Below the pieces are notes generated by a model. The model was not told the DNA's origin. It did no database searches and was given only the letters and a program-made list of their open reading frames with translations. A stretch of 64,000 bases of DNA from a virus: positions 1-64,000 of the IMG/VR virus record IMGVR_UViG_3300045988_136447; one strand, 5' to 3'. Made by a program: the position numbers and the translations under genes. Positions 1 to 64,000 of this stretch are shown one piece after another (positions within the stretch are counted from its first letter, which is position 1; every line of letters begins with the position of its first letter).

Positions 1-307
1 ATTGCCGGTAAATTATGCGCCCGGGCCGACGAGCGAAGCGAGGAGGCCGTTTGCGTTGAATTTTACGGCATTCTAACATAACTCGAAAAGAGCGGCCGCA
101 AGGACGCGAATTTTCGAATAAGCGGAAACGAGACAGTATCGATTTTTTCAACGGAAATGGCTTTCTCATGCGACTTGTTACATTGCCGGTAAATTATGCG
201 CCCGGGCCGACGAGCGAAGCGAGGAGGCCGTTTGCGTTGAATTTTACGGCATTCTAACATAACTCGAAAAGAGCGGCCGCAAGGACGCGAATTTTCGAAT
301 AAGCGGA
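1..307. repeat. Two identical 126-bp direct repeats (1-126 and 182-307) separated by 55 bp; short motif GAATAAGCGGA / AAGCGGAAACGA recurs at about 116-126, 121-133, 297-307, 334-346, 354-360, 410-420
   Basis: Direct comparison of the sequence; copies identical over 126 bp. Confidence 0.85.
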
Positions 308-469
308 GGATATAGCATTGATCGTGATTGAAGCGGAAACGATAACGATTTTTAAGCGGAGTAAATACATACTTTGACTGAATGTCGTTTGCGATGAGGC
401 CACAAGGCCGAATAAGCGGACAACATGAAGTCTTTTCATATGGTTTTACTCGATTGTTTTCTTCTTCTT

Positions 470-620
470 CTCTTTCCCCCTTTACCCCCTATCTTATTAT
501 TATTTTTCATCCGGTAAAATTAAAAATTTTACTTTTTATTTTAAAACTTTTTATTACTTTAACAAATTTTTATTTTTAATTTTTCTGAGGGAAAAATAAA
601 AATTTATTGAAAGCAATAAA
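470..620. other. AT-rich tract (runs of A/T; ttttaaaac/ttttattt repeats) downstream of the iteron-like repeats; candidate DNA unwinding element
   Basis: Base composition seen directly. Confidence 0.4.
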
Positions 621-667
621 AATACTGTCCGGATTATCAAAAAGAGTTATTCGGTAATTAAGGGGTT

Positions 668-780
668 ATAAGGGGGGACTATGGGCGGTCAAATAAAAAT
701 AACACCCAAATAAAATTTGTCTGTTATTTTATTCTTTTGCCCATCATCCCTTCTTATCCCCCCTATAGTCCCCCCTTTTC
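668..780. repeat. G-rich inverted repeat aggggggactatgggcgg ... cccccctatagtcccccc flanking an about 70-nt A/T-rich spacer
   Basis: Reverse-complement match of the arms seen in sequence. Confidence 0.6.
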
Positions 781-826
781 CTCCCTTCTTCCCTTCTTCC
801 TTTAGGTTAAAAGTTAATGCGTTTAT

Positions 827-854
827 TTGTAATTTTGCGTAACCATGCTACATT
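827..854 (+). promoter_or_regulatory. sigma-70-like promoter TTGTAA-N16-TGcTACATT (extended -10)
   Basis: Hexamers and spacing; member of a motif family recurring upstream of genes. Confidence 0.45.
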
Positions 855-893
855 AGTTTTTGTCCGAAAAATCAACCCAAATACAGAGCGGCT

Positions 894-1490
894 ATGAAAA
901 CTCAACCTGTAACAACTACTTTCCTTAATTGCGTCCTCCAAACGTTCGGCCTCGTGTACGTAACCGATACATGTGTACAAATACCCGGTTACGCCGCGCC
1001 GCAAACGGTATCTGCTTACCGCTTTTCTGATACGGCTGTACCGGATCAAGTTTCCGTTTCCGATATCCAAGACTACTTCACGAAAAACAACTATTCAGCG
1101 ACTATCATTCCATCCGACAATCCCGAATATTTCATATATGCGTCAACCCGGCGATTCCGTAAAAACCGGCATAAAACCGTCAATCATAATATCCGTTTTG
1201 ATGTATGCCGCCCGCCGCAATATCACGAAATAAACAAGACATTTCAGTCTATAAAAGTTCTCGATATCGTAAAATACCGCATAACGGAACATCCATCCCG
1301 TTTTAATGTAACTGGAATCATCCTGTATTTAAACGCTGAACTCTCGTTTACCGTCAACGTCTACAAAACTAACCCTTTACAGCCGCGTGTCCATTGCGAA
1401 ATTCTGCCCATAAAGACGAAAATTTACTTATCCGTTAGAAACATTCTACGTAAGTTGTTGAAATTCAACAACAAACACAAATTATCGTAA
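894..1490 (+). CDS. hypothetical protein
   Basis: ORF downstream of promoter; no recognisable motif. Confidence 0.35.
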   Translation: MKTQPVTTTFLNCVLQTFGLVYVTDTCVQIPGYAAPQTVSAYRFSDTAVPDQVSVSDIQDYFTKNNYSATIIPSDNPEYFIYASTRRFRKNRHKTVNHNIRFDVCRPPQYHEINKTFQSIKVLDIVKYRITEHPSRFNVTGIILYLNAELSFTVNVYKTNPLQPRVHCEILPIKTKIYLSVRNILRKLLKFNNKHKLS

Positions 1491-1586
1491 ATTTTCGCAA
1501 AATTTTTCGTTTTTCCCCTTGCAATAAGTTAATATCAGGTTATATTATATACTGTAACACAAAAACAGCCAACAAGGAGGGTTAAA

Positions 1587-2564
1587 ATGAAACTCGATCG
1601 CGCAATTTTTCACAGATTTTTCTATGCTGTCGAATCCGAAAGCGGCCGCGCCAAATCCAACACAAGTTTCGATGGATGGGAGTTCAAATCATACCGGACA
1701 ACAATCGGCGTCAAAACGCCGGGAAAAGATGGCCGCCCGGTATTACTGATAGCGGATAGCTCTTTCAGCCGTACCACAGGCGAACACCTAAGCGCATTGC
1801 GGGCCGCGTGTCCGTATCCGAGCAGCCATACTATTCGCGTGCCGTTCACATGGGGGGATGTATGGTACAAGCGCGAATATTGCATCGACGACTTGTTACA
1901 TCGATTCATCGACCGGCTTTCCGATTATGAATGGAAACTCGACCGACTGAGATACGCCGAAAACCGCCGAAATTTTCTCCGGATTTACTCTAATTTCCTT
2001 AGCTTTTTAGCATTGGTCGTACCTAAGCGCCCGGATAAAGCAATATTACAAAAAATCGAAGAAATAGCGACAATCGCTAGAGAAACGGAAGACCGCAAAA
2101 AGCGCAATGAACTTATTTCGGGATTAACGGCGAAAAGAGACGCCGCGGAGAAACGTAAGGCCGCAGCGGAAAAGCGGAAACACGCTGAATTTCTGAAACA
2201 GTTTAGCGATGTGCCGTATTTAGACAAGATACGGATTGCATTTTTCAGACCTGAGGGAGTAGACGAAACGGCCCGCGCGGCTTGGCGTCGCATATTCAAC
2301 CCGGACGGCAGTTTATCTTATGTTATCCCGTCGCCTTGGGAGGCGGAATCTGTTGTAACAACGCAAGGGGTTTCTATGGATTGCCGTACCGTCCGGGCGC
2401 TGCTGAAAGCATGGAAAGCCGGAAAGGTTAAAGTAGGGCAGCACATCGGTCCGTATACGCTTCTGGAGATGACGGCCGCATATGTTCGAATCGGTTGCCA
2501 TAAAATCCCAATGCAGAATATCCGGGAGCTGTATTCAGCACTGATTGAAGGAGATGAAGCATGA
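1587..2564 (+). CDS. hypothetical protein (lysine/arginine-rich central coiled segment)
   Basis: ORF preceded by AAGGAGGG RBS 8 nt upstream. Confidence 0.55.
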   Translation: MKLDRAIFHRFFYAVESESGRAKSNTSFDGWEFKSYRTTIGVKTPGKDGRPVLLIADSSFSRTTGEHLSALRAACPYPSSHTIRVPFTWGDVWYKREYCIDDLLHRFIDRLSDYEWKLDRLRYAENRRNFLRIYSNFLSFLALVVPKRPDKAILQKIEEIATIARETEDRKKRNELISGLTAKRDAAEKRKAAAEKRKHAEFLKQFSDVPYLDKIRIAFFRPEGVDETARAAWRRIFNPDGSLSYVIPSPWEAESVVTTQGVSMDCRTVRALLKAWKAGKVKVGQHIGPYTLLEMTAAYVRIGCHKIPMQNIRELYSALIEGDEA

Positions 2565-2715
2565 GAAAGCAAGTAATTAATGGGATGAGGTCGTTCACCG
2601 AAATTGATGATAAAATCAAAATTCATTCTCGTTATTGGAGGCATATTAGAATTATCGGTGTAACTTACTTTGGGGGGTCGTATTCCATCGAAATTGAAGT
2701 AGGGGAGCCCATAAA

Positions 2716-2805
2716 ATGAAAACCGTTGGACACTGGTTAAAATATTCAATCGCGCCGTTGGCTTTTTGGGCGGCGGTAATCGCAGCCGCAATCGTTACAG
2801 AATAA
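2716..2805 (+). CDS. small hydrophobic peptide, 29 aa (MKTVGHWLKYSIAPLAFWAAVIAAAIVTE)
   Basis: Not in ORF track (<60 aa); tandem paralog of next micro-ORF; single TM-like segment. Confidence 0.4.
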   Translation: MKTVGHWLKYSIAPLAFWAAVIAAAIVTE

Positions 2806-2815
2806 AGGATTAGCG

Positions 2816-2899
2816 ATGAAAACCATCTTGTACTGGCTTAAATATGCCGCCATTCCGATTGCGTTTTGGGTTGCTGTAATCATTTGTGTAATTTGGTAA
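2816..2899 (+). CDS. small hydrophobic peptide, 27 aa (MKTILYWLKYAAIPIAFWVAVIICVIW), paralog of 2716-2805
   Basis: Shared MKT..WLKY..IP.AFW.AVI pattern; GGATTAGCG then ATG. Confidence 0.4.
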   Translation: MKTILYWLKYAAIPIAFWVAVIICVIW

Positions 2900-2920
2900 T
2901 CAAACATAAGGAAACAAGCA

Positions 2921-3580
2921 ATGAAATTTAATATTGATGTCAAGAAAAATGAAGTTGTAAACAAGTACGAAGCTGAACTTGCCGAACTCAAAGAAACTGA
3001 AACGGTGCTTAAGGGGCTCCCCGATGTGTTTGAGGATTTCGAATTCTTTTTCTATTCCCCTAGGAAGATGCAGAAGAATGTGATGGGAGTTGTACATTTT
3101 TATTGTGATGATGTCAATGAGATTATCGATACCCTGAATAAGGTGCCGGATTTGCTCCCAATTTGCCTTGTAAACGACGGTTGCACATCGGCATATCCGC
3201 GCTGCTGCGTGGATATGGATAAGTACAGTAAATACAATTCAAATAATCTCTATTGTAAAAAATTGAAAGTTCCATATACGCTTGCGGCAGAAGGCTACAC
3301 CCGCCAAACACTTCCTAGTGTTATCATTAGATGTTTTTACAATATTAAAAATTATGGGATTGTGGCTGTATGGATATCCGTAAAGAGTAAAGAGTTAGAA
3401 TCATTCGGTGTTTACTTTGATGCAACATATCGCACATTTAAAGGCGATATTCTTGAAAGTTCTATCAGATTCAATTATCAGTTTACTACTTTCAGAGTAA
3501 AAGTATTGTTTCCGAACGTTGTTAAGTTTGAGGGTTACAATTCTTCCGGTACTCATCTGTTTTATTCGGAGGTTGAATAA
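2921..3580 (+). CDS. hypothetical protein
   Basis: ORF with RBS aaggaaacaagcaATG. Confidence 0.5.
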   Translation: MKFNIDVKKNEVVNKYEAELAELKETETVLKGLPDVFEDFEFFFYSPRKMQKNVMGVVHFYCDDVNEIIDTLNKVPDLLPICLVNDGCTSAYPRCCVDMDKYSKYNSNNLYCKKLKVPYTLAAEGYTRQTLPSVIIRCFYNIKNYGIVAVWISVKSKELESFGVYFDATYRTFKGDILESSIRFNYQFTTFRVKVLFPNVVKFEGYNSSGTHLFYSEVE

Positions 3581-3582
3581 AC

Positions 3583-3771
3583 ATGAGTAAAACGATGCGA
3601 AAATGCAATAAGTACCGTTATTGCTATGTTATTCAGGTGAAGAGCGATGGTGTATGGCAAGATTGCATGTATCATAGCGATAGAAAATTTATGTACTCGG
3701 TGTATAATGGACTAAAATATAAAAGTACGTGTACAGATATACGCATCATACAGCGGAGGATTTTTAAATGA
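3583..3771 (+). CDS. hypothetical small protein
   Basis: ORF tightly packed after previous gene. Confidence 0.3.
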   Translation: MSKTMRKCNKYRYCYVIQVKSDGVWQDCMYHSDRKFMYSVYNGLKYKSTCTDIRIIQRRIFK

Positions 3772-4055
3772 CAGTCTATGAGTTGAAAACTTTACCCATC
3801 GATACGATTGTCAAGCTCCATAATATGGCTGGAGGTAATCGCATATATTGTATGGATGACGACGAAGATTTTAACCGGGTTGATGATATCGTAACAGAAC
3901 ATCTACGGGTAAAACGTAATTCGGCATTATGGGAATTTGATTCCGCTATGCCATACGTTGTAATCGAGCATGGGGATGTAATGAGTTACAACGAAAAAGC
4001 GATAAGAGACTATATAGACTACGCCCGAATTATCGAATATGTGCTGTATTCGTAA
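3768..4055 (+). CDS. hypothetical protein
   Basis: ORF, ATGA overlap with upstream ORF. Confidence 0.4.
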   Translation: MTVYELKTLPIDTIVKLHNMAGGNRIYCMDDDEDFNRVDDIVTEHLRVKRNSALWEFDSAMPYVVIEHGDVMSYNEKAIRDYIDYARIIEYVLYS

Positions 4056-4079
4056 AATAGGGCAGAAAGCCGCTTCTGA

Positions 4080-4130
4080 GACGACTTAGTACCTCCCCGT
4101 ATGGTTTACCTGGTTACTTGCTAAGTCGTC
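4080..4130 (+). other. Intergenic stem-loop: 10-bp perfect stem gacgacttag/ctaagtcgtc with 31-nt loop
   Basis: Inverted repeat seen in 107-bp intergenic gap. Confidence 0.4.
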
Positions 4131-4162
4131 CCATAAGGCTAAACTAAAGGTGTTTAACGGCT

Positions 4163-4543
4163 ATGACAAATGAACAGTTACAGAACAGTATAAACGCGGT
4201 CAAGAATGTAGCGGCGTTTACGGCACTAATGCGAAGTTCTGCAATCGATGAACAGATTAAATTATCTGAATACCTTTGCGCTAAAATATTCATCAAGTCT
4301 CACACTCCGCGCAATCCAATAGATGATAGTACAGTATTGTATCATCCCATCGAAGAAGAGATTGTGAAAGCGATTGCAAGCGGTATAGACGTCGATGACT
4401 TTGTAGCACAGTTTGTAAGTATGGATATGCGATCGTCGGCATCTATGCTTCGCAGACGTTATCACAAGATCGCGCATCTACTCTCGATTTATCAGGCATA
4501 TAGTAAACCACCAATGCAAATCAATTTAGACGGTAAAATTTAG
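4163..4543 (+). CDS. hypothetical protein
   Basis: ORF. Confidence 0.45.
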   Translation: MTNEQLQNSINAVKNVAAFTALMRSSAIDEQIKLSEYLCAKIFIKSHTPRNPIDDSTVLYHPIEEEIVKAIASGIDVDDFVAQFVSMDMRSSASMLRRRYHKIAHLLSIYQAYSKPPMQINLDGKI

Positions 4544-5100
4544 TCATGTGCATCGGCATCTATAATCACATCTTTTGGTTTTTCCTGCATGTTGAAAACC
4601 ACCGTGAGCTTTCCTCCGGTATGTGCATCGGCATTTGCGTCTCCGATATTGGCAACTTTTACAAGCGTATTGATTGCGTTAACCACATCGGCAGGTTTGT
4701 TTTCTTCCTGATTTATAATGTTTTCGAGGCGTTTTGTGACACCTATAATCGTCGGCTTGTTGATTTCCCATTCTGCTGCTCTGAGAAATTTAATCCGTTC
4801 TCTTATCCTTTGTTTCATCATCATGCGGCGCATATTGTTGATGTCGATGTGACGGATTCCGGTGATTGGCGTCATGTACTCTCGGTATGCTGTATAATAC
4901 TCTTCCGTGGTATGTGCATCGGCATCTATAATCCAATTAAGGAAATCTTCAACACGTTTATCCGCAATTGGGATTGCGGGATCGGCATCCTTGTCGTCAA
5001 GGCAGGCAGGGAGGCAGTCAAGTGCATCGGCATTTGTATCGATTACTTTTTCACCTGTATTTTCTCTGCGTTCAATTTGATTTTTAAGTTTAAAAGCCAT
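4540..5100 (-). CDS. hypothetical protein with repeated D-A-D-A-H peptide motif (4 copies), oppositely oriented to flanking genes
   Basis: AGGAGA RBS 8 nt upstream of ATG; own promoter; DNA repeat ATGTGCATCGGCAT x4 encodes the motif. Confidence 0.45.
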   Translation of the reverse strand: MAFKLKNQIERRENTGEKVIDTNADALDCLPACLDDKDADPAIPIADKRVEDFLNWIIDADAHTTEEYYTAYREYMTPITGIRHIDINNMRRMMMKQRIRERIKFLRAAEWEINKPTIIGVTKRLENIINQEENKPADVVNAINTLVKVANIGDANADAHTGGKLTVVFNMQEKPKDVIIDADAHD

Positions 5101-5121
5101 CTGGAATCTCCTTTTTGTTTC

Positions 5122-5150
5122 AATATACCATGATACAGTAAAAATTACAA
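5122..5150 (-). promoter_or_regulatory. sigma-70-like promoter TTGTAA-N17-TGgTATATT for minus-strand gene 4540-5100
   Basis: Reverse complement of 5122-5150 gives the hexamers with extended -10. Confidence 0.45.
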
Positions 5151-5181
5151 ATAAAAGTTAAAAATTAATGCGCAATAGGGC

Positions 5182-5210
5182 TTGAAACTGTGACGCGTGA
5201 ATGCTACATT
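5182..5210 (+). promoter_or_regulatory. sigma-70-like promoter TTGAAA-N17-TGcTACATT
   Basis: Hexamers and spacing; divergent from 5122-5150. Confidence 0.5.
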
Positions 5211-5244
5211 AGTTAAAACCGGCGCAATAGACCTAGGAGTAACC

Positions 5245-5532
5245 ATGCAGACTGTGTATGAAGTCATCGGCGTCCTTGACGCGCACACATGTGTAATCGT
5301 CGGCATCTTCACTGACAGGATTGCAATGTGTGATAAGTTGCAGGAACAATTTTCGAAATGTTATTTGAAGTCAAACGGCAAGATGATCGATATTATCCCT
5401 GTAAGCGTCGGCATCTGTATGCGTAATAGATTCTGTAAACTGTACAGTAAGGAATCAGGAAAAGAGTTGTACCGAATTTACGCGATAACGTTAAACAAAG
5501 TGAATCCTGAGTTGCATGAAAGTTTTAAGTAA
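5245..5532 (+). CDS. hypothetical protein (start moved to ATG with GGAG RBS; the track start at 5197 lies inside the -10 element)
   Basis: ORF frame, RBS cctaGGAGtaaccATG. Confidence 0.4.
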   Translation: MQTVYEVIGVLDAHTCVIVGIFTDRIAMCDKLQEQFSKCYLKSNGKMIDIIPVSVGICMRNRFCKLYSKESGKELYRIYAITLNKVNPELHESFK

Positions 5533-7039
5533 AAACGATTATTTATACTATAAAAGAGATGGTAAGCATTATCGGGTTCCGGCTTCCGATAAAAGCATAA
5601 ATGCTTTATTGCGCAGGAATTATGACTGTTCCGATGTTCTTACTTTAGGTGGCAGATTGCGCGTCCCGCTGTATCCATATCAGTATCAGGCGCTTTTACA
5701 GGCTAAGAATCACAATTGGAATATTTTAGACGCGGATAGTATGGGATTGGGGAAGACCCCAACGGCGCTGGGGTGCATCGTTGCCTCGAATGCAAGGAAA
5801 GTGCTTATCGTGTGTCCAGCCGCGATTAAGTATCAGTGGAAACGGTATATTGAAAACTGGGTAACGAAGCCCGGAATCATGTATGTGTGCGAAGGGCAGA
5901 AGTTTGAATATGGTGACTGCCTGAGTGTGAAACACGCCAACTACGTAATCATAAACTATAACATATATGATTATTGGATAGACCTGTTTTGTAAATTGAA
6001 GTGGGATATGGTTGTGTACGATGAAGCACATCGGATCAAGAAGGTGAGTATACCATCGGCACCTGTAAGGTGCTCTGCCGCTGCTGATATGCTTGTGCCG
6101 CACGTTAAATCGTGTATATGCTTAAGCGGCACCCCCTTGACGGATCGCACCGCCGACATATGGCATATTGTGAAACTTGTGAATCCAAACTTGTTTCGAT
6201 CATACTTTCTGTTCCAGCAGCGGTATTGCGGGGGAGCATCCGGCGCGTTTTCCAGCGAATCGAGAAGCGCCAATACGATAGAGCTGCATAATAAGCTGAT
6301 CGATAGCGGCGTCATGATTCGCAGAACGAAAAAAGATGTGTACAAAGAGATACCGAGAGTTGATATCGACGTAGTTCCGTTTAATGTTCGTTCCGCTGCA
6401 CTGGATACGCTGGAAAGGGAGGCCCGGCATCAGACATTGTGGATGAAGAAACAGACCGGAAAACAACGCGGGGCCGCTATGTTTAAAGTTCGGCAGTCTT
6501 TTGAGAAATACTTACAGGAGGCGATACGATTAAAATTACCGTATATTGTAGAGTGGCTTAAAGATTTCATGAATGAAACCGATGAAAAGATTGTGATAGG
6601 CTGTATACATAAAGAACTGTGCGGAAATGCGCTGTATCGTGAATTTGAGAGGTCTGCTGTAATCATCAATGGGGATGCGTCGGCAAAACAAAAAGACAAA
6701 CTTCTTACCGAGTTTAAAACCAACAAACAAAAAAGGATGCTGATATGTAACATACAATCTATGAAAGAAGGGGTGGACGGCCTTCAAAACGTGTGCAGCC
6801 ATATGGCGATATGCGAACTGCCGTGGTCTCCCGCGGACATCGATCAGCTTATCGCCCGTCTAGATCGGAACGGGCAGAAAGAGCGTGTGAATGTTTCGTT
6901 CCTTGTGGTGTATGACAGCATCGACGAAATGCTTGTCCGTACTTTGGATAGAAAAAAGAAGATAACAACGGAAGTTCTTGACGGCAGAGCTCCGCATAGA
7001 AAAGAATTATTGGTAAACCTATTAACCGGAGGATGTTGA
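5516..7039 (+). CDS. SNF2/Rad54-family helicase
   Basis: GLGKT (motif I), DEAH box VVYDEAHR, LSGTPL (motif III), C-terminal helicase motif QLIARLDRNGQ. Confidence 0.85.
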   Translation: MKVLSKNDYLYYKRDGKHYRVPASDKSINALLRRNYDCSDVLTLGGRLRVPLYPYQYQALLQAKNHNWNILDADSMGLGKTPTALGCIVASNARKVLIVCPAAIKYQWKRYIENWVTKPGIMYVCEGQKFEYGDCLSVKHANYVIINYNIYDYWIDLFCKLKWDMVVYDEAHRIKKVSIPSAPVRCSAAADMLVPHVKSCICLSGTPLTDRTADIWHIVKLVNPNLFRSYFLFQQRYCGGASGAFSSESRSANTIELHNKLIDSGVMIRRTKKDVYKEIPRVDIDVVPFNVRSAALDTLEREARHQTLWMKKQTGKQRGAAMFKVRQSFEKYLQEAIRLKLPYIVEWLKDFMNETDEKIVIGCIHKELCGNALYREFERSAVIINGDASAKQKDKLLTEFKTNKQKRMLICNIQSMKEGVDGLQNVCSHMAICELPWSPADIDQLIARLDRNGQKERVNVSFLVVYDSIDEMLVRTLDRKKKITTEVLDGRAPHRKELLVNLLTGGC

Positions 7040-7040
7040 A

Positions 7041-7553
7041 ATGAAAGATGGTACGAAGCTTGTCATCGTGAATGTGTGCGCGATTGTATTGATTATTTGG
7101 GTGGCAGTACTAGGTGCTATCGGGATTCATTATGCTCTTCCCGATCGGCAAAAGGAAGTCAAGTATGAAGAACCAGTAGTCGAAAACCCGAAAAGCAATG
7201 TAAACGTATGCGGACACATCATAGGTGAAGAGTTTGTACCGAAACCGGAGTACAAACATAACTTGAAAGGAGACGCCTACATTTACTGGTATGATGCTGT
7301 TACTATGATTACGTTTCGTCCTGTAAATGGAAGACTGAAATACGCATCCATTACTAAGTTATGCGTTGATGGTGCAGACTGCTACGCTGAGTATTCCGAG
7401 ATGGGAGCGTATTATGTTAATAGATATGGTGCGAAACCTCAGAAGCAGCCTGATTCTCTTCTTACAGAGGACGGTGTATGTATCGATTTGAAGTGCAAAA
7501 TTGTAGACGGTAAGTGGTTTCTTTCCGTAGTGATCGCTAAACTTGACAAGTAA
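7041..7553 (+). CDS. hypothetical membrane-anchored protein (N-terminal TM helix)
   Basis: ORF; hydrophobic N-terminus. Confidence 0.45.
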   Translation: MKDGTKLVIVNVCAIVLIIWVAVLGAIGIHYALPDRQKEVKYEEPVVENPKSNVNVCGHIIGEEFVPKPEYKHNLKGDAYIYWYDAVTMITFRPVNGRLKYASITKLCVDGADCYAEYSEMGAYYVNRYGAKPQKQPDSLLTEDGVCIDLKCKIVDGKWFLSVVIAKLDK

Positions 7554-7562
7554 AGGTGCAGT

Positions 7563-8192
7563 ATGAATATCAGTAATATCAGTGTGTACAATCTCGAGAA
7601 AGCAGTCGTTGCCAGCGGATACCCCATGCTTACCGAATACGACCCTTGCAGGGTAATGGACGAAGTATCTGATGTAAAGGAATGGATCGAAACCTATTAC
7701 AGCATGAAAGGTCAAGCCCCTAATAAGCATATTCAGAGAGCCATTCGCCTGTGCCAAACTCATTCTAATTCCGGGCATTGTAACTTTCTGTCCGGCATCC
7801 TTGTGACGATGGATGTTACAGCCTCTAACGTGTGGTGGCTGCAATGTGGGAGGTACCACTTTATTCAAAATGTATCTTCTATGTCGAAAATGCACAAACT
7901 CAAGGCTATGAGAGCTGCCAAAGATGAATATATGTTTCATCCTAAAGTATCAACCGTGATACAGAATGAGTTTTTCGATGACGACGTATTTTCAGATGTG
8001 AACGATGACGAAGAACTTTCGTATTCGTGTCCTATGGGAATGCTGCTGACTGCACATATCTCTACAAATTATTTGCAGTTGCGAACGGTGTATGAGCAAA
8101 GAAAGAATCATAAACTCAGTGAGTGGAGGATGTTTTGTAATATGATCTCTACGTTACCATTCGGCCCTGAATTTATTACGCAAAAATTTTAG
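7563..8192 (+). CDS. hypothetical protein
   Basis: ORF. Confidence 0.45.
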   Translation: MNISNISVYNLEKAVVASGYPMLTEYDPCRVMDEVSDVKEWIETYYSMKGQAPNKHIQRAIRLCQTHSNSGHCNFLSGILVTMDVTASNVWWLQCGRYHFIQNVSSMSKMHKLKAMRAAKDEYMFHPKVSTVIQNEFFDDDVFSDVNDDEELSYSCPMGMLLTAHISTNYLQLRTVYEQRKNHKLSEWRMFCNMISTLPFGPEFITQKF

Positions 8193-8196
8193 TAAC

Positions 8197-9117
8197 ATGA
8201 TAAACGGGATTGTACAGCTTCTGGAAGATAACCACATTCCTTACAAACTACGTAAAGAGTGGGCCAATGTATGCTGCCCTTACTGTGGTGATAATGGTTT
8301 TCATTTGGGTCTCACAGACGATGGGAAGGCAACATGTTTCCGGTGCGGAACTCATAATATAAATTCTGTAATCCATGAGCTGTTACACTGCGGAGCATCG
8401 GAATCAAAATCGATTGTACGGAGGTACATATGCAGATCGAAAAGTGAGCGTAACGATGATCCTGCCAGATTATGTTCGTCGGCATTTGAGTTTAAAGTTC
8501 CTTCGTCGGGAAATATATTGAGAGCCAAATTTCCTTTCATGTACTTGAGAAGAAGATTTAAATGGATGTCGATAGATGAGTTTGTAAGCATGGTAAAGCG
8601 CTGCGGTATTACATACACGGATAACGAGTTTGTAATGCCGAAACCCGACGGCAACCTTACCGGAATGTTTGCAGGGAGGATCGTGTTTCCGTTGATCCAT
8701 AATGGGATACCTGTATCTTATCAATGCAGGGATTACACGGACAATTGCAAAGTAAAGTACATGACTGCTTATCCTGAGTATGAACGGATAATGCACAAAG
8801 ACGTCTTGTATGGGGAAGATGACGTACCTTACAGTAAAGTAATTGTGTGTGAGGGAGTGTTTGACGCTCTCAGCATCGGTGCAGGGGCCGTACACACCTT
8901 CGGTGTCAAGTGGAGCAGAAGCCAGGCTGAATCTCTTTGTGCATACGATAAAGTGTATATCGCTTATGACAATGATAAAGCTGGAAAACTCGGTGCGGAA
9001 TCGTTGGCCAGTGCGATTAAGCATCGTGTAAAAGTGGCTATCGTCAGGGTGTCGGCAAAAGACATAAACAGTTGCAGTCAATCAGAAATAGAAGATATCA
9101 AAGCACTTATACAATAA
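8197..9117 (+). CDS. dnaG: DnaG-type DNA primase (CHC2 zinc finger + TOPRIM)
   Basis: CPYCGD...CFRCGTH zinc finger; TOPRIM VIVCEGVFDALS and AYDNDKAG (DxD). Confidence 0.75.
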   Translation: MINGIVQLLEDNHIPYKLRKEWANVCCPYCGDNGFHLGLTDDGKATCFRCGTHNINSVIHELLHCGASESKSIVRRYICRSKSERNDDPARLCSSAFEFKVPSSGNILRAKFPFMYLRRRFKWMSIDEFVSMVKRCGITYTDNEFVMPKPDGNLTGMFAGRIVFPLIHNGIPVSYQCRDYTDNCKVKYMTAYPEYERIMHKDVLYGEDDVPYSKVIVCEGVFDALSIGAGAVHTFGVKWSRSQAESLCAYDKVYIAYDNDKAGKLGAESLASAIKHRVKVAIVRVSAKDINSCSQSEIEDIKALIQ

Positions 9118-9126
9118 GGAGGAAGT

Positions 9127-10389
9127 ATGCAGGGATCGGAAATATGGGCTGAAAGTTGGGGCGTACTGCCGGAAGTTCCTTTGTTTGAAGACAAAGTTAC
9201 CGGAATCAAATATGATTTCAACTACGGATTTCGATGCCATTCCCCGAGCGACAGCGACGATATGTTTAACATTCATATCGAAACATCCGCAGGTGACGTA
9301 TTGTGCGACATACCACTTGCCGCCGGATGCAAGTGGAGCTTTCCTTTTAAGTATTACATGGACTACACGGTTACGATAACCGGGAAGCATGGTGTATTCC
9401 GGGAGACGCTTGATCTTACTGATAAAACAGTTATGATTATGTGCAGCGTAAGGACGCTTGGAGATTCTATTGCATGGTTGTCCGCCGTTCCTGCCTTTGA
9501 AAGAAAGCACAAATGTAAGTGTGTGTGCGTCGTGAATAACGATATCTATGAACTGCTTAAGGATTCAGAGCAGATCAAAGTAATTAAACTTGAGGATAAA
9601 TGCAATTACACTCCATATGCTACATACTACTTGGGTTTGTTTTTCGATGAATCATACAGTAAATTTTGGCAGCCGTATGATTTCAGGCTTGACGGCCTTC
9701 ATGAACAGGCCAAAAACATTTTAGGAATCCGCAACGAAGAAACCCGGCACCTTGAGCTTAGAGACGCAGGCACGAATCCACTGGCCGGTAAAAAGTATGT
9801 GTGTATCTCATACTCCGGCAGTAAGGCGAACAAGTTTTGGAATAATCCGATCGGATGGAAGAAGGTGGTCAAGTACTTGCATTCATTGCAGTATGCAGTT
9901 GTGTGCATCGACAAATCTGATGTATGCGGAATTGCCCCCCTATACTACTACATGCCGAACGGCGTGATTGACATGACCGGAGACCTTTCTTTGCAGTCAA
10001 GAGTTGACGTGCTTAAGGGCGCTGAGATGTTCATCGGCATGGCAAGCGGGCTTTCGTGGCTTGCATGGTGCAGCGGAGTGCCGGTCGTTATGATTAGCGG
10101 TTTCAGTCTGCCGTATGCAGAATTTTACACAAAGTATCGTGTAATCAATACAATGTGTGAGTGCATCGGATGCTGGAATGACACGAGAATTCAGTTTTCT
10201 CGCCATGATTACATGTGGTGTCCCCGTATCGATAACGAGCTGCAAGCGCTCAAAGTCTCGGACGCTGAGAGCGAAGCAGAATACCGTCGCCTTTCGCAAA
10301 AACGCTTTATGTGTACACAAACCATTACACATAATATGGTTATACAGAAAATCAATGAAGTTTTAGAGGATCAGCACAGGGAAAATTAA
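9127..10389 (+). CDS. GT-B fold glycosyltransferase, GT9 (LPS heptosyltransferase)-like
   Basis: N-terminal VMIMCSVRTLGDSIAWLSAVPAF...VCVV pattern; C-terminal GMASGLSWLAWCSGVPVVMISG resembles GT9 sugar-donor region; RBS AAGGAGGA. Confidence 0.5.
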   Translation: MQGSEIWAESWGVLPEVPLFEDKVTGIKYDFNYGFRCHSPSDSDDMFNIHIETSAGDVLCDIPLAAGCKWSFPFKYYMDYTVTITGKHGVFRETLDLTDKTVMIMCSVRTLGDSIAWLSAVPAFERKHKCKCVCVVNNDIYELLKDSEQIKVIKLEDKCNYTPYATYYLGLFFDESYSKFWQPYDFRLDGLHEQAKNILGIRNEETRHLELRDAGTNPLAGKKYVCISYSGSKANKFWNNPIGWKKVVKYLHSLQYAVVCIDKSDVCGIAPLYYYMPNGVIDMTGDLSLQSRVDVLKGAEMFIGMASGLSWLAWCSGVPVVMISGFSLPYAEFYTKYRVINTMCECIGCWNDTRIQFSRHDYMWCPRIDNELQALKVSDAESEAEYRRLSQKRFMCTQTITHNMVIQKINEVLEDQHREN

Positions 10390-10412
10390 GAGCGGAAATT
10401 ATTAATTTATGG

Positions 10413-10464
10413 GCTTGAAATAAGTTAAATTCATGTTATATTACATTATTAACTTATTTCAAGC
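10413..10464 (+). promoter_or_regulatory. Promoter TTGAAA-N16-TGtTATATT embedded in a perfect 16-bp inverted repeat (gcttgaaataagttaa / ttaacttatttcaagc)
   Basis: Hexamers plus palindrome read directly. Confidence 0.5.
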
Positions 10465-10478
10465 ATGGAGAAAACCAA

Positions 10479-11273
10479 ATGTTTGACGTCCCTATTTTGT
10501 TTTTTGATTTGGAAACCACAGGGGTTGATCCTGAGGAAGACAGGATTGTACAGTTTGCAGGTATCAGGACGACACCGAATCATGAGCCTGTCGAGTTTAC
10601 CTTTAAGTGCAATCCTGAAATCGAAATTTCAGAAGGAGCAAGCAGAGTTCACGGCATCACGAATGAAGAAGCCAAGCAGTATGCTGCTTTCGATGCTTTT
10701 TCTGATAAACTTTACCGCATGGCACATGGTGCCATTTGGGCAGGGTACAACAACTTCAAGTTCGATATCCCGATGTTTATGAATGAGTTTAAAAGACGCG
10801 GGCTTAAAGTTCCTGAGTGTGCCGGAGTGCTGGATGGTTATAAGCTTTTCACGCATTTTTACGGCCCGGCAGGGAAAGGAAAAAGAACGCTGAAAGCTGC
10901 ACACGTGCATTACTGCGGTTACGAATTTGAAGATGCGCACGATGCCGTGGCTGACATCAAGGCTACGATCAATGTGTTTGAAAACATGATCATCGAACAT
11001 GGAGATGACCTCAAAGCGTTTCTTAAGGTGTCGGAAGCGATCCCGCTAAAGATCGACTTTAAAGGGATGTTCACTTTCGATCCTAAACGGAAAGTAGCCG
11101 TATTGGGGTACGGCAAATACAAGGGGGTTCCCCTCGCGGAAGTTCCGGTATCTTACTTCAAGTGGATTATCGACACGACCGGATTCAATGCAGATACAAA
11201 GAAAATCGCAAGCGAAGCCTGTCGTGGTATTTTTCCTCAGTACCAAAGGCCGAAATTTAAACGTAATTTCTGA
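10479..11273 (+). CDS. DnaQ-like DEDDh 3'-5' exonuclease (Pol III epsilon family)
   Basis: Exo I FFDLETTG, Exo II YNNFKFDIPM, Exo III HDAVADI. Confidence 0.8.
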   Translation: MFDVPILFFDLETTGVDPEEDRIVQFAGIRTTPNHEPVEFTFKCNPEIEISEGASRVHGITNEEAKQYAAFDAFSDKLYRMAHGAIWAGYNNFKFDIPMFMNEFKRRGLKVPECAGVLDGYKLFTHFYGPAGKGKRTLKAAHVHYCGYEFEDAHDAVADIKATINVFENMIIEHGDDLKAFLKVSEAIPLKIDFKGMFTFDPKRKVAVLGYGKYKGVPLAEVPVSYFKWIIDTTGFNADTKKIASEACRGIFPQYQRPKFKRNF

Positions 11274-11623
11274 TGTGTACAAAAGCTGTTTTATGCGAAA
11301 TGCTGTATGAGTTACAGTCGAATCAGCTTGAAGTGATACTTGTCCCTCAAGATGAACCAGCCAATGTGGGGGCTTGTATTCGTGTGGCGGTTGCATTTAA
11401 TTGTCAGTGGTACAGGGAACTGTGTGATGCATTTGAATCGAACAGGAAGAGAAAATATAAAAAATTTAAAACAAAAGTAAAACGTAAGCGTATAGAGCAT
11501 ATACTTTTACGTATGATATCAGGAATTAATGTAGGAGGCATATACGCTGAATGGATCAGGGAATACGCCACCAAGATGCAGGAAGAATATGATAAGGGAG
11601 TAATGAGTTATGGGGCGCAATAA
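11273..11623 (+). CDS. hypothetical protein
   Basis: ORF, ATGA-type coupling. Confidence 0.4.
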   Translation: MCTKAVLCEMLYELQSNQLEVILVPQDEPANVGACIRVAVAFNCQWYRELCDAFESNRKRKYKKFKTKVKRKRIEHILLRMISGINVGGIYAEWIREYATKMQEEYDKGVMSYGAQ

Positions 11624-11624
11624 G

Positions 11625-11783
11625 ATGATCGGAGAGCAGGAATTTAAAAGAATTCAAGAACTTAGAAAGGCCGGATGGTCGTATAAGGCGCTTGGTGAGA
11701 AGTTCGGAATTAGTGCCGTATCAGTTTACAAATACCTTTCTGGAAAAACGAAATTCGACAGCACGGAAGATGAGAACGCTTAA
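11625..11783 (+). CDS. small helix-turn-helix protein, 52 aa (…AGWSYKALGEKFGISAVSVYKYL…)
   Basis: Not in track (<60 aa); classic HTH pattern; overlaps the 5' end of the next ORF in another frame. Confidence 0.45.
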   Translation: MIGEQEFKRIQELRKAGWSYKALGEKFGISAVSVYKYLSGKTKFDSTEDENA

Positions 11784-12120
11784 TTTAGATTATGGAAATG
11801 AAGATTCAGAATTTAACGATGAAGAATCAGCGGCTTCCAAGATACTAAGCAGGATAAAGTCGTCTGTTCAAATGCCTTTACGTATGCCATATGGCAAAAA
11901 GATGAGAGCGTTTGAGGTATATTTTTCAAAGTTTGATGAAGATACCATAAATCGCTTTATCAGTAAGCTTTCCAGTTCTGTATGGGTTAAGAATTCTCGG
12001 TTCTCGTTGGAGATGGTTGTGCGCGACGATATGGTTAATACGATATTTTTGGGTACTGCTGATCCGACGGTGTGCAGATATTACAGTATCGAAACTCTTA
12101 CACTGAAACCTTTAAAATGA
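11770..12120 (+). CDS. hypothetical protein (start placed at internal ATG overlapping the stop of the HTH micro-gene)
   Basis: ORF 11692-12120 frame; ATGAGAACGCTTAA overlap. Confidence 0.35.
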   Translation: MRTLNLDYGNEDSEFNDEESAASKILSRIKSSVQMPLRMPYGKKMRAFEVYFSKFDEDTINRFISKLSSSVWVKNSRFSLEMVVRDDMVNTIFLGTADPTVCRYYSIETLTLKPLK

Positions 12121-12728
12121 AATGCAACATCTGTGGTTCTACTTTAAAGCAGTATGTGCTTTTAGGGGTATCATCAGGTCAGCAGACTGAACTATGCCCG
12201 AAGTGCCAAGCTGCCTGTGTCGAAGAGGTACGCGCAGTAAACAAAGCTATGATTTCTAAGCACTTAGAATCACAGCACGTTCCAATCAGATATCATGAAG
12301 CCAGATTACAGAAAGAACATCTCGCTTTCCCAAGCGGGAGGGAAGTGCAGAATGGGGAGAAGGGTTTATATATTTTTGGCGATTCAGGTGTAGGCAAGAC
12401 TTGGCTCCTTGTAGCTTGGATGAAGTATTATCTCAGTAAGGGGGCAGCGTGTACTTATGTTGACTGGTCTGATTTTATGGTTGACTTGAGAATGGATATT
12501 AAAACATACCAGTCAAAGAAAGCGCACATACTAAGATCAGACTGTGTATTTATAGATGACTTTGATAGTTCCAATCCGTACATGTACGATGTCGTGTACA
12601 ATCTAATTAACAGTTTGTACAGTTGTGGGAAAGTGCTGTTTCTCACAAGCATCGATCTTCCGACACAGCCTAAAATTGCAATGAGACTTGGTGAGATTAC
12701 ATCTCAACTGCACGTCATAAGACAGTGA
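12117..12728 (+). CDS. DnaC/IstB-like helicase-loader ATPase with N-terminal C4 zinc ribbon
   Basis: Walker A GDSGVGKTW, Walker B CVFIDDFD; CNICGS...CPKCQ. Confidence 0.6.
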   Translation: MKCNICGSTLKQYVLLGVSSGQQTELCPKCQAACVEEVRAVNKAMISKHLESQHVPIRYHEARLQKEHLAFPSGREVQNGEKGLYIFGDSGVGKTWLLVAWMKYYLSKGAACTYVDWSDFMVDLRMDIKTYQSKKAHILRSDCVFIDDFDSSNPYMYDVVYNLINSLYSCGKVLFLTSIDLPTQPKIAMRLGEITSQLHVIRQ

Positions 12729-12738
12729 GTATACTTAT

Positions 12739-14304
12739 ATGGAACTTGAAGACGTATCGAATGAGTTTGAGAATAGAATCTGTTATCTATTAGCAACTTC
12801 TGATGCTTATATTGACGAAATATCGTGTGTGTATCAGAGGGGATTGTTATCGGGTAAATACTATTCTTTGTTTGCAAAGTTGTGTCTTGCTTACTATAAA
12901 AAGTTCAAGCAAGCCCCTAAAGACAAGTTAAATCGCTTTTTAGACAACGCTTCCGTGTTGAATAAGTTGTCGGCCGATGACAGGGCCGAATTAAAACTTA
13001 TTGTAAAATCGTTTGCAAATGAAAAAGAGTGTACGGATATTGACTTTGAAATATCCGAAACATTTAACTACTTTCAAGCAACGGCCATTAACCTTGTAAG
13101 TAAGGAAGCGCAGGAACTTACAAACGAGGGAAGAATAGAAGAAGCTAAGTCTCTTCTTGCCAAGTGCGAATCATTTGATCGGGGGAAGGTATCCGGAACC
13201 GACGTTTACGCTCTGTCTGATTCAGATATCGAATCTACGGTAAATGAAACGTATGAGCAAATAATTACGCTTCCGGGAGCGCTCGGTAAAGTTATGAATA
13301 ATACGCTGGTGCGTGGAGGATTCATAACATTTGTAGGGAGAATGAAGTCAGGAAAAACCTATAACATCATGGAGCTGTGCCGATATGCAAGAAATCAGGG
13401 TAAGCGTGTGATTCTGTTTTCGGCAGGGGACATGACACAGAATCAGATGATTATGCGGGTGTGGCAAGCAGACGCGCGCACGACTTCAAATAAGTATTAT
13501 CAAGACATGCAGCGTATTCCCTATCTTGACTGCAAAAGAAACCAAATTGGGATGTGCATGAACCGGGAAGGTTCCGGAAATCTGCTCAATGACTTTAAGG
13601 AAGTTGACCCGTACATTAAAGATGACAATAAGGAGTATAAGCCGTGTACGAAATGTGCAAATTCAAGCCAAGATAAAGAATCATACGATTTTGCAATTAC
13701 GTATAGGAAAGTGCGACGCCCCATTCTCGACAGCGGCATGGTGCAGCGGCTGAGGGATAAATGGATAGCGTCAGGAAACAAAGGTGTTTTGCATATCGAA
13801 CACGCCCCGTCAGGAACCCTTACCGTAGCAAAGAGAAGGGCTATCATCAGGAGCGTGTGCAAGAAATATGGATGGGATCACCCTGACGTAATCGCATATG
13901 ACTACGCCGGTATTCTTGCGCAGGAGAAGGGGGATGAGCGTGAAAGCACACATTACATATGGCAAACTATGCGGGCAGAGGCAGACCCCGAGATGTTCGA
14001 CTGTCTCGTCATAACTGCAATGCAGTCAAACAGCACATCATTTAATTTTGAGGATTTAACGATTCGGTCGTTCTCCTTGGATAAACGATGCTTTGACGAG
14101 GTATCGGCAGCTTTTGCAATAAACTGCACTCCGGAAGAGCGGAAAAACGGAATTACGAGAATTGCAGCCCTCCTAAAGCGCGAGCATCCGTTTGACGAAT
14201 CCATGCAAGCCGAGTGTTACGGCTGCCTCGCACTTGGTACTCCTTGGATATGCTCGAGGATCGTTTTTAGGGAGCCGCCCAAGCCTTTGCAGTTTAGCAA
14301 ATAA
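12739..14304 (+). CDS. DnaB-like replicative DNA helicase
   Basis: Walker A GRMKSGKT followed by ILFSAGDMTQNQMIMR (DnaB H1a-like). Confidence 0.7.
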   Translation: MELEDVSNEFENRICYLLATSDAYIDEISCVYQRGLLSGKYYSLFAKLCLAYYKKFKQAPKDKLNRFLDNASVLNKLSADDRAELKLIVKSFANEKECTDIDFEISETFNYFQATAINLVSKEAQELTNEGRIEEAKSLLAKCESFDRGKVSGTDVYALSDSDIESTVNETYEQIITLPGALGKVMNNTLVRGGFITFVGRMKSGKTYNIMELCRYARNQGKRVILFSAGDMTQNQMIMRVWQADARTTSNKYYQDMQRIPYLDCKRNQIGMCMNREGSGNLLNDFKEVDPYIKDDNKEYKPCTKCANSSQDKESYDFAITYRKVRRPILDSGMVQRLRDKWIASGNKGVLHIEHAPSGTLTVAKRRAIIRSVCKKYGWDHPDVIAYDYAGILAQEKGDERESTHYIWQTMRAEADPEMFDCLVITAMQSNSTSFNFEDLTIRSFSLDKRCFDEVSAAFAINCTPEERKNGITRIAALLKREHPFDESMQAECYGCLALGTPWICSRIVFREPPKPLQFSK

Positions 14305-14328
14305 TTTTAACTTTTTAACTTTTAACTA

Positions 14329-14356
14329 TTGCATTTGAAAATTCATGTGCTATTTT
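14329..14356 (+). promoter_or_regulatory. weaker sigma-70-like promoter TTGCAT-N16-TGcTATTTT
   Basis: Motif family member. Confidence 0.3.
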
Positions 14357-14394
14357 AAGTGGTAAACCCAACTAACCAACAGGAGAAAACAGTA

Positions 14395-15120
14395 ATGGCG
14401 AGTAACGAGCAACTGGTGGCGCTTAAGCGTTCTTTGAACAGCTTCAAGGGAAACTATACAAGAGCGCTCAAAAAGGCCGCAAACGCGAAGGAAATGGACA
14501 AGGTACGTGATACCTATCGCCCGAAAATTGAAGAGCTCGAAAAGAAAATTCAGGCGCTCGACCCGAGCAGGAAAAGGGTAAAGACGGCCTTTACACTGAA
14601 AGGCATGTCGCGTAAAGATAAAGTTATTGCCGTATTTAAGGCGATCGCTAAGGAGTTCAATCTCGAAGACGGTGAGATCGACGGTGTTGTAACGAAAGAT
14701 GAAGATTTCATTGTCGCTACAATTAAAGGCACTTACGATCAGATTCTCGAAACTGATTTCATCAATATCGAACCGGAACTTCGTAAGTTCATGGTTGAAG
14801 AGCTTGATTTTGTACCGTTCGATCAGCGAAAGCTTGCCGAAGAATCAGCAAGCAAGCGCCTTGCCAATGCGACGTATGAAGACTGCATTGCCGCTACTCT
14901 GTTTACGGAATTTGACGGCAAAGTGGACGCTTCCGAGTGGAGAGCCAAAGCATGTTCAATGTATAAGGGTATCCATAAGTGCGTCCCCAACCGCATTACG
15001 CGCACGTTTGACGCTATGGTGAAGCTGTTCACCCATCCGAATGTCCGTATCCTTATCAAGTGCGAAGATCATCCGGGTGACGAGGTTTACAACATCAATT
15101 TGAAAGCGAAGATTAACTGA
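14395..15120 (+). CDS. hypothetical protein (start at MASNEQL with GGAG RBS)
   Basis: ORF 14359-15120 frame, RBS caGGAGaaaacagtaATG. Confidence 0.5.
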   Translation: MASNEQLVALKRSLNSFKGNYTRALKKAANAKEMDKVRDTYRPKIEELEKKIQALDPSRKRVKTAFTLKGMSRKDKVIAVFKAIAKEFNLEDGEIDGVVTKDEDFIVATIKGTYDQILETDFINIEPELRKFMVEELDFVPFDQRKLAEESASKRLANATYEDCIAATLFTEFDGKVDASEWRAKACSMYKGIHKCVPNRITRTFDAMVKLFTHPNVRILIKCEDHPGDEVYNINLKAKIN

Positions 15121-16151
15121 TGGCTACGACACTTAACAGAAAAACGTTTTACGAGGCCATTCAATGCCTCAAAGACAACGTTACGCCTTCTGAACTTGCG
15201 GAGGCGTCCACTTATGCGGTGTTCTGCAATAATCGTATTTGTTGCAGTAATGATTCCGTAGGCGTTAGCGTTCCTTTGGTTACGGACGTCAAGAACTGTG
15301 CGGTAGAACTGCAACTACTGTACGACTTCATTCGTAAAATGAATGATAAGGAAGTCATTATCGGCATGCAAAATGGGAATCTCAAGATCAAAGGCAAGAA
15401 TTCCGTAGCCGAGTTTGCGGTGCGTGAAGATATCATTTATGATGAATCTCTTATCCATCTGAACGTGAATGACTTCAAGCGTCTCCCCGAGACGTTTGCG
15501 ACTGCCTTGAACTTTACAGGATTCGCAACTGATGGCACGAAAGAAGCATACAGCCGCTGCGTAATTCATGACGGAGCAATGTACGCCTTGTCCAATGTAC
15601 GGGCGGCAAGATTCTTTATGGGAGAAGAAGCGAAAAGTCTATTTGACGGAATGACATTCATTTCTCCTGAGTGTATCGGTTTTGTAAACAAAATGTGTCC
15701 GAAGAGGTATTATATCTCTGACGGCTATGTGCATCTCTATGACGACGAAATGCGCATTTACAGCACGAGAACACGTTCAGACGCAAACTTCCCGATCAAC
15801 GGTGCGGATGAAGCCCTTGAACTGCCTTCGTCATCGGAATTCCGTTTTCCTCCTGATTTCGATCAGGTGCTTGACAGGTGCAATCCTTTCAGCGGGAGGG
15901 ATGCCAAAGTCAAGAGGGTGACGATCGACATTGAAAAGGGAGTTCTTACCATCCTTGCTAGGCGGGAGGATGGGAGTACGTTCCGTGAGCGGGTTGCGAA
16001 TGTGCAATGCAAAGAGCACGTAAGATTCACCGTTCTGTTGAAACTGCTTTCCGACATGGTTAAGCTTGTCGAGGTGTTCAGGGTTGATTCAAGCAGGATT
16101 GTCGGCACAGCGCCGATGTATACCTGTATGGCTTGTTTGTTTGAGGAATAA
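15120..16151 (+). CDS. putative sliding clamp (beta-clamp-like)
   Basis: Length and hydrophobic periodicity similar to DnaN N-domain (…NGNLKIKGKNSVAEFAV…); position between helicase and polymerase. Confidence 0.35.
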   Translation: MATTLNRKTFYEAIQCLKDNVTPSELAEASTYAVFCNNRICCSNDSVGVSVPLVTDVKNCAVELQLLYDFIRKMNDKEVIIGMQNGNLKIKGKNSVAEFAVREDIIYDESLIHLNVNDFKRLPETFATALNFTGFATDGTKEAYSRCVIHDGAMYALSNVRAARFFMGEEAKSLFDGMTFISPECIGFVNKMCPKRYYISDGYVHLYDDEMRIYSTRTRSDANFPINGADEALELPSSSEFRFPPDFDQVLDRCNPFSGRDAKVKRVTIDIEKGVLTILARREDGSTFRERVANVQCKEHVRFTVLLKLLSDMVKLVEVFRVDSSRIVGTAPMYTCMACLFEE

Positions 16152-16153
16152 AA

Positions 16154-17368
16154 ATGCTCGACCTTCCGCACATTGTACCGGAGTATGAAAACTCTAATTG
16201 CTCTGCTTGCAGACTAGATTGTGGTTCACGGCTGCAATTGGCAGGACATGGCCATAAGAAAATTCTGATTGTGTTCGATGCCCAAGACGCAATTCAGCAG
16301 ACTACAAAAACGTACTTTTGCGGAAGTCGTTACACTTACGTTCGTGATCTGCTGTACAAGTACGGCATTACGACGGATGACATATGGATGACTTCCACCA
16401 TTCAGTGTTATTCCGAGTACAAAGAAGAGCAACATGCCATTCACTGCAAGCCAAACCTCATCAAGACAATAAAGAGGCTTAAGCCGGTACTCGTGATCGG
16501 TTTTGGTGAATTTACAGCTAAGATGCTGCTGTCTTACATCATTGAAGACGGTATTTTCCTTGACCGAGTTCACGGTTGGGTGCATCCTAATCGTGAACTG
16601 GGCTGTAACATGATGTTTACGTACACTCCCCATCCGGGTTCGGCAAAGTATAAGACGATCGAGGAGTTCATTATCGAGCGCGACGTACATATGGCTATTA
16701 AAAGCCTTGCCAAGCCGCCTGACACGTACACGCCGGAAAACAAGTGTGTACGCCTGCTTGAACCTAAAGAGGCCGCCATGTGGCTGCGAGACCGCATAAA
16801 TGACAAAACAGAACGGTTTTCCGCTCTTGACTACGAGACTAACTGTCTGAAACCGTATAATCCCGCTGCCAAATTGTACAGTTGTGCGGTATGCGAAGAT
16901 CGCGATAACTCATATGCGTTTAAGATAGATGATACAACGTATTCTCTTATGCGTGAGTATTGGGCCACAAAGCATATCAGGAAGATAGCACACAACAGTG
17001 CGTTTGAACGCATGTGGACTATGGTTAAATTGAAAGTAATGCCAAGAAGACTGATCGCTGATACCATGTTGCTAGCTCATGTTCTTGACAACAGAGACGT
17101 AAAGTGGCTGTCGATTAAGTTTATCGGCCCTATGCTTACCGGATGCTCCGTATGGAATGGCCATATCGAATCTTACTTAGAGCCGAGTAAGCAGGATAAG
17201 AAGCTGTACGGAGAATATGCCTTGAACAGGGTTGCATCAATACCGATCAGGCAGCTTCTTACATACAACGCAATCGATAGTCTTGTAGAGTTTCGTACAT
17301 TTTTCAAACTGTATGAAATGCTTAAAAATTTTTACGGTACTTTCCCGATTGAAAGCGAGAGCGAATAA
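16154..17368 (+). CDS. DNA polymerase A N-terminal part: UDG family-4-like domain (catalytic GEAPG replaced) + 3'-5' exonuclease
   Basis: KILIVFDAQD…GSRYTYVRDLLYKYGI…IWMTSTIQC…HPGSA pattern; exo motif FSALDYETN; TAATG overlap with polymerase ORF. Confidence 0.55.
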   Translation: MLDLPHIVPEYENSNCSACRLDCGSRLQLAGHGHKKILIVFDAQDAIQQTTKTYFCGSRYTYVRDLLYKYGITTDDIWMTSTIQCYSEYKEEQHAIHCKPNLIKTIKRLKPVLVIGFGEFTAKMLLSYIIEDGIFLDRVHGWVHPNRELGCNMMFTYTPHPGSAKYKTIEEFIIERDVHMAIKSLAKPPDTYTPENKCVRLLEPKEAAMWLRDRINDKTERFSALDYETNCLKPYNPAAKLYSCAVCEDRDNSYAFKIDDTTYSLMREYWATKHIRKIAHNSAFERMWTMVKLKVMPRRLIADTMLLAHVLDNRDVKWLSIKFIGPMLTGCSVWNGHIESYLEPSKQDKKLYGEYALNRVASIPIRQLLTYNAIDSLVEFRTFFKLYEMLKNFYGTFPIESESE

Positions 17369-18741
17369 TGATTACGCCAACTACAATGGATGCCTTTAAA
17401 CTTGTGATGATGGGGGAAGAGGCACTTACTCAGGTATCCGTCAATGGATTTAAAATTGACAGGGACTACTACGAGAGACAGAAGCCCGTTATCCAAGAAG
17501 AAATCAAGCGTTTACGCACTCAGATACTCACTCAGTCGGAGATCGGAAGATGCTGGCATGAGAGGTATGGGGCTAAGACTAACATCGATTCCAACGATCA
17601 GTTGAAAGCCGTACTTGAACACGATATCCATTTCGATAAATTCAAAATCACGGACAAGGGCGGTAAGTCGGCAGATGCTTCCGTCATCGAAAAGCTGCCC
17701 TATGAGTTCAGTAATCCATTCAGCCGATATAAGCAGTTCGGCAAAATGTGGGGAAGCCTTATCACTCCCATCATGCTTGGTGCAGACATAAATGGGTTTG
17801 TGCACCCAAATATCAATCTTCACACCGTGAGAACTTACCGATCGTCATGCGATTCCCCTAACTTGCAGCAGGTTCCGAAGCATAACAAGTTGATTAAAGA
17901 AATCGTAAGAAACGGGTTCATACCTAGAAGTCCCAAGAGGATGCTTGCTGAAATCGACTTGCAGTCTGCTGAGGTTAGTGTTGGCTGCTGTCTGCACCGT
18001 GATAAGCAGATGTTGCAATTCCTGCACGACAAGACGATCGACATGCATACATTCGTTGAGAAAGAGTTTTATAAGCTCAATGATGATGAATTGTGTAAGG
18101 AGTTGCGATCTTCCGTAAAGGGAAGATTTGTGTTTGCTTCATTTTACGGAGCAGGTGCATCATCGATGGCCGCCTCGCTGTGGGAGTATATAGAAGAATC
18201 GAATTTCACACTTCCGACAGGCGAAAAGCTGAAAGACCATATGGCCAAGTTAGGCGTAGTCGACTATGACACCTGTCTCCAGCATACGGAAAGGGTATTC
18301 GATTGGTATTGGAATACTCTCTTCAAGGAGTACGGTGCATGGAAAGAAGCCATATGGGATTTGTACAAAAAACAGGGATACTTAGACTACCCAACCGGAT
18401 TCCGTGTGGTTGCCGCGATGACAAAGACACAGGCTATGAATACGATTATTCAGGGGTCTACGTTTCACCTGCTTCTACTGACGCTTATTGAGTTGCAGAA
18501 GCGAATGACTTACTATAAGTTAGAATCAAAAATAGTATGTCAGATTCATGACAGTATCGTTTTGGATTTACTCCCTTCGGAGCAACAGACTGTTTTTGAT
18601 CTGTATCTTGACAGCCAGGCAGCAGTACGCAAGCGTTGGCCGTGGCTTCTGTATCCGATTACCGCAGATGCGGATATCAGCGAAGTAGGCGGTACATGGG
18701 CTCACATGACAAGTTATGGAGAAATTACGCATGCAAGCTGA
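17368..18741 (+). CDS. polA: DNA polymerase A, polymerase domain
   Basis: Motif A LAEIDLQSAE, motif B RSSVKGRFVFASFYG, motif C CQIHDS. Confidence 0.85.
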   Translation: MITPTTMDAFKLVMMGEEALTQVSVNGFKIDRDYYERQKPVIQEEIKRLRTQILTQSEIGRCWHERYGAKTNIDSNDQLKAVLEHDIHFDKFKITDKGGKSADASVIEKLPYEFSNPFSRYKQFGKMWGSLITPIMLGADINGFVHPNINLHTVRTYRSSCDSPNLQQVPKHNKLIKEIVRNGFIPRSPKRMLAEIDLQSAEVSVGCCLHRDKQMLQFLHDKTIDMHTFVEKEFYKLNDDELCKELRSSVKGRFVFASFYGAGASSMAASLWEYIEESNFTLPTGEKLKDHMAKLGVVDYDTCLQHTERVFDWYWNTLFKEYGAWKEAIWDLYKKQGYLDYPTGFRVVAAMTKTQAMNTIIQGSTFHLLLLTLIELQKRMTYYKLESKIVCQIHDSIVLDLLPSEQQTVFDLYLDSQAAVRKRWPWLLYPITADADISEVGGTWAHMTSYGEITHAS

Positions 18742-19609
18742 TAACTTTGTACACTCACCGATGACATATACAGGGTCTAAGGATAAACTGTTATCCTTTT
18801 TACTTCCCTTATTCCCTGATAATATATGTACGCTGTATGATATGTTTTGTGGTGGACTAGCCATCACACTCAATACAAAAGCGGAAAAATATGTTGCAAA
18901 TGATATATGCAGGCAGCTGATCTGTATGTATAACCACATGCGCATTGCCCGGACTTCACTGTTTACACATAGTGTAGATGAGGTTATTTCTAGGTATGCC
19001 ATTGATACTTTAAGTGTGGAATCATACAATAAACTAAGAGATGATTACAACTTTATAGTGGCAACGCGGAGAGAGACTGAGTTTGACAGCGCCGTTATGT
19101 TATTTGTGTTAATTGCATATGCATATAACAGCGTTGTACGGTTCAATTCTGATGGGGAATTTAACACCCCTGCTGGTAAACAGAATAACAATCTAAACCC
19201 AAAACGTCGTGAGGCACTAAAAGAGTTTATTAACACTATTGTAAATAAGTATGTACTGTTTACGGCTATGCCTTTCAATGAAGCTATGCCGCAAATAGAA
19301 CACATGGATAAGAACGATTTTGTATACTGCGACCCACCGTACATGCTTACGTCTGCGGAGTACAATAAATTGTGGAGTTACAGTAATGAGTACCTGTTAT
19401 ACTCTACGCTTGACAAACTTAATGCCACAGGAGTGCGGTTCGGGTTATCAAACGTAGTCCGGTACAAAGGGAAGTTTAATCATGTGTTAGCTGACTGGAT
19501 GAGTAAATACACAGTACATTTTATAAACAAGGACGCTTATGCTGGAAGTTACCGTGTGAAAAGAAAAGAAGATGACATTACACAAGAAGTGTTTGTTTGC
19601 AACTACTAA
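18716..19609 (+). CDS. dam: DNA N6-adenine methyltransferase (Dam-like)
   Basis: Motif I FCGGLAI, motif IV DPPY. Confidence 0.85.
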   Translation: MEKLRMQADNFVHSPMTYTGSKDKLLSFLLPLFPDNICTLYDMFCGGLAITLNTKAEKYVANDICRQLICMYNHMRIARTSLFTHSVDEVISRYAIDTLSVESYNKLRDDYNFIVATRRETEFDSAVMLFVLIAYAYNSVVRFNSDGEFNTPAGKQNNNLNPKRREALKEFINTIVNKYVLFTAMPFNEAMPQIEHMDKNDFVYCDPPYMLTSAEYNKLWSYSNEYLLYSTLDKLNATGVRFGLSNVVRYKGKFNHVLADWMSKYTVHFINKDAYAGSYRVKRKEDDITQEVFVCNY

Positions 19610-19629
19610 ACCAACTGAAAGGGAATAAT

Positions 19630-20580
19630 ATGTCACTGTATTTGAAGTATCGCCCGAAAACGTTTGATGAGATTGTCGGGCAGCCGGACGCCGTAAAGCT
19701 CATGAAGGCGATTGTTGCTCAGAATCCCGAAGACCGCCCGAAAGTATTTCTCTTTGGCGGGGCTTCCGGCTGCGGCAAGACTACCCTCGCTACTGTATTT
19801 GCGAGGGCGATTGGGTGTGATCCTAACCACTCAAACTTTACGGTTATGGATGCGTCAAAAGACCGCAGCATTGACAGGATCAGAGAACTGTGTGACATGA
19901 TGGGTACGCGGCCGATCGGCAAAGAAGCGCAGGCGCGTATCTTCCTCCTTGACGAGTGTCATCAATTATTGAAGCCCGCGCAAGAAGCACTTCTTAAGAA
20001 ATGTGAGGATACCCCTCCGCAGACGATTATCATTTTTGCGACTACGGAACCTGACGCTTTGGGCAAGGCTCTGAGGAGCAGGTGTAAGATCATTACGATC
20101 AATCCGATGTCAAACAAGTCTATTTACGATAATCTTAACCGGGTTATCAAAGCGGAGGGTATCAAAATTGATGACAAAGACGTTATTAAGATCGCAAGAG
20201 CTTCTGACGGGAATACGCGTGTGTCATTACAAATTCTTGAAAACTACATGCTTAATGGCATGAATGCTGACAATGCAATTTCGATGTGCGGAGGCATGGG
20301 TGAGGAGCTGAAAGTTGATACGATCGAAATCTGCCGGATCATTGTCGGCAAGAAGCAGAATGAATGGGAAAAAGTAGCCGCTTTTTGCGCAAAGTACAAA
20401 GGGCAGGGAGAATCTGCCCGTCAAGCTATTTTAGGTTATTTGCGCTCTTGTATTTTGAAAAGCACAACCATGAAAGATCGGATGCGATTTGCTACGCTGA
20501 TCGAAGTGTTTTCTGTCCCGCACTATGACTGCTCAGACGCTGCACTTCCTATGCAGATTGCGTTTGCTCTTGAAGTGTGA
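19630..20580 (+). CDS. AAA+ clamp loader subunit (DNA pol III gamma/tau / RFC-like)
   Basis: Walker A GGASGCGKTT, Walker B LLDECH, SRC motif LRSRC. Confidence 0.8.
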   Translation: MSLYLKYRPKTFDEIVGQPDAVKLMKAIVAQNPEDRPKVFLFGGASGCGKTTLATVFARAIGCDPNHSNFTVMDASKDRSIDRIRELCDMMGTRPIGKEAQARIFLLDECHQLLKPAQEALLKKCEDTPPQTIIIFATTEPDALGKALRSRCKIITINPMSNKSIYDNLNRVIKAEGIKIDDKDVIKIARASDGNTRVSLQILENYMLNGMNADNAISMCGGMGEELKVDTIEICRIIVGKKQNEWEKVAAFCAKYKGQGESARQAILGYLRSCILKSTTMKDRMRFATLIEVFSVPHYDCSDAALPMQIAFALEV

Positions 20581-20581
20581 T

Positions 20582-20908
20582 ATGGGTACAAGTACGTCAT
20601 CGCTTGAAGTTGCCGATGTAGTCGGCAACCTCATTGCACAGATTATTTATGACGCGATATACAATTCACATTCGGATATCGATGATATAAAGAAGTCTGT
20701 GAATGCTTTGTTGCAACTCAATCAGGAGGTATTGGAATCGCTGTACCATGTCAAAGAAAACAGATATAAGCGCACTTTACATGTCTGTAAAAGAGTTGAA
20801 CATTTTATTGCGGGAGCATCGTATAAACCTTGTTGTAGATTTTATACACGAAACTGCTTGCGACGTTTTAGACGACTTGGGCGTGCTGAAACGGATAAAC
20901 GAGTATGA
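20582..20908 (+). CDS. hypothetical protein
   Basis: ORF, internal ATG just after upstream stop. Confidence 0.35.
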   Translation: MGTSTSSLEVADVVGNLIAQIIYDAIYNSHSDIDDIKKSVNALLQLNQEVLESLYHVKENRYKRTLHVCKRVEHFIAGASYKPCCRFYTRNCLRRFRRLGRAETDKRV

Positions 20909-21101
20909 CTATAACGTGTGTAAGAAATTCAGTTATGCTAAATGGCATACGACTGTAAAAAACAACACGGCACATTACTTGCCCATGCTGCCACATCATC
21001 TGTATGCTATGTTTTTAGTGTGTAGAAAAATGACCATCGAAGATAAAATTATAGTTATCGAAAATTTTGAACAGACAAGGATATGGAAAAATGTCTATTG
21101 A
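20748..21101 (+). CDS. hypothetical protein (alternative frame, overlaps previous)
   Basis: ORF only. Confidence 0.25.
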   Translation: MSKKTDISALYMSVKELNILLREHRINLVVDFIHETACDVLDDLGVLKRINEYDYNVCKKFSYAKWHTTVKNNTAHYLPMLPHHLYAMFLVCRKMTIEDKIIVIENFEQTRIWKNVY

Positions 21102-22416
21102 AGTAAAGATTGTGCATTTTATCAAGGGCATCACTGCATCAAATAAGCGGAATGACAAGAGAAACTTCCTGAGTGCGTTTTCGCGTGATGAAGATATCAA
21201 GTTGTTTCTCTCGTACATGTATAACCCGTACACTACATTTGGAATCACAGGAAATCAGGCAATTACGCATAACTGCTCAGACTGCAAATGCACTGATATC
21301 TTTATGTTGTTTAGGATGCTTGCAGAGCGCAAGCTTACTGGAAATAATGCGCTGTCTGCCGTAAAGTATTATATTGAAACTGCGGCATCCGCAGTTGTCG
21401 CATTTCAGCCCGAATATGACTTGACCTCTATTCGAAGTATCTTTGTAGATATCTTTAATCGCAATTTGAAAATCGGGATCGACAGTGCGACTATCAATGA
21501 AGTGCTTATAGGCCTGATTCCTGAATTTAAGGTTGCCCTTGCATTCGACATTAATAAAAACGAAAAGTATAGAGATAGGATTTCCAAGGAAGAATATCTC
21601 ATTTTGCGCAAGCTGGATGGCGTCCGTTGTATCACTATCATTAAGGATCATGACATAAGATTTTTCTCAAGAATTGGTAACGAGTTTACTTCACTCGGCA
21701 CTCTCAAGCGTGAGTTACAGAACTTTGCCAATTTCCACAGAGACTGCGTACTCGATGGCGAACTGTGCGTAATTGATGACGAGGGAAGAGAAAACTTTAA
21801 AGAAGCGGTGTCGCAGATCAAGCGCAAAAATTATGATATGGAAAATGCGCACTATAAAGTCTTCGACTACCTGACTTACCCGGAGTTTATGGGGTGTGTT
21901 GAAAGCCCGAAGTATGAAGATAGACTGAACTTCATCAGGAAAAGATTCGAGGGCCTGTCTCCGTCCGTAAGCGTAGTCGGAGCGGTAAGATACACCCCGT
22001 ATAACTTTACGAAGGCACAGTGCATTGTTGAAAAAAGAGGGTATGAAGGCCTGATTCTCAGGGCGAATCAGCCTTATCTGGCGGGGCGCACTTCCGATCT
22101 TTTGAAGGTCAAAAAGTTTGTGAGTGCGGAATACGTCATTGAAGATACGATTGCAACCGAAATGAACATGATGGACATGAATGGGCGCATGGTGCCTGTA
22201 AAATGTTTGGGGGCCTTTGTGATTCGCCACAAGGGTAATCCGGTATCAGTCGGCAGCGGGTTCACCGCCGAGCAGCGTATCGAGTTTTTGAAAAATGAAG
22301 AGAAGTACGTCGGAAGAACAATTACGGTTAAATATTTTGAAGAGACAACGGACGCGCATGGCGCTGCCAGTTTGCGCTTCCCCATTTTCGTCGGTTTCCG
22401 AGATACATTAATTTAG
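21094..22416 (+). CDS. ATP-dependent DNA ligase
   Basis: Motif I KLDGVR (KxDGxR). Confidence 0.8.
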   Translation, partial: SIEVKIVHFIKGITASNKRNDKRNFLSAFSRDEDIKLFLSYMYNPYTTFGITGNQAITHNCSDCKCTDIFMLFRMLAERKLTGNNALSAVKYYIETAASAVVAFQPEYDLTSIRSIFVDIFNRNLKIGIDSATINEVLIGLIPEFKVALAFDINKNEKYRDRISKEEYLILRKLDGVRCITIIKDHDIRFFSRIGNEFTSLGTLKRELQNFANFHRDCVLDGELCVIDDEGRENFKEAVSQIKRKNYDMENAHYKVFDYLTYPEFMGCVESPKYEDRLNFIRKRFEGLSPSVSVVGAVRYTPYNFTKAQCIVEKRGYEGLILRANQPYLAGRTSDLLKVKKFVSAEYVIEDTIATEMNMMDMNGRMVPVKCLGAFVIRHKGNPVSVGSGFTAEQRIEFLKNEEKYVGRTITVKYFEETTDAHGAASLRFPIFVGFRDTLI

Positions 22417-22436
22417 TAATTTTCCGTTTAGGGTAC

Positions 22437-22464
22437 TTGTAAAGTTAAAAACACCTGCTATATT
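22437..22464 (+). promoter_or_regulatory. sigma-70-like promoter TTGTAA-N16-TGcTATATT
   Basis: Motif family member; followed by AAGGAGG RBS and ATG 22498. Confidence 0.5.
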
Positions 22465-22497
22465 AAGTTAAACCAAAACTAACACAAGGAGGCGGCA

Positions 22498-22794
22498 ATG
22501 TCGAGTATTTGCACAAAAGAAGACTACGTACAGTACACAGAAGAGTACGTAAATGCGCTTGGGAAGAGCATGAAAGCAACGGCTGCGTATGAGATCGCCA
22601 AGCACAAAACACGCTTGAAACTCTATGCAAAGAAAGCAGCCGGAGAGAAGTACACGGAAGAGCAGATCAGAACGATGTCCATTGTGGAAAATGAGGAGCT
22701 GTACATCGAGTATATGAACGCTTCCTGTCGACTGGAAAAAGCACGTTCCGTGCTTGAATGTATGAAAAATATCTACAACAAGGAGGATAAGTGA
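22498..22794 (+). CDS. hypothetical coiled-coil protein
   Basis: ORF with AAGGAGG RBS. Confidence 0.5.
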   Translation: MSSICTKEDYVQYTEEYVNALGKSMKATAAYEIAKHKTRLKLYAKKAAGEKYTEEQIRTMSIVENEELYIEYMNASCRLEKARSVLECMKNIYNKEDK

Positions 22795-23945
22795 TGGGTA
22801 ACGCGCAAACTTTTCTTGAAAGGCTGAGAGCCGAACGTGAACGGCGTCTTGCAAAAAACAAAGAAGCGGTCAGCGGAGAATCTCGGGAATTTCTCCTCAC
22901 CGAAAATCTTCCGGAAGGGAATAAACTGTGGTGGCCTTCCGAAGATACGGAAGTCACGATGCACATTCTCCCCTTTATGGTGGGGAAGAAAGACAACATT
23001 GCGGAAGAGGAAGTCGGGCATTTCGCTATTGTGCGGAAAGTGAAAATCCATTTCCTCCCGAATCGGGCGGTAAAGGTGTGTCCGGAAACGTATGGGCATA
23101 CTTGCCCGCTGTGTGAAAAGTATCGCTCGTATGCCAAAGACGAGCGAAGCAAGAAGGGCAGCCCGGCCACGAAGTACAAAGCAAAGGAACTCGCCCTTTT
23201 CAACGCGCTTTTCAGAGTTCCGGGCAAGGACGGAAAGAATCGTCTTGAGGTTCGGGTTGTGCGCGGAGGTGCTTTCGCCGGGTGGGAAAGCATCATGAAA
23301 GAGATCAAAGGCGAAGCTGCCATTAAGGCAAATGCACCTTATGCAGACAAGATTTACATGTTTGACGATCTTGTCGATGGGTATTGGATGAATATCCGGT
23401 GTAATAAGGCTTCCATTGCTGGCGGGAGCGGCACTGGGGATGCATCGTTCATGCAGTTTACCCGCGTGAATCTTTTGTGGAAAGAGAAGTCTTCCCCGAT
23501 CCCCGAAGCCATCATTCCCCGCATTGCGGATATCGACATGCTCATCCCTCCCCCGGCTACAGCCGATGAACTTCGGTCGGCCTTTGATATGAAGGATGCC
23601 AGCGTCACGGAAGCGGAGGAAGAGGAGTTCGAAAGTCTTGAACTTTCGAACGAGACGCTTGATGAGATTGACTGCGGCCCCAAAAAGAATCCGGAGCCGG
23701 AGCCGGAAGCCGAAGAAATCGACGATCTCGAAGAGATGGAGGAAGAAGTGAAGGGAGAGGTTGAAGAGGAGCCCGAGCCCGAGCCTGAGCCGAAAAAGAA
23801 AGCAGAAGTCAAGCGCAAACCCGCCAAGAAGGTCGAGCCGGAGCCGGAACCCGAGCCGGAGCCGGAAGTCGAAGAAGCCAAATCCGAAGATTCGGAAGAA
23901 TCTGATGATAGTGACCCCTTTGGCGATGACGAGTTTGATTTGTAA
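22791..23945 (+). CDS. putative ssDNA-binding protein (gp32-like: His/Cys zinc site + acidic PEPEPE C-terminal tail ending DDSDPFGDDEFDL)
   Basis: HTCPLCEKY motif; acidic tail resembling SSB/gp32 C-termini. Confidence 0.35.
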   Translation: MMGNAQTFLERLRAERERRLAKNKEAVSGESREFLLTENLPEGNKLWWPSEDTEVTMHILPFMVGKKDNIAEEEVGHFAIVRKVKIHFLPNRAVKVCPETYGHTCPLCEKYRSYAKDERSKKGSPATKYKAKELALFNALFRVPGKDGKNRLEVRVVRGGAFAGWESIMKEIKGEAAIKANAPYADKIYMFDDLVDGYWMNIRCNKASIAGGSGTGDASFMQFTRVNLLWKEKSSPIPEAIIPRIADIDMLIPPPATADELRSAFDMKDASVTEAEEEEFESLELSNETLDEIDCGPKKNPEPEPEAEEIDDLEEMEEEVKGEVEEEPEPEPEPKKKAEVKRKPAKKVEPEPEPEPEPEVEEAKSEDSEESDDSDPFGDDEFDL

Positions 23946-23955
23946 TCAATAACTT

Positions 23956-23980
23956 ATAGGGGAGGTGTTCCCTCCCCTAT
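23956..23980 (+). terminator. Stem-loop ataggggagg-tgttc-cctcccctat
   Basis: Inverted repeat immediately after stop of 22791-23945. Confidence 0.4.
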
Positions 23981-23986
23981 TGAGGT

Positions 23987-24196
23987 TTGATAATGGAGAT
24001 CGGCTACAAACGTACGGTCAGAGTAAGAGCTTACGAATGTATTACGATGGAAGTCACCGCAGAGGTTGACGAATTCGATTTTACAGAGCTTAAGCAGAAA
24101 CTCGACAAGGAAATCGAAGAACATGCCGCATACTTAAAGGTAAAGGGAAGCGGCGTGTGTGACGAAGACGAAGAACATGCTATTTACGAAGAATGA
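23987..24196 (+). CDS. hypothetical small protein
   Basis: ORF. Confidence 0.35.
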   Translation: MIMEIGYKRTVRVRAYECITMEVTAEVDEFDFTELKQKLDKEIEEHAAYLKVKGSGVCDEDEEHAIYEE

Positions 24197-24501
24197 AAAG
24201 ACACAGAAAAGAGGTAGACGATATCTACCACGTTGAGCTTGATCTCAATCAAGTTAATCCCTCTATGTCAGTTGACGATTTGAGGGAGGTTGCACTTCGT
24301 AATAACGTGTACCTAAAGTATAAGCGGGATTCGGGACTTACCGACGAAGCTTGGGTGAGGGCTCTTTCCATCAAAAATGAAAGGGAGCGTGCATATTCGA
24401 ACCTTACAACTATGGTTCCGAATACCATACTTAACAAGGCGCGAATCGTGTCGCTCTCAGTTAAAAAACTTGTTTCGACACTACATAACAGAGGATTATA
24501 A
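24193..24501 (+). CDS. hypothetical protein
   Basis: ORF, ATGA overlap. Confidence 0.4.
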   Translation: MKRHRKEVDDIYHVELDLNQVNPSMSVDDLREVALRNNVYLKYKRDSGLTDEAWVRALSIKNERERAYSNLTTMVPNTILNKARIVSLSVKKLVSTLHNRGL

Positions 24502-24503
24502 AC

Positions 24504-25385
24504 ATGAAGAAAATCGAAGCTCCTGAAAATGCGGCAAAACTTCTCGTTGATGTTCGTGGTGTTCTTTATGGTGCCTTCTTTTGGGCGCGAAAAACTTACA
24601 ATATGGAGAACACGAAAGAGTTTCACGGAGCTATTCTGTACAGATTCTTTCAGAAGCTGAAATATGCGCATTACTACGCAAATACGAATCGCATTTATTT
24701 CTGCCTCGATTCAAAAGAATCGAAACGCAAGGAACTTTACCCTGAGTACAAAGCGAATCGCATCAAAAATGAAGACCTGATTGCCTGCTTTCCGTTTTTT
24801 GAAAAAATACAGAATACCATTCTCCCCGGAATGGGATTCAACAACGTAGTTCAGTACGAAGGTCTCGAAGCTGATGACATTATCGCCTCTATCTGCATCA
24901 ATGAAAAGAAGCTCCCTGTTGTAATTTACTCTGAGGACGCTGACCTGTATCAGTGTCTTAAAGGCAACGTCACGATCCTCAGCCCGAGCCACTCATCTGA
25001 TAAATTTCCGTCTTTGATGACGGTATTGAAGTTTCAGAAAATTTTTGAGCTCGATCCGTCCATGTGGGTTGAAGTGAAGGCTATTGCAGGGTGTGCGACA
25101 GACAACGTTAAACTCTTGAAGGGGATCGGTGAGACTACCGCTATCAAGTATCTGAAAGGCGAACTCAAGGGCGGGATGAAAAAGGCCCTGATCGACGTCA
25201 GTCCTGATGTTATCGCGTTTACAAGAAAGCTCGTTGAGCTGCCGTTCGGTGGCGAAGTTCTTGATATCAAGTATAAGCCCGATGACTTCAACAAGGAATA
25301 CTTTGCAAAAGTGATCCAAGAATATGGTTTGGCTTCTATGGCCACTGATTCTTTTTGGAACGATTTCTTTGGGTGGGGTGCATAA
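24504..25385 (+). CDS. 5'-3' exonuclease / flap endonuclease (Pol I 5' nuclease / T4 RNase H family)
   Basis: FCLDSKESKRKELYPEYKANR and EGLEADDIIA motifs. Confidence 0.8.
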   Translation: MKKIEAPENAAKLLVDVRGVLYGAFFWARKTYNMENTKEFHGAILYRFFQKLKYAHYYANTNRIYFCLDSKESKRKELYPEYKANRIKNEDLIACFPFFEKIQNTILPGMGFNNVVQYEGLEADDIIASICINEKKLPVVIYSEDADLYQCLKGNVTILSPSHSSDKFPSLMTVLKFQKIFELDPSMWVEVKAIAGCATDNVKLLKGIGETTAIKYLKGELKGGMKKALIDVSPDVIAFTRKLVELPFGGEVLDIKYKPDDFNKEYFAKVIQEYGLASMATDSFWNDFFGWGA

Positions 25386-25837
25386 TGGTTTTTATCGGGA
25401 TTGATCCGGGAAAAACAGGAAGCATTACCGTGCTGGACGAGAAGGAAGGCACGGTAAATATCACATCAATGCCTAAAACGATTGCAGAAATGCAAGACGT
25501 GTTTGATTCTATTTGCAGTAATCGGAATATGAATGAACTCTATGCCGTACTGGAACAGGTTCATTCTATGCCGGGGCAGGGGGTTGCTTCATGCTTTACG
25601 TTCGGTAAAGCCTATGGGTGGCTTCAAGCCATGCTTGCCGCACATCATATTAAGACGATCGAGATTACCCCCCAAAAATGGATGAAACTGATCGGTGCCT
25701 TGCCGAAAGACAAGCACGCCCGTAAAGTCGCAATTCAGGATTGGGTACAAAAACGGATCGGCAGGGCCTGCGGTCTTGGGGTTGCCGATGGGGTTGCACT
25801 TGCTATTTTATGTAAAGAGATTTGGAGGTTGAAATGA
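25385..25837 (+). CDS. RuvC-like Holliday junction resolvase
   Basis: N-terminal IGIDPGKTGSI. Confidence 0.7.
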   Translation: MVFIGIDPGKTGSITVLDEKEGTVNITSMPKTIAEMQDVFDSICSNRNMNELYAVLEQVHSMPGQGVASCFTFGKAYGWLQAMLAAHHIKTIEITPQKWMKLIGALPKDKHARKVAIQDWVQKRIGRACGLGVADGVALAILCKEIWRLK

Positions 25838-26067
25838 ACTACGTCCCTAAACTTGGAAGATACATTGCAGAGCACGATATCGACCTTCGTCACACCGCAA
25901 AGCGTTTGCATATTTCGCTGAATGCGGCGCGGCGCTATGCCTATGAAACAGGCACAACACGGATGTTTGCTGCTATGGCTTGGGCTTATGCGCTGAATTG
26001 CACGCCTGAGGATTTGCTCGAAACAAAAGAAACTGGTGATGCGTTGCAGTGGAAAGACAAGAAATAA
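25834..26067 (+). CDS. small HTH DNA-binding protein
   Basis: GGAGG RBS; HTH-like segment DLRHTAKRLHISLNAARRY. Confidence 0.4.
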   Translation: MNYVPKLGRYIAEHDIDLRHTAKRLHISLNAARRYAYETGTTRMFAAMAWAYALNCTPEDLLETKETGDALQWKDKK

Positions 26068-27248
26068 AATCCATCGAGCTTGTCAACATCCAAAAGCACA
26101 AGCACATCACATTGTCGCTTTCCGGTATCAACGTATTAATCGGAGAGACGGAAAGCGGCAAAACGTCAATTTTACGCGGTATTCTGTGGAACATCCTCAA
26201 CAATACGTCTGGCGAAAAGCTCCTCAATAACGATGGCGCAAAGGCCTGCTCTGTGACCATTACATGCGGTGACGATGTAGTGTCTCGGAACTGGAGTAAA
26301 ACGGAAAACACTTACGCATTAAACGGCAAGAAGTTTTCCGCTATCAGAACGTCTGTTCCGGATGAAGTAAGTAAGCTGTATGCCGTCGATTCCGTAAACA
26401 TACAGCGCAGACGCGACGTGCCGTTTATGGTGTACTATAAGGACACTGAGTGCGCTAAACAGTTTGGGGATATGCTGGACGTATCGGAAATCGATCAAAC
26501 GATCGGGGCCAGTAATGCCCATGTACGCGAACTTAAAACGGAATGTGACGCCCTGAGCGCCGCGGTATCAAGCGGTGAAAAGGAGCTTGAAGAGCTTTCG
26601 TTTATCGATGAAGCTGCTGAATCGTTTTCTGCAATCAAAGAATTAGTAGTGTCTGCTGATTCTGAGGAAAGAAAACAGGAACGTTTTGGGGTTTTATCCG
26701 AGAAACTCACGCAAGCCGCCGAGTACACAAACAAGTACATCGCGCTTGGTGACGCACTTAAACAGTTTACTGCGCTTGACAAGTTCAGCGAAGATATAAC
26801 CTGTATTCAGGGGCAGTTGGAAACCTATATAACTTTGCATACTTCTCTAATGAGTACGAAGAAGCTGTTTGATAAGTACACTAAGTATGATGAAGCTTAT
26901 CATCTATTAATGTACTTTAATAATGATGCATCTGTACTTAGGGAAATTATTGCAGGGGGCAAAGAGCTTTCTGCTCTGAAAAATGAGCTTGTATCTTTAG
27001 ACTGCTCTAAATTTGAAAATTTAGACGAATCCATTAAGGAGCTGAATCAGATCACCAACTCTGCCGAGGAGATCGGTGCTATTGAAAATAAGGTTCATTC
27101 TTTATTTTTACTTTCAACGGACTACGTACAGGCGCAGACAGACAAAACGAAAAAAGAAGATCGGTACAGTGCTCTTCAACGGAAATTCAAGTCAGAAATG
27201 CCGAAAGTATGCCCGCTGTGTAATCAACCGATAGAGGTGCATGAATGA
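26049..27248 (+). CDS. sbcC: SbcC/Rad50-like ATPase, N-terminal half (head A + coiled coil, ending at CPLC zinc hook)
   Basis: Walker A LIGETESGKTS; long coiled coil; C-terminal …CPLCNQPIEVHE. Confidence 0.75.
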   Translation: MERQEIKSIELVNIQKHKHITLSLSGINVLIGETESGKTSILRGILWNILNNTSGEKLLNNDGAKACSVTITCGDDVVSRNWSKTENTYALNGKKFSAIRTSVPDEVSKLYAVDSVNIQRRRDVPFMVYYKDTECAKQFGDMLDVSEIDQTIGASNAHVRELKTECDALSAAVSSGEKELEELSFIDEAAESFSAIKELVVSADSEERKQERFGVLSEKLTQAAEYTNKYIALGDALKQFTALDKFSEDITCIQGQLETYITLHTSLMSTKKLFDKYTKYDEAYHLLMYFNNDASVLREIIAGGKELSALKNELVSLDCSKFENLDESIKELNQITNSAEEIGAIENKVHSLFLLSTDYVQAQTDKTKKEDRYSALQRKFKSEMPKVCPLCNQPIEVHE

Positions 27249-28126
27249 AAATACTTGCCATAGCGGATATGCACTTGACGGAGCACAGGCCGGTATGCCG
27301 CTCTGAAAATGAAAACTGGATTCAAGTAATTGATGAAAAATTCAATCAAATCAGAGACATGGCAGAAGGATTCTGCGCAGATCAAATCGTCATAGCAGGT
27401 GATGTTTTTGACGTTCCGGCAAGAAATACAAACTGGTTCATGTGTCAGTGCATTACATGGTTTGATATGCTGAAAACCGTTTGCCCGGTGAATGCAATTC
27501 CCGGAAATCATGATTTGATTATGGGGGATCAGGACAGCATTTACAGTACAAGCTTCGGCATACTCGAACAGGCAGGATGCATCTCTATCCCTGAGAATTT
27601 AGGGATTATCCCTTACGGAGAAACTAGAATTCAAGGGGAAACTAAGGCAGTTGTTGCCCATCAGGGACTATGGCTGAAAGAAAAACCGTTTGAAGGGGCT
27701 TCTGACAGCGGAAATGTGCATACTTGGGTGAAAGAGCATTTGCCGGAAGAGTGCAGACTTCTGATTACAGGACATTTTCACGTTCCGTTCTGTTGCAAGT
27801 CTGGAAACACTGCGGTTATTAACTGCGGAAGTATGTTCCGTCTACGGGCCGATCAGGTAGACTACCAGCCCGGAATGTGGTTGATTGACTACGATCAAAA
27901 GTCAGATTCCGTAAAAGTAAAACGAATGCCGTTTATCCTCACAAACCAAATCAGGAGAGACTACATTGAAGAAGCAGAAGAAAAAAAGAGACTTGAATCT
28001 CTGGTGGGTTCTGTTGAAGGAGACTTTGAATTGTCGCTCAATTTCAAAGATAACTTTTACAACCTCACGTCTGAAATTGACAATCGAGAAGAAATAATCA
28101 AAGAGTTTGAAAGGTGTACTAAATGA
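27245..28126 (+). CDS. sbcD: SbcD/Mre11-family nuclease
   Basis: Phosphoesterase motifs ADMH, GDVFD, GNHD, HQG. Confidence 0.85.
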   Translation: MKILAIADMHLTEHRPVCRSENENWIQVIDEKFNQIRDMAEGFCADQIVIAGDVFDVPARNTNWFMCQCITWFDMLKTVCPVNAIPGNHDLIMGDQDSIYSTSFGILEQAGCISIPENLGIIPYGETRIQGETKAVVAHQGLWLKEKPFEGASDSGNVHTWVKEHLPEECRLLITGHFHVPFCCKSGNTAVINCGSMFRLRADQVDYQPGMWLIDYDQKSDSVKVKRMPFILTNQIRRDYIEEAEEKKRLESLVGSVEGDFELSLNFKDNFYNLTSEIDNREEIIKEFERCTK

Positions 28127-28368
28127 ATGTAGCGGAAGAACTTTGTGATCTCAAACGTGCGTTGGAGACGGCAAAAGAGAATCGTGATCGTGCTCAAGGA
28201 AAACTTGAAGTGTTGCACAAGCAGCTTGAAGAGTATGGATTCACTTCCATTGAAGAACTTCAAAACGCCATCTCTGAGTTGAAATTGTCATACGAAAAGA
28301 AGAAAGTTGAGATTCAGGAGAAGATCAATGATTTCAAAAGAAAATATGGGGATATGCTCAACGATTGA
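28123..28368 (+). CDS. coiled-coil segment (possible middle part of split SbcC)
   Basis: Heptad-rich 81-aa ORF overlapping next ORF in another frame. Confidence 0.35.
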   Translation: MNVAEELCDLKRALETAKENRDRAQGKLEVLHKQLEEYGFTSIEELQNAISELKLSYEKKKVEIQEKINDFKRKYGDMLND

Positions 28369-28951
28369 GCAGTCACTACAAAATAAGATTGCATATAAAA
28401 ATGTAATCATTAAACAGTTGGATGCCAAGAAAGCTCAATACGCTAAACTGAAACATGAACTGGAAGTTGCGACAAGTACTCAAGCGCTGATTCAGGAAGC
28501 CGCACAACTTACACTATCCAGCATTTCGGTCAAGATAGATACCATCGTAACTAAGGTTATTCAGACGGTGTTTTCGAAGCCGTATAAATTCCATTTGGAG
28601 TTCAGAATCCTGTATGGGAAACTCGCTACGGATATGTATCTTGAGAGAGACGGAAAGCGCTATGATCCGAAATCAGATAACGGTGACGGCATGGTAGATA
28701 TCGTAGCGCTGGCACTGAGGGTTGCAGTAATCTGCCTGGATAAGCGAAACTTGAGAAGGATTCTTATTCTTGATGAGCCTTGCGGAGCACTGTCCGTAAA
28801 CTTCCAAGAGTACCTTGGAAAGATGTTGGAGTATTTTAGAGAAAAATTGAACTTTCAAATTTTTATGATTGCGGCACATGGTTCAAATTTGAATATCGAA
28901 TCCGCAAAATATTTTGATGTTCAGAATTTCATTGAGAATGGAGAATACTAA
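28328..28951 (+). CDS. sbcC: SbcC/Rad50-like ATPase, C-terminal half (coiled coil + head B)
   Basis: Walker B/D-loop ILILDEPCGALS; AGGAGA RBS before ATG 28328. Confidence 0.7.
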   Translation: MISKENMGICSTIEQSLQNKIAYKNVIIKQLDAKKAQYAKLKHELEVATSTQALIQEAAQLTLSSISVKIDTIVTKVIQTVFSKPYKFHLEFRILYGKLATDMYLERDGKRYDPKSDNGDGMVDIVALALRVAVICLDKRNLRRILILDEPCGALSVNFQEYLGKMLEYFREKLNFQIFMIAAHGSNLNIESAKYFDVQNFIENGEY

Positions 28952-28952
28952 T

Positions 28953-28976
28953 AAAGGGGGCCGAGTGGCCCCCTTT
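28953..28976. terminator. Bidirectional rho-independent terminator aaaGGGGGCCgagtGGCCCCCttt
   Basis: Perfect GC stem flanked by A- and T-runs at convergence of + and - gene blocks. Confidence 0.8.
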
Positions 28977-28980
28977 ATCA

Positions 28981-29316
28981 TTACACTCCGGTGACAAAGA
29001 ACTTACGTGTAAACTTATCGTAAGTAATCACGTAAGTCACGTCAGCGGTCAGAGAAGTAGCGGTAAGCTGCGCCCCCGTAACTCCCGAATACAGCGGAGC
29101 GGAAGAACCGCAACACGTAGCGAGAAACACGAGGTTCGATGCCGTAGGGCTGATAATCGGAATATTAACCCGAAAAAGCTCATTCCGGCACAGATTGCAC
29201 ATTCTTGCATTGATTCCAACGTTCATAGACGTATCGGAAACGGAAACCGAAGCCTTATACACCCAATTACCGTTGCAGTCTCGATACTCATTACTGCAAA
29301 GACAGTTGCAAGCCAT
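28981..29316 (-). CDS. hypothetical Cys-rich protein
   Basis: ORF; GGAGG RBS before internal ATG. Confidence 0.4.
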   Translation of the reverse strand: MACNCLCSNEYRDCNGNWVYKASVSVSDTSMNVGINARMCNLCRNELFRVNIPIISPTASNLVFLATCCGSSAPLYSGVTGAQLTATSLTADVTYVITYDKFTRKFFVTGV

Positions 29317-29345
29317 AGTATCACCTCCTTCCATTGAGGATGGGA

Positions 29346-29792
29346 TTAGTTGCAACCGCAACCGCACGAGGGATACGACTTCACGCCACAGCCTGTAACG
29401 ATGCTGTTAAGGGTATTGTTGACCTGCGAAAGCTGATTGTTGGTCTGGCAGCCCACGGCATTGACGATCGCCTGAGTGCGGAGAGCCTGAATCTCATTCG
29501 CCTGATCGGTGATCTTCTGCTGATTGATAGCGGCAAACCCTTCACGGATAAGCTGCGCATTCGCATTGGTCTGCTGAGCGATGAAGTTGAGTCCGGCGCG
29601 ATTCTCACCAGTATATTCGCCTTGCTGGAAACAGGTCTGACAGCCGCCGCCTTGCATCGCATTGCCACAGCTTCCAAATCCATTTCCGAAAGCGTTGTTT
29701 TTACCAACGAGATAGCCGCCGATACCACCGATTACAGCGCCCCAAAGCGGCCCCCAACCGTTACCCGTGTTGTTTGTGACTGTTTCGTACAT
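29346..29792 (-). CDS. hypothetical Gly-rich protein with N-terminal glycine-zipper TM-like segment
   Basis: GAVIGGIGGYLVG; GNGFGSCGN; C-terminal CGCGCN. Confidence 0.45.
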   Translation of the reverse strand: MYETVTNNTGNGWGPLWGAVIGGIGGYLVGKNNAFGNGFGSCGNAMQGGGCQTCFQQGEYTGENRAGLNFIAQQTNANAQLIREGFAAINQQKITDQANEIQALRTQAIVNAVGCQTNNQLSQVNNTLNSIVTGCGVKSYPSCGCGCN

Positions 29793-29804
29793 AATCCGTA
29801 CTCC

Positions 29805-30323
29805 TTATTGCGCTTTATTACTATCTGAATCAGAGCTTGCGCCAGCTTCCGATTCAGCCCACGGCGGCTTACCGCCGACCGTGGTACGTTCAACTTTAGG
29901 CATCCCATTAGTTTCTTCCGGCTCTTCCGGGATAAGTCCGGCAGCTTTCGCTTTCGGAATGAATCTTTCAGCCACGTTGTCAGACAGAACTTTCAGCTTT
30001 TCGACAGTGGTATCCTTCCATCCCCTGTTCTTTCTGAACGAAATACATACGTCCATAAGGGAGTAGCCGGAAAGACTGGCGGCGGCAATTTCAGATTCCC
30101 AATCTGCAAATCCAAGAGCAAGCCCCCCCTGATAATACCTATCAAACATTGCTTGCTGTTCTGCCGCTTTATTGACAAGTCCGGGGCCGTTGTTGACGGT
30201 ATCGATAAATGTGTTGAAAGATTTGATAACATGATCTGCCGGTTGTCTGAATATGGATTCAATCTTAGCTTTTGTGCTAGGATTATTCATAATGAAAGGC
30301 ATAATCAAATCTTGAAGATTCAT
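29805..30323 (-). CDS. hypothetical protein
   Basis: ORF. Confidence 0.45.
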   Translation of the reverse strand: MNLQDLIMPFIMNNPSTKAKIESIFRQPADHVIKSFNTFIDTVNNGPGLVNKAAEQQAMFDRYYQGGLALGFADWESEIAAASLSGYSLMDVCISFRKNRGWKDTTVEKLKVLSDNVAERFIPKAKAAGLIPEEPEETNGMPKVERTTVGGKPPWAESEAGASSDSDSNKAQ

Positions 30324-30664
30324 TACTCTTCCTCCATGAGATCATGCGCAAAACTGGAAGTCTGAAACTCCATAGCTTCGTAGATCACTTCGGCGAAAGT
30401 AACCCAATCACCGGTGACAACGGCTCTACGGATGGCATGAGCGATTTCGTCTTTCACTTGATCTTCCGTTTTCGGTTTGAAATCGAGGCAGAACACGTTT
30501 CTCAAGTTTTCACGGGCCTTATCATGCATCTCTTCAATGTATTCGGATGCCTTGTCGCACATGTGGGAATACGACCGCATATGATGCTTAGCGATCAGTT
30601 CAATATCCGCGCAGTGGAGTTCGACCTCTTTTCCGTCATGCAGCTTAAATTTTACGAGTTCCAT
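30323..30664 (-). CDS. hypothetical protein
   Basis: ORF. Confidence 0.45.
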   Translation of the reverse strand: MELVKFKLHDGKEVELHCADIELIAKHHMRSYSHMCDKASEYIEEMHDKARENLRNVFCLDFKPKTEDQVKDEIAHAIRRAVVTGDWVTFAEVIYEAMEFQTSSFAHDLMEEE

Positions 30665-30774
30665 ATAACCACCTCAAAGTATTACATCTAACGAGTGAAT
30701 TCCCGTTGACTGGTGATACATTATTGCAATCGTAATTGTAATGCAAAATAAAAAGAACATGACTATTGAAAATA

Positions 30775-31176
30775 TCAATAGTCATGTTTAAAGGAATTTA
30801 AAATCGAGAGAATGTCTCGAAAAGCTGTTTTATCGAATTTTAGAGACTTGTCCGGGTACACCTCATGGCGCAACCACAGCCTCCTGCGGCAATGATTGCA
30901 TACTTGATTTGCGTTCATCTCCTCTTTCGGGAAGTATTTACCGCAACCACCTCTACAACGTACTCCCCTGTTACACTCCTCTTTATGTTTGGCTTGTTTA
31001 AAGATGTAATCATGTAAGCATACCAGTGTAGCGTAATCGTAATGGTAAATCGGTCTACCAAACGCGGTCTTAGTTGTGAACACCGGATCGATCTCAAGTT
31101 TCGAAAGCAGCCACCTAAGCGTTTTATCCGGTAATCCGGTTATTTTCATAAGCTGTTTTCGGGTATAAGTTTCCAT
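30775..31176 (-). CDS. DNA-binding protein: N-terminal HTH (MerR/excisionase-like) + C-terminal Cys4 zinc finger
   Basis: KQLMKITGLPDKTLRWLL; CRGGCGK…CNHCRRR. Confidence 0.5.
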   Translation of the reverse strand: METYTRKQLMKITGLPDKTLRWLLSKLEIDPVFTTKTAFGRPIYHYDYATLVCLHDYIFKQAKHKEECNRGVRCRGGCGKYFPKEEMNANQVCNHCRRRLWLRHEVYPDKSLKFDKTAFRDILSILNSFKHDY

Positions 31177-31196
31177 GTAAAATAACCTAAAATCGT

Positions 31197-31242
31197 GTCA
31201 CTGTGATGTCACTGTGATGTCACTGTGATGTCACAGTGACAT
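31197..31242. repeat. 3.5 tandem copies of 11-bp unit GTCACTGTGAT ending in perfect palindrome TGTCACAGTGACA; putative operator array
   Basis: Seen directly; located in the 65-bp gap upstream of HTH/Zn gene start (31176). Confidence 0.8.
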
Positions 31243-31610
31243 TAATTTCGACTCCTAGACAGGGTTTGCCGCGCGTTGTCGTAGGCGCGTTTGGCATTAT
31301 CTGCGGTGGTTTGCATTTCTTTCATCTGTGACGTGAACTCGGAAAGTTCTCTTTGAGTAGACGCAAGATCACGATTCAAGATCAAAACCAAGATAAATGC
31401 GATTAGGGCTAAAGTACTTGTCAAGAGGTGGAAGGCGCTGCTTGCGATAAACAAAATCATGATAACCGTTTTGTTTGAAACCACTTGTTTATCAACGCTG
31501 TGCTGGATGTGCTCTTTGAATGCTTCCCAATCATTCATCTGTTCGATGTCAGACTTCAATGGATTATTTTGGAGCATACTCATTTCCTTATTTAGTAGTT
31601 GTGCGGTCAC
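31242..31610 (-). CDS. hypothetical membrane protein (one long TM segment + coiled coil)
   Basis: VIMILFIASSAFHLLTSTLALIAFILVLIL. Confidence 0.45.
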   Translation of the reverse strand: MTAQLLNKEMSMLQNNPLKSDIEQMNDWEAFKEHIQHSVDKQVVSNKTVIMILFIASSAFHLLTSTLALIAFILVLILNRDLASTQRELSEFTSQMKEMQTTADNAKRAYDNARQTLSRSRN

Positions 31611-32397
31611 ATACAGAGTGAATCCACTTAATTACTTCCTGTGTATCAAACGGTTTAATGCCGTCTGCGTCAATGTACGCAATCGGCCGTTTCCGATAAT
31701 AGGTAAACGGAAATTTGTTGTGCAAGTGCAAAACCCTTCCCGGGTACATTGCCGCGGCCATACAGAGGGTTCCGGAGTTTACCCCGATGAATGCTTGGCA
31801 TTGCTGTAAAACGCCTGTAAACGCTGTTACAGACGGTTCTACACCGCGCGTAGAGCAGTTTACAAAGTCATACGGTTCATTCTTGACATTATACTGCATG
31901 TGCCGGAAATACACTTCGATCGGAACTTTACCGCAGGATTGAATAGCCTGCCACACTTGTTTAGCAACGTGGTACGGGATATTATAATTTGAGTTGCTGT
32001 TGCACATAAAAGATACCCCGATAAACGGAGACTGTACTTTAGGCGGTTGCCATGTGAAATCCAAACTCAAATCAAAATCAATTCCAAGCTCATGAATGCA
32101 GCAGCACTCCGGTTTGGAATACTTTTGAAATCTATAATCAGTTGGAGTTTCGTGAAATACGATTACAAATACATAGTCATAGTATGCCTGCTCTTTTGGC
32201 TGCGGAAAGATATCAGTTCTTCCTTCAGCCCATTCAACTGCAATTTCACTCTGTGGGTACTGATTTTGAAGCCGCAAAAGGAGCGGCATAAACATAACAT
32301 CATCCCCAAGACCATGAGGAAAGTAAAGAAGGGCTTTGCATCCTTCTTTAAGATACTCCGCTACTTTCTTTTTACTAAAATCTCTAATTATAATCAT
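31588..32397 (-). CDS. GT9 (heptosyltransferase)-like glycosyltransferase, second copy
   Basis: ALLYFPHGLGDDVMFMPLLLRL…; C-terminal FIGVNSGTLCMAAAMYPGRVLHL. Confidence 0.45.
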   Translation of the reverse strand: MIIIRDFSKKKVAEYLKEGCKALLYFPHGLGDDVMFMPLLLRLQNQYPQSEIAVEWAEGRTDIFPQPKEQAYYDYVFVIVFHETPTDYRFQKYSKPECCCIHELGIDFDLSLDFTWQPPKVQSPFIGVSFMCNSNSNYNIPYHVAKQVWQAIQSCGKVPIEVYFRHMQYNVKNEPYDFVNCSTRGVEPSVTAFTGVLQQCQAFIGVNSGTLCMAAAMYPGRVLHLHNKFPFTYYRKRPIAYIDADGIKPFDTQEVIKWIHSVCDRTTTK

Positions 32398-32399
32398 AA

Positions 32400-33131
32400 T
32401 CAGTGTTGTTTAATAAACAAATGAAATTGCATACACGAAATTTTACCTAAATGGATAATCGAAAATCCACATTTTTCTGCAATACATCTCAGCGTATTTT
32501 TTGAATACAGCATTACGTGTCCAACCCTCGGACACGTATAGTAATTCGTCTTCACCTCCATCATATCATCAGTCACATCAGTACTGACAAGTACTGCACC
32601 TCCAAGATAAAGCATATTACTGAACTTTTTAAATGTCTCAACAATATTGTAATCGTGTTCAATCACTTCTGTACAGGTTATCAGCTCATATTTATCGCGA
32701 AGTGGCTCTGCGTTTACAGAGTAGTATGGATCATAGCCATACACTCTTGAAAATCCATCTTTACGCAATCTATCGATCCAAAATCCATTACCGCATCCGT
32801 AGTCCAAAATGTAAGCACCGGAGCATAGATAATAGTTGAACATTGTATGCATTAAATTATACATACAGGTAGGTCTATTTCCATGTTCATTGATAATATC
32901 AGAATCATACTTTGCGTATGCCTCATTGTAAACATGTTCTTTAAACTCTGAAGTGCCCCAATTACGTTGAGTTTCTGAGAAATAAAGACCACACTCACTA
33001 CAATGCCTGTAATCGATAGTAGGGCTGAAGTCAGACCCATCAAGGTTGATTTTCCCATTCCTGAAAGGAACTGTAAACACAAAATCGGAGCTGTATCCGC
33101 AGACTGGACACAAGGTGGTATTTGTAGTCAT
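32400..33131 (-). CDS. class I SAM-dependent methyltransferase with N-terminal zinc-ribbon (sugar C/O-methyltransferase-like architecture)
   Basis: CPVCGYS…CSECGLYF; motif I ILDYGCGNGFW. Confidence 0.7.
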   Translation of the reverse strand: MTTNTTLCPVCGYSSDFVFTVPFRNGKINLDGSDFSPTIDYRHCSECGLYFSETQRNWGTSEFKEHVYNEAYAKYDSDIINEHGNRPTCMYNLMHTMFNYYLCSGAYILDYGCGNGFWIDRLRKDGFSRVYGYDPYYSVNAEPLRDKYELITCTEVIEHDYNIVETFKKFSNMLYLGGAVLVSTDVTDDMMEVKTNYYTCPRVGHVMLYSKNTLRCIAEKCGFSIIHLGKISCMQFHLFIKQH

Positions 33132-33358
33132 TGTTTACTATCTAATTTGGTTTCTATTCGATTTAAGGATGCCCTGAATTCCATACACTTATCTTTACAG
33201 TCTGATCGTAGCATGTAATCTTCTCTGGTATCATGCAACAAATCAGCAATCTCTTTTACTGAGGCAGTAAGTTCTTTAAGATTTGGACGGTAGACAAACG
33301 CAGCAATCCCCCATACCGCGCCGACAATTCCAACAATATAAGAGATCGATTCAAGCAT
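33128..33358 (-). CDS. small membrane protein (holin-like candidate)
   Basis: N-terminal TM IVGIVGAVWGIAAFVY followed by charged tail. Confidence 0.35.
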   Translation of the reverse strand: MLESISYIVGIVGAVWGIAAFVYRPNLKELTASVKEIADLLHDTREDYMLRSDCKDKCMEFRASLNRIETKLDSKQ

Positions 33359-33432
33359 TAAGCGCGTTCCTCCGTTTTAATTTTTAATATAGCGCGCTTA
33401 TTCGTAAATGCAAGTAATTTTATAAAATTAGC

Positions 33433-33457
33433 ATGGGAAACCTATAAGGTTTCCCAT
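33433..33457. terminator. Stem-loop atgggaaacc-tataa-ggtttcccat flanked by A/T runs; left boundary of GC-rich island
   Basis: Inverted repeat seen directly. Confidence 0.6.
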
Positions 33458-33465
33458 TTATTTTA

Positions 33466-33912
33466 CTATTCTACGGAAGGTGTAGGATTGGAAATTTGGC
33501 TGTTATCTGTTGTATTCTTGAGCAAATCAACTCGATACTGCCAATAGAGTTTCATGACTTCGATATAGGAGGCTGCGGCTTCCGGGGAATTTTCGGAAAG
33601 GTCGACCAGATAGCCGGTGATCTGCGGGCCGACGTCGCGGCGCAGGCGTTTCACGCCTTTGATGTTTCCGGTACTGTCGTCGACCGAAACGCCGTTGTCG
33701 GCATCGATTTCGACATCCCAGCTTGCGTTCTCCCGGCTGACGTCGATGACGTTCAGGCCGTCCGTGTAGCTGGCATTAGCCGTTGCGTTCTGCGGATCAA
33801 TCCCGAGATTGACACGGGTCCCGAGCGTGAAGGCTCCTGTGTTGTGGCTGCATCCCGGCAGCAGCAGCGCGGCGGCGATGACGGTGATGGTGATAAGAAT
33901 TGTCTGTTTCAT
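33466..33912 (-). CDS. lipoprotein (signal peptide + lipobox LLPGC)
   Basis: MKQTILITITVIAAALLLPGCSHN; GC-rich. Confidence 0.55.
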   Translation of the reverse strand: MKQTILITITVIAAALLLPGCSHNTGAFTLGTRVNLGIDPQNATANASYTDGLNVIDVSRENASWDVEIDADNGVSVDDSTGNIKGVKRLRRDVGPQITGYLVDLSENSPEAAASYIEVMKLYWQYRVDLLKNTTDNSQISNPTPSVE

Positions 33913-34116
33913 TGTTTCCGGTCTCCTTTATTTAATGATCGCGGCGGTTGTCGCCGCGATTGCCACGATGGTGGTCGCACGCTTTGTACGACACTTTATG
34001 TTTGTCGATCTTGTTGATTTTCCGGAGCATCTGGTTCTGCCCTTTTCGATGCGTTTCTGCACCCGCAGCCGTCCGAGCAAAAGCGGGCCTACGACTGCAA
34101 AGATTTTCCGACGGCT

Positions 34117-34566
34117 TCAAGATGCTCCATTGGCCGCCTCCTTGTACTTCCACGCCCAGCCGCCGAATTCGCGCAGGATCGCGTGAAACTTCCGCATCTG
34201 TTTGCGAACCCAATAGCGGCGCGGATCGTACCAGCCGTAGCGGTAATTCGCCAGCTTCAGGCCGTTTTCAAGCATCTCGTCGTCAGCGTCCTTGCGTTCC
34301 GCTTCCGTACCGCCGAGCGCGCAGCGGATGTCGTGGATATCGGCGGCAAGAACAAGGGTCGGGTTCAATCCGCTGATCACCTCCCGCAGCCATTCAGGCA
34401 TCCAGTCCGCGCCGATGCCGTTGCAGACGCGACAGGCGCGTTCGCGGTCAAGCAGCAGTTCCGCGCCGGAAAGTTTCGCCGCTTTCGCAAGCGCAATTTT
34501 CTCTTCAATTTCATTCAGACTGTACATCCGTAACCTCCTGTTCCGCTTGTGTCTCTGCCAATTCAT
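34117..34566 (-). CDS. hypothetical protein (GC-rich island)
   Basis: ORF; codon bias consistent with island. Confidence 0.4.
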   Translation of the reverse strand: MNWQRHKRNRRLRMYSLNEIEEKIALAKAAKLSGAELLLDRERACRVCNGIGADWMPEWLREVISGLNPTLVLAADIHDIRCALGGTEAERKDADDEMLENGLKLANYRYGWYDPRRYWVRKQMRKFHAILREFGGWAWKYKEAANGAS

Positions 34567-34972
34567 CCATTTTCGCCCGGACTGCTTCGATGGTCAGATC
34601 GAACGCGGCGAGCCAAACCGGAACGCGCGAATCCTTTAGGTCGATCTGCCCACCGGGAGCGGCGTCGGAGGTCAGCAGCGCCAGTCCCGCGATGCCCTGC
34701 TTGAAGGTATCCGGGTTCTGTAGCGCCGCCGCCAGCTGATCCGCTGGAATCAGCGCATAGAGCGCGTTGATGAACGCTTCCTTATCCACCCATTCTTCCG
34801 TCGGTTCCGGCTCGGGAAGTTCGATGATCTCGCCGTCCACGATGTCCAGACGCGAAAGCGGCAGCGTGCTATCACAGCGCAGGTAGCCGTGTGCGGCGTA
34901 GTATTCCGCGCCGCGATAGGGCGGGATGGGCGACTCCTCGACGTATCCGTTGATTTTTCGTATGTATCTCAT
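34511..34972 (-). CDS. hypothetical protein (possible fibre assembly factor), start at MRYIRK with GGAGGA RBS
   Basis: ORF, RBS. Confidence 0.4.
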   Translation of the reverse strand: MRYIRKINGYVEESPIPPYRGAEYYAAHGYLRCDSTLPLSRLDIVDGEIIELPEPEPTEEWVDKEAFINALYALIPADQLAAALQNPDTFKQGIAGLALLTSDAAPGGQIDLKDSRVPVWLAAFDLTIEAVRAKMDELAETQAEQEVTDVQSE

Positions 34973-34986
34973 TGGTTCCTCCAAAG

Positions 34987-36693
34987 TTATGCTTGTTTCG
35001 GCGTCAGCGCCGCGATTTCGGCGGCGGAAAGCGCACGGTCGAACAGCAGACACGAATGAATTTTTCCGTAATAGTTACTCCACAAACCATTGCGATTATC
35101 CATCAGCGCGAATGAATCGGGACAGGCATAACCATCCATTTTCGGAATCCCGTTAACAATTTCTGATTTAAGCAGAACTCCGCAATGATAAATGGAAAGT
35201 CTGGTTTTATCATCCATCAGCTCGACAACAGCGACAACGGAGTTACGTCCGGCCAGATGGCCGGGGAGGATTGCCTCCGACAGATGTCTGGCGCCTGCAA
35301 TATCTACGCTGACTTCGAGTCGATATTCAAGCGTATCTACATTGAGCTGCTTATTGTAATTGACGGCAAGCGGAGACGGGATACTTCCTTTCGACGCCCC
35401 TTGTCCGGCAAGTTCTTGTTTACAATAATTAACGGATTCATTTTCCAAAGCCGCCGCGTCAAATTCAACGAACAATGTGTAATCTGAAATTTTTCCGCGC
35501 AAATCCAGCGCGGTATCGACCCTCGCCGGTCGCGTTTCGTCCGCCGCCTCGAACGCCCCCCGGTTGGTGCGGACGTTCGTTTTCGTGATGAGCCGCACCC
35601 GCTCCGCTTCGGACGGATAGCTCCAGACGGTGCGGCCGGAGGTCAGGCTTTTCCAGTACGTTTCGAAGATGACGCCGTCGAAATCGGAGACCGGAGCCGT
35701 TGTTGAATAAACCGCAATTTTCTTCGTTCCAGCCGAAGAAGTTGCCACAACTTCACCGTCAAATTCGACAGTGACGAACAGGCCGACGCGCTGAATACGG
35801 ATCGTGTGTTCTCCAAGCTGCCGAATGCGGTCCAGCGGAATCATAAAGGCACCCACGTCCGTCAGGCGGATGACGCTGTAATTGCCGCCCGTACCGTCAC
35901 CGGCAAAAGCAATATTGATGCTGCCGTTCTGCGAATTGTGATAGAAAATCTGGCTGATCGCCGAGCCTTCCGGATAACCGTCCAGCCGGTAGCGGATGAA
36001 AAATTCACAGTCATCCTCCCCAATCGAAGGGGCGGTTGTTTCTTCATCCCGCCACGCCTCCGGCTCCTCCGCGAAGTTGCGCGGAACGGGCGACGGCCAC
36101 GGATTCGACGTGTCGTTCAGATCGGAGTATGCTGCCTGCCAGACGGCCGTTCCCGTCGAATCGTCGGTCAGGGAAACCGCGTGAAGCGTCACCGGGGCGG
36201 AGGTCGTCACCACCCGGTTGTAAGCGGACGACTCCACACGTTCGCCGCTCTGCTCGTACACCGGGCCGTCCACCGTAACCCGTAACGTGGCGCCCTCGAC
36301 GGCCAGGGTGACTTCATGCCGCCCGGCCAGCGAAGACGCAAACGGAGCGTACACGAACACCCCGCCGTTGAACGAGTAACTTCCGAATACAAACCGGCAA
36401 CCGCGGGCGTCCTTGTCCAATGCAAAGGAGATTCTTCCGTTGCTCTGGTACATGATCCAATAGCTGCCGTTTTCGAAATCGTCGGCAACCGTGAAGTCGA
36501 ACGTAAAGTGATAATCGCTCGTCCAGGGGAGCGACGAATACATGGCGGCCTGTAGCGCATCCCACCGGTATCCCTCGCTGAAGTCGCGCGGCATCGCCGG
36601 GCGCAGACGGCTCCACCAGGAGCCGCCCCGGTCGGGCGTCAGGCAGAGCAGGCAGGACGGATCCTGCGCGGCGTCGGTGATCGGGTCTCTCAT
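34987..36693 (-). CDS. tail fibre / receptor-binding protein candidate with lectin (LamG/ConA)-like domains
   Basis: Size, position distal to tail genes, beta-rich repeats with W/Y/G pattern; GC-rich. Confidence 0.45.
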   Translation of the reverse strand: MRDPITDAAQDPSCLLCLTPDRGGSWWSRLRPAMPRDFSEGYRWDALQAAMYSSLPWTSDYHFTFDFTVADDFENGSYWIMYQSNGRISFALDKDARGCRFVFGSYSFNGGVFVYAPFASSLAGRHEVTLAVEGATLRVTVDGPVYEQSGERVESSAYNRVVTTSAPVTLHAVSLTDDSTGTAVWQAAYSDLNDTSNPWPSPVPRNFAEEPEAWRDEETTAPSIGEDDCEFFIRYRLDGYPEGSAISQIFYHNSQNGSINIAFAGDGTGGNYSVIRLTDVGAFMIPLDRIRQLGEHTIRIQRVGLFVTVEFDGEVVATSSAGTKKIAVYSTTAPVSDFDGVIFETYWKSLTSGRTVWSYPSEAERVRLITKTNVRTNRGAFEAADETRPARVDTALDLRGKISDYTLFVEFDAAALENESVNYCKQELAGQGASKGSIPSPLAVNYNKQLNVDTLEYRLEVSVDIAGARHLSEAILPGHLAGRNSVVAVVELMDDKTRLSIYHCGVLLKSEIVNGIPKMDGYACPDSFALMDNRNGLWSNYYGKIHSCLLFDRALSAAEIAALTPKQA

Positions 36694-38099
36694 GGCTGCA
36701 CCTCCAGAATGACGCTGAGGACGACCGCCGTGACGGGAGTGTTCCCGGAATCTACGAGGGTGTCGCGTGCGTCGTCAGTGTCGCGCCGGAGCGCAAGCGT
36801 CCCGGAGGCGACTTCGAGTGCGAATTCCGCCACGGCCGGAGCCGCTCCGACTGCAACGACGAACGAGGTGCCGGAGAGCTCGGAGCCGTTCACGACCGGC
36901 ACGAGGACGATGTTTCCGGTCACGCCGGAATCGATGCTGACCGTCTCGAGCGAAACGCGCCGGAGACTCCGCACTCTCCCCCGGAAGCTCAGCTGCCGGA
37001 ACGCCGTATCGAGATACCGGCAGTCGCCCCACGTCTCATCCGCCACCGCCATCTCCGTCACAGGGTCTGCGATGATCGTAGGGCCTGTCTCTCCGCGCAG
37101 CGGGATCGCCGCAGACCAGTCTGCCGATGTCGCCGAGTTCTTGACATAGAAATTCCCCTCGTCAGTGGCGAAAAAGACGAAACCCTCTGCCTCCGCGTCA
37201 TACTGCGCCCGTTCCGAAACCGGCCCCGAAGCATCAAATGCCAGTCCGTTGCCCGGATCACCCTTGATGTTGATAGGTGTAGGATTAGGCAAGTCCCCAT
37301 CGTTTATCCACGAAATAACACCGTCAGAACTTACACTGGGGGTGTATATAAATCCACGTGCGACGGCGTACCCGGAGCTCCAATCAGCCCCGATATTGGC
37401 AATTCTTTCACGGTAATAGTTATCATGATCCTCAGATTGAGAATCAAACCACGTAATACCATCTTCACTCCACTGACGCTCCAGCGGATTGCGAAAATAG
37501 GAATTGATAAATGCAATCGCTTCAGTGCCTGTAGGGGGAACCACTTGTGCAGAACTCCAATCACGGATTGTATTTTTAGCAATAAACGGTATCCATGCAA
37601 TTGTTGAAGGATTTGACAATCCTTGCATATACTGCTTGACATTGATGTATACGCCCGTATTGATGCTTACTTTGTCCGTTGTAACTTCTTTAAACTTAAC
37701 GGTATCGGAATTTATCCTTATAGAAAGTTGTCCGGATGCAAAATCCGCTGTCCCACCGTCAACCCAGTCACCCTCGATATTAAACATATTGGAAGTAGGG
37801 TCTGCTTCGTCAAACGGAATGACAGACTGAAGAGATTTTGCCATCAGATAGTCGTCATCATCAAAGTTGTTATCAGCGACAAACACAAATGAAGTATCTG
37901 TGTCAAATGAAATCGGAGTGAATGTAACAGCTCCAGCTTCGTCCATCTGACGCTCACCGAACTGAATGCACAGGATTTGCCACTGGCCACGCTCAATATT
38001 GATATAGTCAGAGGATTTCGTGACAAAAGCCCCGTCTGCATACACCTGAGCGCGCGTATTTATGTCAATGTATGTAAGGGTCTTTTGCATATATGTCAC
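36690..38099 (-). CDS. tail fibre protein (C-terminal ~190 aa GC-rich)
   Basis: Position; KGDPGNGLAFDASGP collagen-like triplets; composition switch inside gene. Confidence 0.45.
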   Translation of the reverse strand: MTYMQKTLTYIDINTRAQVYADGAFVTKSSDYINIERGQWQILCIQFGERQMDEAGAVTFTPISFDTDTSFVFVADNNFDDDDYLMAKSLQSVIPFDEADPTSNMFNIEGDWVDGGTADFASGQLSIRINSDTVKFKEVTTDKVSINTGVYINVKQYMQGLSNPSTIAWIPFIAKNTIRDWSSAQVVPPTGTEAIAFINSYFRNPLERQWSEDGITWFDSQSEDHDNYYRERIANIGADWSSGYAVARGFIYTPSVSSDGVISWINDGDLPNPTPINIKGDPGNGLAFDASGPVSERAQYDAEAEGFVFFATDEGNFYVKNSATSADWSAAIPLRGETGPTIIADPVTEMAVADETWGDCRYLDTAFRQLSFRGRVRSLRRVSLETVSIDSGVTGNIVLVPVVNGSELSGTSFVVAVGAAPAVAEFALEVASGTLALRRDTDDARDTLVDSGNTPVTAVVLSVILEVQP

Positions 38100-38143
38100 C
38101 TCGTTTTAGCATAATATACTCCGATACTTTCAAATTTCAATCA

Positions 38144-40078
38144 CTAAACAAAGGATATATCTACAATATCAGAATTATAGTCTTTTCCTGTAAACGTAAG
38201 TAAACTACCAGAAGACGCACCCCCGACGCCTTCTCCTGCGATCCCGGCAGTCTCTGTCCAGTTCATCCATGTAAATGCTGCGCTGCCATCGCCTCCACGT
38301 CTTGCATACACATTTGAATTATCTATACCGTTTCTACCAATCACCCTGTAACCATTGCCACCGCCCCCACCAGACGGATAGCCGCAAGTTATAGTTCCCG
38401 GTTTTTGCAATCTGACACGTAACCCAAATTGATGTTCCGGGCTGATAGCTGTTGCATAACCCCTGACGGTAGTCATAGTGAACCACCAACGACTGGAGTA
38501 TATAGACCCACCCACAGACCAGTTATAGCCGTAAACTTCTCCTTGTGAAATAAGAGTTTCCAGATTTTCACCATCTGGAAGTTGTGCAATACCTCCCTGT
38601 GTTATCTGCACAGTAGTGTCACTTGCGTTCTTTATTTTTAAATCAAATACAGGAGGATCAAGCTCAAAGTTGTTGAATCCATTTTTGTATGGGCCGTATG
38701 TACATGTATTGTGCATAGTGATACTATTATTATAAGACTGACCTATACTTGTGGTCATGCTAGCAAGCCTAACCAAATTTCCTGTTCCATTATGTATAAC
38801 ATTTAAGTTTATGTTACTATTTTTAACATAAACTGCCTCAAACCACAGTGAACTATCGACAGTGCCACCCTCCCTGTCGTGATTGCGCGTACCATACTCA
38901 TTAGATGAGGTATACTTACCTCCCTTTCCGGCTCTTACATTGCTTAAGTCTAAGTTTAGATTAAATGTACAGGCGTTTACGTAATTTCCGAAGTCCAAAG
39001 ACAACCCAAGACCATAGACGCCACCGCCATTTCCACACCCTCCATCAGAGTAAGAAGAGGAAGCTAAACCGTTACCGCCATCACCTCCCCTGCAAGATGG
39101 GGCATACGTTACGTCAATTACACATCCATACATCTTTTGGGGGGAAAGATGGATAGCTTCTGAACCACCAGTAATACCACCCGATGAGTAGCCGCCATCA
39201 ACCCCGTCTCCACCACTTCCGGGGTTTCCATAATGCAAATCGAAGGTACAGGAATCGTATGCATCAGCACGTAGCCGTATTATACCCGCATCCCCTCCAG
39301 CACCACCATTAACCCCGCTTGCTCCGGATGCACCGTTTCCTCCGTTTCCAGTAGTGATGTCAAGATGGCACTTATACAGATAATTATAACGGCCTGAAAA
39401 AAGAGTGAGCCACGGGGTATCACCTTCAACTATATCAGAACCGCTCTTGTAAATAGTTTTGTGTTTTGGAGCTGTACCCTCTTCACCACTCTCTGTACCA
39501 TCTGTTCCGTTATGTTGTACCACCGTAAATGTGCATGTATGAAATACAACCCCTCCCAAGCAAATACAGGCAGCAGTCAGATTTGAGCGGTCGTAGATCA
39601 AAGGCACGGCTTCGCTGGTTTCATACCGGAATGTACAGTTATGGATAACCAAGTAGTTATAAAAATCAGCTACCGCATTATCTAACTGATTATACACCAT
39701 GTAGTCAACTACACCACGCACCAGTACATGAACCACTTGCCGCTGTGACACGGTTGTGTAATGGATTAAGGGATCATGCAACATATCATTCAACGAGGCG
39801 TAAGCTGTTTCCCACGACAAGCCATTTCCGCTGACAGCCTTTGAATGGTCTACGTATACGGTGTTTCCGATACAGTTAATAGTTGGTATCTCATTGGTAC
39901 TAAGGCTAAAGTACGCAGGTACTCCACGGCTGTACCCTATGGCCTTTGTCATTCTAGGGTATCCGACAACAACCCCCTTATTATATGTTCCCGGATTGTA
40001 GATCGACCCTCTACGGGTTAAGGCCCCGGCAGGGCCATTAACAGCTAGCGATCCACGTTTTGTCATGTTTGCAAACAT
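38144..40078 (-). CDS. tail spike/fibre with glycine-rich GGxGG repeats (beta-helix-like)
   Basis: NGGNGASGASGVNGGAGGDAG…; size 644 aa. Confidence 0.45.
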   Translation of the reverse strand: MFANMTKRGSLAVNGPAGALTRRGSIYNPGTYNKGVVVGYPRMTKAIGYSRGVPAYFSLSTNEIPTINCIGNTVYVDHSKAVSGNGLSWETAYASLNDMLHDPLIHYTTVSQRQVVHVLVRGVVDYMVYNQLDNAVADFYNYLVIHNCTFRYETSEAVPLIYDRSNLTAACICLGGVVFHTCTFTVVQHNGTDGTESGEEGTAPKHKTIYKSGSDIVEGDTPWLTLFSGRYNYLYKCHLDITTGNGGNGASGASGVNGGAGGDAGIIRLRADAYDSCTFDLHYGNPGSGGDGVDGGYSSGGITGGSEAIHLSPQKMYGCVIDVTYAPSCRGGDGGNGLASSSYSDGGCGNGGGVYGLGLSLDFGNYVNACTFNLNLDLSNVRAGKGGKYTSSNEYGTRNHDREGGTVDSSLWFEAVYVKNSNINLNVIHNGTGNLVRLASMTTSIGQSYNNSITMHNTCTYGPYKNGFNNFELDPPVFDLKIKNASDTTVQITQGGIAQLPDGENLETLISQGEVYGYNWSVGGSIYSSRWWFTMTTVRGYATAISPEHQFGLRVRLQKPGTITCGYPSGGGGGNGYRVIGRNGIDNSNVYARRGGDGSAAFTWMNWTETAGIAGEGVGGASSGSLLTFTGKDYNSDIVDISFV

Positions 40079-40080
40079 AC

Positions 40081-41106
40081 TTAACTCTCTATGAACGATT
40101 CATCAAACAGTACACTTTGAATGGTATCAACTGTTGTACTTGTCCATTTTATATCTATTACACCGGAAGTATGGCCTGTGATGTCAGAAACGGCATCATA
40201 TTGCGACTGCATACCCGAAGAAGAGCTTGAAATTACAATTTCTGATGAGGATATTGGTACAGTTGAACCAGCAGCATATTGCGGAGCTTTCCATCCGACA
40301 AATACGGGAAGCGTGTACGGTGTGTTGGACACAAATATCCCTGATGGATTTGCAGTTCCGGCTATGTAGCCATTCACCATGTAATTTCCCGAACTCAACT
40401 GCACTGACCCGTTTGGATTACATAGATATTTGTAATCAGAGCCTGTACTAGACGTAATAGGCGGCCCCGGAAGGGTACACCACGGCCCAATATATGTAGG
40501 GCCGATATCAACAGGGGTGTTTTGCTTTAGAAGCTGTGTAGCTTTGAGTGTTTTTGTACTCTCATCCCACGTGTAATACCCTATCTGGATTACACTCCCA
40601 TTGACGCCTCTGACATAGGGTGTACTATTCTCCAAAACGTATACGGCAGGAGTTTTTGTAACATCCATCACCAAAAACACGTAACGAGTTCCTGGAGTTT
40701 TTGACAGCGTATACGATGACACGTAGAACAGATCACCATTACCGAATCGGCACTTGCCGGAAGTTCCAGATTTTGGATCATTGGCGTCAACAACTACAAT
40801 AAACGGAACATTCGACTTTGTGCCGTCTTCATTTTCAACTTCACGGATTTCAGTTGTAATCGTAAACTGATACTTCTCTCCCGTCGCGGCAGCTTTAGGG
40901 GTTTCCGTTTGCGGCAGAGAAGAAGCAATGCCATTCGGTGACGCAGGTTTCGGTTTTACATAAGCCTGAATCCCGGTTGAAGTTCTGCGCCATGTGACAT
41001 CTGTTGAATCGACAGGTTGCAGAGCCACAAGCTCTTTGTAGATCATACCCAAGACATGACCTAATCCTTGTGTGTAGGTAGTTGGTCTGAACCACTTAAG
41101 TTCCAT
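40081..41106 (-). CDS. tail structural protein
   Basis: Position in tail module. Confidence 0.4.
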   Translation of the reverse strand: MELKWFRPTTYTQGLGHVLGMIYKELVALQPVDSTDVTWRRTSTGIQAYVKPKPASPNGIASSLPQTETPKAAATGEKYQFTITTEIREVENEDGTKSNVPFIVVVDANDPKSGTSGKCRFGNGDLFYVSSYTLSKTPGTRYVFLVMDVTKTPAVYVLENSTPYVRGVNGSVIQIGYYTWDESTKTLKATQLLKQNTPVDIGPTYIGPWCTLPGPPITSSTGSDYKYLCNPNGSVQLSSGNYMVNGYIAGTANPSGIFVSNTPYTLPVFVGWKAPQYAAGSTVPISSSEIVISSSSSGMQSQYDAVSDITGHTSGVIDIKWTSTTVDTIQSVLFDESFIES

Positions 41107-41108
41107 AC

Positions 41109-42971
41109 TTAATCCTCAACATACGAATTATCATACTTAGGATTCCAATACAACATAGTGAGCGCCTGAATAGTGCACGTGACATTTGTCCACGTTTCAT
41201 TGTAGCGGTCAACCGTCTCGTTAAGGCTGATATTCGTACCCTTATAGCTTGTAAATTTACTCGATTTGACATACTTTATCGCATTTTTATAGTATGTGGA
41301 AAATGAACGTCTAAGTATAGTACGTGCATTTCCTCGATAATACAAGCTCACACTGCACTCAAACATTGGAATTTTTTTGTCGATGTAACTTTTATCCCAA
41401 AACCGATCTCTGCCATCCCATTGCGGATAATTTGTTTTATGAGACCTTTCAAGTACAATAGGAGATACTTCCAAGCACTTCCACGGCATGAAATAGATAT
41501 TTCGAATACTGTTTCCATCCTGTGGCCAATCTTCTTTAGTAGTCCATGACGGCTGCGCGTACACGTAACCTGACATCACCAAGTCAGTAAGATCACCTTC
41601 CTTAATCGAATCGTACTTATTTTTAGGAATCCTACCAGTTACAGTTGCCCCGCTATCATCCGTGTACTGACCTATCGGGTAGATAATCGTATCATACCCG
41701 ATTTTTTTATTGCCCTTAACGGCGGCTATAATGGCACTCTCTGTCCACCCTTGAACGGCATTGCTTGTCTCAGATGACATATTGATAAATGTCTGAATAC
41801 TCTGCTGATAGGTAAAAGTGGTTGTAGGAGGAAAGTTAATAATGTAGTAGTCTACACCGGAAGCACCCATAGCCCACCCGCACCACAAAGGTTCAATAAC
41901 GATCTCAGTACTGCTCATTGAGATACCGATTTGATCTTCAAGTTCCTGCTGATCCGGGTAGTCGTCAGTGACGATGTTCAATTCATGCTCACCGTGAGCA
42001 ACTGTATTTACAGAAACTTCGCTGACTGTGCTTCCGGGAAGTCCCAATTCAAGTGCTTCCTGCCCGACAAGGCCGTCAAATGAATCTTTCAGCTCTTCCG
42101 TACTCTGATAGATGATCGTATTTGTAGTATTGATCTCTTTTCCATCTTTGTACGTCCGCTTATCTGTACGCACATGCCGCAGTGAGACGTGACGGGCTTC
42201 AAACGTGATATTATACCCGAGAACACCCTCTGCTGAAACATTGATGTTATTGATAAGAAATCCTGAGTTCGCAGGGAGACCGATGTACTCGGAAGCGTCA
42301 GAGCCGATCTCCGGCTTAATCCATGATTCATAGACCGAGTTTGAATAACGCCATACAGCAGTGCGCGTTCTCTGCCCGAAGGCATCCACAGTCTCGGCAG
42401 GATTTCCGATCATCATCTTAGCCATATCTTTGGCTGTGAACGTAATCAGGTATCTTGTCTTTGTCTGAGCTTGGTAACTGGAATTCTCCATCAGAAAAGA
42501 CGATCCGGCCCACGTTACGGTAGTACCGCTTTCGATCAGATAGTTATCAATCTCAAGCGGAGAATCGCTTTTGATGTCGATCTGATAAGAAATCGATTTT
42601 GTAATCTCATTATTATTTGTGACTTCAACCGATACGTTACCGACTTGTCTCATAACGGAAAGGTTCTGCGCATTAGTGAATGTCACCTCGTAATGAGTTC
42701 TACCGTCAACGCACACAATGTCGATTGACTGGCAGATGAACGCATCATCTTCTTCAAATTCAAACGCTTCTCTTCCATCATTCTGCTGGATCGGCCGTTT
42801 GTACGGGTCTCCGATATTGCCTGCCCACTCTTCGACCTCATTCTGAAACGCCAGCCATTTGGCAAAAACATTGTCGCTTTCATCATCAATCAACATCCAA
42901 GTAGTTGTGATCGACATGAAACCTTCTTGGTCAATATTTATAGCGGGAGACCCTTTTAAGCTTACAAGCAT
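41109..42971 (-). CDS. distal tail / baseplate-like structural protein
   Basis: 620 aa immediately downstream of tape measure gene. Confidence 0.45.
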   Translation of the reverse strand: MLVSLKGSPAINIDQEGFMSITTTWMLIDDESDNVFAKWLAFQNEVEEWAGNIGDPYKRPIQQNDGREAFEFEEDDAFICQSIDIVCVDGRTHYEVTFTNAQNLSVMRQVGNVSVEVTNNNEITKSISYQIDIKSDSPLEIDNYLIESGTTVTWAGSSFLMENSSYQAQTKTRYLITFTAKDMAKMMIGNPAETVDAFGQRTRTAVWRYSNSVYESWIKPEIGSDASEYIGLPANSGFLINNINVSAEGVLGYNITFEARHVSLRHVRTDKRTYKDGKEINTTNTIIYQSTEELKDSFDGLVGQEALELGLPGSTVSEVSVNTVAHGEHELNIVTDDYPDQQELEDQIGISMSSTEIVIEPLWCGWAMGASGVDYYIINFPPTTTFTYQQSIQTFINMSSETSNAVQGWTESAIIAAVKGNKKIGYDTIIYPIGQYTDDSGATVTGRIPKNKYDSIKEGDLTDLVMSGYVYAQPSWTTKEDWPQDGNSIRNIYFMPWKCLEVSPIVLERSHKTNYPQWDGRDRFWDKSYIDKKIPMFECSVSLYYRGNARTILRRSFSTYYKNAIKYVKSSKFTSYKGTNISLNETVDRYNETWTNVTCTIQALTMLYWNPKYDNSYVED

Positions 42972-42972
42972 C

Positions 42973-45900
42973 TTATTGCCCCTTAACTACAATCGTGTTG
43001 TTTGTTTTCATAAAGTTATAAATATCAAGAACTGTCTTACCGGTAGACGCCTGCGCGTATTCCTGAGACCTGACATAAGCATCAAGAGTGCGGGCCACCG
43101 CACTCTGCGCCGATTGAGCATTCTTGTAGTTTGGAATGCCCCGGGTTTCCACGGACGGCGGCTGCGCTAACGCAAATGAAGCTCGCGGCCCCATTAAGCG
43201 TGTCATAAGGTTCAGGCTATGGTAAAGTGCGTCTTGCGTTAAGCGGCCCTTAGCGTCCTTGTTAGAGGCAAATTGTTGTATCTGATTCAGCATGGCATTT
43301 TGTACTTCACGCTGCGCGGCCCCAAAACCCTTAGTTGCGAGGGCGGCATCAATTTGAGCATTCTTTAAACTCTCTGTCGCCTGTTGCAGTCGGAAAAACG
43401 ATTCAACGGTGGGAGATTCGCGATACCGCTGTTCGAATTGCGCAACTTCCTGATTCGCTCTGGAAACCCGTCCACTGTATACTTGCCGGACACCGGCCTC
43501 GTATGTCGATCCCGAAATCAATCCGGCATTCTGTTCTTTTTCAAGCTGTTGAAGTCGATATTCTTCTGCCTCATTGATAGCATTAAAATACTTTTCAGAC
43601 GCAGTATTGTGCTGCTTTACGAGCTCTCGAAGCTGCCGTTGCAAGATGGAAGCTTGTGATCCCCGCACCCCGTTCGACAACTGCTTTTCGACATACTCGA
43701 TTTCATCTTGCAAGCCATCAAGGACAGTTTTCTGCATGTTTTGCCGGGCAATCAGCAGTGTGTAAGATACACGGGAAGTATCAAGCCCTGTACGGTAGAA
43801 CTGCTGCTCCGCATATGCTGTAATGTCCTCGATGACAGATTCAATATACACAGAGGATGCTTTTTGAACTTTTTTGCGTGCGGCTGCAAGCTGCTTCCCC
43901 GCGTTGTCGATTGCACCAACAATTTTATCCCGCGCACTAGCCTCCAATCTGTCTTTAACCTTGTCGTAGGCAGTAACGATGGCAGACAGAAATTCTTCGT
44001 GTCTTGTCATCATTTCAGATTCGTATTCAAGTCTTGAAGTCAGGTCTTCAACCCTGCTTACGTCCCGATTCTGCAACAAGTAGCGGGCGCGAGATTCCCC
44101 GACGTACTCTTTATTTAGTTTGTGGGCTTTCTCCAAATCTTCGATGTAAAAATTAAGATTCACGCCGATAAGATTAGACAGGGCGCTCGCCACTTTACGT
44201 TGCGCTTCCCTGAATCTCTGAGTACGCACAGCTTCCGTTTCAGTCGAATTCACTTTTTGTATTTGTGAATTCAGTGAAGAAATCACGTTGAACAGAATAT
44301 TTGTTTGGATATCGCTAAGACCTTTAGCGATGTCAGCATCGCGTAAGGCGGCGACATCCTGAACATTCAGAAGTTTATTAAGTTCTGAATAATCACCGGA
44401 GCGTGTGGCGTCTGCCAGCATCCGTTTAATGGTATCTATTTGAGACGAAACGCCCCCTGCCTCTACAAATCTATTAACAGCAGAAAGGTGTCCAGCTGTT
44501 AATTGAGGATAGTCACTGAATTCTTTCTGCGTTTCCGGTGTGAGGCTGTAAAACCTTGAATAAGGACTACTGCGCTTCTGTGCCAGAGATACGTCATAAG
44601 CCGAAGCAAGCCTGTCGATAGCGGAGTAGAAAGCGGTACTGCGGGCTCCTACAATCGCATTAGCATCAAATGTTTCCCGCTGGAACCTAGCCAAGCCTTC
44701 TAAGGAATCCTGATAACCCCTCTGCGCGTTTTCAATAGATTGTGTGCGCACCGTTCTGCGGTCGAGTTCCTCACCGTAAGATTTATTCAGTCTTGAAATT
44801 GTTTCCTGCAACTGCTCTTTCGTTTTTGCAATCGCTATTTCTGCTTTGAGATTTTCAGCTTCATAGCTTGTAATCTCATTAGCCATTTTCAAGCTATCAA
44901 CTCGAGTATTTGCCTGTCTGCGCAGTGCGGCTACATTATGCTGCTCATTCTCTGTTTCCTGTTTATCGGTATCAATTCCGTAAAACGCATTAACAATGCT
45001 TTTAATGAAACCAGAATCCGCAAAATTGAATCTTTCTGCTATCGCTTTTCCGATATTGTACCCGATGTCTGCGACAGACCACGCGGCAATAGCAGAAAAG
45101 ATGCTGTTTCCGATTTTAGACAGCAGACTTCCTGTACCTGTAATTTCACTCAGTGTATTGGTTACACTGAATTTTCTCCCAACACGAGATGCCATTGAAT
45201 TGGGATCACGCGGAAACCGAACACCATATGCTTTTGCATACTGATTCAGATCACCGGAATCGAGCATGGCCTTCTGTTGATTGAGCTGTGTAAGGCGATT
45301 ACGCGAAATCGCAAGTCGCTTAGTGGCCGCGTCAAGTCGGTCATGCGTTGTGATAAATCTTCTTGTGTATCTGTTTTCAAGATTACGCAATCTTGTTTGC
45401 TCTCTAAGAGATGCATTCGATTCTTGCGCAAGTCTGCGTTGCATTTGCACATCAAGAAGATTATCAGAAGCTACTTGTGCCTTTCCTCCGGCAGACAACA
45501 GTCCTCTAAACGAAGAACGAACTCCACGTCTGGCAGACTGCAATTTACGATTAAGGGAATTTCTTTCAGCCTTCACCGCTTCATTTCTAGCCGTAGCAGC
45601 AATCGCGGTATTAGCTGCCTGCGCTCCACCTCTAGGTACAACAGTGGATTGTACAGAAGAGGCGGCTCCCGTAGCCCCCGTTGCAACATTATGAATAGCC
45701 GCCCGGATGTCATACAGCTCTTTTTTCAAGGCCCTAAGTGCCGTAACTACAATGTAAATGTAAGTAGCGTAACGACTAAGGGGCTTAGTATCCCCGAATC
45801 CCTTCATGACAGCTTCCGCAAGCCCATACACCGATCGAGTTACCGGCTCGATATCGGAACCGATCTGAATCAGCGTCTTTTCCGTTTGAGCACGGAGCCT

Positions 45901-46878
45901 GACCAAATCCTTATAGGCAGTATCGATTTGCTTTGTAAATGCCTCTTCACCCGTTCCGGCCCCAAGCTCAAACTCCCTAAGGGTAGTCATGAAGTTATCG
46001 AATTGCCGCCCGGTAAGAGACAGCACAGCACGTCCGGCACGAATATTACCGAACATCTTTTCTAGAGCTTCAACGTTACCGCCTACTTTATCGTGCAGCT
46101 CTTGCAGCGTTGCGGTAAATCCCTTAGCTTGGAGTGCGGAAGCCCCAAGTTCGATATTCCACTTGCGGGCTTCTGCCGCTGCCTGTAAAGTAGGCTTAAT
46201 CAGGCTGTTGAGCATCTGATTAAGGCCGATCATCGATTGACTGGCCGATTGTGTACGAGACAAAATAGCAATCGCCGCACCAAGCTCGTTTAACGATACG
46301 CCTGTCTCGGCAGCGTTATTGATGACAAGACCTAGAGTACGAGCAAGTTCATCACCATGTGCCTTACCTTCCCGAACGGTCAAGTACAGGAAGTCAACAA
46401 GCTTTTGGGTATCTTGAATGGACAAGTCATACGCATTTGTGAGCGTAGTCATGACGTTGCCGGTGTTCTCGATATCAGCTCGGATAGTAGTTGCCGCTTT
46501 ACCGACAGCTTTCACATAGTTGGCGACGTCATCAGTTGTGCCGCGCACACCGGAGGAAATCGTTTCATAGAAAGTGGATGCCGTGTTTGACGGTCTGCCG
46601 AACACGTTGTCAAGTTGCAGCAGCGACTTTTCTATCTTTTTGATCTGTAATTCTGTGATTGCAGAAATATCAGCGATGATTTGGTTGAACTCATTCGCCG
46701 CTGCCGTAGCCGCATAAAAAGTACCTGCCACGCCGCCAGCACCAAGCCAGCGACGGGCAGATTGGTAGATTGACGAAAGACTACTTTCTACACTGTCAGA
46801 AGTGCTATCAAACGCGGTGTTGAACGGCGAAACATCCGCGCTTACCCGTGCCAACAAATCAAATACAGTCGTAGCCAT
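42973..46878 (-). CDS. tail tape measure protein
   Basis: 1301 aa, predominantly coiled-coil, Q/A/R/E-rich. Confidence 0.8.
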   Translation of the reverse strand: MATTVFDLLARVSADVSPFNTAFDSTSDSVESSLSSIYQSARRWLGAGGVAGTFYAATAAANEFNQIIADISAITELQIKKIEKSLLQLDNVFGRPSNTASTFYETISSGVRGTTDDVANYVKAVGKAATTIRADIENTGNVMTTLTNAYDLSIQDTQKLVDFLYLTVREGKAHGDELARTLGLVINNAAETGVSLNELGAAIAILSRTQSASQSMIGLNQMLNSLIKPTLQAAAEARKWNIELGASALQAKGFTATLQELHDKVGGNVEALEKMFGNIRAGRAVLSLTGRQFDNFMTTLREFELGAGTGEEAFTKQIDTAYKDLVRLRAQTEKTLIQIGSDIEPVTRSVYGLAEAVMKGFGDTKPLSRYATYIYIVVTALRALKKELYDIRAAIHNVATGATGAASSVQSTVVPRGGAQAANTAIAATARNEAVKAERNSLNRKLQSARRGVRSSFRGLLSAGGKAQVASDNLLDVQMQRRLAQESNASLREQTRLRNLENRYTRRFITTHDRLDAATKRLAISRNRLTQLNQQKAMLDSGDLNQYAKAYGVRFPRDPNSMASRVGRKFSVTNTLSEITGTGSLLSKIGNSIFSAIAAWSVADIGYNIGKAIAERFNFADSGFIKSIVNAFYGIDTDKQETENEQHNVAALRRQANTRVDSLKMANEITSYEAENLKAEIAIAKTKEQLQETISRLNKSYGEELDRRTVRTQSIENAQRGYQDSLEGLARFQRETFDANAIVGARSTAFYSAIDRLASAYDVSLAQKRSSPYSRFYSLTPETQKEFSDYPQLTAGHLSAVNRFVEAGGVSSQIDTIKRMLADATRSGDYSELNKLLNVQDVAALRDADIAKGLSDIQTNILFNVISSLNSQIQKVNSTETEAVRTQRFREAQRKVASALSNLIGVNLNFYIEDLEKAHKLNKEYVGESRARYLLQNRDVSRVEDLTSRLEYESEMMTRHEEFLSAIVTAYDKVKDRLEASARDKIVGAIDNAGKQLAAARKKVQKASSVYIESVIEDITAYAEQQFYRTGLDTSRVSYTLLIARQNMQKTVLDGLQDEIEYVEKQLSNGVRGSQASILQRQLRELVKQHNTASEKYFNAINEAEEYRLQQLEKEQNAGLISGSTYEAGVRQVYSGRVSRANQEVAQFEQRYRESPTVESFFRLQQATESLKNAQIDAALATKGFGAAQREVQNAMLNQIQQFASNKDAKGRLTQDALYHSLNLMTRLMGPRASFALAQPPSVETRGIPNYKNAQSAQSAVARTLDAYVRSQEYAQASTGKTVLDIYNFMKTNNTIVVKGQ

Positions 46879-46888
46879 TTACCTTCCC

Positions 46889-47173
46889 TCAATCTTTTAT
46901 TTTTGCTTGCCGTTCAGCCTCCCGTTTAGCCTCCTCAGTGACAACAGACTTCAACAAGTCTTTGTCCTCCCTAATTTTAGATTTTTGAACGTCTACAAGT
47001 CCGTCAAGGACAGATTTATCATAGCCCGCCGCCCTCCCGGTGTATGCTGTTAAGCTGTCTAGGGCATCAGCTTTCTCAGACAACTGAAAGAGTCTGATTA
47101 CGTGACAAAACGGTGTGTCAAGAAGAGCTTTTAAGGTGTAACCTTTAAAAACCCGCATTATGTTCATCAACAC
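46889..47173 (-). CDS. tail assembly chaperone candidate
   Basis: Small ORF upstream of TMP. Confidence 0.4.
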   Translation of the reverse strand: MLMNIMRVFKGYTLKALLDTPFCHVIRLFQLSEKADALDSLTAYTGRAAGYDKSVLDGLVDVQKSKIREDKDLLKSVVTEEAKREAERQAKIKD

Positions 47174-47184
47174 GTACTCAAATT

Positions 47185-47748
47185 CTAATTTGTCGGGGAG
47201 GGCTCCTTCGTAGGGTTTTGCTTTTTACCCGCTTCCCTGCCATCTTCTTTCTCTTCATTCAGTGCAGCAGCTCCCCACAACATCAATTGAAGAACTTGAA
47301 TAGTAAGTGCATCTTCACCCTTCTTCAAGAGTTCAATGATCGGAGTTCCTGCTACATATTTTCCAATGAATTCATGGATTTCATCCGTGAGTTCATGGCT
47401 TTTCTTCACAAGTTCGCCGATCTTTTTATGCGTGTCTTCAATGGCGAGCATGGCTTTTTCGATCTGATCGAGCGTAAACTTTTCTTTCAGTTCCTCCGCT
47501 CTTTCAGGATGCTCTTCAAGCTCTTTCTTAGCTTCTTCACAGGCTGCTGCCCGCTGCGTAAGTCGCACTTGAAGAATCGCATGCTGTGTGCGAAGGGACG
47601 AATGCCGAGAAAGAAACGTCTGTGCCATAGCCGCATCACGGGCAGTAATCAACGGGAGATCATACATTGTCCCGTCAGGGAACGGGATTTGCACCTGTTC
47701 CCTGTATGCTTCCATGTTTTCAAACGAGATGCCGGAAATTTTAGGCAT
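47185..47748 (-). CDS. tail assembly chaperone candidate
   Basis: Position upstream of TMP. Confidence 0.4.
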   Translation of the reverse strand: MPKISGISFENMEAYREQVQIPFPDGTMYDLPLITARDAAMAQTFLSRHSSLRTQHAILQVRLTQRAAACEEAKKELEEHPERAEELKEKFTLDQIEKAMLAIEDTHKKIGELVKKSHELTDEIHEFIGKYVAGTPIIELLKKGEDALTIQVLQLMLWGAAALNEEKEDGREAGKKQNPTKEPSPTN

Positions 47749-47767
47749 GATAAATCCTTATTTATGA

Positions 47768-48250
47768 TTACGCCTTGCTGGAAACCATAAGATATGCGCC
47801 CGCACTATCAACATACGCCTTGAAGTTCAACGAAAGACCTTGAGGCGTAGTCTTCATGAACGAAATCCCATCGTCCATAAGCGGGGTAGCTTTCGGCAAG
47901 GTGTAAATTTTCGTATCCGAAGAATCGAGCGGAACCAGTTTCAATTCAGAAGCAATCGATTTCATATCGATTCCGATAGGATCGCTGAATGTGCCGTTAT
48001 CCGCACCCGGAATGAGGTTAAGATTTTCCTCGTTGACCTCACCAAGAATGCAATCAACTGACGCTTCCATCTCTGTGATAATGTCCTTAAGAGGAAGTGA
48101 CGCTTGATCCGGCGTAATCGGTGTAGGTGTCATTGAGATGTTGATCTTGACACTGTCGTTGAGTGTGTATCCAAGGCACCGACTATTGTAAAACAGTGCG
48201 GCAGGCCCCATGTGGATATCGGCAGGATTTCCTTGAAAAACATCAGCCAT
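47768..48250 (-). CDS. major tail (tube) protein candidate
   Basis: Position, size 160 aa. Confidence 0.45.
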   Translation of the reverse strand: MADVFQGNPADIHMGPAALFYNSRCLGYTLNDSVKINISMTPTPITPDQASLPLKDIITEMEASVDCILGEVNEENLNLIPGADNGTFSDPIGIDMKSIASELKLVPLDSSDTKIYTLPKATPLMDDGISFMKTTPQGLSLNFKAYVDSAGAYLMVSSKA

Positions 48251-48263
48251 GGTAATACCTCCG

Positions 48264-48650
48264 TTATTTAGCTGTAATTCTTAAATTAGCCGAAACGGTA
48301 TACGCCGTTTGCGTATTTACCATTATTTTTATCGGCATTGTAATGTACTCTACTTCGGTGTAGATTGCAAGTCCGTTACCTAGCGGATCACCCTTTTTAT
48401 TAAAGTTTTCAGTTATTTTCTGAACATCCGTGACACACTCAGGGCGGCCTTTTCGATTTTCTACGATTCGTGCATTGCATTTGATTAATCCGTGCTGATC
48501 GCTCTCTTGTGATTGAATGTCAGTAACGTATGCGCTGCGATTAACAAGCTGTTCAGGATTATACATTTTATCACATACAATCCCGTCATTGAAAACCGTA
48601 TCACAAAGATCACAAAGGTAATCTTCAATCAATTTTACGTTACTATTCAT
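48264..48650 (-). CDS. tail completion / hypothetical
   Basis: ORF. Confidence 0.35.
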   Translation of the reverse strand: MNSNVKLIEDYLCDLCDTVFNDGIVCDKMYNPEQLVNRSAYVTDIQSQESDQHGLIKCNARIVENRKGRPECVTDVQKITENFNKKGDPLGNGLAIYTEVEYITMPIKIMVNTQTAYTVSANLRITAK

Positions 48651-49317
48651 TCATCTCACCGTCTATCTGATCCGCTGCACGTTCAAGCATAGCATTAATC
48701 ACATCTTCCGACAAGTTTTCGTTATAACTGAAAAGTCGTTTTGCAATACCTTTTGCAAGATTATTGCCCTGTTCGATGTCATACCAAGCACGAGTAAGGA
48801 ATCGGCTACCGACACGTTCACCAACGGCTGCTTCTTTCCTGTGCTTGCGTTTTAATCCATCTTTTGTTTCACCGATGAAATCATCATAGTAATCATGGAT
48901 ATATGCAATCAATTCAGGAGAAGAAGTCGGATACCCTCCGGCAGCGGCTATCTTATCATAACTACTATGCCATGAATCAAGAACACCAACAATCGCAGTT
49001 ATACGCCCTCTGCCCTTGAGACTTGTAATTTCTGGTACAGATACCTTGATAGAATGCTCAAGAGCCCCCGAATAATGCGGAGCACGTGCAATCGCCCCCC
49101 TTCCGACTTCACGTACCGTACTTTTAATTTCCGCAAGGGCGGCTTCGAGCATCTTTTTCTTGATATCGTCTGTAAAGGTCTTCCAGCCTCTGAAATTATG
49201 GGAAAACGTGAATGAATAGCCTTTTGCTTGAATGGAGAAAGATTCAGCATTGCGTATTGCTCTGCCAATAGGAGGATTGTAATCCGCTCCTCTTTCTCCA
49301 AATCTGCCTCTAGCCAT
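48643..49317 (-). CDS. head-tail joining protein candidate
   Basis: ORF in head-tail junction region. Confidence 0.35.
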   Translation of the reverse strand: MARGRFGERGADYNPPIGRAIRNAESFSIQAKGYSFTFSHNFRGWKTFTDDIKKKMLEAALAEIKSTVREVGRGAIARAPHYSGALEHSIKVSVPEITSLKGRGRITAIVGVLDSWHSSYDKIAAAGGYPTSSPELIAYIHDYYDDFIGETKDGLKRKHRKEAAVGERVGSRFLTRAWYDIEQGNNLAKGIAKRLFSYNENLSEDVINAMLERAADQIDGEMNE

Positions 49318-49657
49318 TCGAACACCTTATTGTATAGCCCACAAGTTCACCGTAAATATCAGGTCTTGGGCTGACGCCACTGACATAGTATTCTTTACCG
49401 CGCCACGTACAGACGTCACCAATCTGTGGAGTTGCATGTGATCTAGGATTATCATCCGTATCCGACGTATAGTGAACCAGCGTACCAATGTTTGTAAAAG
49501 CGGCAGAGCCCATCATTGCGAACTCTTCCGTAGACTGACCCCTGAAAATGCCGTAACCAAAACCGATACGAACGCGGGAAATTTCCGCTTCGTCCCGGTC
49601 TTTTACGACTTCAAAGACTTCAATCTTATTTTCTTCTACAACTAAGTGATCTAGCAT
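49310..49657 (-). CDS. head-tail adaptor candidate
   Basis: ORF. Confidence 0.35.
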   Translation of the reverse strand: MLDHLVVEENKIEVFEVVKDRDEAEISRVRIGFGYGIFRGQSTEEFAMMGSAAFTNIGTLVHYTSDTDDNPRSHATPQIGDVCTWRGKEYYVSGVSPRPDIYGELVGYTIRCSNG

Positions 49658-50091
49658 TACCGAATAATCCTGACATCTTGGCAGATCATACCGAGGTATT
49701 TACCCGCCGGGCTGTTTTTGATTACAGAAATGATAGCTCCACCATTATTGCCGCCGTTACCTGTACCGGAAACGTATGTTTCACGACCAATCCCGTCAAC
49801 CGTTACGGATGTGGCTCCAAAAATTCGATTATTTGTAATCTGATTGAGTTTAGCCTTATTTGTATACATGTACACGGCCCACTCAAACACTGCCGCCTGA
49901 TAAGCCGTGTAAGGCTTACTTTGGCTGATTACATTTGAATCGATGTTTGAAGTTCGCAAAGCGGCATTGATGTCATTTTCAGCGGTTTCAATCAAAATCG
50001 CCTTATCCTCAGCACTGATCTTATTCCACACGTCACGGTTCATAAAATTAGTGCTGAAATAATCATCTGCCATTTCAACGGTATTAAGCAT
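49657..50091 (-). CDS. gp6-like head-tail connector protein (start at MLNTVEMADDYF)
   Basis: DDYFS…RDVWNKISAEDKA pattern; upstream part of track ORF overlaps neighbour. Confidence 0.45.
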   Translation of the reverse strand: MLNTVEMADDYFSTNFMNRDVWNKISAEDKAILIETAENDINAALRTSNIDSNVISQSKPYTAYQAAVFEWAVYMYTNKAKLNQITNNRIFGATSVTVDGIGRETYVSGTGNGGNNGGAIISVIKNSPAGKYLGMICQDVRIIR

Positions 50092-50539
50092 TGGGTTTCC
50101 TCTTCCTGAATGTAGGAATGTGGCGATCCAGTTCGCTGTCGTTCTGGGGATCGTACTTCCCTTTACGTTCAGCTTCCTCAAGCGCCTTTGCCTTTCGTTC
50201 CCTTTCTTCTTGTGCCTTAATATCGTCAAACGGATCGACGAAACTTTTCTGCACAAGCCAACTGGAAATTTTACGGACTTCACTCCTTCTGTAATCCGGA
50301 AGCTTGTTTGTAAACTCAACCGGAAATTCAGCTGCATGAGAAGCGATAACAGGCTCAAACGCCTTTCTATCTTTAACTGCGATGTACACTTTGTAGTAGT
50401 CATGGCGTGATGGATTATAATCTTTACGATTCATCCGATGATCCAAGTCCTCGTACAAAATGCTAAAGCAACTAGCATAGAATTGCGCCTGAGGAAATTC
50501 CGTAGGGCTGGCCAGTAAAACAATCCTGCGATCAAACAT
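50084..50539 (-). CDS. hypothetical protein (track start at 50551 is TTG; ATG at 50539 has GGAG RBS)
   Basis: ORF, RBS. Confidence 0.4.
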   Translation of the reverse strand: MFDRRIVLLASPTEFPQAQFYASCFSILYEDLDHRMNRKDYNPSRHDYYKVYIAVKDRKAFEPVIASHAAEFPVEFTNKLPDYRRSEVRKISSWLVQKSFVDPFDDIKAQEERERKAKALEEAERKGKYDPQNDSELDRHIPTFRKRKPNA

Positions 50540-50554
50540 TATGCACTCCAAAAT

Positions 50555-50572
50555 AGGGGCCTTTCGGCCCCT
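50555..50572 (-). terminator. Rho-independent terminator aGGGGCCtttcGGCCCCt followed by U-run on minus strand, directly after capsid gene
   Basis: Perfect GC stem, T-run on transcribed strand. Confidence 0.7.
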
Positions 50573-50584
50573 ATCGGTTCACGA

Positions 50585-51604
50585 TTAGGAAACGATACGA
50601 ACGTTTGTAACCTGCGAAACCTCATCAAGGGCGGCCTTCGACTTGATGAGGACACCGGCCGTAAGCTTTTCGGTATTGACCCACATCTCCCAATTCGACG
50701 AGTTGGAAAGTTCCGAATCCGTAGGATTGGTTCCGACGGTGGACTTGAGCTGGTAGCCCTTGACATAATTCCACATGTCACCCTCACCCTGAAACAGGGA
50801 CGCAAGGTTTTCGTTGCCGACCTGGGTCTGCATGGCAAACTGTGTATTGCCATTATCCCGAAGCGTGACCGCGTTGTCCGTAAGGAACAGCGTTTTGTAC
50901 TTGGTAGCGCCGCTGTCCTGATAGGTGAGCTCGGGGTTATCCGTAACGATAACCGGCTTATTCATGGTGGCCGGAGTGCCGCCATACATCATGAGACCCT
51001 CGCCAAGCGTAAACTTGGTATTGAGAACCTGATCCTTGAACAGGGTGAAAAAGACCGCCGAGTGCATAATCAGAGCCCGGAGACGGCTGGCAGCGTCACC
51101 GAACCGCGCCATCGCGTCAATTTCGGTGGCCATGCTGAAATTCTGCGAACCAGCATCAACGACACAGTTTGTGCGGCTCCCGATGGCGGCAGCGCAAATT
51201 GTGATTGCCTGTTTGACGGTGAATTCCACTTTCTTTTCGGCCAGCTTTCGGCCAACCATGAACATGACTTCATCATTTGTCATGTTGTCGGAAGTCTTGA
51301 AAGCTGTCCACTGCCACGCAACGGGCTTGAACTTCCAAAAGGTCTTGAACGCGGTATGCTCGGCGCGTTCGATCTTTTCAGCAACCTGTGCGCTGTCGGT
51401 AGTGATGTCGCGGCGCTCCATCGTGCCGAAATCACGGAAAAACGCCTCATGCTTTTTCGTGCCTGTGGTGTTTTCCGATTCAAGACGGATCGTACCGCCG
51501 CTGGCGGCATTCAGAATGTTGACAGCGTAAGTCAGCTGCTCAATATAGCCTGTACGCAGATATTGATCGTAAGGCAGGAGGTCAGACAGAAATGTAAGTG
51601 CCAT
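50585..51604 (-). CDS. major capsid protein candidate
   Basis: 339 aa between scaffold and connector; own terminator. Confidence 0.55.
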   Translation of the reverse strand: MALTFLSDLLPYDQYLRTGYIEQLTYAVNILNAASGGTIRLESENTTGTKKHEAFFRDFGTMERRDITTDSAQVAEKIERAEHTAFKTFWKFKPVAWQWTAFKTSDNMTNDEVMFMVGRKLAEKKVEFTVKQAITICAAAIGSRTNCVVDAGSQNFSMATEIDAMARFGDAASRLRALIMHSAVFFTLFKDQVLNTKFTLGEGLMMYGGTPATMNKPVIVTDNPELTYQDSGATKYKTLFLTDNAVTLRDNGNTQFAMQTQVGNENLASLFQGEGDMWNYVKGYQLKSTVGTNPTDSELSNSSNWEMWVNTEKLTAGVLIKSKAALDEVSQVTNVRIVS

Positions 51605-51616
51605 GACTGCAATCCT

Positions 51617-52282
51617 TTACTGTTCGGGAGATTCGCCCTGCTCATTGCGCACCAAATTCAGGTAGGCGTCATTCCCATTTTCTTTAATGTACTTGACTTT
51701 TGTAGCAACATCCCACTGGCTTACCGGAGTTTTGACTTCGGCATGGGCCGGAGGCTGCTTGCCACTCCCCGAACCGCCATTGACCGGAACGAGGCACAAT
51801 TCAGGTTCTTTCTCCTTGACTTCGGAAAGAAACCCTTTGAGCTTTTCGGGATCATTCACATCAACCCCTTCTTTCTGTGCTTTCCACACAAGGTAGTCAG
51901 GATTCTTGAAAATGACACCAAGCTCATTTTTTGTAGCGAGTGTTGTGAACTTCAAGAGATTGCTTGTTTCAGACGCTTTAGTCCGCAATTCGTTATTTTC
52001 CGTAGTCAGGTTTTCAACCTTACCGGAAAGTTCCGAAAGTTGCGCATTGACTTGATCTTGCACTCGCTGTTCCGCTTCCGTTGCCGCAGTCTTGAGTTTC
52101 TCGTTTTCTTCTGTCAGTGTTTTGATTTGAGATTCGAGTTCGCTCTTTTTCTGAGACACCTCATTGAAGCGATACGTAGGACGAAATTCCCTGTCAAAAT
52201 CAGCAATTTCTTCCTGAGTAAGTGCTTCCCCGCGCTTAATCTTCGCCATCAGTTCTTTGTAGTCCATACTGCTCCTTATCAT
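51617..52282 (-). CDS. scaffolding protein
   Basis: Coiled-coil, E/K-rich, between portal and capsid. Confidence 0.55.
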   Translation of the reverse strand: MIRSSMDYKELMAKIKRGEALTQEEIADFDREFRPTYRFNEVSQKKSELESQIKTLTEENEKLKTAATEAEQRVQDQVNAQLSELSGKVENLTTENNELRTKASETSNLLKFTTLATKNELGVIFKNPDYLVWKAQKEGVDVNDPEKLKGFLSEVKEKEPELCLVPVNGGSGSGKQPPAHAEVKTPVSQWDVATKVKYIKENGNDAYLNLVRNEQGESPEQ

Positions 52283-52356
52283 TTTATACGCGGTTTTGTC
52301 CGCTAATCCTTATAATACACTGCAATTCAAAATTTTCAAGTAGGTTTTTACTTATT

Positions 52357-54006
52357 TTACAGATTTTCCCCCTTACTGATTGAAGCTGTTCTACTTTTAG
52401 CATAATCGCTGCGACTGCGGATGCCGTCAGGGGTGCTCCCACTTGCGTCAGTCTTGTGTTTAGCCTTACTGTCAAACGTCATTGGGGCGACTGCCTGTGT
52501 ATTGGCATCAATTTCTTTCTTGATCTTTTCATACACCTCATCAGGCACGTGACGGATTGTGTCAAGGGTATCGAGGGCGGTGATCTTGATCTGTTTCTGA
52601 TACTCATTTCCAGCGTCAAGATTAGCAAACTCAACAATTGCCGCAATCACAGATTTCAATTCGTGAATATCATAATTTGTGTTGTACAGGACTTTCGGAA
52701 TCTTGATCGAGGGATCAAACAGGTTCATGAATTTCCACACTTTGTTCTCAAGTTCCTGCAAGTGGGAAGCGATCCCCGAAAGCTGTGCGGCAAGACTGAT
52801 GTTGTCTGCGGACTTACTTTCCGCAGAAGAGCGCTGTGTCGTATCAACACCAATAAGAAATCCGTACATCTTAATCAGTGTATTGATAAGACGGTCGTCA
52901 TGCTGGATGATGCTTTCGATATTGGCCCCATTCGGTTGAATGTAACGAGAAATGCCCCGTTCTTCCGCATCTTCCGGGATATGCTTGGTACGGGACAGCA
53001 CCAAACTCGCTTCCTGAGCAATGATCTTTTCAACAGCCGGGTCGTTGATGTCCAGTGTGGGATTCTCCTGTTGGAGCTTCATCCTGATACGAACGATCGT
53101 AGATTGAAGGGTAGAGGGGAGAACCAGTTGCCCATAAGTTTGTTTAAGGATATTGGTAAGCAACTCAGATTCCCCCTTAAGTACGGAATCGTGAATTGTA
53201 AGAATATCATCGATTTCAGGTACATTGAAATATCGATTAAACATGATACTGGAATACGGGATGGCAGGAACGACACCAAGGGTATTCACATGCGGATCGC
53301 TGGCGATGATAAGATCAACTGGCTCCGGATCGTCTCCATTGTCAATGATGTAATCAAAAGTCTGCCAGTATTCTTTTGTGTAAAGTGTTCTCCTGAGTTT
53401 TACAACTGGCTTCCTTTTCGGATTGCTTTTTTCAGTGATAGTCTCTTGCCGGATCACCCAACTCAAGCTCCCGTCAGAATCGTAGTCCCAGTCAGGGATA
53501 TCCATAGGAGCAAGGGCCTCCGCATACGGTCTGATTTTGTCTCGTTGCTTCGTCTTGAGGTCAACAAGATTATAGTTGAGTGCTGGATTATCGATGAAAA
53601 CCCAAGCAAGACCATAGATTGTATGATAGTCAAATACTTCGCGCATGACGCTGTTAACGGATTTACTTTTCCGGTCGAAGTCGTCCGCGATATCCGCATT
53701 CACATTTTCTCTGCGCGGCGGTTTTGAGAAAATGTAATCCCCAAATTTACGAGTGCTGTATTTAATCAAATTGATGTTATATGAGTATTGTTTCCGATCG
53801 TTAAACTCTTCATCCGTTTCCGACGGGTGCTTCTGCAATGTATTCTCGATATACGCGCGTCCACCATTGTACGCGCGCGTAGCCTTACACCACAAAGGAA
53901 GAAGTTTACAATAGTACGGATGTTTTCGCGTGAAAACGTAAAAATTAGGGTCATTCGCACTGACAGACGGCACTAGCGAATACAAAGATTCAAGTTCCAT
54001 ATTCAT
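52357..54006 (-). CDS. portal protein
   Basis: 549 aa immediately downstream of TerL. Confidence 0.6.
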   Translation of the reverse strand: MNMELESLYSLVPSVSANDPNFYVFTRKHPYYCKLLPLWCKATRAYNGGRAYIENTLQKHPSETDEEFNDRKQYSYNINLIKYSTRKFGDYIFSKPPRRENVNADIADDFDRKSKSVNSVMREVFDYHTIYGLAWVFIDNPALNYNLVDLKTKQRDKIRPYAEALAPMDIPDWDYDSDGSLSWVIRQETITEKSNPKRKPVVKLRRTLYTKEYWQTFDYIIDNGDDPEPVDLIIASDPHVNTLGVVPAIPYSSIMFNRYFNVPEIDDILTIHDSVLKGESELLTNILKQTYGQLVLPSTLQSTIVRIRMKLQQENPTLDINDPAVEKIIAQEASLVLSRTKHIPEDAEERGISRYIQPNGANIESIIQHDDRLINTLIKMYGFLIGVDTTQRSSAESKSADNISLAAQLSGIASHLQELENKVWKFMNLFDPSIKIPKVLYNTNYDIHELKSVIAAIVEFANLDAGNEYQKQIKITALDTLDTIRHVPDEVYEKIKKEIDANTQAVAPMTFDSKAKHKTDASGSTPDGIRSRSDYAKSRTASISKGENL

Positions 54007-54017
54007 AATTTTCTCCT

Positions 54018-55313
54018 TTAAAACACAAATGCATTCATTTTATCCACACCATAAGAAATATACCGCACGCAGTCGATAACGTCATCATCTATTTTGATGG
54101 GAGATTCCTTATTCGACACTTCGCTGCTGCTTTCATGCCAAGAATAGTTTTGAAACTCCGTGATGATGCTTTCACATGTGTTAAAAACTTGAAGTCTTGG
54201 TTTTCCGGTCTTACGATTGATCATTAATCTCTGGGCGATAGAATTAATCCCATCAGCCACCGACTTATGAGCGGGTTTCGTATAGATACCCTCTGATTGT
54301 AAGTATGCACGATCTGCCGCAGCATGGTCAGCCCATCTTACCATGTAAATATCTTTATTCTTTTTCTGATAGTCGTTGATCTCGTTTGCGGCTTCACGGA
54401 TTGTAATTCCAGATTTTTTAAAATCATGGTAAAAGTACAGAATATCGTTCACAAAGTCATGCGCTGCGCATACAAATGCAAACGGGTGTTTGTACCCAAA
54501 GTCGATCGCTGAAAACTTAGCCCAATACGGGGGTATAGTAAAAGGCTCTACAACGTGTATGCGCTCATCAAATTCTTTGAAAATCTGCCCCTCACCCCCA
54601 CACCACCTGCCATGCAACATTCTTTCTCTTTGAATTTCAGGGAGCGCGTCAAGTGTATCAATGTATCCCGGAGGTAGATTCTCTAGGTTGTCATAGGCTG
54701 TCCAGTGCAACAGAGCGTGTTTATCTGCATCTTTGAGCTTCTTAAACGGCTTGGAAGCAGGATCAAGTAGCTGAACTCCCCAAATGTACAGCCAGTGCCT
54801 TTCAGACTGCGGATTGCAGTCGAGAATCATCTTGTTTACCGCTACAAATGTTCCGGTGATATCTTTCACTTTCTGTGCAAGACGGGTTTTCAGCATGCCG
54901 ATAACTTGATAAGTCATCTGCGTAGCCTCGTTACAGAAAATCGTAATGTACTCAGTACCCAAACATTTCTGCGCTCGATCTTCATCATCAAGACCACCCA
55001 ATACGATTACAGAACCGTTACTGAATTGAACTTTCAACTCAGATTTTACTAGCGTGTATTCGCTATCAGGGATGTACAGATTCAGATACTTGGGCAAGGA
55101 ATCATCCCAAATTGAATTACGTGCGTCAACCAAATTTTTGCGCACAATGAGTTGCCGACTTCCGGGAAACTGAAACGCTCTTCCAATCATATATTCCATA
55201 ATAAGGAAGGTTTTACCGGAGCGTGATCCTCCGGTAAACAAGATCGTTTCCTTATCCGGGTTTTGAAGCAGCTCAAGCCCCGTTTTCTGTTTAGCTGTCA
55301 GCTTTAGCGGCAT
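54018..55313 (-). CDS. terL: terminase large subunit
   Basis: Walker A GGSRSGKT; Walker B-like ITIFCNEA; C-terminal nuclease-size domain. Confidence 0.85.
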   Translation of the reverse strand: MPLKLTAKQKTGLELLQNPDKETILFTGGSRSGKTFLIMEYMIGRAFQFPGSRQLIVRKNLVDARNSIWDDSLPKYLNLYIPDSEYTLVKSELKVQFSNGSVIVLGGLDDEDRAQKCLGTEYITIFCNEATQMTYQVIGMLKTRLAQKVKDITGTFVAVNKMILDCNPQSERHWLYIWGVQLLDPASKPFKKLKDADKHALLHWTAYDNLENLPPGYIDTLDALPEIQRERMLHGRWCGGEGQIFKEFDERIHVVEPFTIPPYWAKFSAIDFGYKHPFAFVCAAHDFVNDILYFYHDFKKSGITIREAANEINDYQKKNKDIYMVRWADHAAADRAYLQSEGIYTKPAHKSVADGINSIAQRLMINRKTGKPRLQVFNTCESIITEFQNYSWHESSSEVSNKESPIKIDDDVIDCVRYISYGVDKMNAFVF

Positions 55314-55710
55314 CTCTTTCCTTATCCTTATTTATCTCTACCGTGAGTTGATGTACAAATTTTCTGTAAATCGATTCCATAAGATAAGTCAATGATTCGT
55401 GTTCTTTTTTGAAATCAATGTTGACTTCATCCAATATATTTATGGCGCAATGTAAAACTTCATGTGCAAGCGAACCGTACTCACTGCACGATCCCGTAAA
55501 TTCAGGCATCCAGATTACATATTTTGTGCCGAAATATTCATGCTGAAAGGTAAATGCACCTGCTGCCCATGTTGAGGGTACTAACCCCTCTGTACTTTCC
55601 AGTCCCTTACACAGTTTGCGAATATAACGATAAAACTTATCGCGCGGCCCCACAAACAAATAACAGGGGGCTGAGTATACATCAACATAGTAAAAATAAC
55701 TACTCTTCAT
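55291..55710 (-). CDS. hypothetical HExxH (zincin-like) protein
   Basis: SLAHEVLHCAINIL. Confidence 0.4.
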   Translation of the reverse strand: MKSSYFYYVDVYSAPCYLFVGPRDKFYRYIRKLCKGLESTEGLVPSTWAAGAFTFQHEYFGTKYVIWMPEFTGSCSEYGSLAHEVLHCAINILDEVNIDFKKEHESLTYLMESIYRKFVHQLTVEINKDKERDAAKADS

Positions 55711-56035
55711 ATCGGGGCTCCATCGCTTCCACTACCCACACATCCTGAAAGTTACCGGTATCCAATAGTGCGGTAGCTATCTCTTCTGCTTCCTCGTAGC
55801 ATGGGAACTCTGTTTTACGGTACCGTTCCGGTACCGTGACTGCTCTTTTATGGTGCATACATATATACAACCTGCGCGGGCTCAGTTTCCGTTGTACCGT
55901 AATAAACCATCTGCGGTTCATTGTAGGCTTCTCTACCGGAACTCCATGCTTTACCATGTTGGCGTATGCATGTTTGCCGCACAGAATGACGCAGGAATCG
56001 TCTTTAAGACTTTCTTCAAGAACAAGTTTGTACAT
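55700..56035 (-). CDS. hypothetical protein (possible terminase small subunit by position)
   Basis: Position upstream of TerL only. Confidence 0.3.
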   Translation of the reverse strand: MYKLVLEESLKDDSCVILCGKHAYANMVKHGVPVEKPTMNRRWFITVQRKLSPRRLYICMHHKRAVTVPERYRKTEFPCYEEAEEIATALLDTGNFQDVWVVEAMEPRYEE

Positions 56036-56037
56036 GG

Positions 56038-56241
56038 TTATACTCTCCTGTTGCTCAATTCGGCATCAAGTCCGGCATTCAAGAAACACATCTGAGCATA
56101 CCAGTTGGTTTTCACGCAGTAATTCCGGCAAACGTCACATGACCTGTTTAGTCTTTTACAGTATAGGTCATCACTGTTGATTCTGATTCCGTACATGCAG
56201 TTTTCACATGCCACATCGCGTATGACTGTCTTGGTTTTCAT
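56038..56241 (-). CDS. small Cys-rich zinc-finger protein
   Basis: CENC…C…CDVC; GGAGA RBS. Confidence 0.4.
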   Translation of the reverse strand: MKTKTVIRDVACENCMYGIRINSDDLYCKRLNRSCDVCRNYCVKTNWYAQMCFLNAGLDAELSNRRV

Positions 56242-56265
56242 ATATCTCCTTTATGGTGTTACTTT

Positions 56266-56293
56266 AATATACTTAGTTATGTTAATTTGTCAA
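56266..56293 (-). promoter_or_regulatory. sigma-70 promoter TTGACA-N16-TATATT driving the minus-strand packaging/structural block
   Basis: Reverse complement read directly. Confidence 0.5.
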
Positions 56294-56335
56294 CCACTGT
56301 AAAAATAAAAAGCAAAAATAAAGTAAAAACCGCAA

Positions 56336-56364
56336 TTGACATTTTTCAGCTGCCATGCTATATT
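56336..56364 (+). promoter_or_regulatory. sigma-70 promoter TTGACA-N17-TGcTATATT driving tRNAs / early genes
   Basis: Perfect -35, extended -10. Confidence 0.6.
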
Positions 56365-56667
56365 AGTTAACGAAGGCGGCTTAGCGGGCTTCAACGCGAC
56401 AGCGCTATGGTCAAATTCCGCGTACCAGCAGCGTTGCCGCCTTACTTTATCAAGGTTACTATGTGGTTTAAGAAAAAGCATTTGTTTGTGTCTTATTTCG
56501 GGTATAAAGATCATACTAACGGCAGGGAATGGGTATTTGGGAATTGTTTTGATTTTCAATTCGAAATCTCAAAGATAACTCCCCGCACTTTGTCGCTTGC
56601 AGAAACCGATATTAAACAAAAATGTGAACTTGATAACGTTGTTATAATCAATTTTAAGTTGTATTAA

Positions 56668-56742
56668 GCCGATTTAGCTCAGTGGTAGAGCAGCAGTTTT
56701 GTAAACTGCCTGTCATCGGTTCAAATCCGATAATCGGCTCCA
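56668..56742 (+). tRNA. tRNA-Thr (anticodon UGU)
   Basis: Cloverleaf folded by hand: 7-bp acceptor GCCGATT/AATCGGC, D GCTC/GAGC, anticodon stem GCAGT/ACTGC loop TTTGTAA, T-loop TTCAAAT, encoded CCA. Confidence 0.75.
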
Positions 56743-56747
56743 AATAT

Positions 56748-56821
56748 GGACGTATGGTGTAACGGCAGCACAGTTGATTTTGGTTCAACTAGCGCAGGCT
56801 CGAATCCTGCTGCGTCTACCA
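56748..56821 (+). tRNA. tRNA, probably Gln (anticodon UUG)
   Basis: T-arm GCAGG-CTCGAAT-CCTGC, anticodon stem GTTGA/TCAAC loop TTTTGGT; acceptor has two G-U pairs, so boundaries are less certain. Confidence 0.55.
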
Positions 56822-56840
56822 TTAATCAAAGGAAATAATT

Positions 56841-56978
56841 ATGCCTGTAAAGAAGTGTCAGAGCGGGAGTAAATCCGGTTACAAGTACGGAGATTCCGGT
56901 AAATGTTACGTAGGAAAAGGAGGGAAAGCAAAGGCAGAAAGCCAAGGCAGGGCGATCAAGGGAAATCAGGGAAAATGA
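56841..56978 (+). CDS. small Lys/Gly-rich protein, 45 aa
   Basis: AAAGGAAATAATT ATG; not in track. Confidence 0.3.
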   Translation: MPVKKCQSGSKSGYKYGDSGKCYVGKGGKAKAESQGRAIKGNQGK

Positions 56979-57136
56979 GCAGTTTAATTGACTACATTGG
57001 CCGCAAGGAGCCCCCCGCGAGTGCCCCAAGCTGCCGGAATCTTGATTGCCTGTACAATGAAGATGGCAAATGCACACAGGGGCTCGCGTGTAAACAGGAT
57101 GAAACTTACGAAAAGAAATGGTTCAAACATGCCTAA
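56975..57136 (+). CDS. small Cys-containing protein, 53 aa
   Basis: ATGA overlap with previous. Confidence 0.3.
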   Translation: MSSLIDYIGRKEPPASAPSCRNLDCLYNEDGKCTQGLACKQDETYEKKWFKHA

Positions 57137-57320
57137 TCAAAAACCAAAACAACAATTTCACAAACTAGTATGCTACAACACGTGTGAGGCGATGCAAATC
57201 CTAGACATGCTGGTACGGCACTGGGATTCAATCGGCATGAAAGTCGTAGACGAAAAATGGAATATCAAATACCGCATCACAACCGTAGAACTCATTACAG
57301 AGAAACACAATGAAGATTAA
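57129..57320 (+). CDS. hypothetical small protein
   Basis: Internal ATG of track ORF 56988-57320. Confidence 0.3.
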   Translation: MPNQKPKQQFHKLVCYNTCEAMQILDMLVRHWDSIGMKVVDEKWNIKYRITTVELITEKHNED

Positions 57321-57738
57321 GTTTAAGAAACTCAGCAAAACCGCTGTTGCCCCGTTTCAGGGGAGTAAATTTGCCGCAGGATTTGATCTTACAGTTGATG
57401 AATTGGAGTTTTCTAACGATCAAATAAAGTATAATTCTAATATTGCAGTTGAAATTCCTGAAGGCTATGTTGGATTATTGTTTCCTAGAAGCAGCGTTTA
57501 CAAGTATCACATCCTACTTACAAACAGTGTCGGGGTGATCGATTCTGACTACAGGGGCCCCATTAAAGCGGTGTTCCAGCGAGAAGAAGCTATCCGCTAT
57601 AAGATTAGCGGATATAGGGTCGGTGAAAGGTTCGCGCAGCTCGTGATCGTTCCTAATCCTAAAGTAGAGTATGTTGAAACGGAAGAACTCAGTGAGACTA
57701 CGCGCGGCACCGGCGGCTATGGGAGTACCGGAAAATGA
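57310..57738 (+). CDS. dut: dUTPase (dUTP diphosphatase)
   Basis: Motifs AAGFDL, FPRSS, GVIDSDYRG. Confidence 0.8.
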   Translation: MKIKFKKLSKTAVAPFQGSKFAAGFDLTVDELEFSNDQIKYNSNIAVEIPEGYVGLLFPRSSVYKYHILLTNSVGVIDSDYRGPIKAVFQREEAIRYKISGYRVGERFAQLVIVPNPKVEYVETEELSETTRGTGGYGSTGK

Positions 57739-57926
57739 GCAGAAAACTGTGTAAGCATAGAGTTGCGGTCATCATCGAGACTAATGTTCCAATCGACAAA
57801 CAAGACGCCCTGAACTATGTGAATCACGTGGTGCAGATAGCACTGGACAATATGCCGATTGACGAGTTTGTGTCTGAACCTAAACCAAAAACATATGTGG
57901 AAATTGAAGATGTTACAGTTGGATAA
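57735..57926 (+). CDS. hypothetical small protein
   Basis: ORF. Confidence 0.35.
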   Translation: MSRKLCKHRVAVIIETNVPIDKQDALNYVNHVVQIALDNMPIDEFVSEPKPKTYVEIEDVTVG

Positions 57927-58170
57927 GTATGAAGTTGTGCCGATACTTCTTACGTTTGTGGGTATCGGATCAGTAGCTGTTCTTTTATCTTTGATATTCT
58001 ATTCTATTACCTGCAAAACAGTTCCAAGTCAGGAAACGGATGTTGTTATCGAGACTATTGAGTATGACGGTTGCGAGTACCTTAAGTATTCCCCAAATCG
58101 CGGCTCATCCTACTGCTGCCTGACCCATAAAGGGAACTGCAAACGCTGTGCAGAAAGAAATGGTAAATAG
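57910..58170 (+). CDS. small membrane protein
   Basis: TM VVPILLTFVGIGSVAVLLSLIFY. Confidence 0.35.
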   Translation: MLQLDKYEVVPILLTFVGIGSVAVLLSLIFYSITCKTVPSQETDVVIETIEYDGCEYLKYSPNRGSSYCCLTHKGNCKRCAERNGK

Positions 58171-58261
58171 ATTTCTAAAAATTAACGGAATCGTAGCTTG
58201 ATTTATCGTAATTACAGGCTATTTTATACGTAAAGAGGTTGCCGTCTCTTTTCTTGCCTTT

Positions 58262-58299
58262 GGGGGAGGGAGGGTTTGTTGGTTTTCCTTCCCTCCCCC
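58262..58299. other. G/C-rich hairpin gggggagggagg - 13 nt loop - ccttccctccccc
   Basis: 12-bp stem with one mismatch. Confidence 0.5.
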
Positions 58300-58372
58300 A
58301 CCTATCGCGCCCCTCAGTGAACTTTTATTCACAGATCAGGAATAAAAATAGTAACTTTGGGGCTATTTTTAT

Positions 58373-58400
58373 TTGCAATTCTCCAATTCAATGTTATATT
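58373..58400 (+). promoter_or_regulatory. sigma-70-like promoter TTGCAA-N16-TGtTATATT
   Basis: Motif family member upstream of 58466. Confidence 0.4.
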
Positions 58401-58465
58401 GTAGTATAGTGCAGTAGAAAACAAGGTGTGCTGTACTTTTACCCACAACTAAAACAAGGAGAGTT

Positions 58466-58819
58466 ATGCGGACGTACACAAAATACACAAAAGCGGGCGC
58501 GCTGGTGTCTAAATTTATGCGCACACAGGGCATTTCCTGCCTTTCCGTCTGCCAAAAGCTCAATATCCACCCAAGCTACCTGAGCAATGCACTGAGAGGG
58601 CGATCCCCTTTCGGGATCGCCCTCTACGACAACCTGGTACAGGCGTACAGTGGTCTCTTTACCGAAAAAGAAAAAGAAGAGCTGTACCGTGCCGTGTGGG
58701 ATGGGAAGAAAGAGCTGCGAGTTGATGTATCCTGTTGGGATATTGACAGTAAGATTAAACTTGCAACACTTGCCGAATCCATTAAAAATGAAATTGAAAA
58801 CTCAAAAAGGAATAAGTAA
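58466..58819 (+). CDS. XRE-family HTH transcriptional regulator
   Basis: ISCLSVCQKLNIHPSYLSNALRGR. Confidence 0.5.
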   Translation: MRTYTKYTKAGALVSKFMRTQGISCLSVCQKLNIHPSYLSNALRGRSPFGIALYDNLVQAYSGLFTEKEKEELYRAVWDGKKELRVDVSCWDIDSKIKLATLAESIKNEIENSKRNK

Positions 58820-59034
58820 TGAAACTCATCGAATTTAAACTGACACTCGCAGTCCCGTGTGACGTTGACGTAGAACCCATTAAAGAAGCAAGTATTGGGA
58901 ATACGATAAGAGACTATGCATCCAACTGTAATATCGAAGAGTGCGGAATTGAGTTGGCCAGAATGGACAAACCGCAAACGGCATCAGAGCCCAAGGCACA
59001 GTCCGGTACCAAACAAGCAAACAAAATGAGGTGA
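58819..59034 (+). CDS. small protein, paralog of 62065-62220
   Basis: MKLIEFKLTLAVPCDVDVEPIKE… aligned with MKVINFTLTVIVPNDINDPVKPE…. Confidence 0.4.
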   Translation: MKLIEFKLTLAVPCDVDVEPIKEASIGNTIRDYASNCNIEECGIELARMDKPQTASEPKAQSGTKQANKMR

Positions 59035-59037
59035 AAG

Positions 59038-59166
59038 ATGAGATTCGAAATCACAATGCGCAACTATTTCTGCATCACGGAAGAAGATATTCTCGACGCA
59101 ATCGTTAAATGTATTGGTGTGGATGAGGACGACATTGAAGTAACTCAGATCGATACGTGTGAATAA
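59038..59166 (+). CDS. small acidic protein, 42 aa
   Basis: GAGGTGAAAG ATG; not in track. Confidence 0.3.
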   Translation: MRFEITMRNYFCITEEDILDAIVKCIGVDEDDIEVTQIDTCE

Positions 59167-59246
59167 CATGAATGAAATACTCCGATTAATAGGGATCATG
59201 GCGATATTGACTGCGTTTATATGGTTAGCCATAGGGGACAATTGGG

Positions 59247-59654
59247 ATGAATACTGACTACACGCTGACGGAAGAGGAAACGGCTAGAGTTGAGGGGGAA
59301 GTAGAGAAGGAACGAAACTACTTACAAGCGGTACGCAAGTGTACCGATAAAGAAATTGAAAAGATGCTGCGGCTCGTCCGTAAACGGGCAGAACAGAACA
59401 TTATTTACTTTAAATTAAAGAAAAAAGAAGGGGAAGAAAGACTTAGAACTGCGAGATGTGAAGTAGTGCGAGAATCCTTAGTTGAAGCGATCGACACTAC
59501 TTTTAAACTTTTGTTTCCTCCGGAAAACCCTGAAAGCAATCGTGTAAAGGTACTTAGTGAATCACAGATCAAGTTCCTCGTAGAGCGCACAGCCGCAATC
59601 ATCACTGCATATGTGCATGAATCTGTAAATAAAACTGAGGAAAACCAGCAATGA
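59247..59654 (+). CDS. hypothetical protein
   Basis: ORF. Confidence 0.4.
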   Translation: MNTDYTLTEEETARVEGEVEKERNYLQAVRKCTDKEIEKMLRLVRKRAEQNIIYFKLKKKEGEERLRTARCEVVRESLVEAIDTTFKLLFPPENPESNRVKVLSESQIKFLVERTAAIITAYVHESVNKTEENQQ

Positions 59655-59775
59655 ACTGGCCACAAGCTACTGTCGATATCGCAACCGGGCTATTCGCCGT
59701 TCTTGTGCTTTACATAGTCATGGTTAAAACTAACTAACTAAACCAAATACCAATAAATCAAGCAGAAAGATCAAC

Positions 59776-59931
59776 ATGAAATATGCGAGCGTCTGTTCGG
59801 GAGTGGAGGCGGCCTCCCTCGCGTGGAAGCCGCTCGGATGGGAACCGGTGTGGTTTTCCGAAATCGAGCCGTTTCCGTGCGAAGTGCTGGCTCAACGCTT
59901 CCCCGGAGCGCTGGAAGGAGCGGGAAAATGA
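59776..59931 (+). pseudogene. 51-aa ORF resembling only the N-terminus (motif I region) of a DNA C5-cytosine methyltransferase
   Basis: MKYASVCSGVEAASLAWKPLGWEPVWFSEIEPFPCEVLAQRFPG then stop; Dcm-family proteins are >300 aa. Confidence 0.4.
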
Positions 59932-60092
59932 AGTGCGATATTTGTAAAGATGACTTTCCGGACGATGAATTGGTGGAAGCTGACATTATGACGTGTGACG
60001 ATGACGGCAACATTTGTGAAGGCCCCAAATCTAATGTGTGCTACATGTGCCGCACACTCATTGTTGCGGTGGGTATCGAAAATCAGAGCTGA
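59928..60092 (+). CDS. small Cys-rich protein
   Basis: ATGA overlap; CDICKDD…CYMC. Confidence 0.35.
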   Translation: MKCDICKDDFPDDELVEADIMTCDDDGNICEGPKSNVCYMCRTLIVAVGIENQS

Positions 60093-60227
60093 ATAATTAA
60101 AAAGAACAGCGGAATTCGAGGAAACAGAAAAATCTGATTCGACAAATTCCGCTTGTTCAGCGTTAGATACTGTTAATGTAGCATATTTTGTCAACTTTTC
60201 AAGGTTTTACACAGTAGAGGATTTGAA

Positions 60228-60611
60228 ATGAGCGAAGAGAAATGCCAGAAGTGCTGGAATGGTGAGTATCCACTTTTTATCGAGTGGGACGAATCCATGC
60301 AGATGGAGTTCGTTGACGACGAGGAAGAATTGGTGGAGTTTTGCACTTCGCACCAGCTTAACCCGCGCGAACTTCAGTATTATGATGCGGTACCCCTGTA
60401 TGCGTGGGAGGGTGTTCACATCGATACTGAAGAATTGGAAAACGACGACGGAGAACTGGACGAAGAAGTTCAGGCGCTTATTGATGAGTTCAGACAGAAG
60501 CTCCGGACGATAAAACGTCCCATCATACACTGGGCTTCTGATAGGCCGATCAAAATTTCTGCGTCCCTGTTGGAAGAATGGTATGCAAAAGTGAAGGGTG
60601 GTTTAGCATGA
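60228..60611 (+). CDS. strongly acidic small protein (candidate DNA mimic / anti-restriction)
   Basis: About 30% D/E (DDEEELVEF, ELENDDGELDEE); N-terminal CQKC. Confidence 0.45.
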   Translation: MSEEKCQKCWNGEYPLFIEWDESMQMEFVDDEEELVEFCTSHQLNPRELQYYDAVPLYAWEGVHIDTEELENDDGELDEEVQALIDEFRQKLRTIKRPIIHWASDRPIKISASLLEEWYAKVKGGLA

Positions 60612-60751
60612 ATGAACTTGAATCGGGCGTGCCGCCACTGAAGCTGTGCAGGCAGATTTCTGGACAGCTTTCCGAACTGTTGAACTGCCCGGTCGTCTGC
60701 AAGTACGACGAATCGGAAAATCGAGTGAGCAGCAAAGGAGGTTTGAGATGA
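60608..60751 (+). CDS. small protein, 47 aa
   Basis: ATGA overlaps on both sides; not in track. Confidence 0.3.
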   Translation: MNELESGVPPLKLCRQISGQLSELLNCPVVCKYDESENRVSSKGGLR

Positions 60752-60984
60752 GCGAATGGGATAACTATTGCGATGAAATCGGCGGTGTTTGCAAGGATAT
60801 GGAAGCGCAGGCCGCCCGGATCGCGGAGCTGGAGGCAGAGAATGAGCGGTTGCGGAAGGAGCTGAATCTGATCGGCACCAAAGCTGATTTTTGTGCTGAT
60901 GAATGTGAATACGGTCCAGACGCGACAAGTTTTAGATTGATTGCTGATGACGCGAAACGTGCGCTGAAAGGAGCGGGAGAATGA
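60748..60984 (+). CDS. hypothetical coiled-coil small protein
   Basis: Internal ATG coupled to upstream stop. Confidence 0.4.
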   Translation: MSEWDNYCDEIGGVCKDMEAQAARIAELEAENERLRKELNLIGTKADFCADECEYGPDATSFRLIADDAKRALKGAGE

Positions 60985-61466
60985 GCGAAGAATTGAAACC
61001 GTGCCGCCGTTGCGGTCTAGATGTGTCTTCAGATGGGATTGAAGTTACACAAACCGATACCGGAACATATACGGCAAGATTCGAGTGTCCGGATTGTGGA
61101 GAAGTGGCGGAAACGTGTATGAGACATTCTTCCGAAAATTTTGCAATCGCTGATGTGATTGATGATTGGAACCGGCGTTGGATTGATCCTGCTCTAACCG
61201 CTCGAATCGAGGAGCTGGAAGCAGAGCGCGACCGACTCCGGGAGGCACTGAAAGAAGTTCTGAACTGTGAAGTTGTAACGGACAATGGAGATTATTCTAA
61301 AGGCGGTACTGGATTCGATTGTAATGAAGTAAAAGAAATTATACGCGGGGCGCTGGAACATGTGGTAAAATTACTTGATCGCCCCATGCTTAAAGTCGAT
61401 ATGTGCTTGTATATGGATAGCGCTATAAGAGTGGCGCGTGAGGCGCTGAAAGGAGCGGAAGAATGA
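60981..61466 (+). CDS. hypothetical protein with CxxC…CxDC zinc ribbon
   Basis: CRRCGLDV…CPDCGE. Confidence 0.45.
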   Translation: MSEELKPCRRCGLDVSSDGIEVTQTDTGTYTARFECPDCGEVAETCMRHSSENFAIADVIDDWNRRWIDPALTARIEELEAERDRLREALKEVLNCEVVTDNGDYSKGGTGFDCNEVKEIIRGALEHVVKLLDRPMLKVDMCLYMDSAIRVAREALKGAEE

Positions 61467-61798
61467 AATGTCCGAAGTGTAGGTCAGTACGTGTTTCTAA
61501 AGAGCGCCGGATCGATGGTAATTACATTTGCATGGACTGCCACCATCGTGGGAAGCCTGAGGAGTTCCGTCAGAAAACCAACTTTGAAAAGCTGACCGCC
61601 AGCCCGGAGGCGCTGGCAGAAGAAATGGTATTTGAATCCATAAAGGGAATATGGAGATACAGGATCGGCGAGAAAATATCGATGCAGGCTTTTCGAAGTA
61701 GAGGGGAAGCAGAACAAGGCGCGGTCGAATATCTCAAGCATAGGTATGAACAGGGCTGGCTGGACTGGCTGAACAGTCAGGCGAAAAGCGAGAGGTGA
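61463..61798 (+). CDS. zinc-ribbon protein
   Basis: CPKCRS…CMDCHH. Confidence 0.4.
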   Translation: MKCPKCRSVRVSKERRIDGNYICMDCHHRGKPEEFRQKTNFEKLTASPEALAEEMVFESIKGIWRYRIGEKISMQAFRSRGEAEQGAVEYLKHRYEQGWLDWLNSQAKSER

Positions 61799-61801
61799 GA
61801 A

Positions 61802-62008
61802 ATGAGTTGTGATAAATCAAAAATAACTCCGATGTGCATCAATTGCTCGCGCTACAGGGAAAGTATTCTTTATGGCGGTCATGCATCTTGCAACAAGCGA
61901 AAGACAATCATTAAAGATGAGTATGCTGTCTGTTCTGATTGGAAATTGTCAGAACAAAAGCGTAAAATCGCAATTTTTCAGCAAATGCAGAAAATCGAAG
62001 ATAAGTAA
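61802..62008 (+). CDS. small zinc-finger protein
   Basis: CINCS…HASCNKR…CSDW. Confidence 0.4.
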   Translation: MSCDKSKITPMCINCSRYRESILYGGHASCNKRKTIIKDEYAVCSDWKLSEQKRKIAIFQQMQKIEDK

Positions 62009-62064
62009 TACATATAGTGATTTAGCGGTAATACTGGATTCAAAATGTAAAGGTTATAAATAAA

Positions 62065-62220
62065 ATGAAAGTAATAAATTTTACACTTACAGTGATCGTA
62101 CCGAATGATATTAACGATCCTGTTAAACCGGAAAGTCTTTTGGAGTGTATGCGAAACTATGCTGAGGAATTAAACCTTACTGATTGTGCAATTGAAATCA
62201 GTCAAGAAAAAGCTAAATGA
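62065..62220 (+). CDS. small protein, paralog of 58819-59034
   Basis: See 58819; not in track. Confidence 0.4.
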   Translation: MKVINFTLTVIVPNDINDPVKPESLLECMRNYAEELNLTDCAIEISQEKAK

Positions 62221-62621
62221 AACAATACAGTATACACTGTGAATGGGAACATAAAATGAACGAGTACAAGATTAATGAAATATTTATCCATACTGATGGC
62301 AAAGTCTATCAATGCGTAAGGGCTGAAGGCACTTGCGAAGGGTGTGCACTTAGATGTGGGTGGGACTGCCCCGGTAGGTCTTGTACCGGGGATGAAAGAA
62401 AAGATGGTATCGATGTTAAGTACGTTCTAGTCACGGAGCCCTCCAACGGGATGCTTTACCGCGCCGGAGACGGGGAAATGTACCAGTTAAAATACAGAGA
62501 TCCACCATCAGTCGGATGCGCCTGTAATGTTGGCATGTACGGTTGCGGCTGCCTTGATGATAGGGTGTGTCGTATAGTATTGGAATGGGATCGTTATTGG
62601 GGAAATACATTTGATGAGTGA
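62217..62621 (+). CDS. Cys-rich hypothetical protein
   Basis: ORF; ATGA overlap. Confidence 0.4.
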   Translation: MKQYSIHCEWEHKMNEYKINEIFIHTDGKVYQCVRAEGTCEGCALRCGWDCPGRSCTGDERKDGIDVKYVLVTEPSNGMLYRAGDGEMYQLKYRDPPSVGCACNVGMYGCGCLDDRVCRIVLEWDRYWGNTFDE

Positions 62622-62633
62622 TTATTATGATGT

Positions 62634-62864
62634 ATGTTATGCCATGTGGCTTCGTGGCTTGCCAAGCCCCCTATTGATAGTTATGAATACCTGCACTTGC
62701 ATTGCGATATGAATGATGAGGCCATTGTCAATCATTTTGAAAAACAGACAAGGGATGCGGAATTGGATCATTATCAGAAAAAAGAAAGCGAGTATTCAAG
62801 AAAGGAGCAAGAATGCGTTGCCCGGATGTTGCGGGATGGTTATGATATAGATGATATATTTTGA
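62634..62864 (+). CDS. hypothetical small protein
   Basis: ORF. Confidence 0.35.
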   Translation: MLCHVASWLAKPPIDSYEYLHLHCDMNDEAIVNHFEKQTRDAELDHYQKKESEYSRKEQECVARMLRDGYDIDDIF

Positions 62865-62886
62865 CAACTACTTACTATTTTATAAA

Positions 62887-63000
62887 ATGATAGATAGGGA
62901 CGAGCGGGAGGCATTTATTCTTGTTGGAATTACAATTTTAATTTCAGTAATTATTATTGTTTCAATTTGCTATGGGTGTGCGTGTCACGTTGGTTTATGA
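62887..63000 (+). CDS. small membrane peptide, 37 aa (MIDRDEREAFILVGITILISVIIIVSICYGCACHVGL)
   Basis: Tandem paralog pair; not in track. Confidence 0.35.
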   Translation: MIDRDEREAFILVGITILISVIIIVSICYGCACHVGL

Positions 63001-63022
63001 CTAAATAAAGAGGTTGAAAGAG

Positions 63023-63136
63023 ATGATAGATGATGAGCATGAAGATGTAAATTTTTATGGGATTACTATTTTGTTTACGTTTTTCATTGTGGTGGCGCTG
63101 GTGGGTTGGTTGCTTTGTCGGATGGATATAAGTTAA
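63023..63136 (+). CDS. small membrane peptide, 37 aa (MIDDEHEDVNFYGITILFTFFIVVALVGWLLCRMDIS)
   Basis: Paralog of previous; RBS AAAGAGG. Confidence 0.35.
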   Translation: MIDDEHEDVNFYGITILFTFFIVVALVGWLLCRMDIS

Positions 63137-63150
63137 CAATTCTAAAAGTT

Positions 63151-63275
63151 GGGGGCGAGTGTGTGTACAACACTAACCCGCCCCCGCCACAAAAACTCGA
63201 GCCGATTTGGTGCTCCTAATAGTTAGGGATTCATAACCAAATCGGCTCGATTCGATTCGATTTTCGATTTTAACT
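63151..63275. terminator. Two consecutive hairpins (GGGGGCG…CGCCCCC; perfect 15-bp IR tcgagccgatttggt/accaaatcggctcga) followed by ttcgatt repeats and T-run, at convergent gene boundary
   Basis: Inverted repeats seen directly. Confidence 0.6.
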
Positions 63276-63435
63276 TATTGCTTAATCCCCCGGTTTACTT
63301 GCTTCGATATCGTTTATATGCGCTGCCGGATCGCTTGATCCCGGTTTTCGGTTTTCGTACACCCGGCAACCTGTCCGCTTTCTTGATATAGTGTTTCATA
63401 CGACCGCCGGGCGGTTGCGCCCGGCCCGATAACGA

Positions 63436-63993
63436 TTACTTGCCAACTTCCGGGGCGGCCGCTTCCTTGCCGTCCTCCTTACCATCCTCCTTACCGTCCT
63501 CCTTACCGGCTTCCGTCTTGGCCTCCGCTCCCTGTTCAGCCTGAATCGGAAAATTGACCTGTTCACGCAAGTAGACCAGCGCGGGTGACGGCTCCGGCAC
63601 CACAGTATACCCATTACGGACGGCGGCAATCAAGGCTTGCGCAATCGTTCTTGTTGCGGCGATTGCCATGTCCTCCCCTGTTGCGTCACGCATAACCCGG
63701 ACGCAAGCCCGCGCGAAAGCGTCTACTTCACCGCGGTAGCCTGTGAATGTAAAACCCTCGCAACAGACAAGCCGCGCTGCAACTTCGGCCATGGTAAGGG
63801 CCTGTGGCTTATTGGCCGCCTTGACCTTTTCAAGCGCCTTAGTAGCGGCCTGAACGGTTGCGGAAGCCGTCATAATCTTTTCAACGTCACCGGAAGCGGC
63901 AATTGTGCGAAGATTGTTTGTAGCCTCCTCCAAAGCCGCCTCAGCTGCCTTAACGACGGGCGAAACGGCGGGTCTTGCCAGTTCCGCAATCAT
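63436..63993 (-). CDS. hypothetical Ala-rich protein with C-terminal (GKED)x4 repeat; GC-rich; may be 5'-partial at window end
   Basis: ORF; composition differs from rest of window. Confidence 0.4.
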   Translation of the reverse strand: MIAELARPAVSPVVKAAEAALEEATNNLRTIAASGDVEKIMTASATVQAATKALEKVKAANKPQALTMAEVAARLVCCEGFTFTGYRGEVDAFARACVRVMRDATGEDMAIAATRTIAQALIAAVRNGYTVVPEPSPALVYLREQVNFPIQAEQGAEAKTEAGKEDGKEDGKEDGKEAAAPEVGK

Positions 63994-64000
63994 GCGGCTA

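What the first reader, a model, noticed from the sequence alone, without database searches (positions are those of the whole stretch)
26049..28951. SbcC (Rad50-like) split precisely at the zinc hook with SbcD inserted between the halves
The N-terminal ORF carries Walker A and a coiled coil, and stops six residues after CPLC, which is the Rad50/SbcC hook motif (CPxC). sbcD (27245-28126) follows. Then comes an 81-aa coiled-coil ORF, and then an ORF with coiled coil plus Walker B/D-loop (ILILDEPCGALS). The 81-aa and C-terminal ORFs overlap in different frames (28328-28368). That overlap could be a programmed frameshift or a sequencing error. This would yield an SbcC assembled from two or three polypeptides joined only through the hook and coiled coil.
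Basis: seen in the sequence. Interest (0 to 1): 0.6.

Follow-up and report, generated by a model that had tools for sequence, protein, structure and literature searches.

The report
Rad50/SbcC ATPase encoded in three genes
This phage encodes its Rad50/SbcC-type DNA-end-processing ATPase as three separate small proteins, cut just after the zinc hook, and the same three-piece layout recurs in many phages and in a few sampled bacterial chromosome assemblies, so it is a real design and not a sequencing error.

Summary
Four translationally coupled genes lie at 26049-28951:
- N (399 aa): Walker A, a long helical arm, and a stop 8 residues after CPLC.
- An SbcD/Mre11-type nuclease (293 aa).
- S (81 aa): helical.
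- C (207 aa): signature-like motif, Walker B, D-loop and H-loop.

Profiles of N and C match the N- and C-terminal chains of archaeal Rad50 best. The sequencing-error and frameshift reading is refuted:
- In 43 distinct related loci the order is always N..S..C.
- 29 of 31 N-halves stop 5-24 residues after CxxC.
- The S|C junction differs between relatives in both overlap length and frame.
- All four genes are under purifying selection.

SbcD sitting between the pieces is specific to this clade. Elsewhere the gaps are empty or hold other genes. In two Firmicutes assemblies the operon lies between recA and rny.

Most likely this is a non-covalently assembled SbcCD-like nuclease. One point is unexplained: the arm is made of ~47-aa repeats whose number varies, while S and C keep a constant length. 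It therefore cannot be a canonical length-matched coiled coil.

I found no published description, and public names are wrong ("ParA", "minor structural protein"). Verdict: a new variant of a known kind, interest about 0.6.

The parts
26049..27248 (+). N piece (399 aa): Rad50/SbcC N-terminal ATPase lobe, long helical arm and zinc-hook motif; the stop comes 8 residues after CPLC
   Evidence: ORF. Pfam AAA_23, PHROG 16465/77 SbcC. The family profile hits M. jannaschii Rad50 at E 5.6e-17 and a Rad50 hook fragment, 6ZFF, at E 3.4e-4. The AF2 model's best fold match is the P. furiosus Rad50 N chain, 1F2U. Homologues are 349-480 aa and end just after CPxC.
26142..26165 (+). Walker A / P-loop, GETESGKT (residues 32-39 of N)
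   Evidence: Read from the translation. G32, G37 and K38 are invariant in the family alignment.
26568..27062 (+). Tandem ~47-residue repeats in the arm; motif instances centred at residues 184, 231, 278 and 323
   Evidence: Motif positions. hhalign self-comparison gives off-diagonal hits at shifts of about 41-47, 94 and 138 (Prob 92%, E 6e-7). Other clades show the same period.
27210..27221 (+). CPLC zinc-hook motif (residues 388-391 of N)
   Evidence: C388, P389 and C391 are invariant across 21 homologues and 22 concatenated sets. In 29 of 31 N-halves the last CxxC lies 5-24 residues before the stop.
27245..28126 (+). SbcD/Mre11-type metallophosphoesterase nuclease (293 aa); ATGA overlaps with N upstream and S downstream
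   Evidence: Pfam Metallophos/Metallophos_2, PHROG 100 SbcD. NCBIfam gives weak Mre11/SbcD hits. Motifs I-V read from the sequence. Overlaps.
28123..28368 (+). S piece (81 aa): helix, conserved G-[FYV]-x-[ST/P] turn, helix; always encoded between N and C
   Evidence: The best 120 of 138 homologues are 52-93 aa, nearly all 77-93 aa (one 52-aa entry), and all stand-alone. Alignment. dN/dS 0.10-0.25. Only weak coiled-coil-type hits, e.g. Rad50 model positions 549-610/878 at E 1.7e-5. No specific PDB relative.
28328..28951 (+). C piece (207 aa from ATG 28328): short coil plus Rad50/SbcC C-terminal ATPase lobe
   Evidence: PHROG 15167 'ATPase', E 6e-25. The family profile hits the P. furiosus Rad50 C-terminal chains 3QKR_B and 1II8_B at E 6e-8 and 3e-7 over nearly their full length. 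All 56 listed homologues are stand-alone: 54 are 192-216 aa and two are shorter entries of 153 and 113 aa. 2,820 cluster representatives at E<=1e-10; 143 of the best 150 are 186-230 aa.
28682..28699 (+). Degenerate signature motif, G-D-G-M-V-D (residues 119-124 of C)
   Evidence: G119, G121 and D124 are invariant. The motif aligns with the Rad50 signature region.
28760..28780 (+). Walker B and start of the D-loop, ILILDEP (residues 145-151 of C); H-loop His184 at 28877-28879
   Evidence: L148, D149, E150, S156, Q177 and H184 are invariant.
28315..28319 (+). Shine-Dalgarno-like AGGAG, 8 nt upstream of the C start codon and inside the S coding sequence
   Evidence: Sequence read.

Best explanation
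The region encodes an SbcCD/Mre11-Rad50-type DNA-end-processing nuclease. Its ATPase subunit is made from three separately translated polypeptides.

- N supplies the Walker A lobe, the arm and the CPxC hook.
- C supplies the signature, Walker B, D-loop and H-loop lobe, plus a short coil.
- S, a small helical protein always encoded between N and C, supplies part of the return path of the arm or clamps it.

Shown:
- The four genes are separate, coupled and conserved.
- N and C are complementary halves of a Rad50-like ABC ATPase.
- The cut falls 5-24 residues after the hook across the family.

Inferred:
- N and C lobes reassemble non-covalently into one nucleotide-binding domain, as the engineered two-chain Rad50 catalytic domain does.
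- Two such assemblies dimerise on ATP and through a Zn(Cys)4 hook formed by two N pieces.
- SbcD docks on the head.
- The complex cuts hairpins and DNA ends for phage replication and recombination.

The exact arm geometry and the docking site of S are not known.
For: 1. Anatomy. ATGA overlaps at N|sbcD and sbcD|S. C has its own SD and ATG inside S.

2. Homology.
- The N profile hits Rad50 N chains at E 5.6e-17 and a Rad50 hook fragment at E 3.4e-4. The N model's best fold hit is Rad50 N chain 1F2U.
- The C profile hits Rad50 C chains at E 6e-8.
- In relative L026, N maps to positions 3-394 and C to positions 687-892 of the same 895-position Rad50 model.

3. Complementary motifs.
- Walker A occurs only in N.
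- The signature-like motif, Walker B, D-loop and H-loop occur only in C.
- All of these are invariant.

4. Conservation of the split.
- 43 distinct loci, always in the order N..S..C.
- 29 of 31 N-halves stop 5-24 aa after CxxC.
- Homologues of N, S and C are all stand-alone.
- Junction overlaps and frames differ between relatives.

5. Selection. dN/dS is 0.06-0.28 for all four genes among close relatives.

6. Co-divergence. Between the window and L016, the arm, S and the C coil are 54-63% identical at nucleotide level. sbcD lies between them at about 80%, and the N-lobe is 97%.

7. Context.
- The genes sit at the end of a replication/recombination module with a family-A polymerase, ligase and FEN.
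- In two large contigs from metagenome-assembled genomes (MAGs) they lie between recA and rny.

8. Established knowledge. The Rad50 catalytic domain was crystallised as co-expressed N and C chains (PDB 1F2T/1F2U, 1II8, 3QKR). These are the very chains that N and C hit.
Against: - No direct evidence of physical assembly. The multimer-style modelling could not be run, and the single-sequence fusion model was uninformative (pLDDT 39.6).
- The arm of N is about 240 aa. That is about 1.75 times the available return path: S (81 aa) plus the C coil (about 56 aa).
- N length varies from 349 to 537 aa, while S and C stay constant.
- The arm consists of ~47-aa repeats.
- Together these do not fit a canonical length-matched antiparallel coiled coil.
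- The signature motif is degenerate: G-D-G in this clade and G-G-G elsewhere, instead of S-G-G.
- S has no specific relative of known structure, and no N-S or S-C fusion was found that would fix its place in the chain.
Confidence: 0.78

Rival explanations
1. S and C, or all the pieces, are really one gene. On this reading the 28328-28368 overlap reflects a sequencing error or a programmed ribosomal frameshift that fuses S to C.
For: S and C overlap by 41 nt in different frames. An A-rich stretch (TTCAAAAGAAAAT) lies in the overlap.
Against: - C needs a +1 shift, not -1.
- C has its own AGGAG and ATG.
- In relatives the overlap is 4, 23 or 17 nt, and the frame relation is -1 in one and +1 in the others, so no conserved slippery site can exist.
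- The exact S protein is seen on 142 independent contigs.
- All 56 C homologues listed and the best 120 of 138 S homologues are stand-alone.
- The few longer C-half relatives carry unrelated extensions, not S.
Confidence: 0.02
2. The ATPase has two pieces, N and C. S is not a remnant of the coiled coil. It is a dedicated accessory subunit: for example a clamp at the root of the arm, an adaptor to SbcD or DNA, or a regulator.
For: - S has a conserved internal turn, G-[FYV]-x-[ST/P], and near-invariant residues (A17, G39, I50). That is unusual for plain coiled coil.
- The turn resembles helix-turn-helix repeat turns.
- S length stays constant while the arm varies.
- S is never fused to N or C.
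Against: - S always sits between N and C in gene order, whatever else is inserted.
- It is usually translationally coupled to C.
- It co-diverges with the arm and the C coil.
- Weak matches place it on the descending coil of Rad50 models.

These two roles are not mutually exclusive.
Confidence: 0.3
3. The pieces are decaying fragments of an sbcC gene broken by insertion of sbcD or mobile genes, and they are no longer functional.
For: - Genes of other kinds sit in the gaps:
  - an AP2-domain protein in phage vB_BboS-125;
  - two extra ORFs in L006;
  - a two-component system in L029.
- The signature motif is degenerate.
Against: - Purifying selection on every piece, dN/dS 0.06-0.28.
- Invariant catalytic motifs.
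- Thousands of cluster representatives with the same stand-alone length.
- The split persists where nothing is inserted, as in L024, L026 and L028.
Confidence: 0.02
4. N and C belong to a different ABC/SMC-like system, such as a defence or counter-defence ATPase of the Lamassu LmuB, PtuA or OLD kind, and not to an SbcCD-type end-processing nuclease.
For: N gives weak PADLOC hits to LmuB (E 2.7e-9), AriA, mad3 and PtuA, and NCBIfam hits to archaeal SMC-related proteins.
Against: - The best solved-structure hits for both halves are Rad50.
- The CPxC hook is invariant.
- An Mre11/SbcD-type nuclease with all motifs is always in the operon or fused to N.
- The neighbourhood is replication/recombination, or recA in chromosomes.
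- All the PADLOC hits are to the generic P-loop or coil regions.
Confidence: 0.08

Closest known systems
SbcCD of E. coli, Mre11-Rad50 of archaea and eukaryotes, and the phage versions T4 gp46/gp47 and T5 D13/D12
   Same: - ABC-type ATPase head with Walker A, Q-loop-like region, signature region, Walker B, D-loop and H-loop.
- CPxC hook at the end of the ascending helix.
- Partner metallophosphoesterase nuclease with motifs I-V in the same operon.
- Location in a replication/recombination module.
   Different: - The ATPase is encoded as three genes, N, S and C, instead of one chain that folds back on itself.
- The chain ends 5-24 residues after the hook.
- The descending path (S plus the C coil, about 137 aa) is much shorter than the ascending arm (about 200-385 aa).
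- The arm is built from ~47-aa tandem repeats of variable number.
- The signature motif is degenerate.
Engineered two-chain Rad50 catalytic domain (P. furiosus Rad50cd; PDB 1F2T/1F2U, 1II8, 3QKR)
   Same: Separate N-terminal and C-terminal polypeptides reassemble into an active nucleotide-binding domain. N and C here find exactly those A and B chains as their best solved relatives.
   Different: That split is a laboratory construct in which the arm and hook are deleted. Here the split is natural, the arm and hook are kept on the N piece, and a third small protein is added.
Mre11/Rad50 (SbcD/SbcC) fusion proteins described by Yoshida, Claverie and Ogata 2011 (PMC3175470), including Bacillus phage 0305phi8-36 gp8
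   Same: 0305phi8-36 gp8 belongs to this family: SbcD fused to the N piece, ending 17 residues after CPTC.
   Different: [quoted passage not shown] Here that segment is found as gp5, three genes downstream, with S as gp7.
Phage 'genes in pieces': for example T4 topoisomerase gp39/gp60, and the Aeromonas phage Aeh1 NrdA split by a homing endonuclease gene (from my own knowledge, not checked here)
   Same: An enzyme is encoded by separate adjacent ORFs and reconstituted from polypeptides. Free-standing genes, including a likely mobile one, occupy the split site. Here that is the AP2-domain gene at the hook split in vB_BboS-125.
   Different: Those splits are confined to a few phage lineages and are attributed to a recent insertion. 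This split is shared by thousands of protein clusters, persists with nothing inserted, and also occurs in two chromosome-sized bacterial contigs.

Membership tests
Rad50/SbcC family of SMC-like ABC ATPases | N-terminal lobe with Walker A (GxxxxGKT/S) | tested here: met
   GETESGKT at residues 32-39. G32, G37 and K38 are invariant. The profile hits Rad50 N chains at E 5.6e-17. The best fold hit is the 1F2U N chain.
Rad50/SbcC family of SMC-like ABC ATPases | C-terminal lobe with signature motif, Walker B, D-loop and H-loop | tested here: met
   LILDE, S156, Q177 and H184 are invariant. The signature region is reduced to G-x-G-x-x-D: NGDG in this clade and RGGG in others. The profile hits Rad50 C chains at E 6e-8 over nearly the full chain.
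Rad50/SbcC family of SMC-like ABC ATPases | CxxC zinc hook at the tip of the arm | tested here: met
   C388-P389-x-C391 is invariant. The end of N aligns with a Rad50 hook fragment, 6ZFF, at E 3.4e-4. Zinc binding itself cannot be tested with these tools.
Rad50/SbcC family of SMC-like ABC ATPases | One polypeptide that folds back on itself, so that its N and C termini form one head | tested here: not met
   Three separate genes in the window and in all 43 distinct related loci. No full-length homologue appeared among the listed hits.
Rad50/SbcC family of SMC-like ABC ATPases | Antiparallel intramolecular coiled coil with ascending and descending strands of matching length | tested here: not met
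   The ascending arm is about 240 aa here and about 200-385 aa in relatives. S plus the C coil is about 137 aa and constant. The arm is made of ~47-aa repeats.
Rad50/SbcC family of SMC-like ABC ATPases | ATP-dependent head dimerisation and DNA-stimulated ATPase activity | not testable with these tools
   Needs biochemistry.
SbcD/Mre11 nuclease (partner subunit) | Calcineurin-like phosphoesterase fold with motifs I-V, encoded next to the ATPase | tested here: met
   Pfam Metallophos at E 1e-9, Metallophos_2 at E 9e-12, PHROG 100 SbcD at E 1.4e-12. Motifs D8/H10, G52-D53, GNHD 87-90, H139 and GHFH 176-179 were read from the sequence. The gene is present in or beside the operon in most loci, or is fused to N.
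SbcD/Mre11 nuclease (partner subunit) | [quoted passage not shown] | not tested
   The conserved C-terminal region, residues 231-293, exists. It was not compared with Mre11 Rad50-binding domains.
Programmed ribosomal frameshift site | A conserved slippery sequence and a conserved frame relation at the junction in relatives | tested here: not met
   The overlap is 41, 4, 23 or 17 nt. The frame relation is +1, -1, +1, +1.

The most novel reading that the evidence does not exclude
This may not be just a cut version of SbcC. It may be a distinct architectural class of Rad50-like machine, with these features:
- A repeat-built arm (~47-aa units, 3 to about 7 copies) ending in a C-terminal zinc hook. 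The arm does not pair along its length with a descending strand from the same unit.
- A dedicated ~80-aa subunit, S, that organises the base or tip of the arm.
- A chromosomal form encoded between recA and rny in some Firmicutes. That would be a previously unrecognised bacterial double-strand-break processing complex.
Probability: 0.3. Interest if true: 0.75.

Novelty: new variant of a known kind. Interest (0 to 1): 0.6.

Why it matters
Rad50, SbcC and the SMC proteins are defined by a single chain that runs out along a coiled coil, turns at a hook or hinge, and returns to complete its own ATPase head. A large natural family ends the chain at the hook and supplies the return path and the second half of the head in trans. 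This bears on the field in several ways:
- Covalent continuity through the hook is dispensable in nature.
- It offers a ready-made system for separating the roles of hook, arm and head. Each piece can be mutated, titrated or swapped on its own.
- It raises a structural question: how does a repeat-built arm of variable length work with a return path of constant length?

It also has a practical side. These proteins are named "ParA", "chromosome segregation ATPase", "minor structural protein" or "hypothetical" in public records. As a result SbcCD-like systems are under-counted in phages, and a published survey reported one half as missing.

The recA-rny location in two Firmicutes assemblies suggests a cellular repair role worth testing.

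Tried and rejected
1. Structure of the assembled complex.
- A direct N+S+C fusion folded from a single sequence gave pLDDT 39.6 and was unusable.
- Block alignments of unpaired N, S and C rows were scrambled by MAFFT in local tests, even with duplicated reference rows.
- Only N alone could be modelled with an alignment. No coordinates are returned, so the arm topology stayed unresolved.

2. Nucleotide search of the phage collection found nothing. Only protein-level searches found relatives.

3. phmmer of N alone against solved structures found nothing meaningful. The family profile was needed.

4. The S profile against solved structures gave only generic helical and designed-protein hits. The Pfam "Phage_scaffold" hit to S is below threshold and reflects coiled-coil composition.

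5. I looked for natural S-C or N-S fusions that would fix the place of S. The longer C-half relatives carry unrelated or disordered extensions.

6. A seed HMM of the four window repeats was too narrow to find repeats in other clades. hhalign self-comparison worked instead.

7. Seven literature searches for a described split SbcC/Rad50 found none. Papers checked in detail were not about this.
Full report
**1. What is in the window**

The ORF listing and the raw sequence confirm four same-strand ORFs.

- N, 26049-27248 (GTG start, 399 aa). It has the P-loop GETESGKT at residues 32-39, then a long helical region. It ends ...KVCPLCNQPIEVHE-stop.
- sbcD, 27245-28126 (293 aa). It starts with an ATGA overlap on the N stop codon.
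- S, 28123-28368 (81 aa). It starts with a second ATGA overlap, on the sbcD stop.
- C. The longest ORF begins at TTG 28307. However, ATG 28328 is preceded at 8 nt by AGGAG (28315-28319) and gives a 207-aa protein. That is the length gene callers gave to its close homologues.

S and C overlap by 41 nt.

**2. What the pieces are**

Domain and family hits:
- Pfam and PHROGs call N an AAA_23/SbcC-like ATPase.
- They call the second gene a calcineurin-type phosphoesterase of the SbcD family.
- C matches PHROG 15167, "ATPase", at E 6e-25.

Family profiles are clearer.
- A 21-sequence profile of N finds M. jannaschii Rad50 at E 5.6e-17, over the whole N-lobe and the start of the coil.
- It then finds the P. 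furiosus Rad50 N-terminal chains.
- It also finds a Rad50 hook fragment, 6ZFF, aligned to the last ~70 residues of N at E 3.4e-4.
- A 19-sequence profile of C finds the P. furiosus Rad50 C-terminal chains 3QKR_B and 1II8_B at E 6e-8 and 3e-7, over nearly their full length.
- An AlphaFold2 model of N (21-sequence alignment, mean pLDDT 68.8) has the Rad50 N chain of 1F2U as its best Foldseek match.
- In the chromosomal relative L026, N maps to positions 3-394 and C to positions 687-892 of the same 895-position NCBIfam Rad50 model.

The catalytic motifs are divided between the pieces.
- Walker A (G32, G37, K38 invariant) and the hook (C388, P389, C391 invariant) are in N.
- C holds the G-x-G-x-x-D signature remnant, Walker B LILDE, D-loop Ser156, Gln177 and H-loop His184. 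All are invariant.

Neither piece is a complete ABC ATPase, but together they are. The SbcD gene has phosphoesterase motifs I-V intact (read from the translation).

**3. The split is real and old**

- All 56 C homologues listed are stand-alone. Of these, 54 are 192-216 aa and two are shorter entries.
- All 36 N homologues are 349-480 aa. Every complete one fetched ends a few residues after C-P-x-C.
- The best 120 of 138 S homologues are stand-alone, nearly all 77-93 aa. The exact S protein of this window is seen on 142 contigs.
- An exhaustive HMMER search with the C profile finds 4,058 cluster representatives at E<=1e-3 and 2,820 at E<=1e-10. Of the best 150, 143 are 186-230 aa. The longer ones carry unrelated or disordered extensions, not S.

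I fetched 58 loci from phage records, viral contigs, metagenomes and genome assemblies. I scanned their ORFs with HMMs of N, SbcD (D), S and C.
- Among 43 distinct loci, the order of the ATPase pieces is always N..S..C.
- In 29 of the 31 loci where N is captured, it stops 5-24 residues after its last CxxC. The two exceptions are one N broken by masked sequence and one with a 31-residue tail.

At the S|C junction the overlap is 41, 4, 23 or 17 nt in four relatives. The frame relation is +1, -1, +1, +1. No conserved frameshift site can exist.

Among close relatives, dN/dS is:
- 0.10-0.28 for N;
- 0.00-0.10 for sbcD;
- 0.10-0.25 for S;
- 0.06-0.16 for C.

**4. SbcD in the gap is clade-specific**

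| Gene order | Where seen |
|---|---|
| N-D-S-C | 21 distinct loci, including this window and similar ~60-75 kb uncultivated phage genomes |
| N, two extra ORFs, D, S, C | L006 |
| D-N-S-C, with the three pieces contiguous | 5 loci, e.g. L024, L025, L026, L028 |
| D-N-S, response regulator and histidine kinase, C | L029 |
| N, one gene, S, C, one gene, D | Bacillus prophage phBC6A51 and phage vB_BboS-125; in the latter the gene at the hook split is an AP2-domain protein |
| SbcD fused to N (gp8), S (gp7), unrelated gene (gp6), C (gp5) | Bacillus phage 0305phi8-36 |

The three-way split is the constant feature. What lies in the two gaps varies.

**5. Not only phages**

In two contigs of 271 kb and 482 kb, the D-N-S-C operon lies between recA and rny/ymdB. 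These come from metagenome-assembled genomes (MAGs) of Tepidanaerobacteraceae and Thermoanaerobacterales. That is a core chromosomal neighbourhood, and no phage genes were seen within the 12 kb read.

**6. How it most likely works**

Shown: separate, coupled and conserved genes that encode complementary Rad50 halves, a hook, and an Mre11-type nuclease.

Inferred from established Rad50 biology:
- N and C lobes associate non-covalently into one nucleotide-binding domain. The engineered two-chain Rad50 catalytic domain does this (PDB 1F2T/1F2U, 1II8, 3QKR), and those are the chains that N and C hit.
- ATP drives head dimerisation.
- Two N pieces share a zinc ion through their CPxC motifs.
- SbcD binds the head.
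- The complex opens hairpins and processes DNA ends.

Here the genes sit at the end of a replication/recombination module:
- a DnaB-like helicase;
- a UDG-exonuclease ORF followed by a family-A polymerase ORF;
- Dam methylase;
- a clamp-loader-like ATPase;
- ATP-dependent ligase;
- FEN.

A 160-aa ORF with a RuvC-like GIDPG motif also lies there. It gave no Pfam hit, and I read the motif from the translation.

One indirect sign links the arm, S and the C coil. Between the window and L016, nucleotide identity by segment is:

| Segment | Nucleotide identity |
|---|---|
| N-lobe | 97% |
| Arm | 54-59% |
| sbcD | about 80% |
| S plus C coil | 54-63% |
| C-lobe | 71-95% |

Two non-adjacent segments have diverged together while the gene between them has not. 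Faster evolution of coiled regions in general could also produce this pattern, so it is suggestive only.

**7. What does not fit a simple "cut SbcC"**

- The ascending arm of N is about 240 residues (146-385). The return path is at most S (81 aa) plus the coil of C (about 56 aa).
- Across the family, N ranges from 349 to 537 aa, while S (77-92 aa) and C (195-236 aa) are constant.
- Against the Rad50 model, roughly positions 445-655 of the descending coil have no counterpart except S.
- The arm is built of tandem ~47-residue repeats. Motif instances are centred at residues 184, 231, 278 and 323.
- hhalign self-comparison gives off-diagonal matches at shifts of about 41-47, 94 and 138, at 92% probability. 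Other clades show the same 44-54-residue period.
- The N-only model shows helices 146-182 and 184-309, a low-confidence break at 310-324, and a helix 325-383 before the hook.

So several geometries remain open:
- the arm may fold back on itself;
- it may pair with the arm of a second N;
- it may carry S somewhere other than next to the hook.

S has a conserved internal turn, G-[FYV]-x-[ST/P], and near-invariant residues. It has no specific solved relative. Its role as return strand or as accessory clamp is open.

**8. Comparison with what is known**

- The system works like SbcCD/Mre11-Rad50 and meets the sequence-level family criteria for head motifs, hook and nuclease partner.
- It fails the single-chain and matched-arm criteria.
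- I found no paper describing a natural split of SbcC or Rad50.
- Yoshida et al. 2011 (PMC3175470) listed 0305phi8-36 gp8 as an Mre11/Rad50 fusion. They noted that one P-loop NTPase segment "was not observed". It is gp5.
- PHROGs already holds N and C as separate families labelled "exonuclease" and "ATPase".
- GenBank names the C piece "chromosome partitioning protein ParA" or "chromosome segregation ATPase".
- S is named "minor structural protein" or "Zn-ribbon protein".

The genes are therefore in databases, but I found no record or paper in what I searched that treats them as one split ATPase.

**9. Verdict**

The split at the hook and the three polypeptides hold. The frameshift or sequencing-error reading is rejected, and the role given to the sbcD insertion needs correcting.
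- Novelty: a new variant of a known kind.
- Interest is about 0.6. It would rise if the arm geometry proves non-canonical, or if the recA-linked chromosomal form proves to be a distinct repair complex.

Noticed in passing
window 16154-18741: The family-A DNA polymerase also appears to be in two pieces. ORF 16154-17368 carries a uracil-DNA-glycosylase-superfamily domain plus the 3'-5' exonuclease domain. A separate ORF, 17368-18741, carries the polymerase domain and starts on the stop of the first.
   Followed up: no
L024 2299-8302 and L026 2285-8286: In 271-kb and 482-kb contigs from Tepidanaerobacteraceae and Thermoanaerobacterales genome assemblies, the sbcD-N-S-C operon lies between recA and rny/ymdB. 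It looks chromosomal, not prophage.
   Followed up: partly
L029 3894-5933: In a Methylocystaceae assembly, a response regulator and a histidine kinase are encoded between S and C of the split ATPase. L027 shows a similar ~2-kb gap.
   Followed up: no
L003 4907-5479 (Bacillus phage vB_BboS-125 gp33): An AP2-domain protein, possibly a mobile endonuclease-type gene, sits exactly at the hook split between N and S. In phBC6A51 a 100-aa ORF occupies the same place.
   Followed up: no
window 26049-28951 versus L016 3710-6615: There is a sharp mosaic. The N-lobe is 97% identical at nucleotide level. Identity drops to about 55% at the start of the arm, near 26480-26550. It returns to about 80% in sbcD and drops again in S and the C coil. 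This suggests recombination breakpoints at the lobe/arm boundaries.
   Followed up: partly
window 34001-38000: GC content rises to 0.56 against about 0.42-0.47 elsewhere. The stretch covers minus-strand ORFs 34987-36693 (568 aa) and 36690-38099 (469 aa), which were not annotated here.
   Followed up: no
window 28981-29792, minus strand: Directly downstream and convergent lie two small ORFs: a Cys-rich one (28981-29367, 128 aa) and a Gly/Asn/Cys-rich one (29346-29792, 148 aa). Their function is unknown.
   Followed up: no
window 56668-56821: tRNA-Thr(TGT) and tRNA-Gln(TTG) lie side by side on the plus strand.
   Followed up: no
window 27204-27248 and homologous N tails: After CPxC, many N-halves carry a further Cys or His within 5-12 residues: CPLCGKERCND, CPLCGNLKGKCDD, CPLCEQTHKGGGC, and here CPLCNQPIEVHE. 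It could be an extra metal ligand. Other clades instead have a short amphipathic helix, as after the Rad50 hook.
   Followed up: no

Follow-up and report, generated by a model that had tools for sequence, protein, structure and literature searches.

The described enzymes closest to those considered here are the protein O-heptosyltransferases of the BAHT family (TibC, AAH; PDB 4rap, 4rb4) and the LPS-core heptosyltransferases (WaaC, WaaF; CAZy GT9, PF01075). GT9 enzymes carry an Asp-Ser/Thr-Gly segment. With regard to tandem DNA sites, BldC is known to bind direct repeats head-to-tail, and lambda Xis assembles into a filament where its sites are closely spaced. Glycosylation of virion proteins has been described for mycobacteriophages, in which, as the summary in PMC12619734 has it, phage-encoded glycosyltransferases O-glycosylate capsid and tail-tube proteins (Freeman et al. 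2023). Sugar hypermodification of phage DNA is associated with gene clusters that combine C5-MT/5mYOX or ThyS with GT-A/GT-B glycosyltransferases, and the GT-B enzymes sometimes use heptose or Kdo and are often encoded near replication genes (bioRxiv 10.1101/2023.12.21.572611). Here we analyze a minus-strand gene block and a distant partner gene in a 64,000-nucleotide stretch of viral DNA, referred to as the window.

Results

An ORF check of the window recovered the minus-strand ORFs of the first-pass annotation at the same coordinates, and hairpins at 33433-33457, 31189-31248 and 30756-30788 bound and divide the block. That annotation had treated the block as a single compact unit that pairs sugar-modifying enzymes with a dedicated regulator under operator control, and had suggested that its gene order be sought in related phages. 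We compared the window with ten related phage loci and rejected the single regulated cassette: the order methyltransferase gene, then gene of the GT9-like glycosyltransferase (GT9L), is found in 10/10 loci, whereas the part that runs from the 111-113-aa membrane protein through the repeats and the regulator to the small genes is found in only 5/10, and the enzyme genes are upstream of both the regulator gene and the repeat array. Region 28981-33358 consists of two independent modules, the separability of which is shown by the related loci.

The first module would comprise the genes from 33358 to 31588 (a 76-aa transmembrane (TM) protein, the methyltransferase and GT9L), probably as a small transcription unit with the two enzyme genes as its core. 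The second, with the genes from 31583 to 28981, appears to be a dispensable accessory island at the variable junction of the late and replication arms; it would include a TM protein, an 11-bp palindrome array, a MerR-like winged-helix/Zn-ribbon protein that has a terminator of its own, along with four small proteins. The island (TM protein, repeats, regulator and the small genes beyond) is present in the window and five of the related loci and missing in the other five. End points of the deletion differ between loci, and the segment from 31583 to about 29270 is gone in five close relatives, which lack half of the block. The five loci that lack the island still keep the methyltransferase, GT9-like and TibC-like genes, with 91-99% identity of the GT9-like gene. 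On its outer side, the first module is bordered by a terminator-like palindromic hairpin (33433-33457; perfect 11-bp stem, T-runs on both sides), which separates it from a minus-strand gene for a 148-aa lipoprotein with the lipobox LLPGC (33466-33912), a contextual gene outside the enzyme pair. At the other end, a GC-rich palindrome (AAAGGGGGCC/GGCCCCCTTT) at 28925-29004 lies between the convergent late and replication arms.

The 76-aa protein (33128-33358, minus strand) contains a single TM segment at the N-terminus, and its tail is helical and charged. Its gene is preceded by a GGAGG ribosome-binding site, and its stop codon overlaps the methyltransferase start (ATGA). The PHROG matches are to phrog_462, annotated as 'lipoprotein', and to families without known function, and homologues are found upstream of the methyltransferase gene in close relatives and in L025; in several relatives, a small TM protein and a lipoprotein of ~145-150 aa are encoded upstream of the enzyme pair. 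The 76-aa protein, labelled holin-like in the first-pass annotation, is possibly lysis-related.

The methyltransferase (32400-33131, minus strand, 243 aa) is a class I SAM-dependent enzyme that matches Pfam Methyltransf_23 above the gathering score (E 2.9e-20; 73.1 bits, cut-off 27) and carries the SAM-binding motif LDYGCGxG. An N-terminal CxxC...CxxC zinc ribbon is present as annotated, but its assignment to a sugar-pathway type is not supported: no sugar-methyltransferase family or zinc-binding domain of such a family was matched in Pfam, only generic methyltransferase families and a sub-threshold Zn_ribbon_8. In a profile search against the PDB, the best match was UbiG (1e-10), and among solved structures its nearest relatives are class I enzymes of a generic kind. 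The allele of the window is divergent, with 64% identity to the allele common to seven relatives. The gene is frameshifted in L004 and L005, and there is none nearby in L052; thus, methylation is not obligatory.

GT9L (31588-32397, minus strand, 269 aa) has the two-Rossmann GT-B fold, and its nearest structural neighbours are GT9 enzymes, with TibC the best. Sequence similarity is much more remote: there is no Glyco_transf_9 match at E<0.1 in Pfam and none in NCBIfam or PHROGs, and the hhalign comparison to the TibC-like protein of the window is weak (E 0.0024, probability 12%). GT9L belongs to an uncurated family of at least 226 clusters at 50% identity, which in the contexts sampled is encoded on phage-type contigs next to methyltransferases. 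In the motif HG-x-GD, residues G29, G31 and D32 are invariant among 59 members and H28 is nearly so; the motif resembles TLGD of TibC, and D32 is a candidate catalytic Asp. The GT9-like and class I SAM methyltransferase calls of the first-pass annotation are right, so that the two proteins are not an endolysin and a DNA methyltransferase, the outcome it had named as adverse. The methyltransferase and GT9L genes, adjacent or fused, recur in phages that differ widely (contigs 10-440 kb in length), usually together with a canonical GT9 gene. In a 113 kb phage, a TibC-like gene overlaps the start of a GT9-like gene. The regulator and the array are absent from every distant phage that has the enzyme pair. 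These results support the view that the methyltransferase and GT9L constitute a conserved sugar-modifying pair, which no curated family covers.

A second GT9-like enzyme in the replication module had also been annotated, and this is correct. The 420-aa protein encoded on the plus strand at 9127-10389, 21 kb from the enzyme pair, matches Pfam Glyco_transf_9 (E 2.3e-8) and is a homologue of TibC, a protein O-heptosyltransferase of the BAHT family. Using phmmer, we aligned residues 26-371 to residues 23-364 of PDB 4rap_A (E 1.9e-71); identity to TibC is 39.3% over 338 aligned residues, almost the full length. Conserved between the two are the TLGD loop, the segments SGLSWLAW and ISGFSLP, and the Cys-rich region C-x-G-C-W...W-C-P-R. 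In the iron-finger-motif Cys cluster, a predicted metal site, C346, C349 and C365 align with Cys residues of TibC, and a further Cys, C396, comes after them, as it does in the homologue from L052. No TibC_1st domain was reported by Pfam for this protein. Its gene is flanked by those for a Toprim primase and an RNase_T exonuclease and is next to no candidate substrate; no autotransporter family was found among the window ORFs scanned, and the gene is not adjacent to an autotransporter substrate. Elsewhere in the window, a tail protein (38144-40078) has Gly/Ser-rich repeats, at most a lead as an acceptor of O-heptosylation. The TibC-like enzyme probably shares a pathway with the methyltransferase and GT9L, as their partner.

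The island begins with a minus-strand gene for a membrane protein of 111-113 aa (31242-31583), in which residues ~39-76 form a hydrophobic stretch and the C-terminal part a coiled coil; the start of the gene is most likely 31577 or 31583, not 31610, and the protein shows weak Rz-like (E 0.0074) and FtsL-like matches. The 11-bp tandem array reported earlier does exist, at 31196-31239 (period 11, 4.0 copies, 96% matches), and each of its four units contains the 9-bp palindrome TCAC(A/T)GTGA. Exact occurrences of the core TCACNGTGA within the 64 kb are limited to the array and one other site, and the copy number among relatives is 3, 4 or 6. The array is a candidate binding site of the adjacent 133-aa regulator; as RNA, segment 31189-31248 forms a strong hairpin (-30 kcal/mol, z -4.9), and instead of an operator, the array could be a terminator or a stability element.

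The model of the regulator (30775-31176, minus strand) has a winged helix at the N-terminus, along with a long helix and a zinc ribbon of C4 type, in agreement with the HTH/Zn-finger call, and AF2 pLDDT exceeds 90 for the N-terminal 60 residues. The best Foldseek matches (BmrR, RacA, MtaN, BldC) are statistically weak (E 0.02-0.1) yet consistent with MerR-type domains. In sequence searches, no HTH or other family was matched in Pfam, PHROG or NCBIfam, and the only match was PADLOC mad1 (E 0.0048, residues 1-26); the family is restricted to this phage lineage. A terminator-like hairpin with a perfect 14-bp stem and a T-run marks the 3' end of the gene (30756-30788, minus strand). Four minus-strand genes follow. 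Those at 30323-30664 (113 aa) and 29805-30323 (172 aa) have no family match. The 148-aa product of 29346-29792 is rich in Gly (17%), contains Cys and ends in CGCGCN; it has an N-terminal GxxxG-type stretch, but its designation as a glycine-zipper protein is weak, all matches (E 0.003-0.018) being below the Pfam cut-offs. The last gene of the arm (28981-29316) encodes a Cys-rich protein of 111 aa and, in natural deletion variants, is truncated or fused in frame to the regulator.

Discussion

We propose that the locus combines a glycosylation unit with a separate accessory island, a two-module reading to which, as a whole, we assign a probability of about 0.55. The data demonstrate the folds and families of the enzymes, the linkage and fusion of their genes and the fact that the modules can be separated; the sugar donor, the sequence of reactions, the acceptor and the contact between regulator and repeats are inferences. 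The methyltransferase, GT9L and the TibC-type heptosyltransferase at 9127-10389 would be the three-enzyme set of this phage. In the cytoplasm, the TibC-like enzyme would put the first sugar on hydroxyl-bearing side chains of an acceptor protein; judged by homology, this sugar would be heptose from host ADP-heptose, the donor being a guess because no recognisable heptose-activation genes are encoded in the window. GT9L may then attach a further sugar, and the methyltransferase may cap or modify the glycan. The regulator most likely would bind the array cooperatively and control its own expression and the read-through from the enzyme unit into the island, and would not control the enzymes. As for the target, the first-pass annotation had offered a host polysaccharide or a phage component. 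A polysaccharide is possible; the balance moves to protein glycosylation, for instance of a phage component, because the partner enzyme shows close homology to a protein O-heptosyltransferase. We put a protein acceptor at slightly under even odds. The most likely protein would be one of the virion, i.e., a tail fibre, tail protein or capsid, and this narrower assignment is tentative. Overall, the observation made in that annotation is partly confirmed, and its interpretation is partly supported.

Alternatively, the substrate of the three enzymes during infection could be a lipid-linked glycan of the host (LPS inner core, O-unit or capsule), and its modification would mask the receptor, exclude superinfecting phages or prevent loss of progeny on debris. 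GT9L is structurally almost as close to WaaF/WaaC as to TibC; hence, the fold would accommodate a lipid-linked glycan as acceptor equally well. The partner enzyme, however, is a full-length homologue (39% identity), Cys cluster included, of a heptosyltransferase that is protein-specific, and not of WaaC/WaaF, and in L037 and L051 the triad of enzyme genes is embedded in a head-gene block. No flippase, polymerase or acyltransferase genes of the O-antigen-conversion type were matched, and among the window ORFs scanned none matched an integrase or repressor family, so that long-term serotype conversion would be without an obvious setting. Given these points, conversion of the host surface appears unlikely, albeit worth keeping in mind. 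The presence of the TibC-like gene among replication genes would be accounted for if the glycosyltransferases and the methyltransferase decorated phage DNA bases against restriction. We consider this improbable: no thymidylate-synthase-like hydroxymethylase, TET/5mYOX dioxygenase or C5-cytosine methyltransferase was found in the window ORFs scanned (Pfam, in part also PHROGs), the sole DNA methyltransferase found is a D12 N6-adenine enzyme, and the TibC-like protein is far nearer to the protein glycosyltransferase than to any DNA glycosyltransferase.

The chances are slimmer still that the block is a lysis module with unrecognisable holin, endolysin and spanin genes. Its position at the end of the late arm would fit, as would the small TM proteins on both sides of the enzymes, the weak Rz-like match of the 111-113-aa protein, and the Phage_holin_3_3 and lipoprotein genes immediately upstream of the enzyme pair in L031. 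No endolysin family was matched in the block, in line with the first-pass annotation, nor among ~90 further ORFs scanned in the window; this, too, would fit an unrecognisable enzyme. Nevertheless, the assignment of the two large proteins, one to the SAM methyltransferases and the other to the GT-B glycosyltransferases, is confident, and none of the ten proteins of the block has a peptidoglycan-hydrolase domain (Pfam, PHROGs, NCBIfam). Furthermore, the pair is also found on the replication strand (L026) and in the head modules already mentioned, and the genes downstream of GT9L cannot have a lysis-essential role because all of them are missing in five close relatives. At most, the lysis proteins would be the 76-aa TM protein and the upstream lipoprotein.

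Extending the glycosylation reading beyond this phage, we tentatively suggest that it represents a widespread, undescribed three-enzyme system of protein glycosylation in phages, in which a GT9 enzyme would act as initiator and a compact GT9-like enzyme as extender, together with a SAM methyltransferase. For this gut-type phage, the role of initiator would fall to a TibC/BAHT-type O-heptosyltransferase, and the product would be a methylated, heptose-containing glycan on virion proteins (tail fibres/capsid). If true, protein heptosylation would be described here for the first time in a virus, and phages would have a new means of adjusting their adsorption, stability or immune visibility.

Comparison with known systems

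The 133-aa model shows a beta-alpha-alpha-beta-beta winged helix, for which the best fold matches, all weak, are MerR-type DNA-binding domains (BldC, RacA, BmrR, MtaN; all solved on DNA); nothing in these domains corresponds to the additional C4 zinc ribbon and the C-terminal helices of the model. The 11-bp tandem array beside its gene would suit a binding mode like that of BldC or Xis. Compared to the DNA hypermodification clusters, enzymes that make hydroxymethyl bases were not matched among the window ORFs scanned, and the methyltransferase belongs with the generic class I enzymes of UbiG type and not with the DNA C5 enzymes. The O-glycosylation of mycobacteriophage virions, as described in PMC12619734, is a precedent for the proposed class of acceptor; the hosts in that account are actinobacteria.

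GT9L shares with WaaC and WaaF the GT-B topology, a G-D motif in the first loop of the N-domain and a G-x-x-S-G motif in the C-domain. It is 50-80 residues shorter than GT9 enzymes of that type, has no PF01075 match at E<0.1, and its family has a variable N/A/V/G-S-G segment at the place of the Asp-Ser/Thr-Gly of GT9. The likeness between the 9127-10389 protein and the BAHT enzymes extends to a near-full-length alignment, TLGD and the Cys-rich region. We know of no bacterial BAHT system with a second GT9-type enzyme and a methyltransferase. In the phage, the TibC-like enzyme is accompanied by both, the second GT9-type enzyme being much shorter, and its gene lies not beside an autotransporter gene but among the replication genes of a lytic-type phage genome.

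Genomic context

The window, a phage genome, is organized in two arms. The replication arm (plus-strand genes, 894-28951) encodes SNF2 helicase, Toprim primase, RNase_T exonuclease, DnaB-like and loader proteins, a UDG-like/exonuclease domain with PolA, D12 adenine methylase, clamp loader, ligase, 5'-3' exonuclease and SbcCD-like proteins. The late arm (minus-strand genes, 56035-28981) encodes terminase, portal, Gp13-like capsid protein, tape measure, and tail and fibre proteins. The block of enzyme and accessory genes analyzed here forms the 3' end of the late arm, directly before the GC-rich palindrome where the arms converge. Related IMG/VR contigs are 59-70 kb long. Neither the block as a whole, nor its methyltransferase (MT), nor its compact GT9-like glycosyltransferase (GT9L) had a match in 50,697 GenBank phages (megablast and tblastn), and the best match of TerL, at 36%, was to a Leptospira phage; judged by these comparisons, the phage is far from cultured phages. 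Neither GT9L nor the second GT9 enzyme of the window had a relative in scans of 185,579 bacterial genomes, which thus gave neither a host nor a prophage context.

Genes for tRNA-Thr(TGT) and tRNA-Gln(TTG) adjoin each other at 56668-56821, where the two arms diverge. The family A DNA polymerase is split in two (16154-18741): a 404-aa protein combines a UDG-superfamily domain with a 3'-5' exonuclease, and is followed by a separate 457-aa polymerase. The sole recognisable DNA-modification enzyme is a D12-class N6-adenine DNA methyltransferase in the replication arm (18716-19609). The G+C content is 0.556-0.562 at 34000-38000, compared to about 0.41-0.49 elsewhere in the genome. This stretch encodes a DUF1353-like protein of 149 aa, a 180-aa protein, a 568-aa fibre with a weak Laminin_G_3 match and a 469-aa tail protein; the identity of the fibre ranges from 30 to 98% among otherwise close relatives, and the stretch looks like a horizontally exchanged receptor-binding region.

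A conserved association of two glycosyltransferases and a methyltransferase

The minus-strand open reading frames of the block are as described in the first-pass annotation, and its GT9-like and methyltransferase calls stand: the enzymes are neither an endolysin nor a DNA methyltransferase. MT (32400-33131, minus strand, 243 aa) is a class I SAM methyltransferase (Methyltransf_23, 73 bits) whose closest relatives of solved structure, UbiG among them, are generic enzymes. It had been credited with a zinc ribbon of the sugar-pathway type; the N-terminal CxxC...CxxC is present, but neither single-sequence nor profile searches gave a link to sugar methyltransferases. The window carries a distinct MT allele, 64% identical overall, and about 50-55% identical in the first 100 residues, to that of seven related-phage loci (L002, L003, L006-L009 and L028), while the flanking GT9L is 91-99% identical to its counterparts there. 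The allele has been replaced by recombination, in a swap limited to one gene. We saw no correlation between the MT allele and the tail-fibre allele: the L003 fibre is 98% identical and the L003 MT 64%. In the loci L004 and L005, whose contigs come from the same metagenome, loss of one T in a T4 run (about 7616) shifts the MT frame and splits the gene at the SAM-binding motif, which may be either a sequencing/assembly error or real inactivation.

GT9L (31588-32397, minus strand, 269 aa) belongs to a family that is absent from curated libraries. Its profile matched 226 cluster representatives (50% identity level, E<=1e-3), 59 of them at 1e-30 or better, so that the family has at least 226 clusters at this level, and every context sampled was a phage-type contig. 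Comparison of the sequence to PDB gave noise only, and the structural closeness of GT9L to WaaF and WaaC nearly equals that to TibC. Queries of IMG/VR with single distant members found nothing, and the broader alignments (A3, A4 and A10) were too divergent to serve in locus search; distant loci were retrieved with a degenerate DNA pattern for F-x-H-G-L-G-D-x-x-M-F-x-P, which yielded eleven more, diverse viral contigs of 10-440 kb.

Several of the 226 representatives are fused proteins. These include GT9 + GT9L (P0027 and P0038), GT9 + GT9L + MT (P0086), GT9L + MT (P0033), MT + GT9L (P0021 and P0026) and a LamG + Zn-ribbon MT + GT9L protein (P0011), which in its MT part shares 30% identity with the window MT; in other fusions GT2 or Mannosyl_trans3 precedes GT9L. 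L010, L012 and L013, with GT9L identities of only 23-32%, again have a Methyltransf_23 gene directly upstream and another glycosyltransferase directly downstream. Among 68 proteins neighbouring GT9L the commonest Pfam families were Methyltransf_23 (11) and Glyco_transf_9 (4), while TibC_1st, Laminin_G_3, CTP_transf_like and Beta_helix were each matched once. The canonical GT9 domain of the fusion proteins was used to build a profile, which, matched to GT9L neighbours, detected a GT9 domain encoded just upstream of GT9L in L037, L051, L040, L041 and L049; in L050 the two are fused. Matching reading frames near GT9L in L033, L034 and L036 are incomplete at the locus end. From family counts and gene order, the triad of L037 and L051 appears to lie 3' of the genes for protease, cement protein and major capsid protein, co-oriented with them. 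The gene 3' of GT9L differs every time in the more distant relatives (a 574-aa phosphoesterase in one, Endonuclease_NS and thioredoxin in another), and in L026 the MT/GT9L pair lies on the replication strand. The MT/GT9L pair is a conserved phage module, and pairing or fusion of GT9L with MT and a second GT9 enzyme is near-obligate in phages whose contigs range from fragments of 10 kb to one of 440 kb. We refer to GT9 + MT + GT9L as a conserved, uncurated phage triad, the GT9 member of which, in the window, is a protein heptosyltransferase of the TibC type.

This member (9127-10389, plus strand, 420 aa) is the second GT9-like enzyme that had been noticed in the replication module, 21 kb away from MT and GT9L. 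Residues 26-371 align to TibC (E 1.9e-71, 39% identity), with the TLGD loop, the SGLSWLAW and ISGFSLP segments and the Cys-rich C-x-G-C-W...W-C-P-R region kept. TibC and AAH carry out hyper-heptosylation of the passenger domains of self-associating autotransporters (PMC8498110); in PDB titles TibC is an iron-containing dodecamer. The gene is 95-98% identical across all close relatives of the phage, including those that lack the island of small genes considered below. A second, larger and different phage was recovered from this metagenome (IMGVR_UViG_3300045988_176085, 113.6 kb; locus L052, 8629-10792). In it, the gene for a TibC-like protein of 459 aa (E 1.6e-80 against its window counterpart) runs into the start codon of the gene for a GT9L of 266 aa; the nearby reading frames tested contained no MT. 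Taken with the fusions, these findings indicate that MT, GT9L and the TibC-like enzyme are likely partners in one pathway. In the literature searched, we found no paper on a phage-encoded TibC/BAHT enzyme.

Microcystis phage Mel-JY01 (PP395634.1; L014, 3292-6972) encodes a 1226-aa protein annotated as 'methyltransferase FkbM', the C-terminal domain of which is 31% identical to the TibC-like enzyme of the window. The gene is near those of a structural protein and a cytidylyltransferase-like protein, and similar matches occur in uncultured phage records of 636-735 kb.

A dispensable island with its own putative regulator

We compared the region, gene by gene, with nine related-phage loci and one more. 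MT, GT9L and the 76-aa transmembrane protein encoded 5' of MT (33128-33358) are present in all close relatives; in the more distant L001, MT and GT9L are present and a homologue of the 76-aa protein was not detected. The remaining genes behave differently. The island, which extends from a membrane-protein gene 3' of GT9L (starting at 31577 or 31583) into the Cys-rich protein gene (28981-29316, the last of the block) and includes the repeats, the regulator, and the 113-aa, 172-aa and Gly-rich proteins, is found in the window, L001, L004, L005, L006 and L028, and is missing from L002, L003, L007, L008 and L009, where the Cys-rich protein is reduced to 103, 23, 18 or 0 residues. L002 has lost the island and retains a GT9L 98.5% identical to that of the window. 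In addition, in four clusters found with the regulator as query (P0162, P0163, P0165 and P0168), the regulator and the Cys-rich protein are joined in frame, at junctions that differ and that in some cases fall on a short motif that is shared (CN-x-CR and CG). The different end points and junctions indicate that deletions in this stretch recur in nature, and 29270-31590 is, by these sequence comparisons, a deletion hot spot. Hairpins further divide the region: a bidirectional one 5' of the 76-aa gene, the repeat array itself, and a perfect 14-bp stem with a T-run after the regulator gene. No relatives of the four small proteins 3' of the regulator were detectable outside this lineage, and the matches behind the proposed glycine-zipper protein, although seen, were all sub-threshold.

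The reading of the block as a single cassette under a dedicated regulator is not compatible with these patterns, because the island is absent from five relatives that keep the enzymes and the regulator gene lies downstream of the enzyme genes. The observation was largely correct, with only partial support for the regulated cassette.

The 11-bp tandem array (31196-31239) is real. Each unit holds the palindrome TCAC(A/T)GTGA, and in the 64-kb window the exact motif occurs in the array and at one other site only; copies of TCACNGTGA with one mismatch are at chance level, and there is accordingly no regulon. The array always accompanies the regulator gene, with three copies in L004 and L005, four in the window and L006, and six in L001. 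The 133-aa regulator (30775-31176), annotated earlier as an HTH/Zn-finger protein, has a model that combines a winged helix with a long helix and a zinc ribbon; its fold matches, weak but uniform, are to MerR-type DNA-binding domains (BmrR, MtaN, RacA and BldC). Palindromic half-sites at helical-turn spacing, adjacent to the gene of a MerR/BldC-like winged helix, suggest that the regulator may bind the array cooperatively, with autoregulation or read-through control as the result. As RNA, the array folds into a hairpin (-30.4 kcal/mol, z -4.9) and may be a terminator or stability element instead of, or as well as, an operator. The island is of modest interest, as a clean natural case of a moron region that is prone to deletion and carries a regulator and a repeat array of its own.

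Discussion

Our results demonstrate that two GT9-type glycosyltransferases and a SAM methyltransferase are evolutionarily linked. Most probably they would form a cytoplasmic pathway for the assembly of a short glycan that may be methylated; homology to TibC suggests a protein acceptor and heptose as the initial sugar. No heptose-activation genes are recognisable in the window, and no acceptor is encoded adjacent to the TibC-like gene. The most economical candidate acceptor would be a virion protein, because it shares the same cytoplasm, the module is part of a structural arm in several lineages, and mycobacteriophages set a precedent with the O-glycosylation of their virions (summarised in PMC12619734). 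The 644-aa tail protein at 38144-40078 contains Gly/Ser-rich runs of a type known from beta-helices (GNGGNGASGASGVNGGAGGDAG, GGDGGNGLASSSYSDGG and others), has no family match and may be a beta-helix; it is a speculative glycosylation target, and a lead only.

Alternatively, the enzymes could convert a host glycan. This reading is compatible with the fold and agrees with earlier interpretations of phage glycosyltransferase clusters (PMC7824862), but the homology to TibC agrees less with it and the window gave no match to lysogeny gene families; we consider it rather unlikely. DNA hypermodification by the same enzymes is quite improbable, given that no enzyme creating a hydroxymethyl base was matched among the window reading frames scanned.

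A lysis role for the block is extremely improbable, being excluded for MT, GT9L and the dispensable island. However, the 76-aa transmembrane protein and the lipoprotein encoded upstream (148 aa, 33466-33912) may still be lysis proteins, since the same position is occupied by a holin and a lipoprotein in L031, and by a 73-aa membrane protein and a lipoprotein in L029. In accord with the earlier statement that no endolysin is recognisable, neither an endolysin nor any Pfam peptidoglycan-hydrolase or holin family was found among the ~90 window reading frames scanned, and the candidate lysis genes are those between 33128 and 35053 that encode proteins of no known family. The lipoprotein homologue of L001 (8690-9238), a 75%-related phage, has an extra N-terminal segment matching Pfam NRDD, and L025 has a 57-aa NRDD-matching reading frame 3' of GT9L. 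A known defence system was dropped as a candidate: PADLOC, applied to all ten block proteins, gave a marginal mad1 match only.

If the acceptor of the proposed pathway is a virion protein, the triad would represent a testable particle-glycosylation system in human-associated phages, with a bearing on host range and on immune recognition of therapeutic phages; if it is a host adhesin or LPS, this would be a new kind of phage-driven surface remodelling. Phage glycosyltransferases are known to glucosylate DNA, to convert O-antigens and, from recent work on mycobacteriophages, to glycosylate virions, and the TibC/AAH protein heptosyltransferases have so far been known as modifiers of bacterial adhesins. 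Unlike these bacterial enzymes, the copy described here is encoded by a phage. The uncurated GT9L family, its pairing with MT and a GT9 enzyme, and the phage copy of TibC/AAH extend beyond known phage glycosylation.
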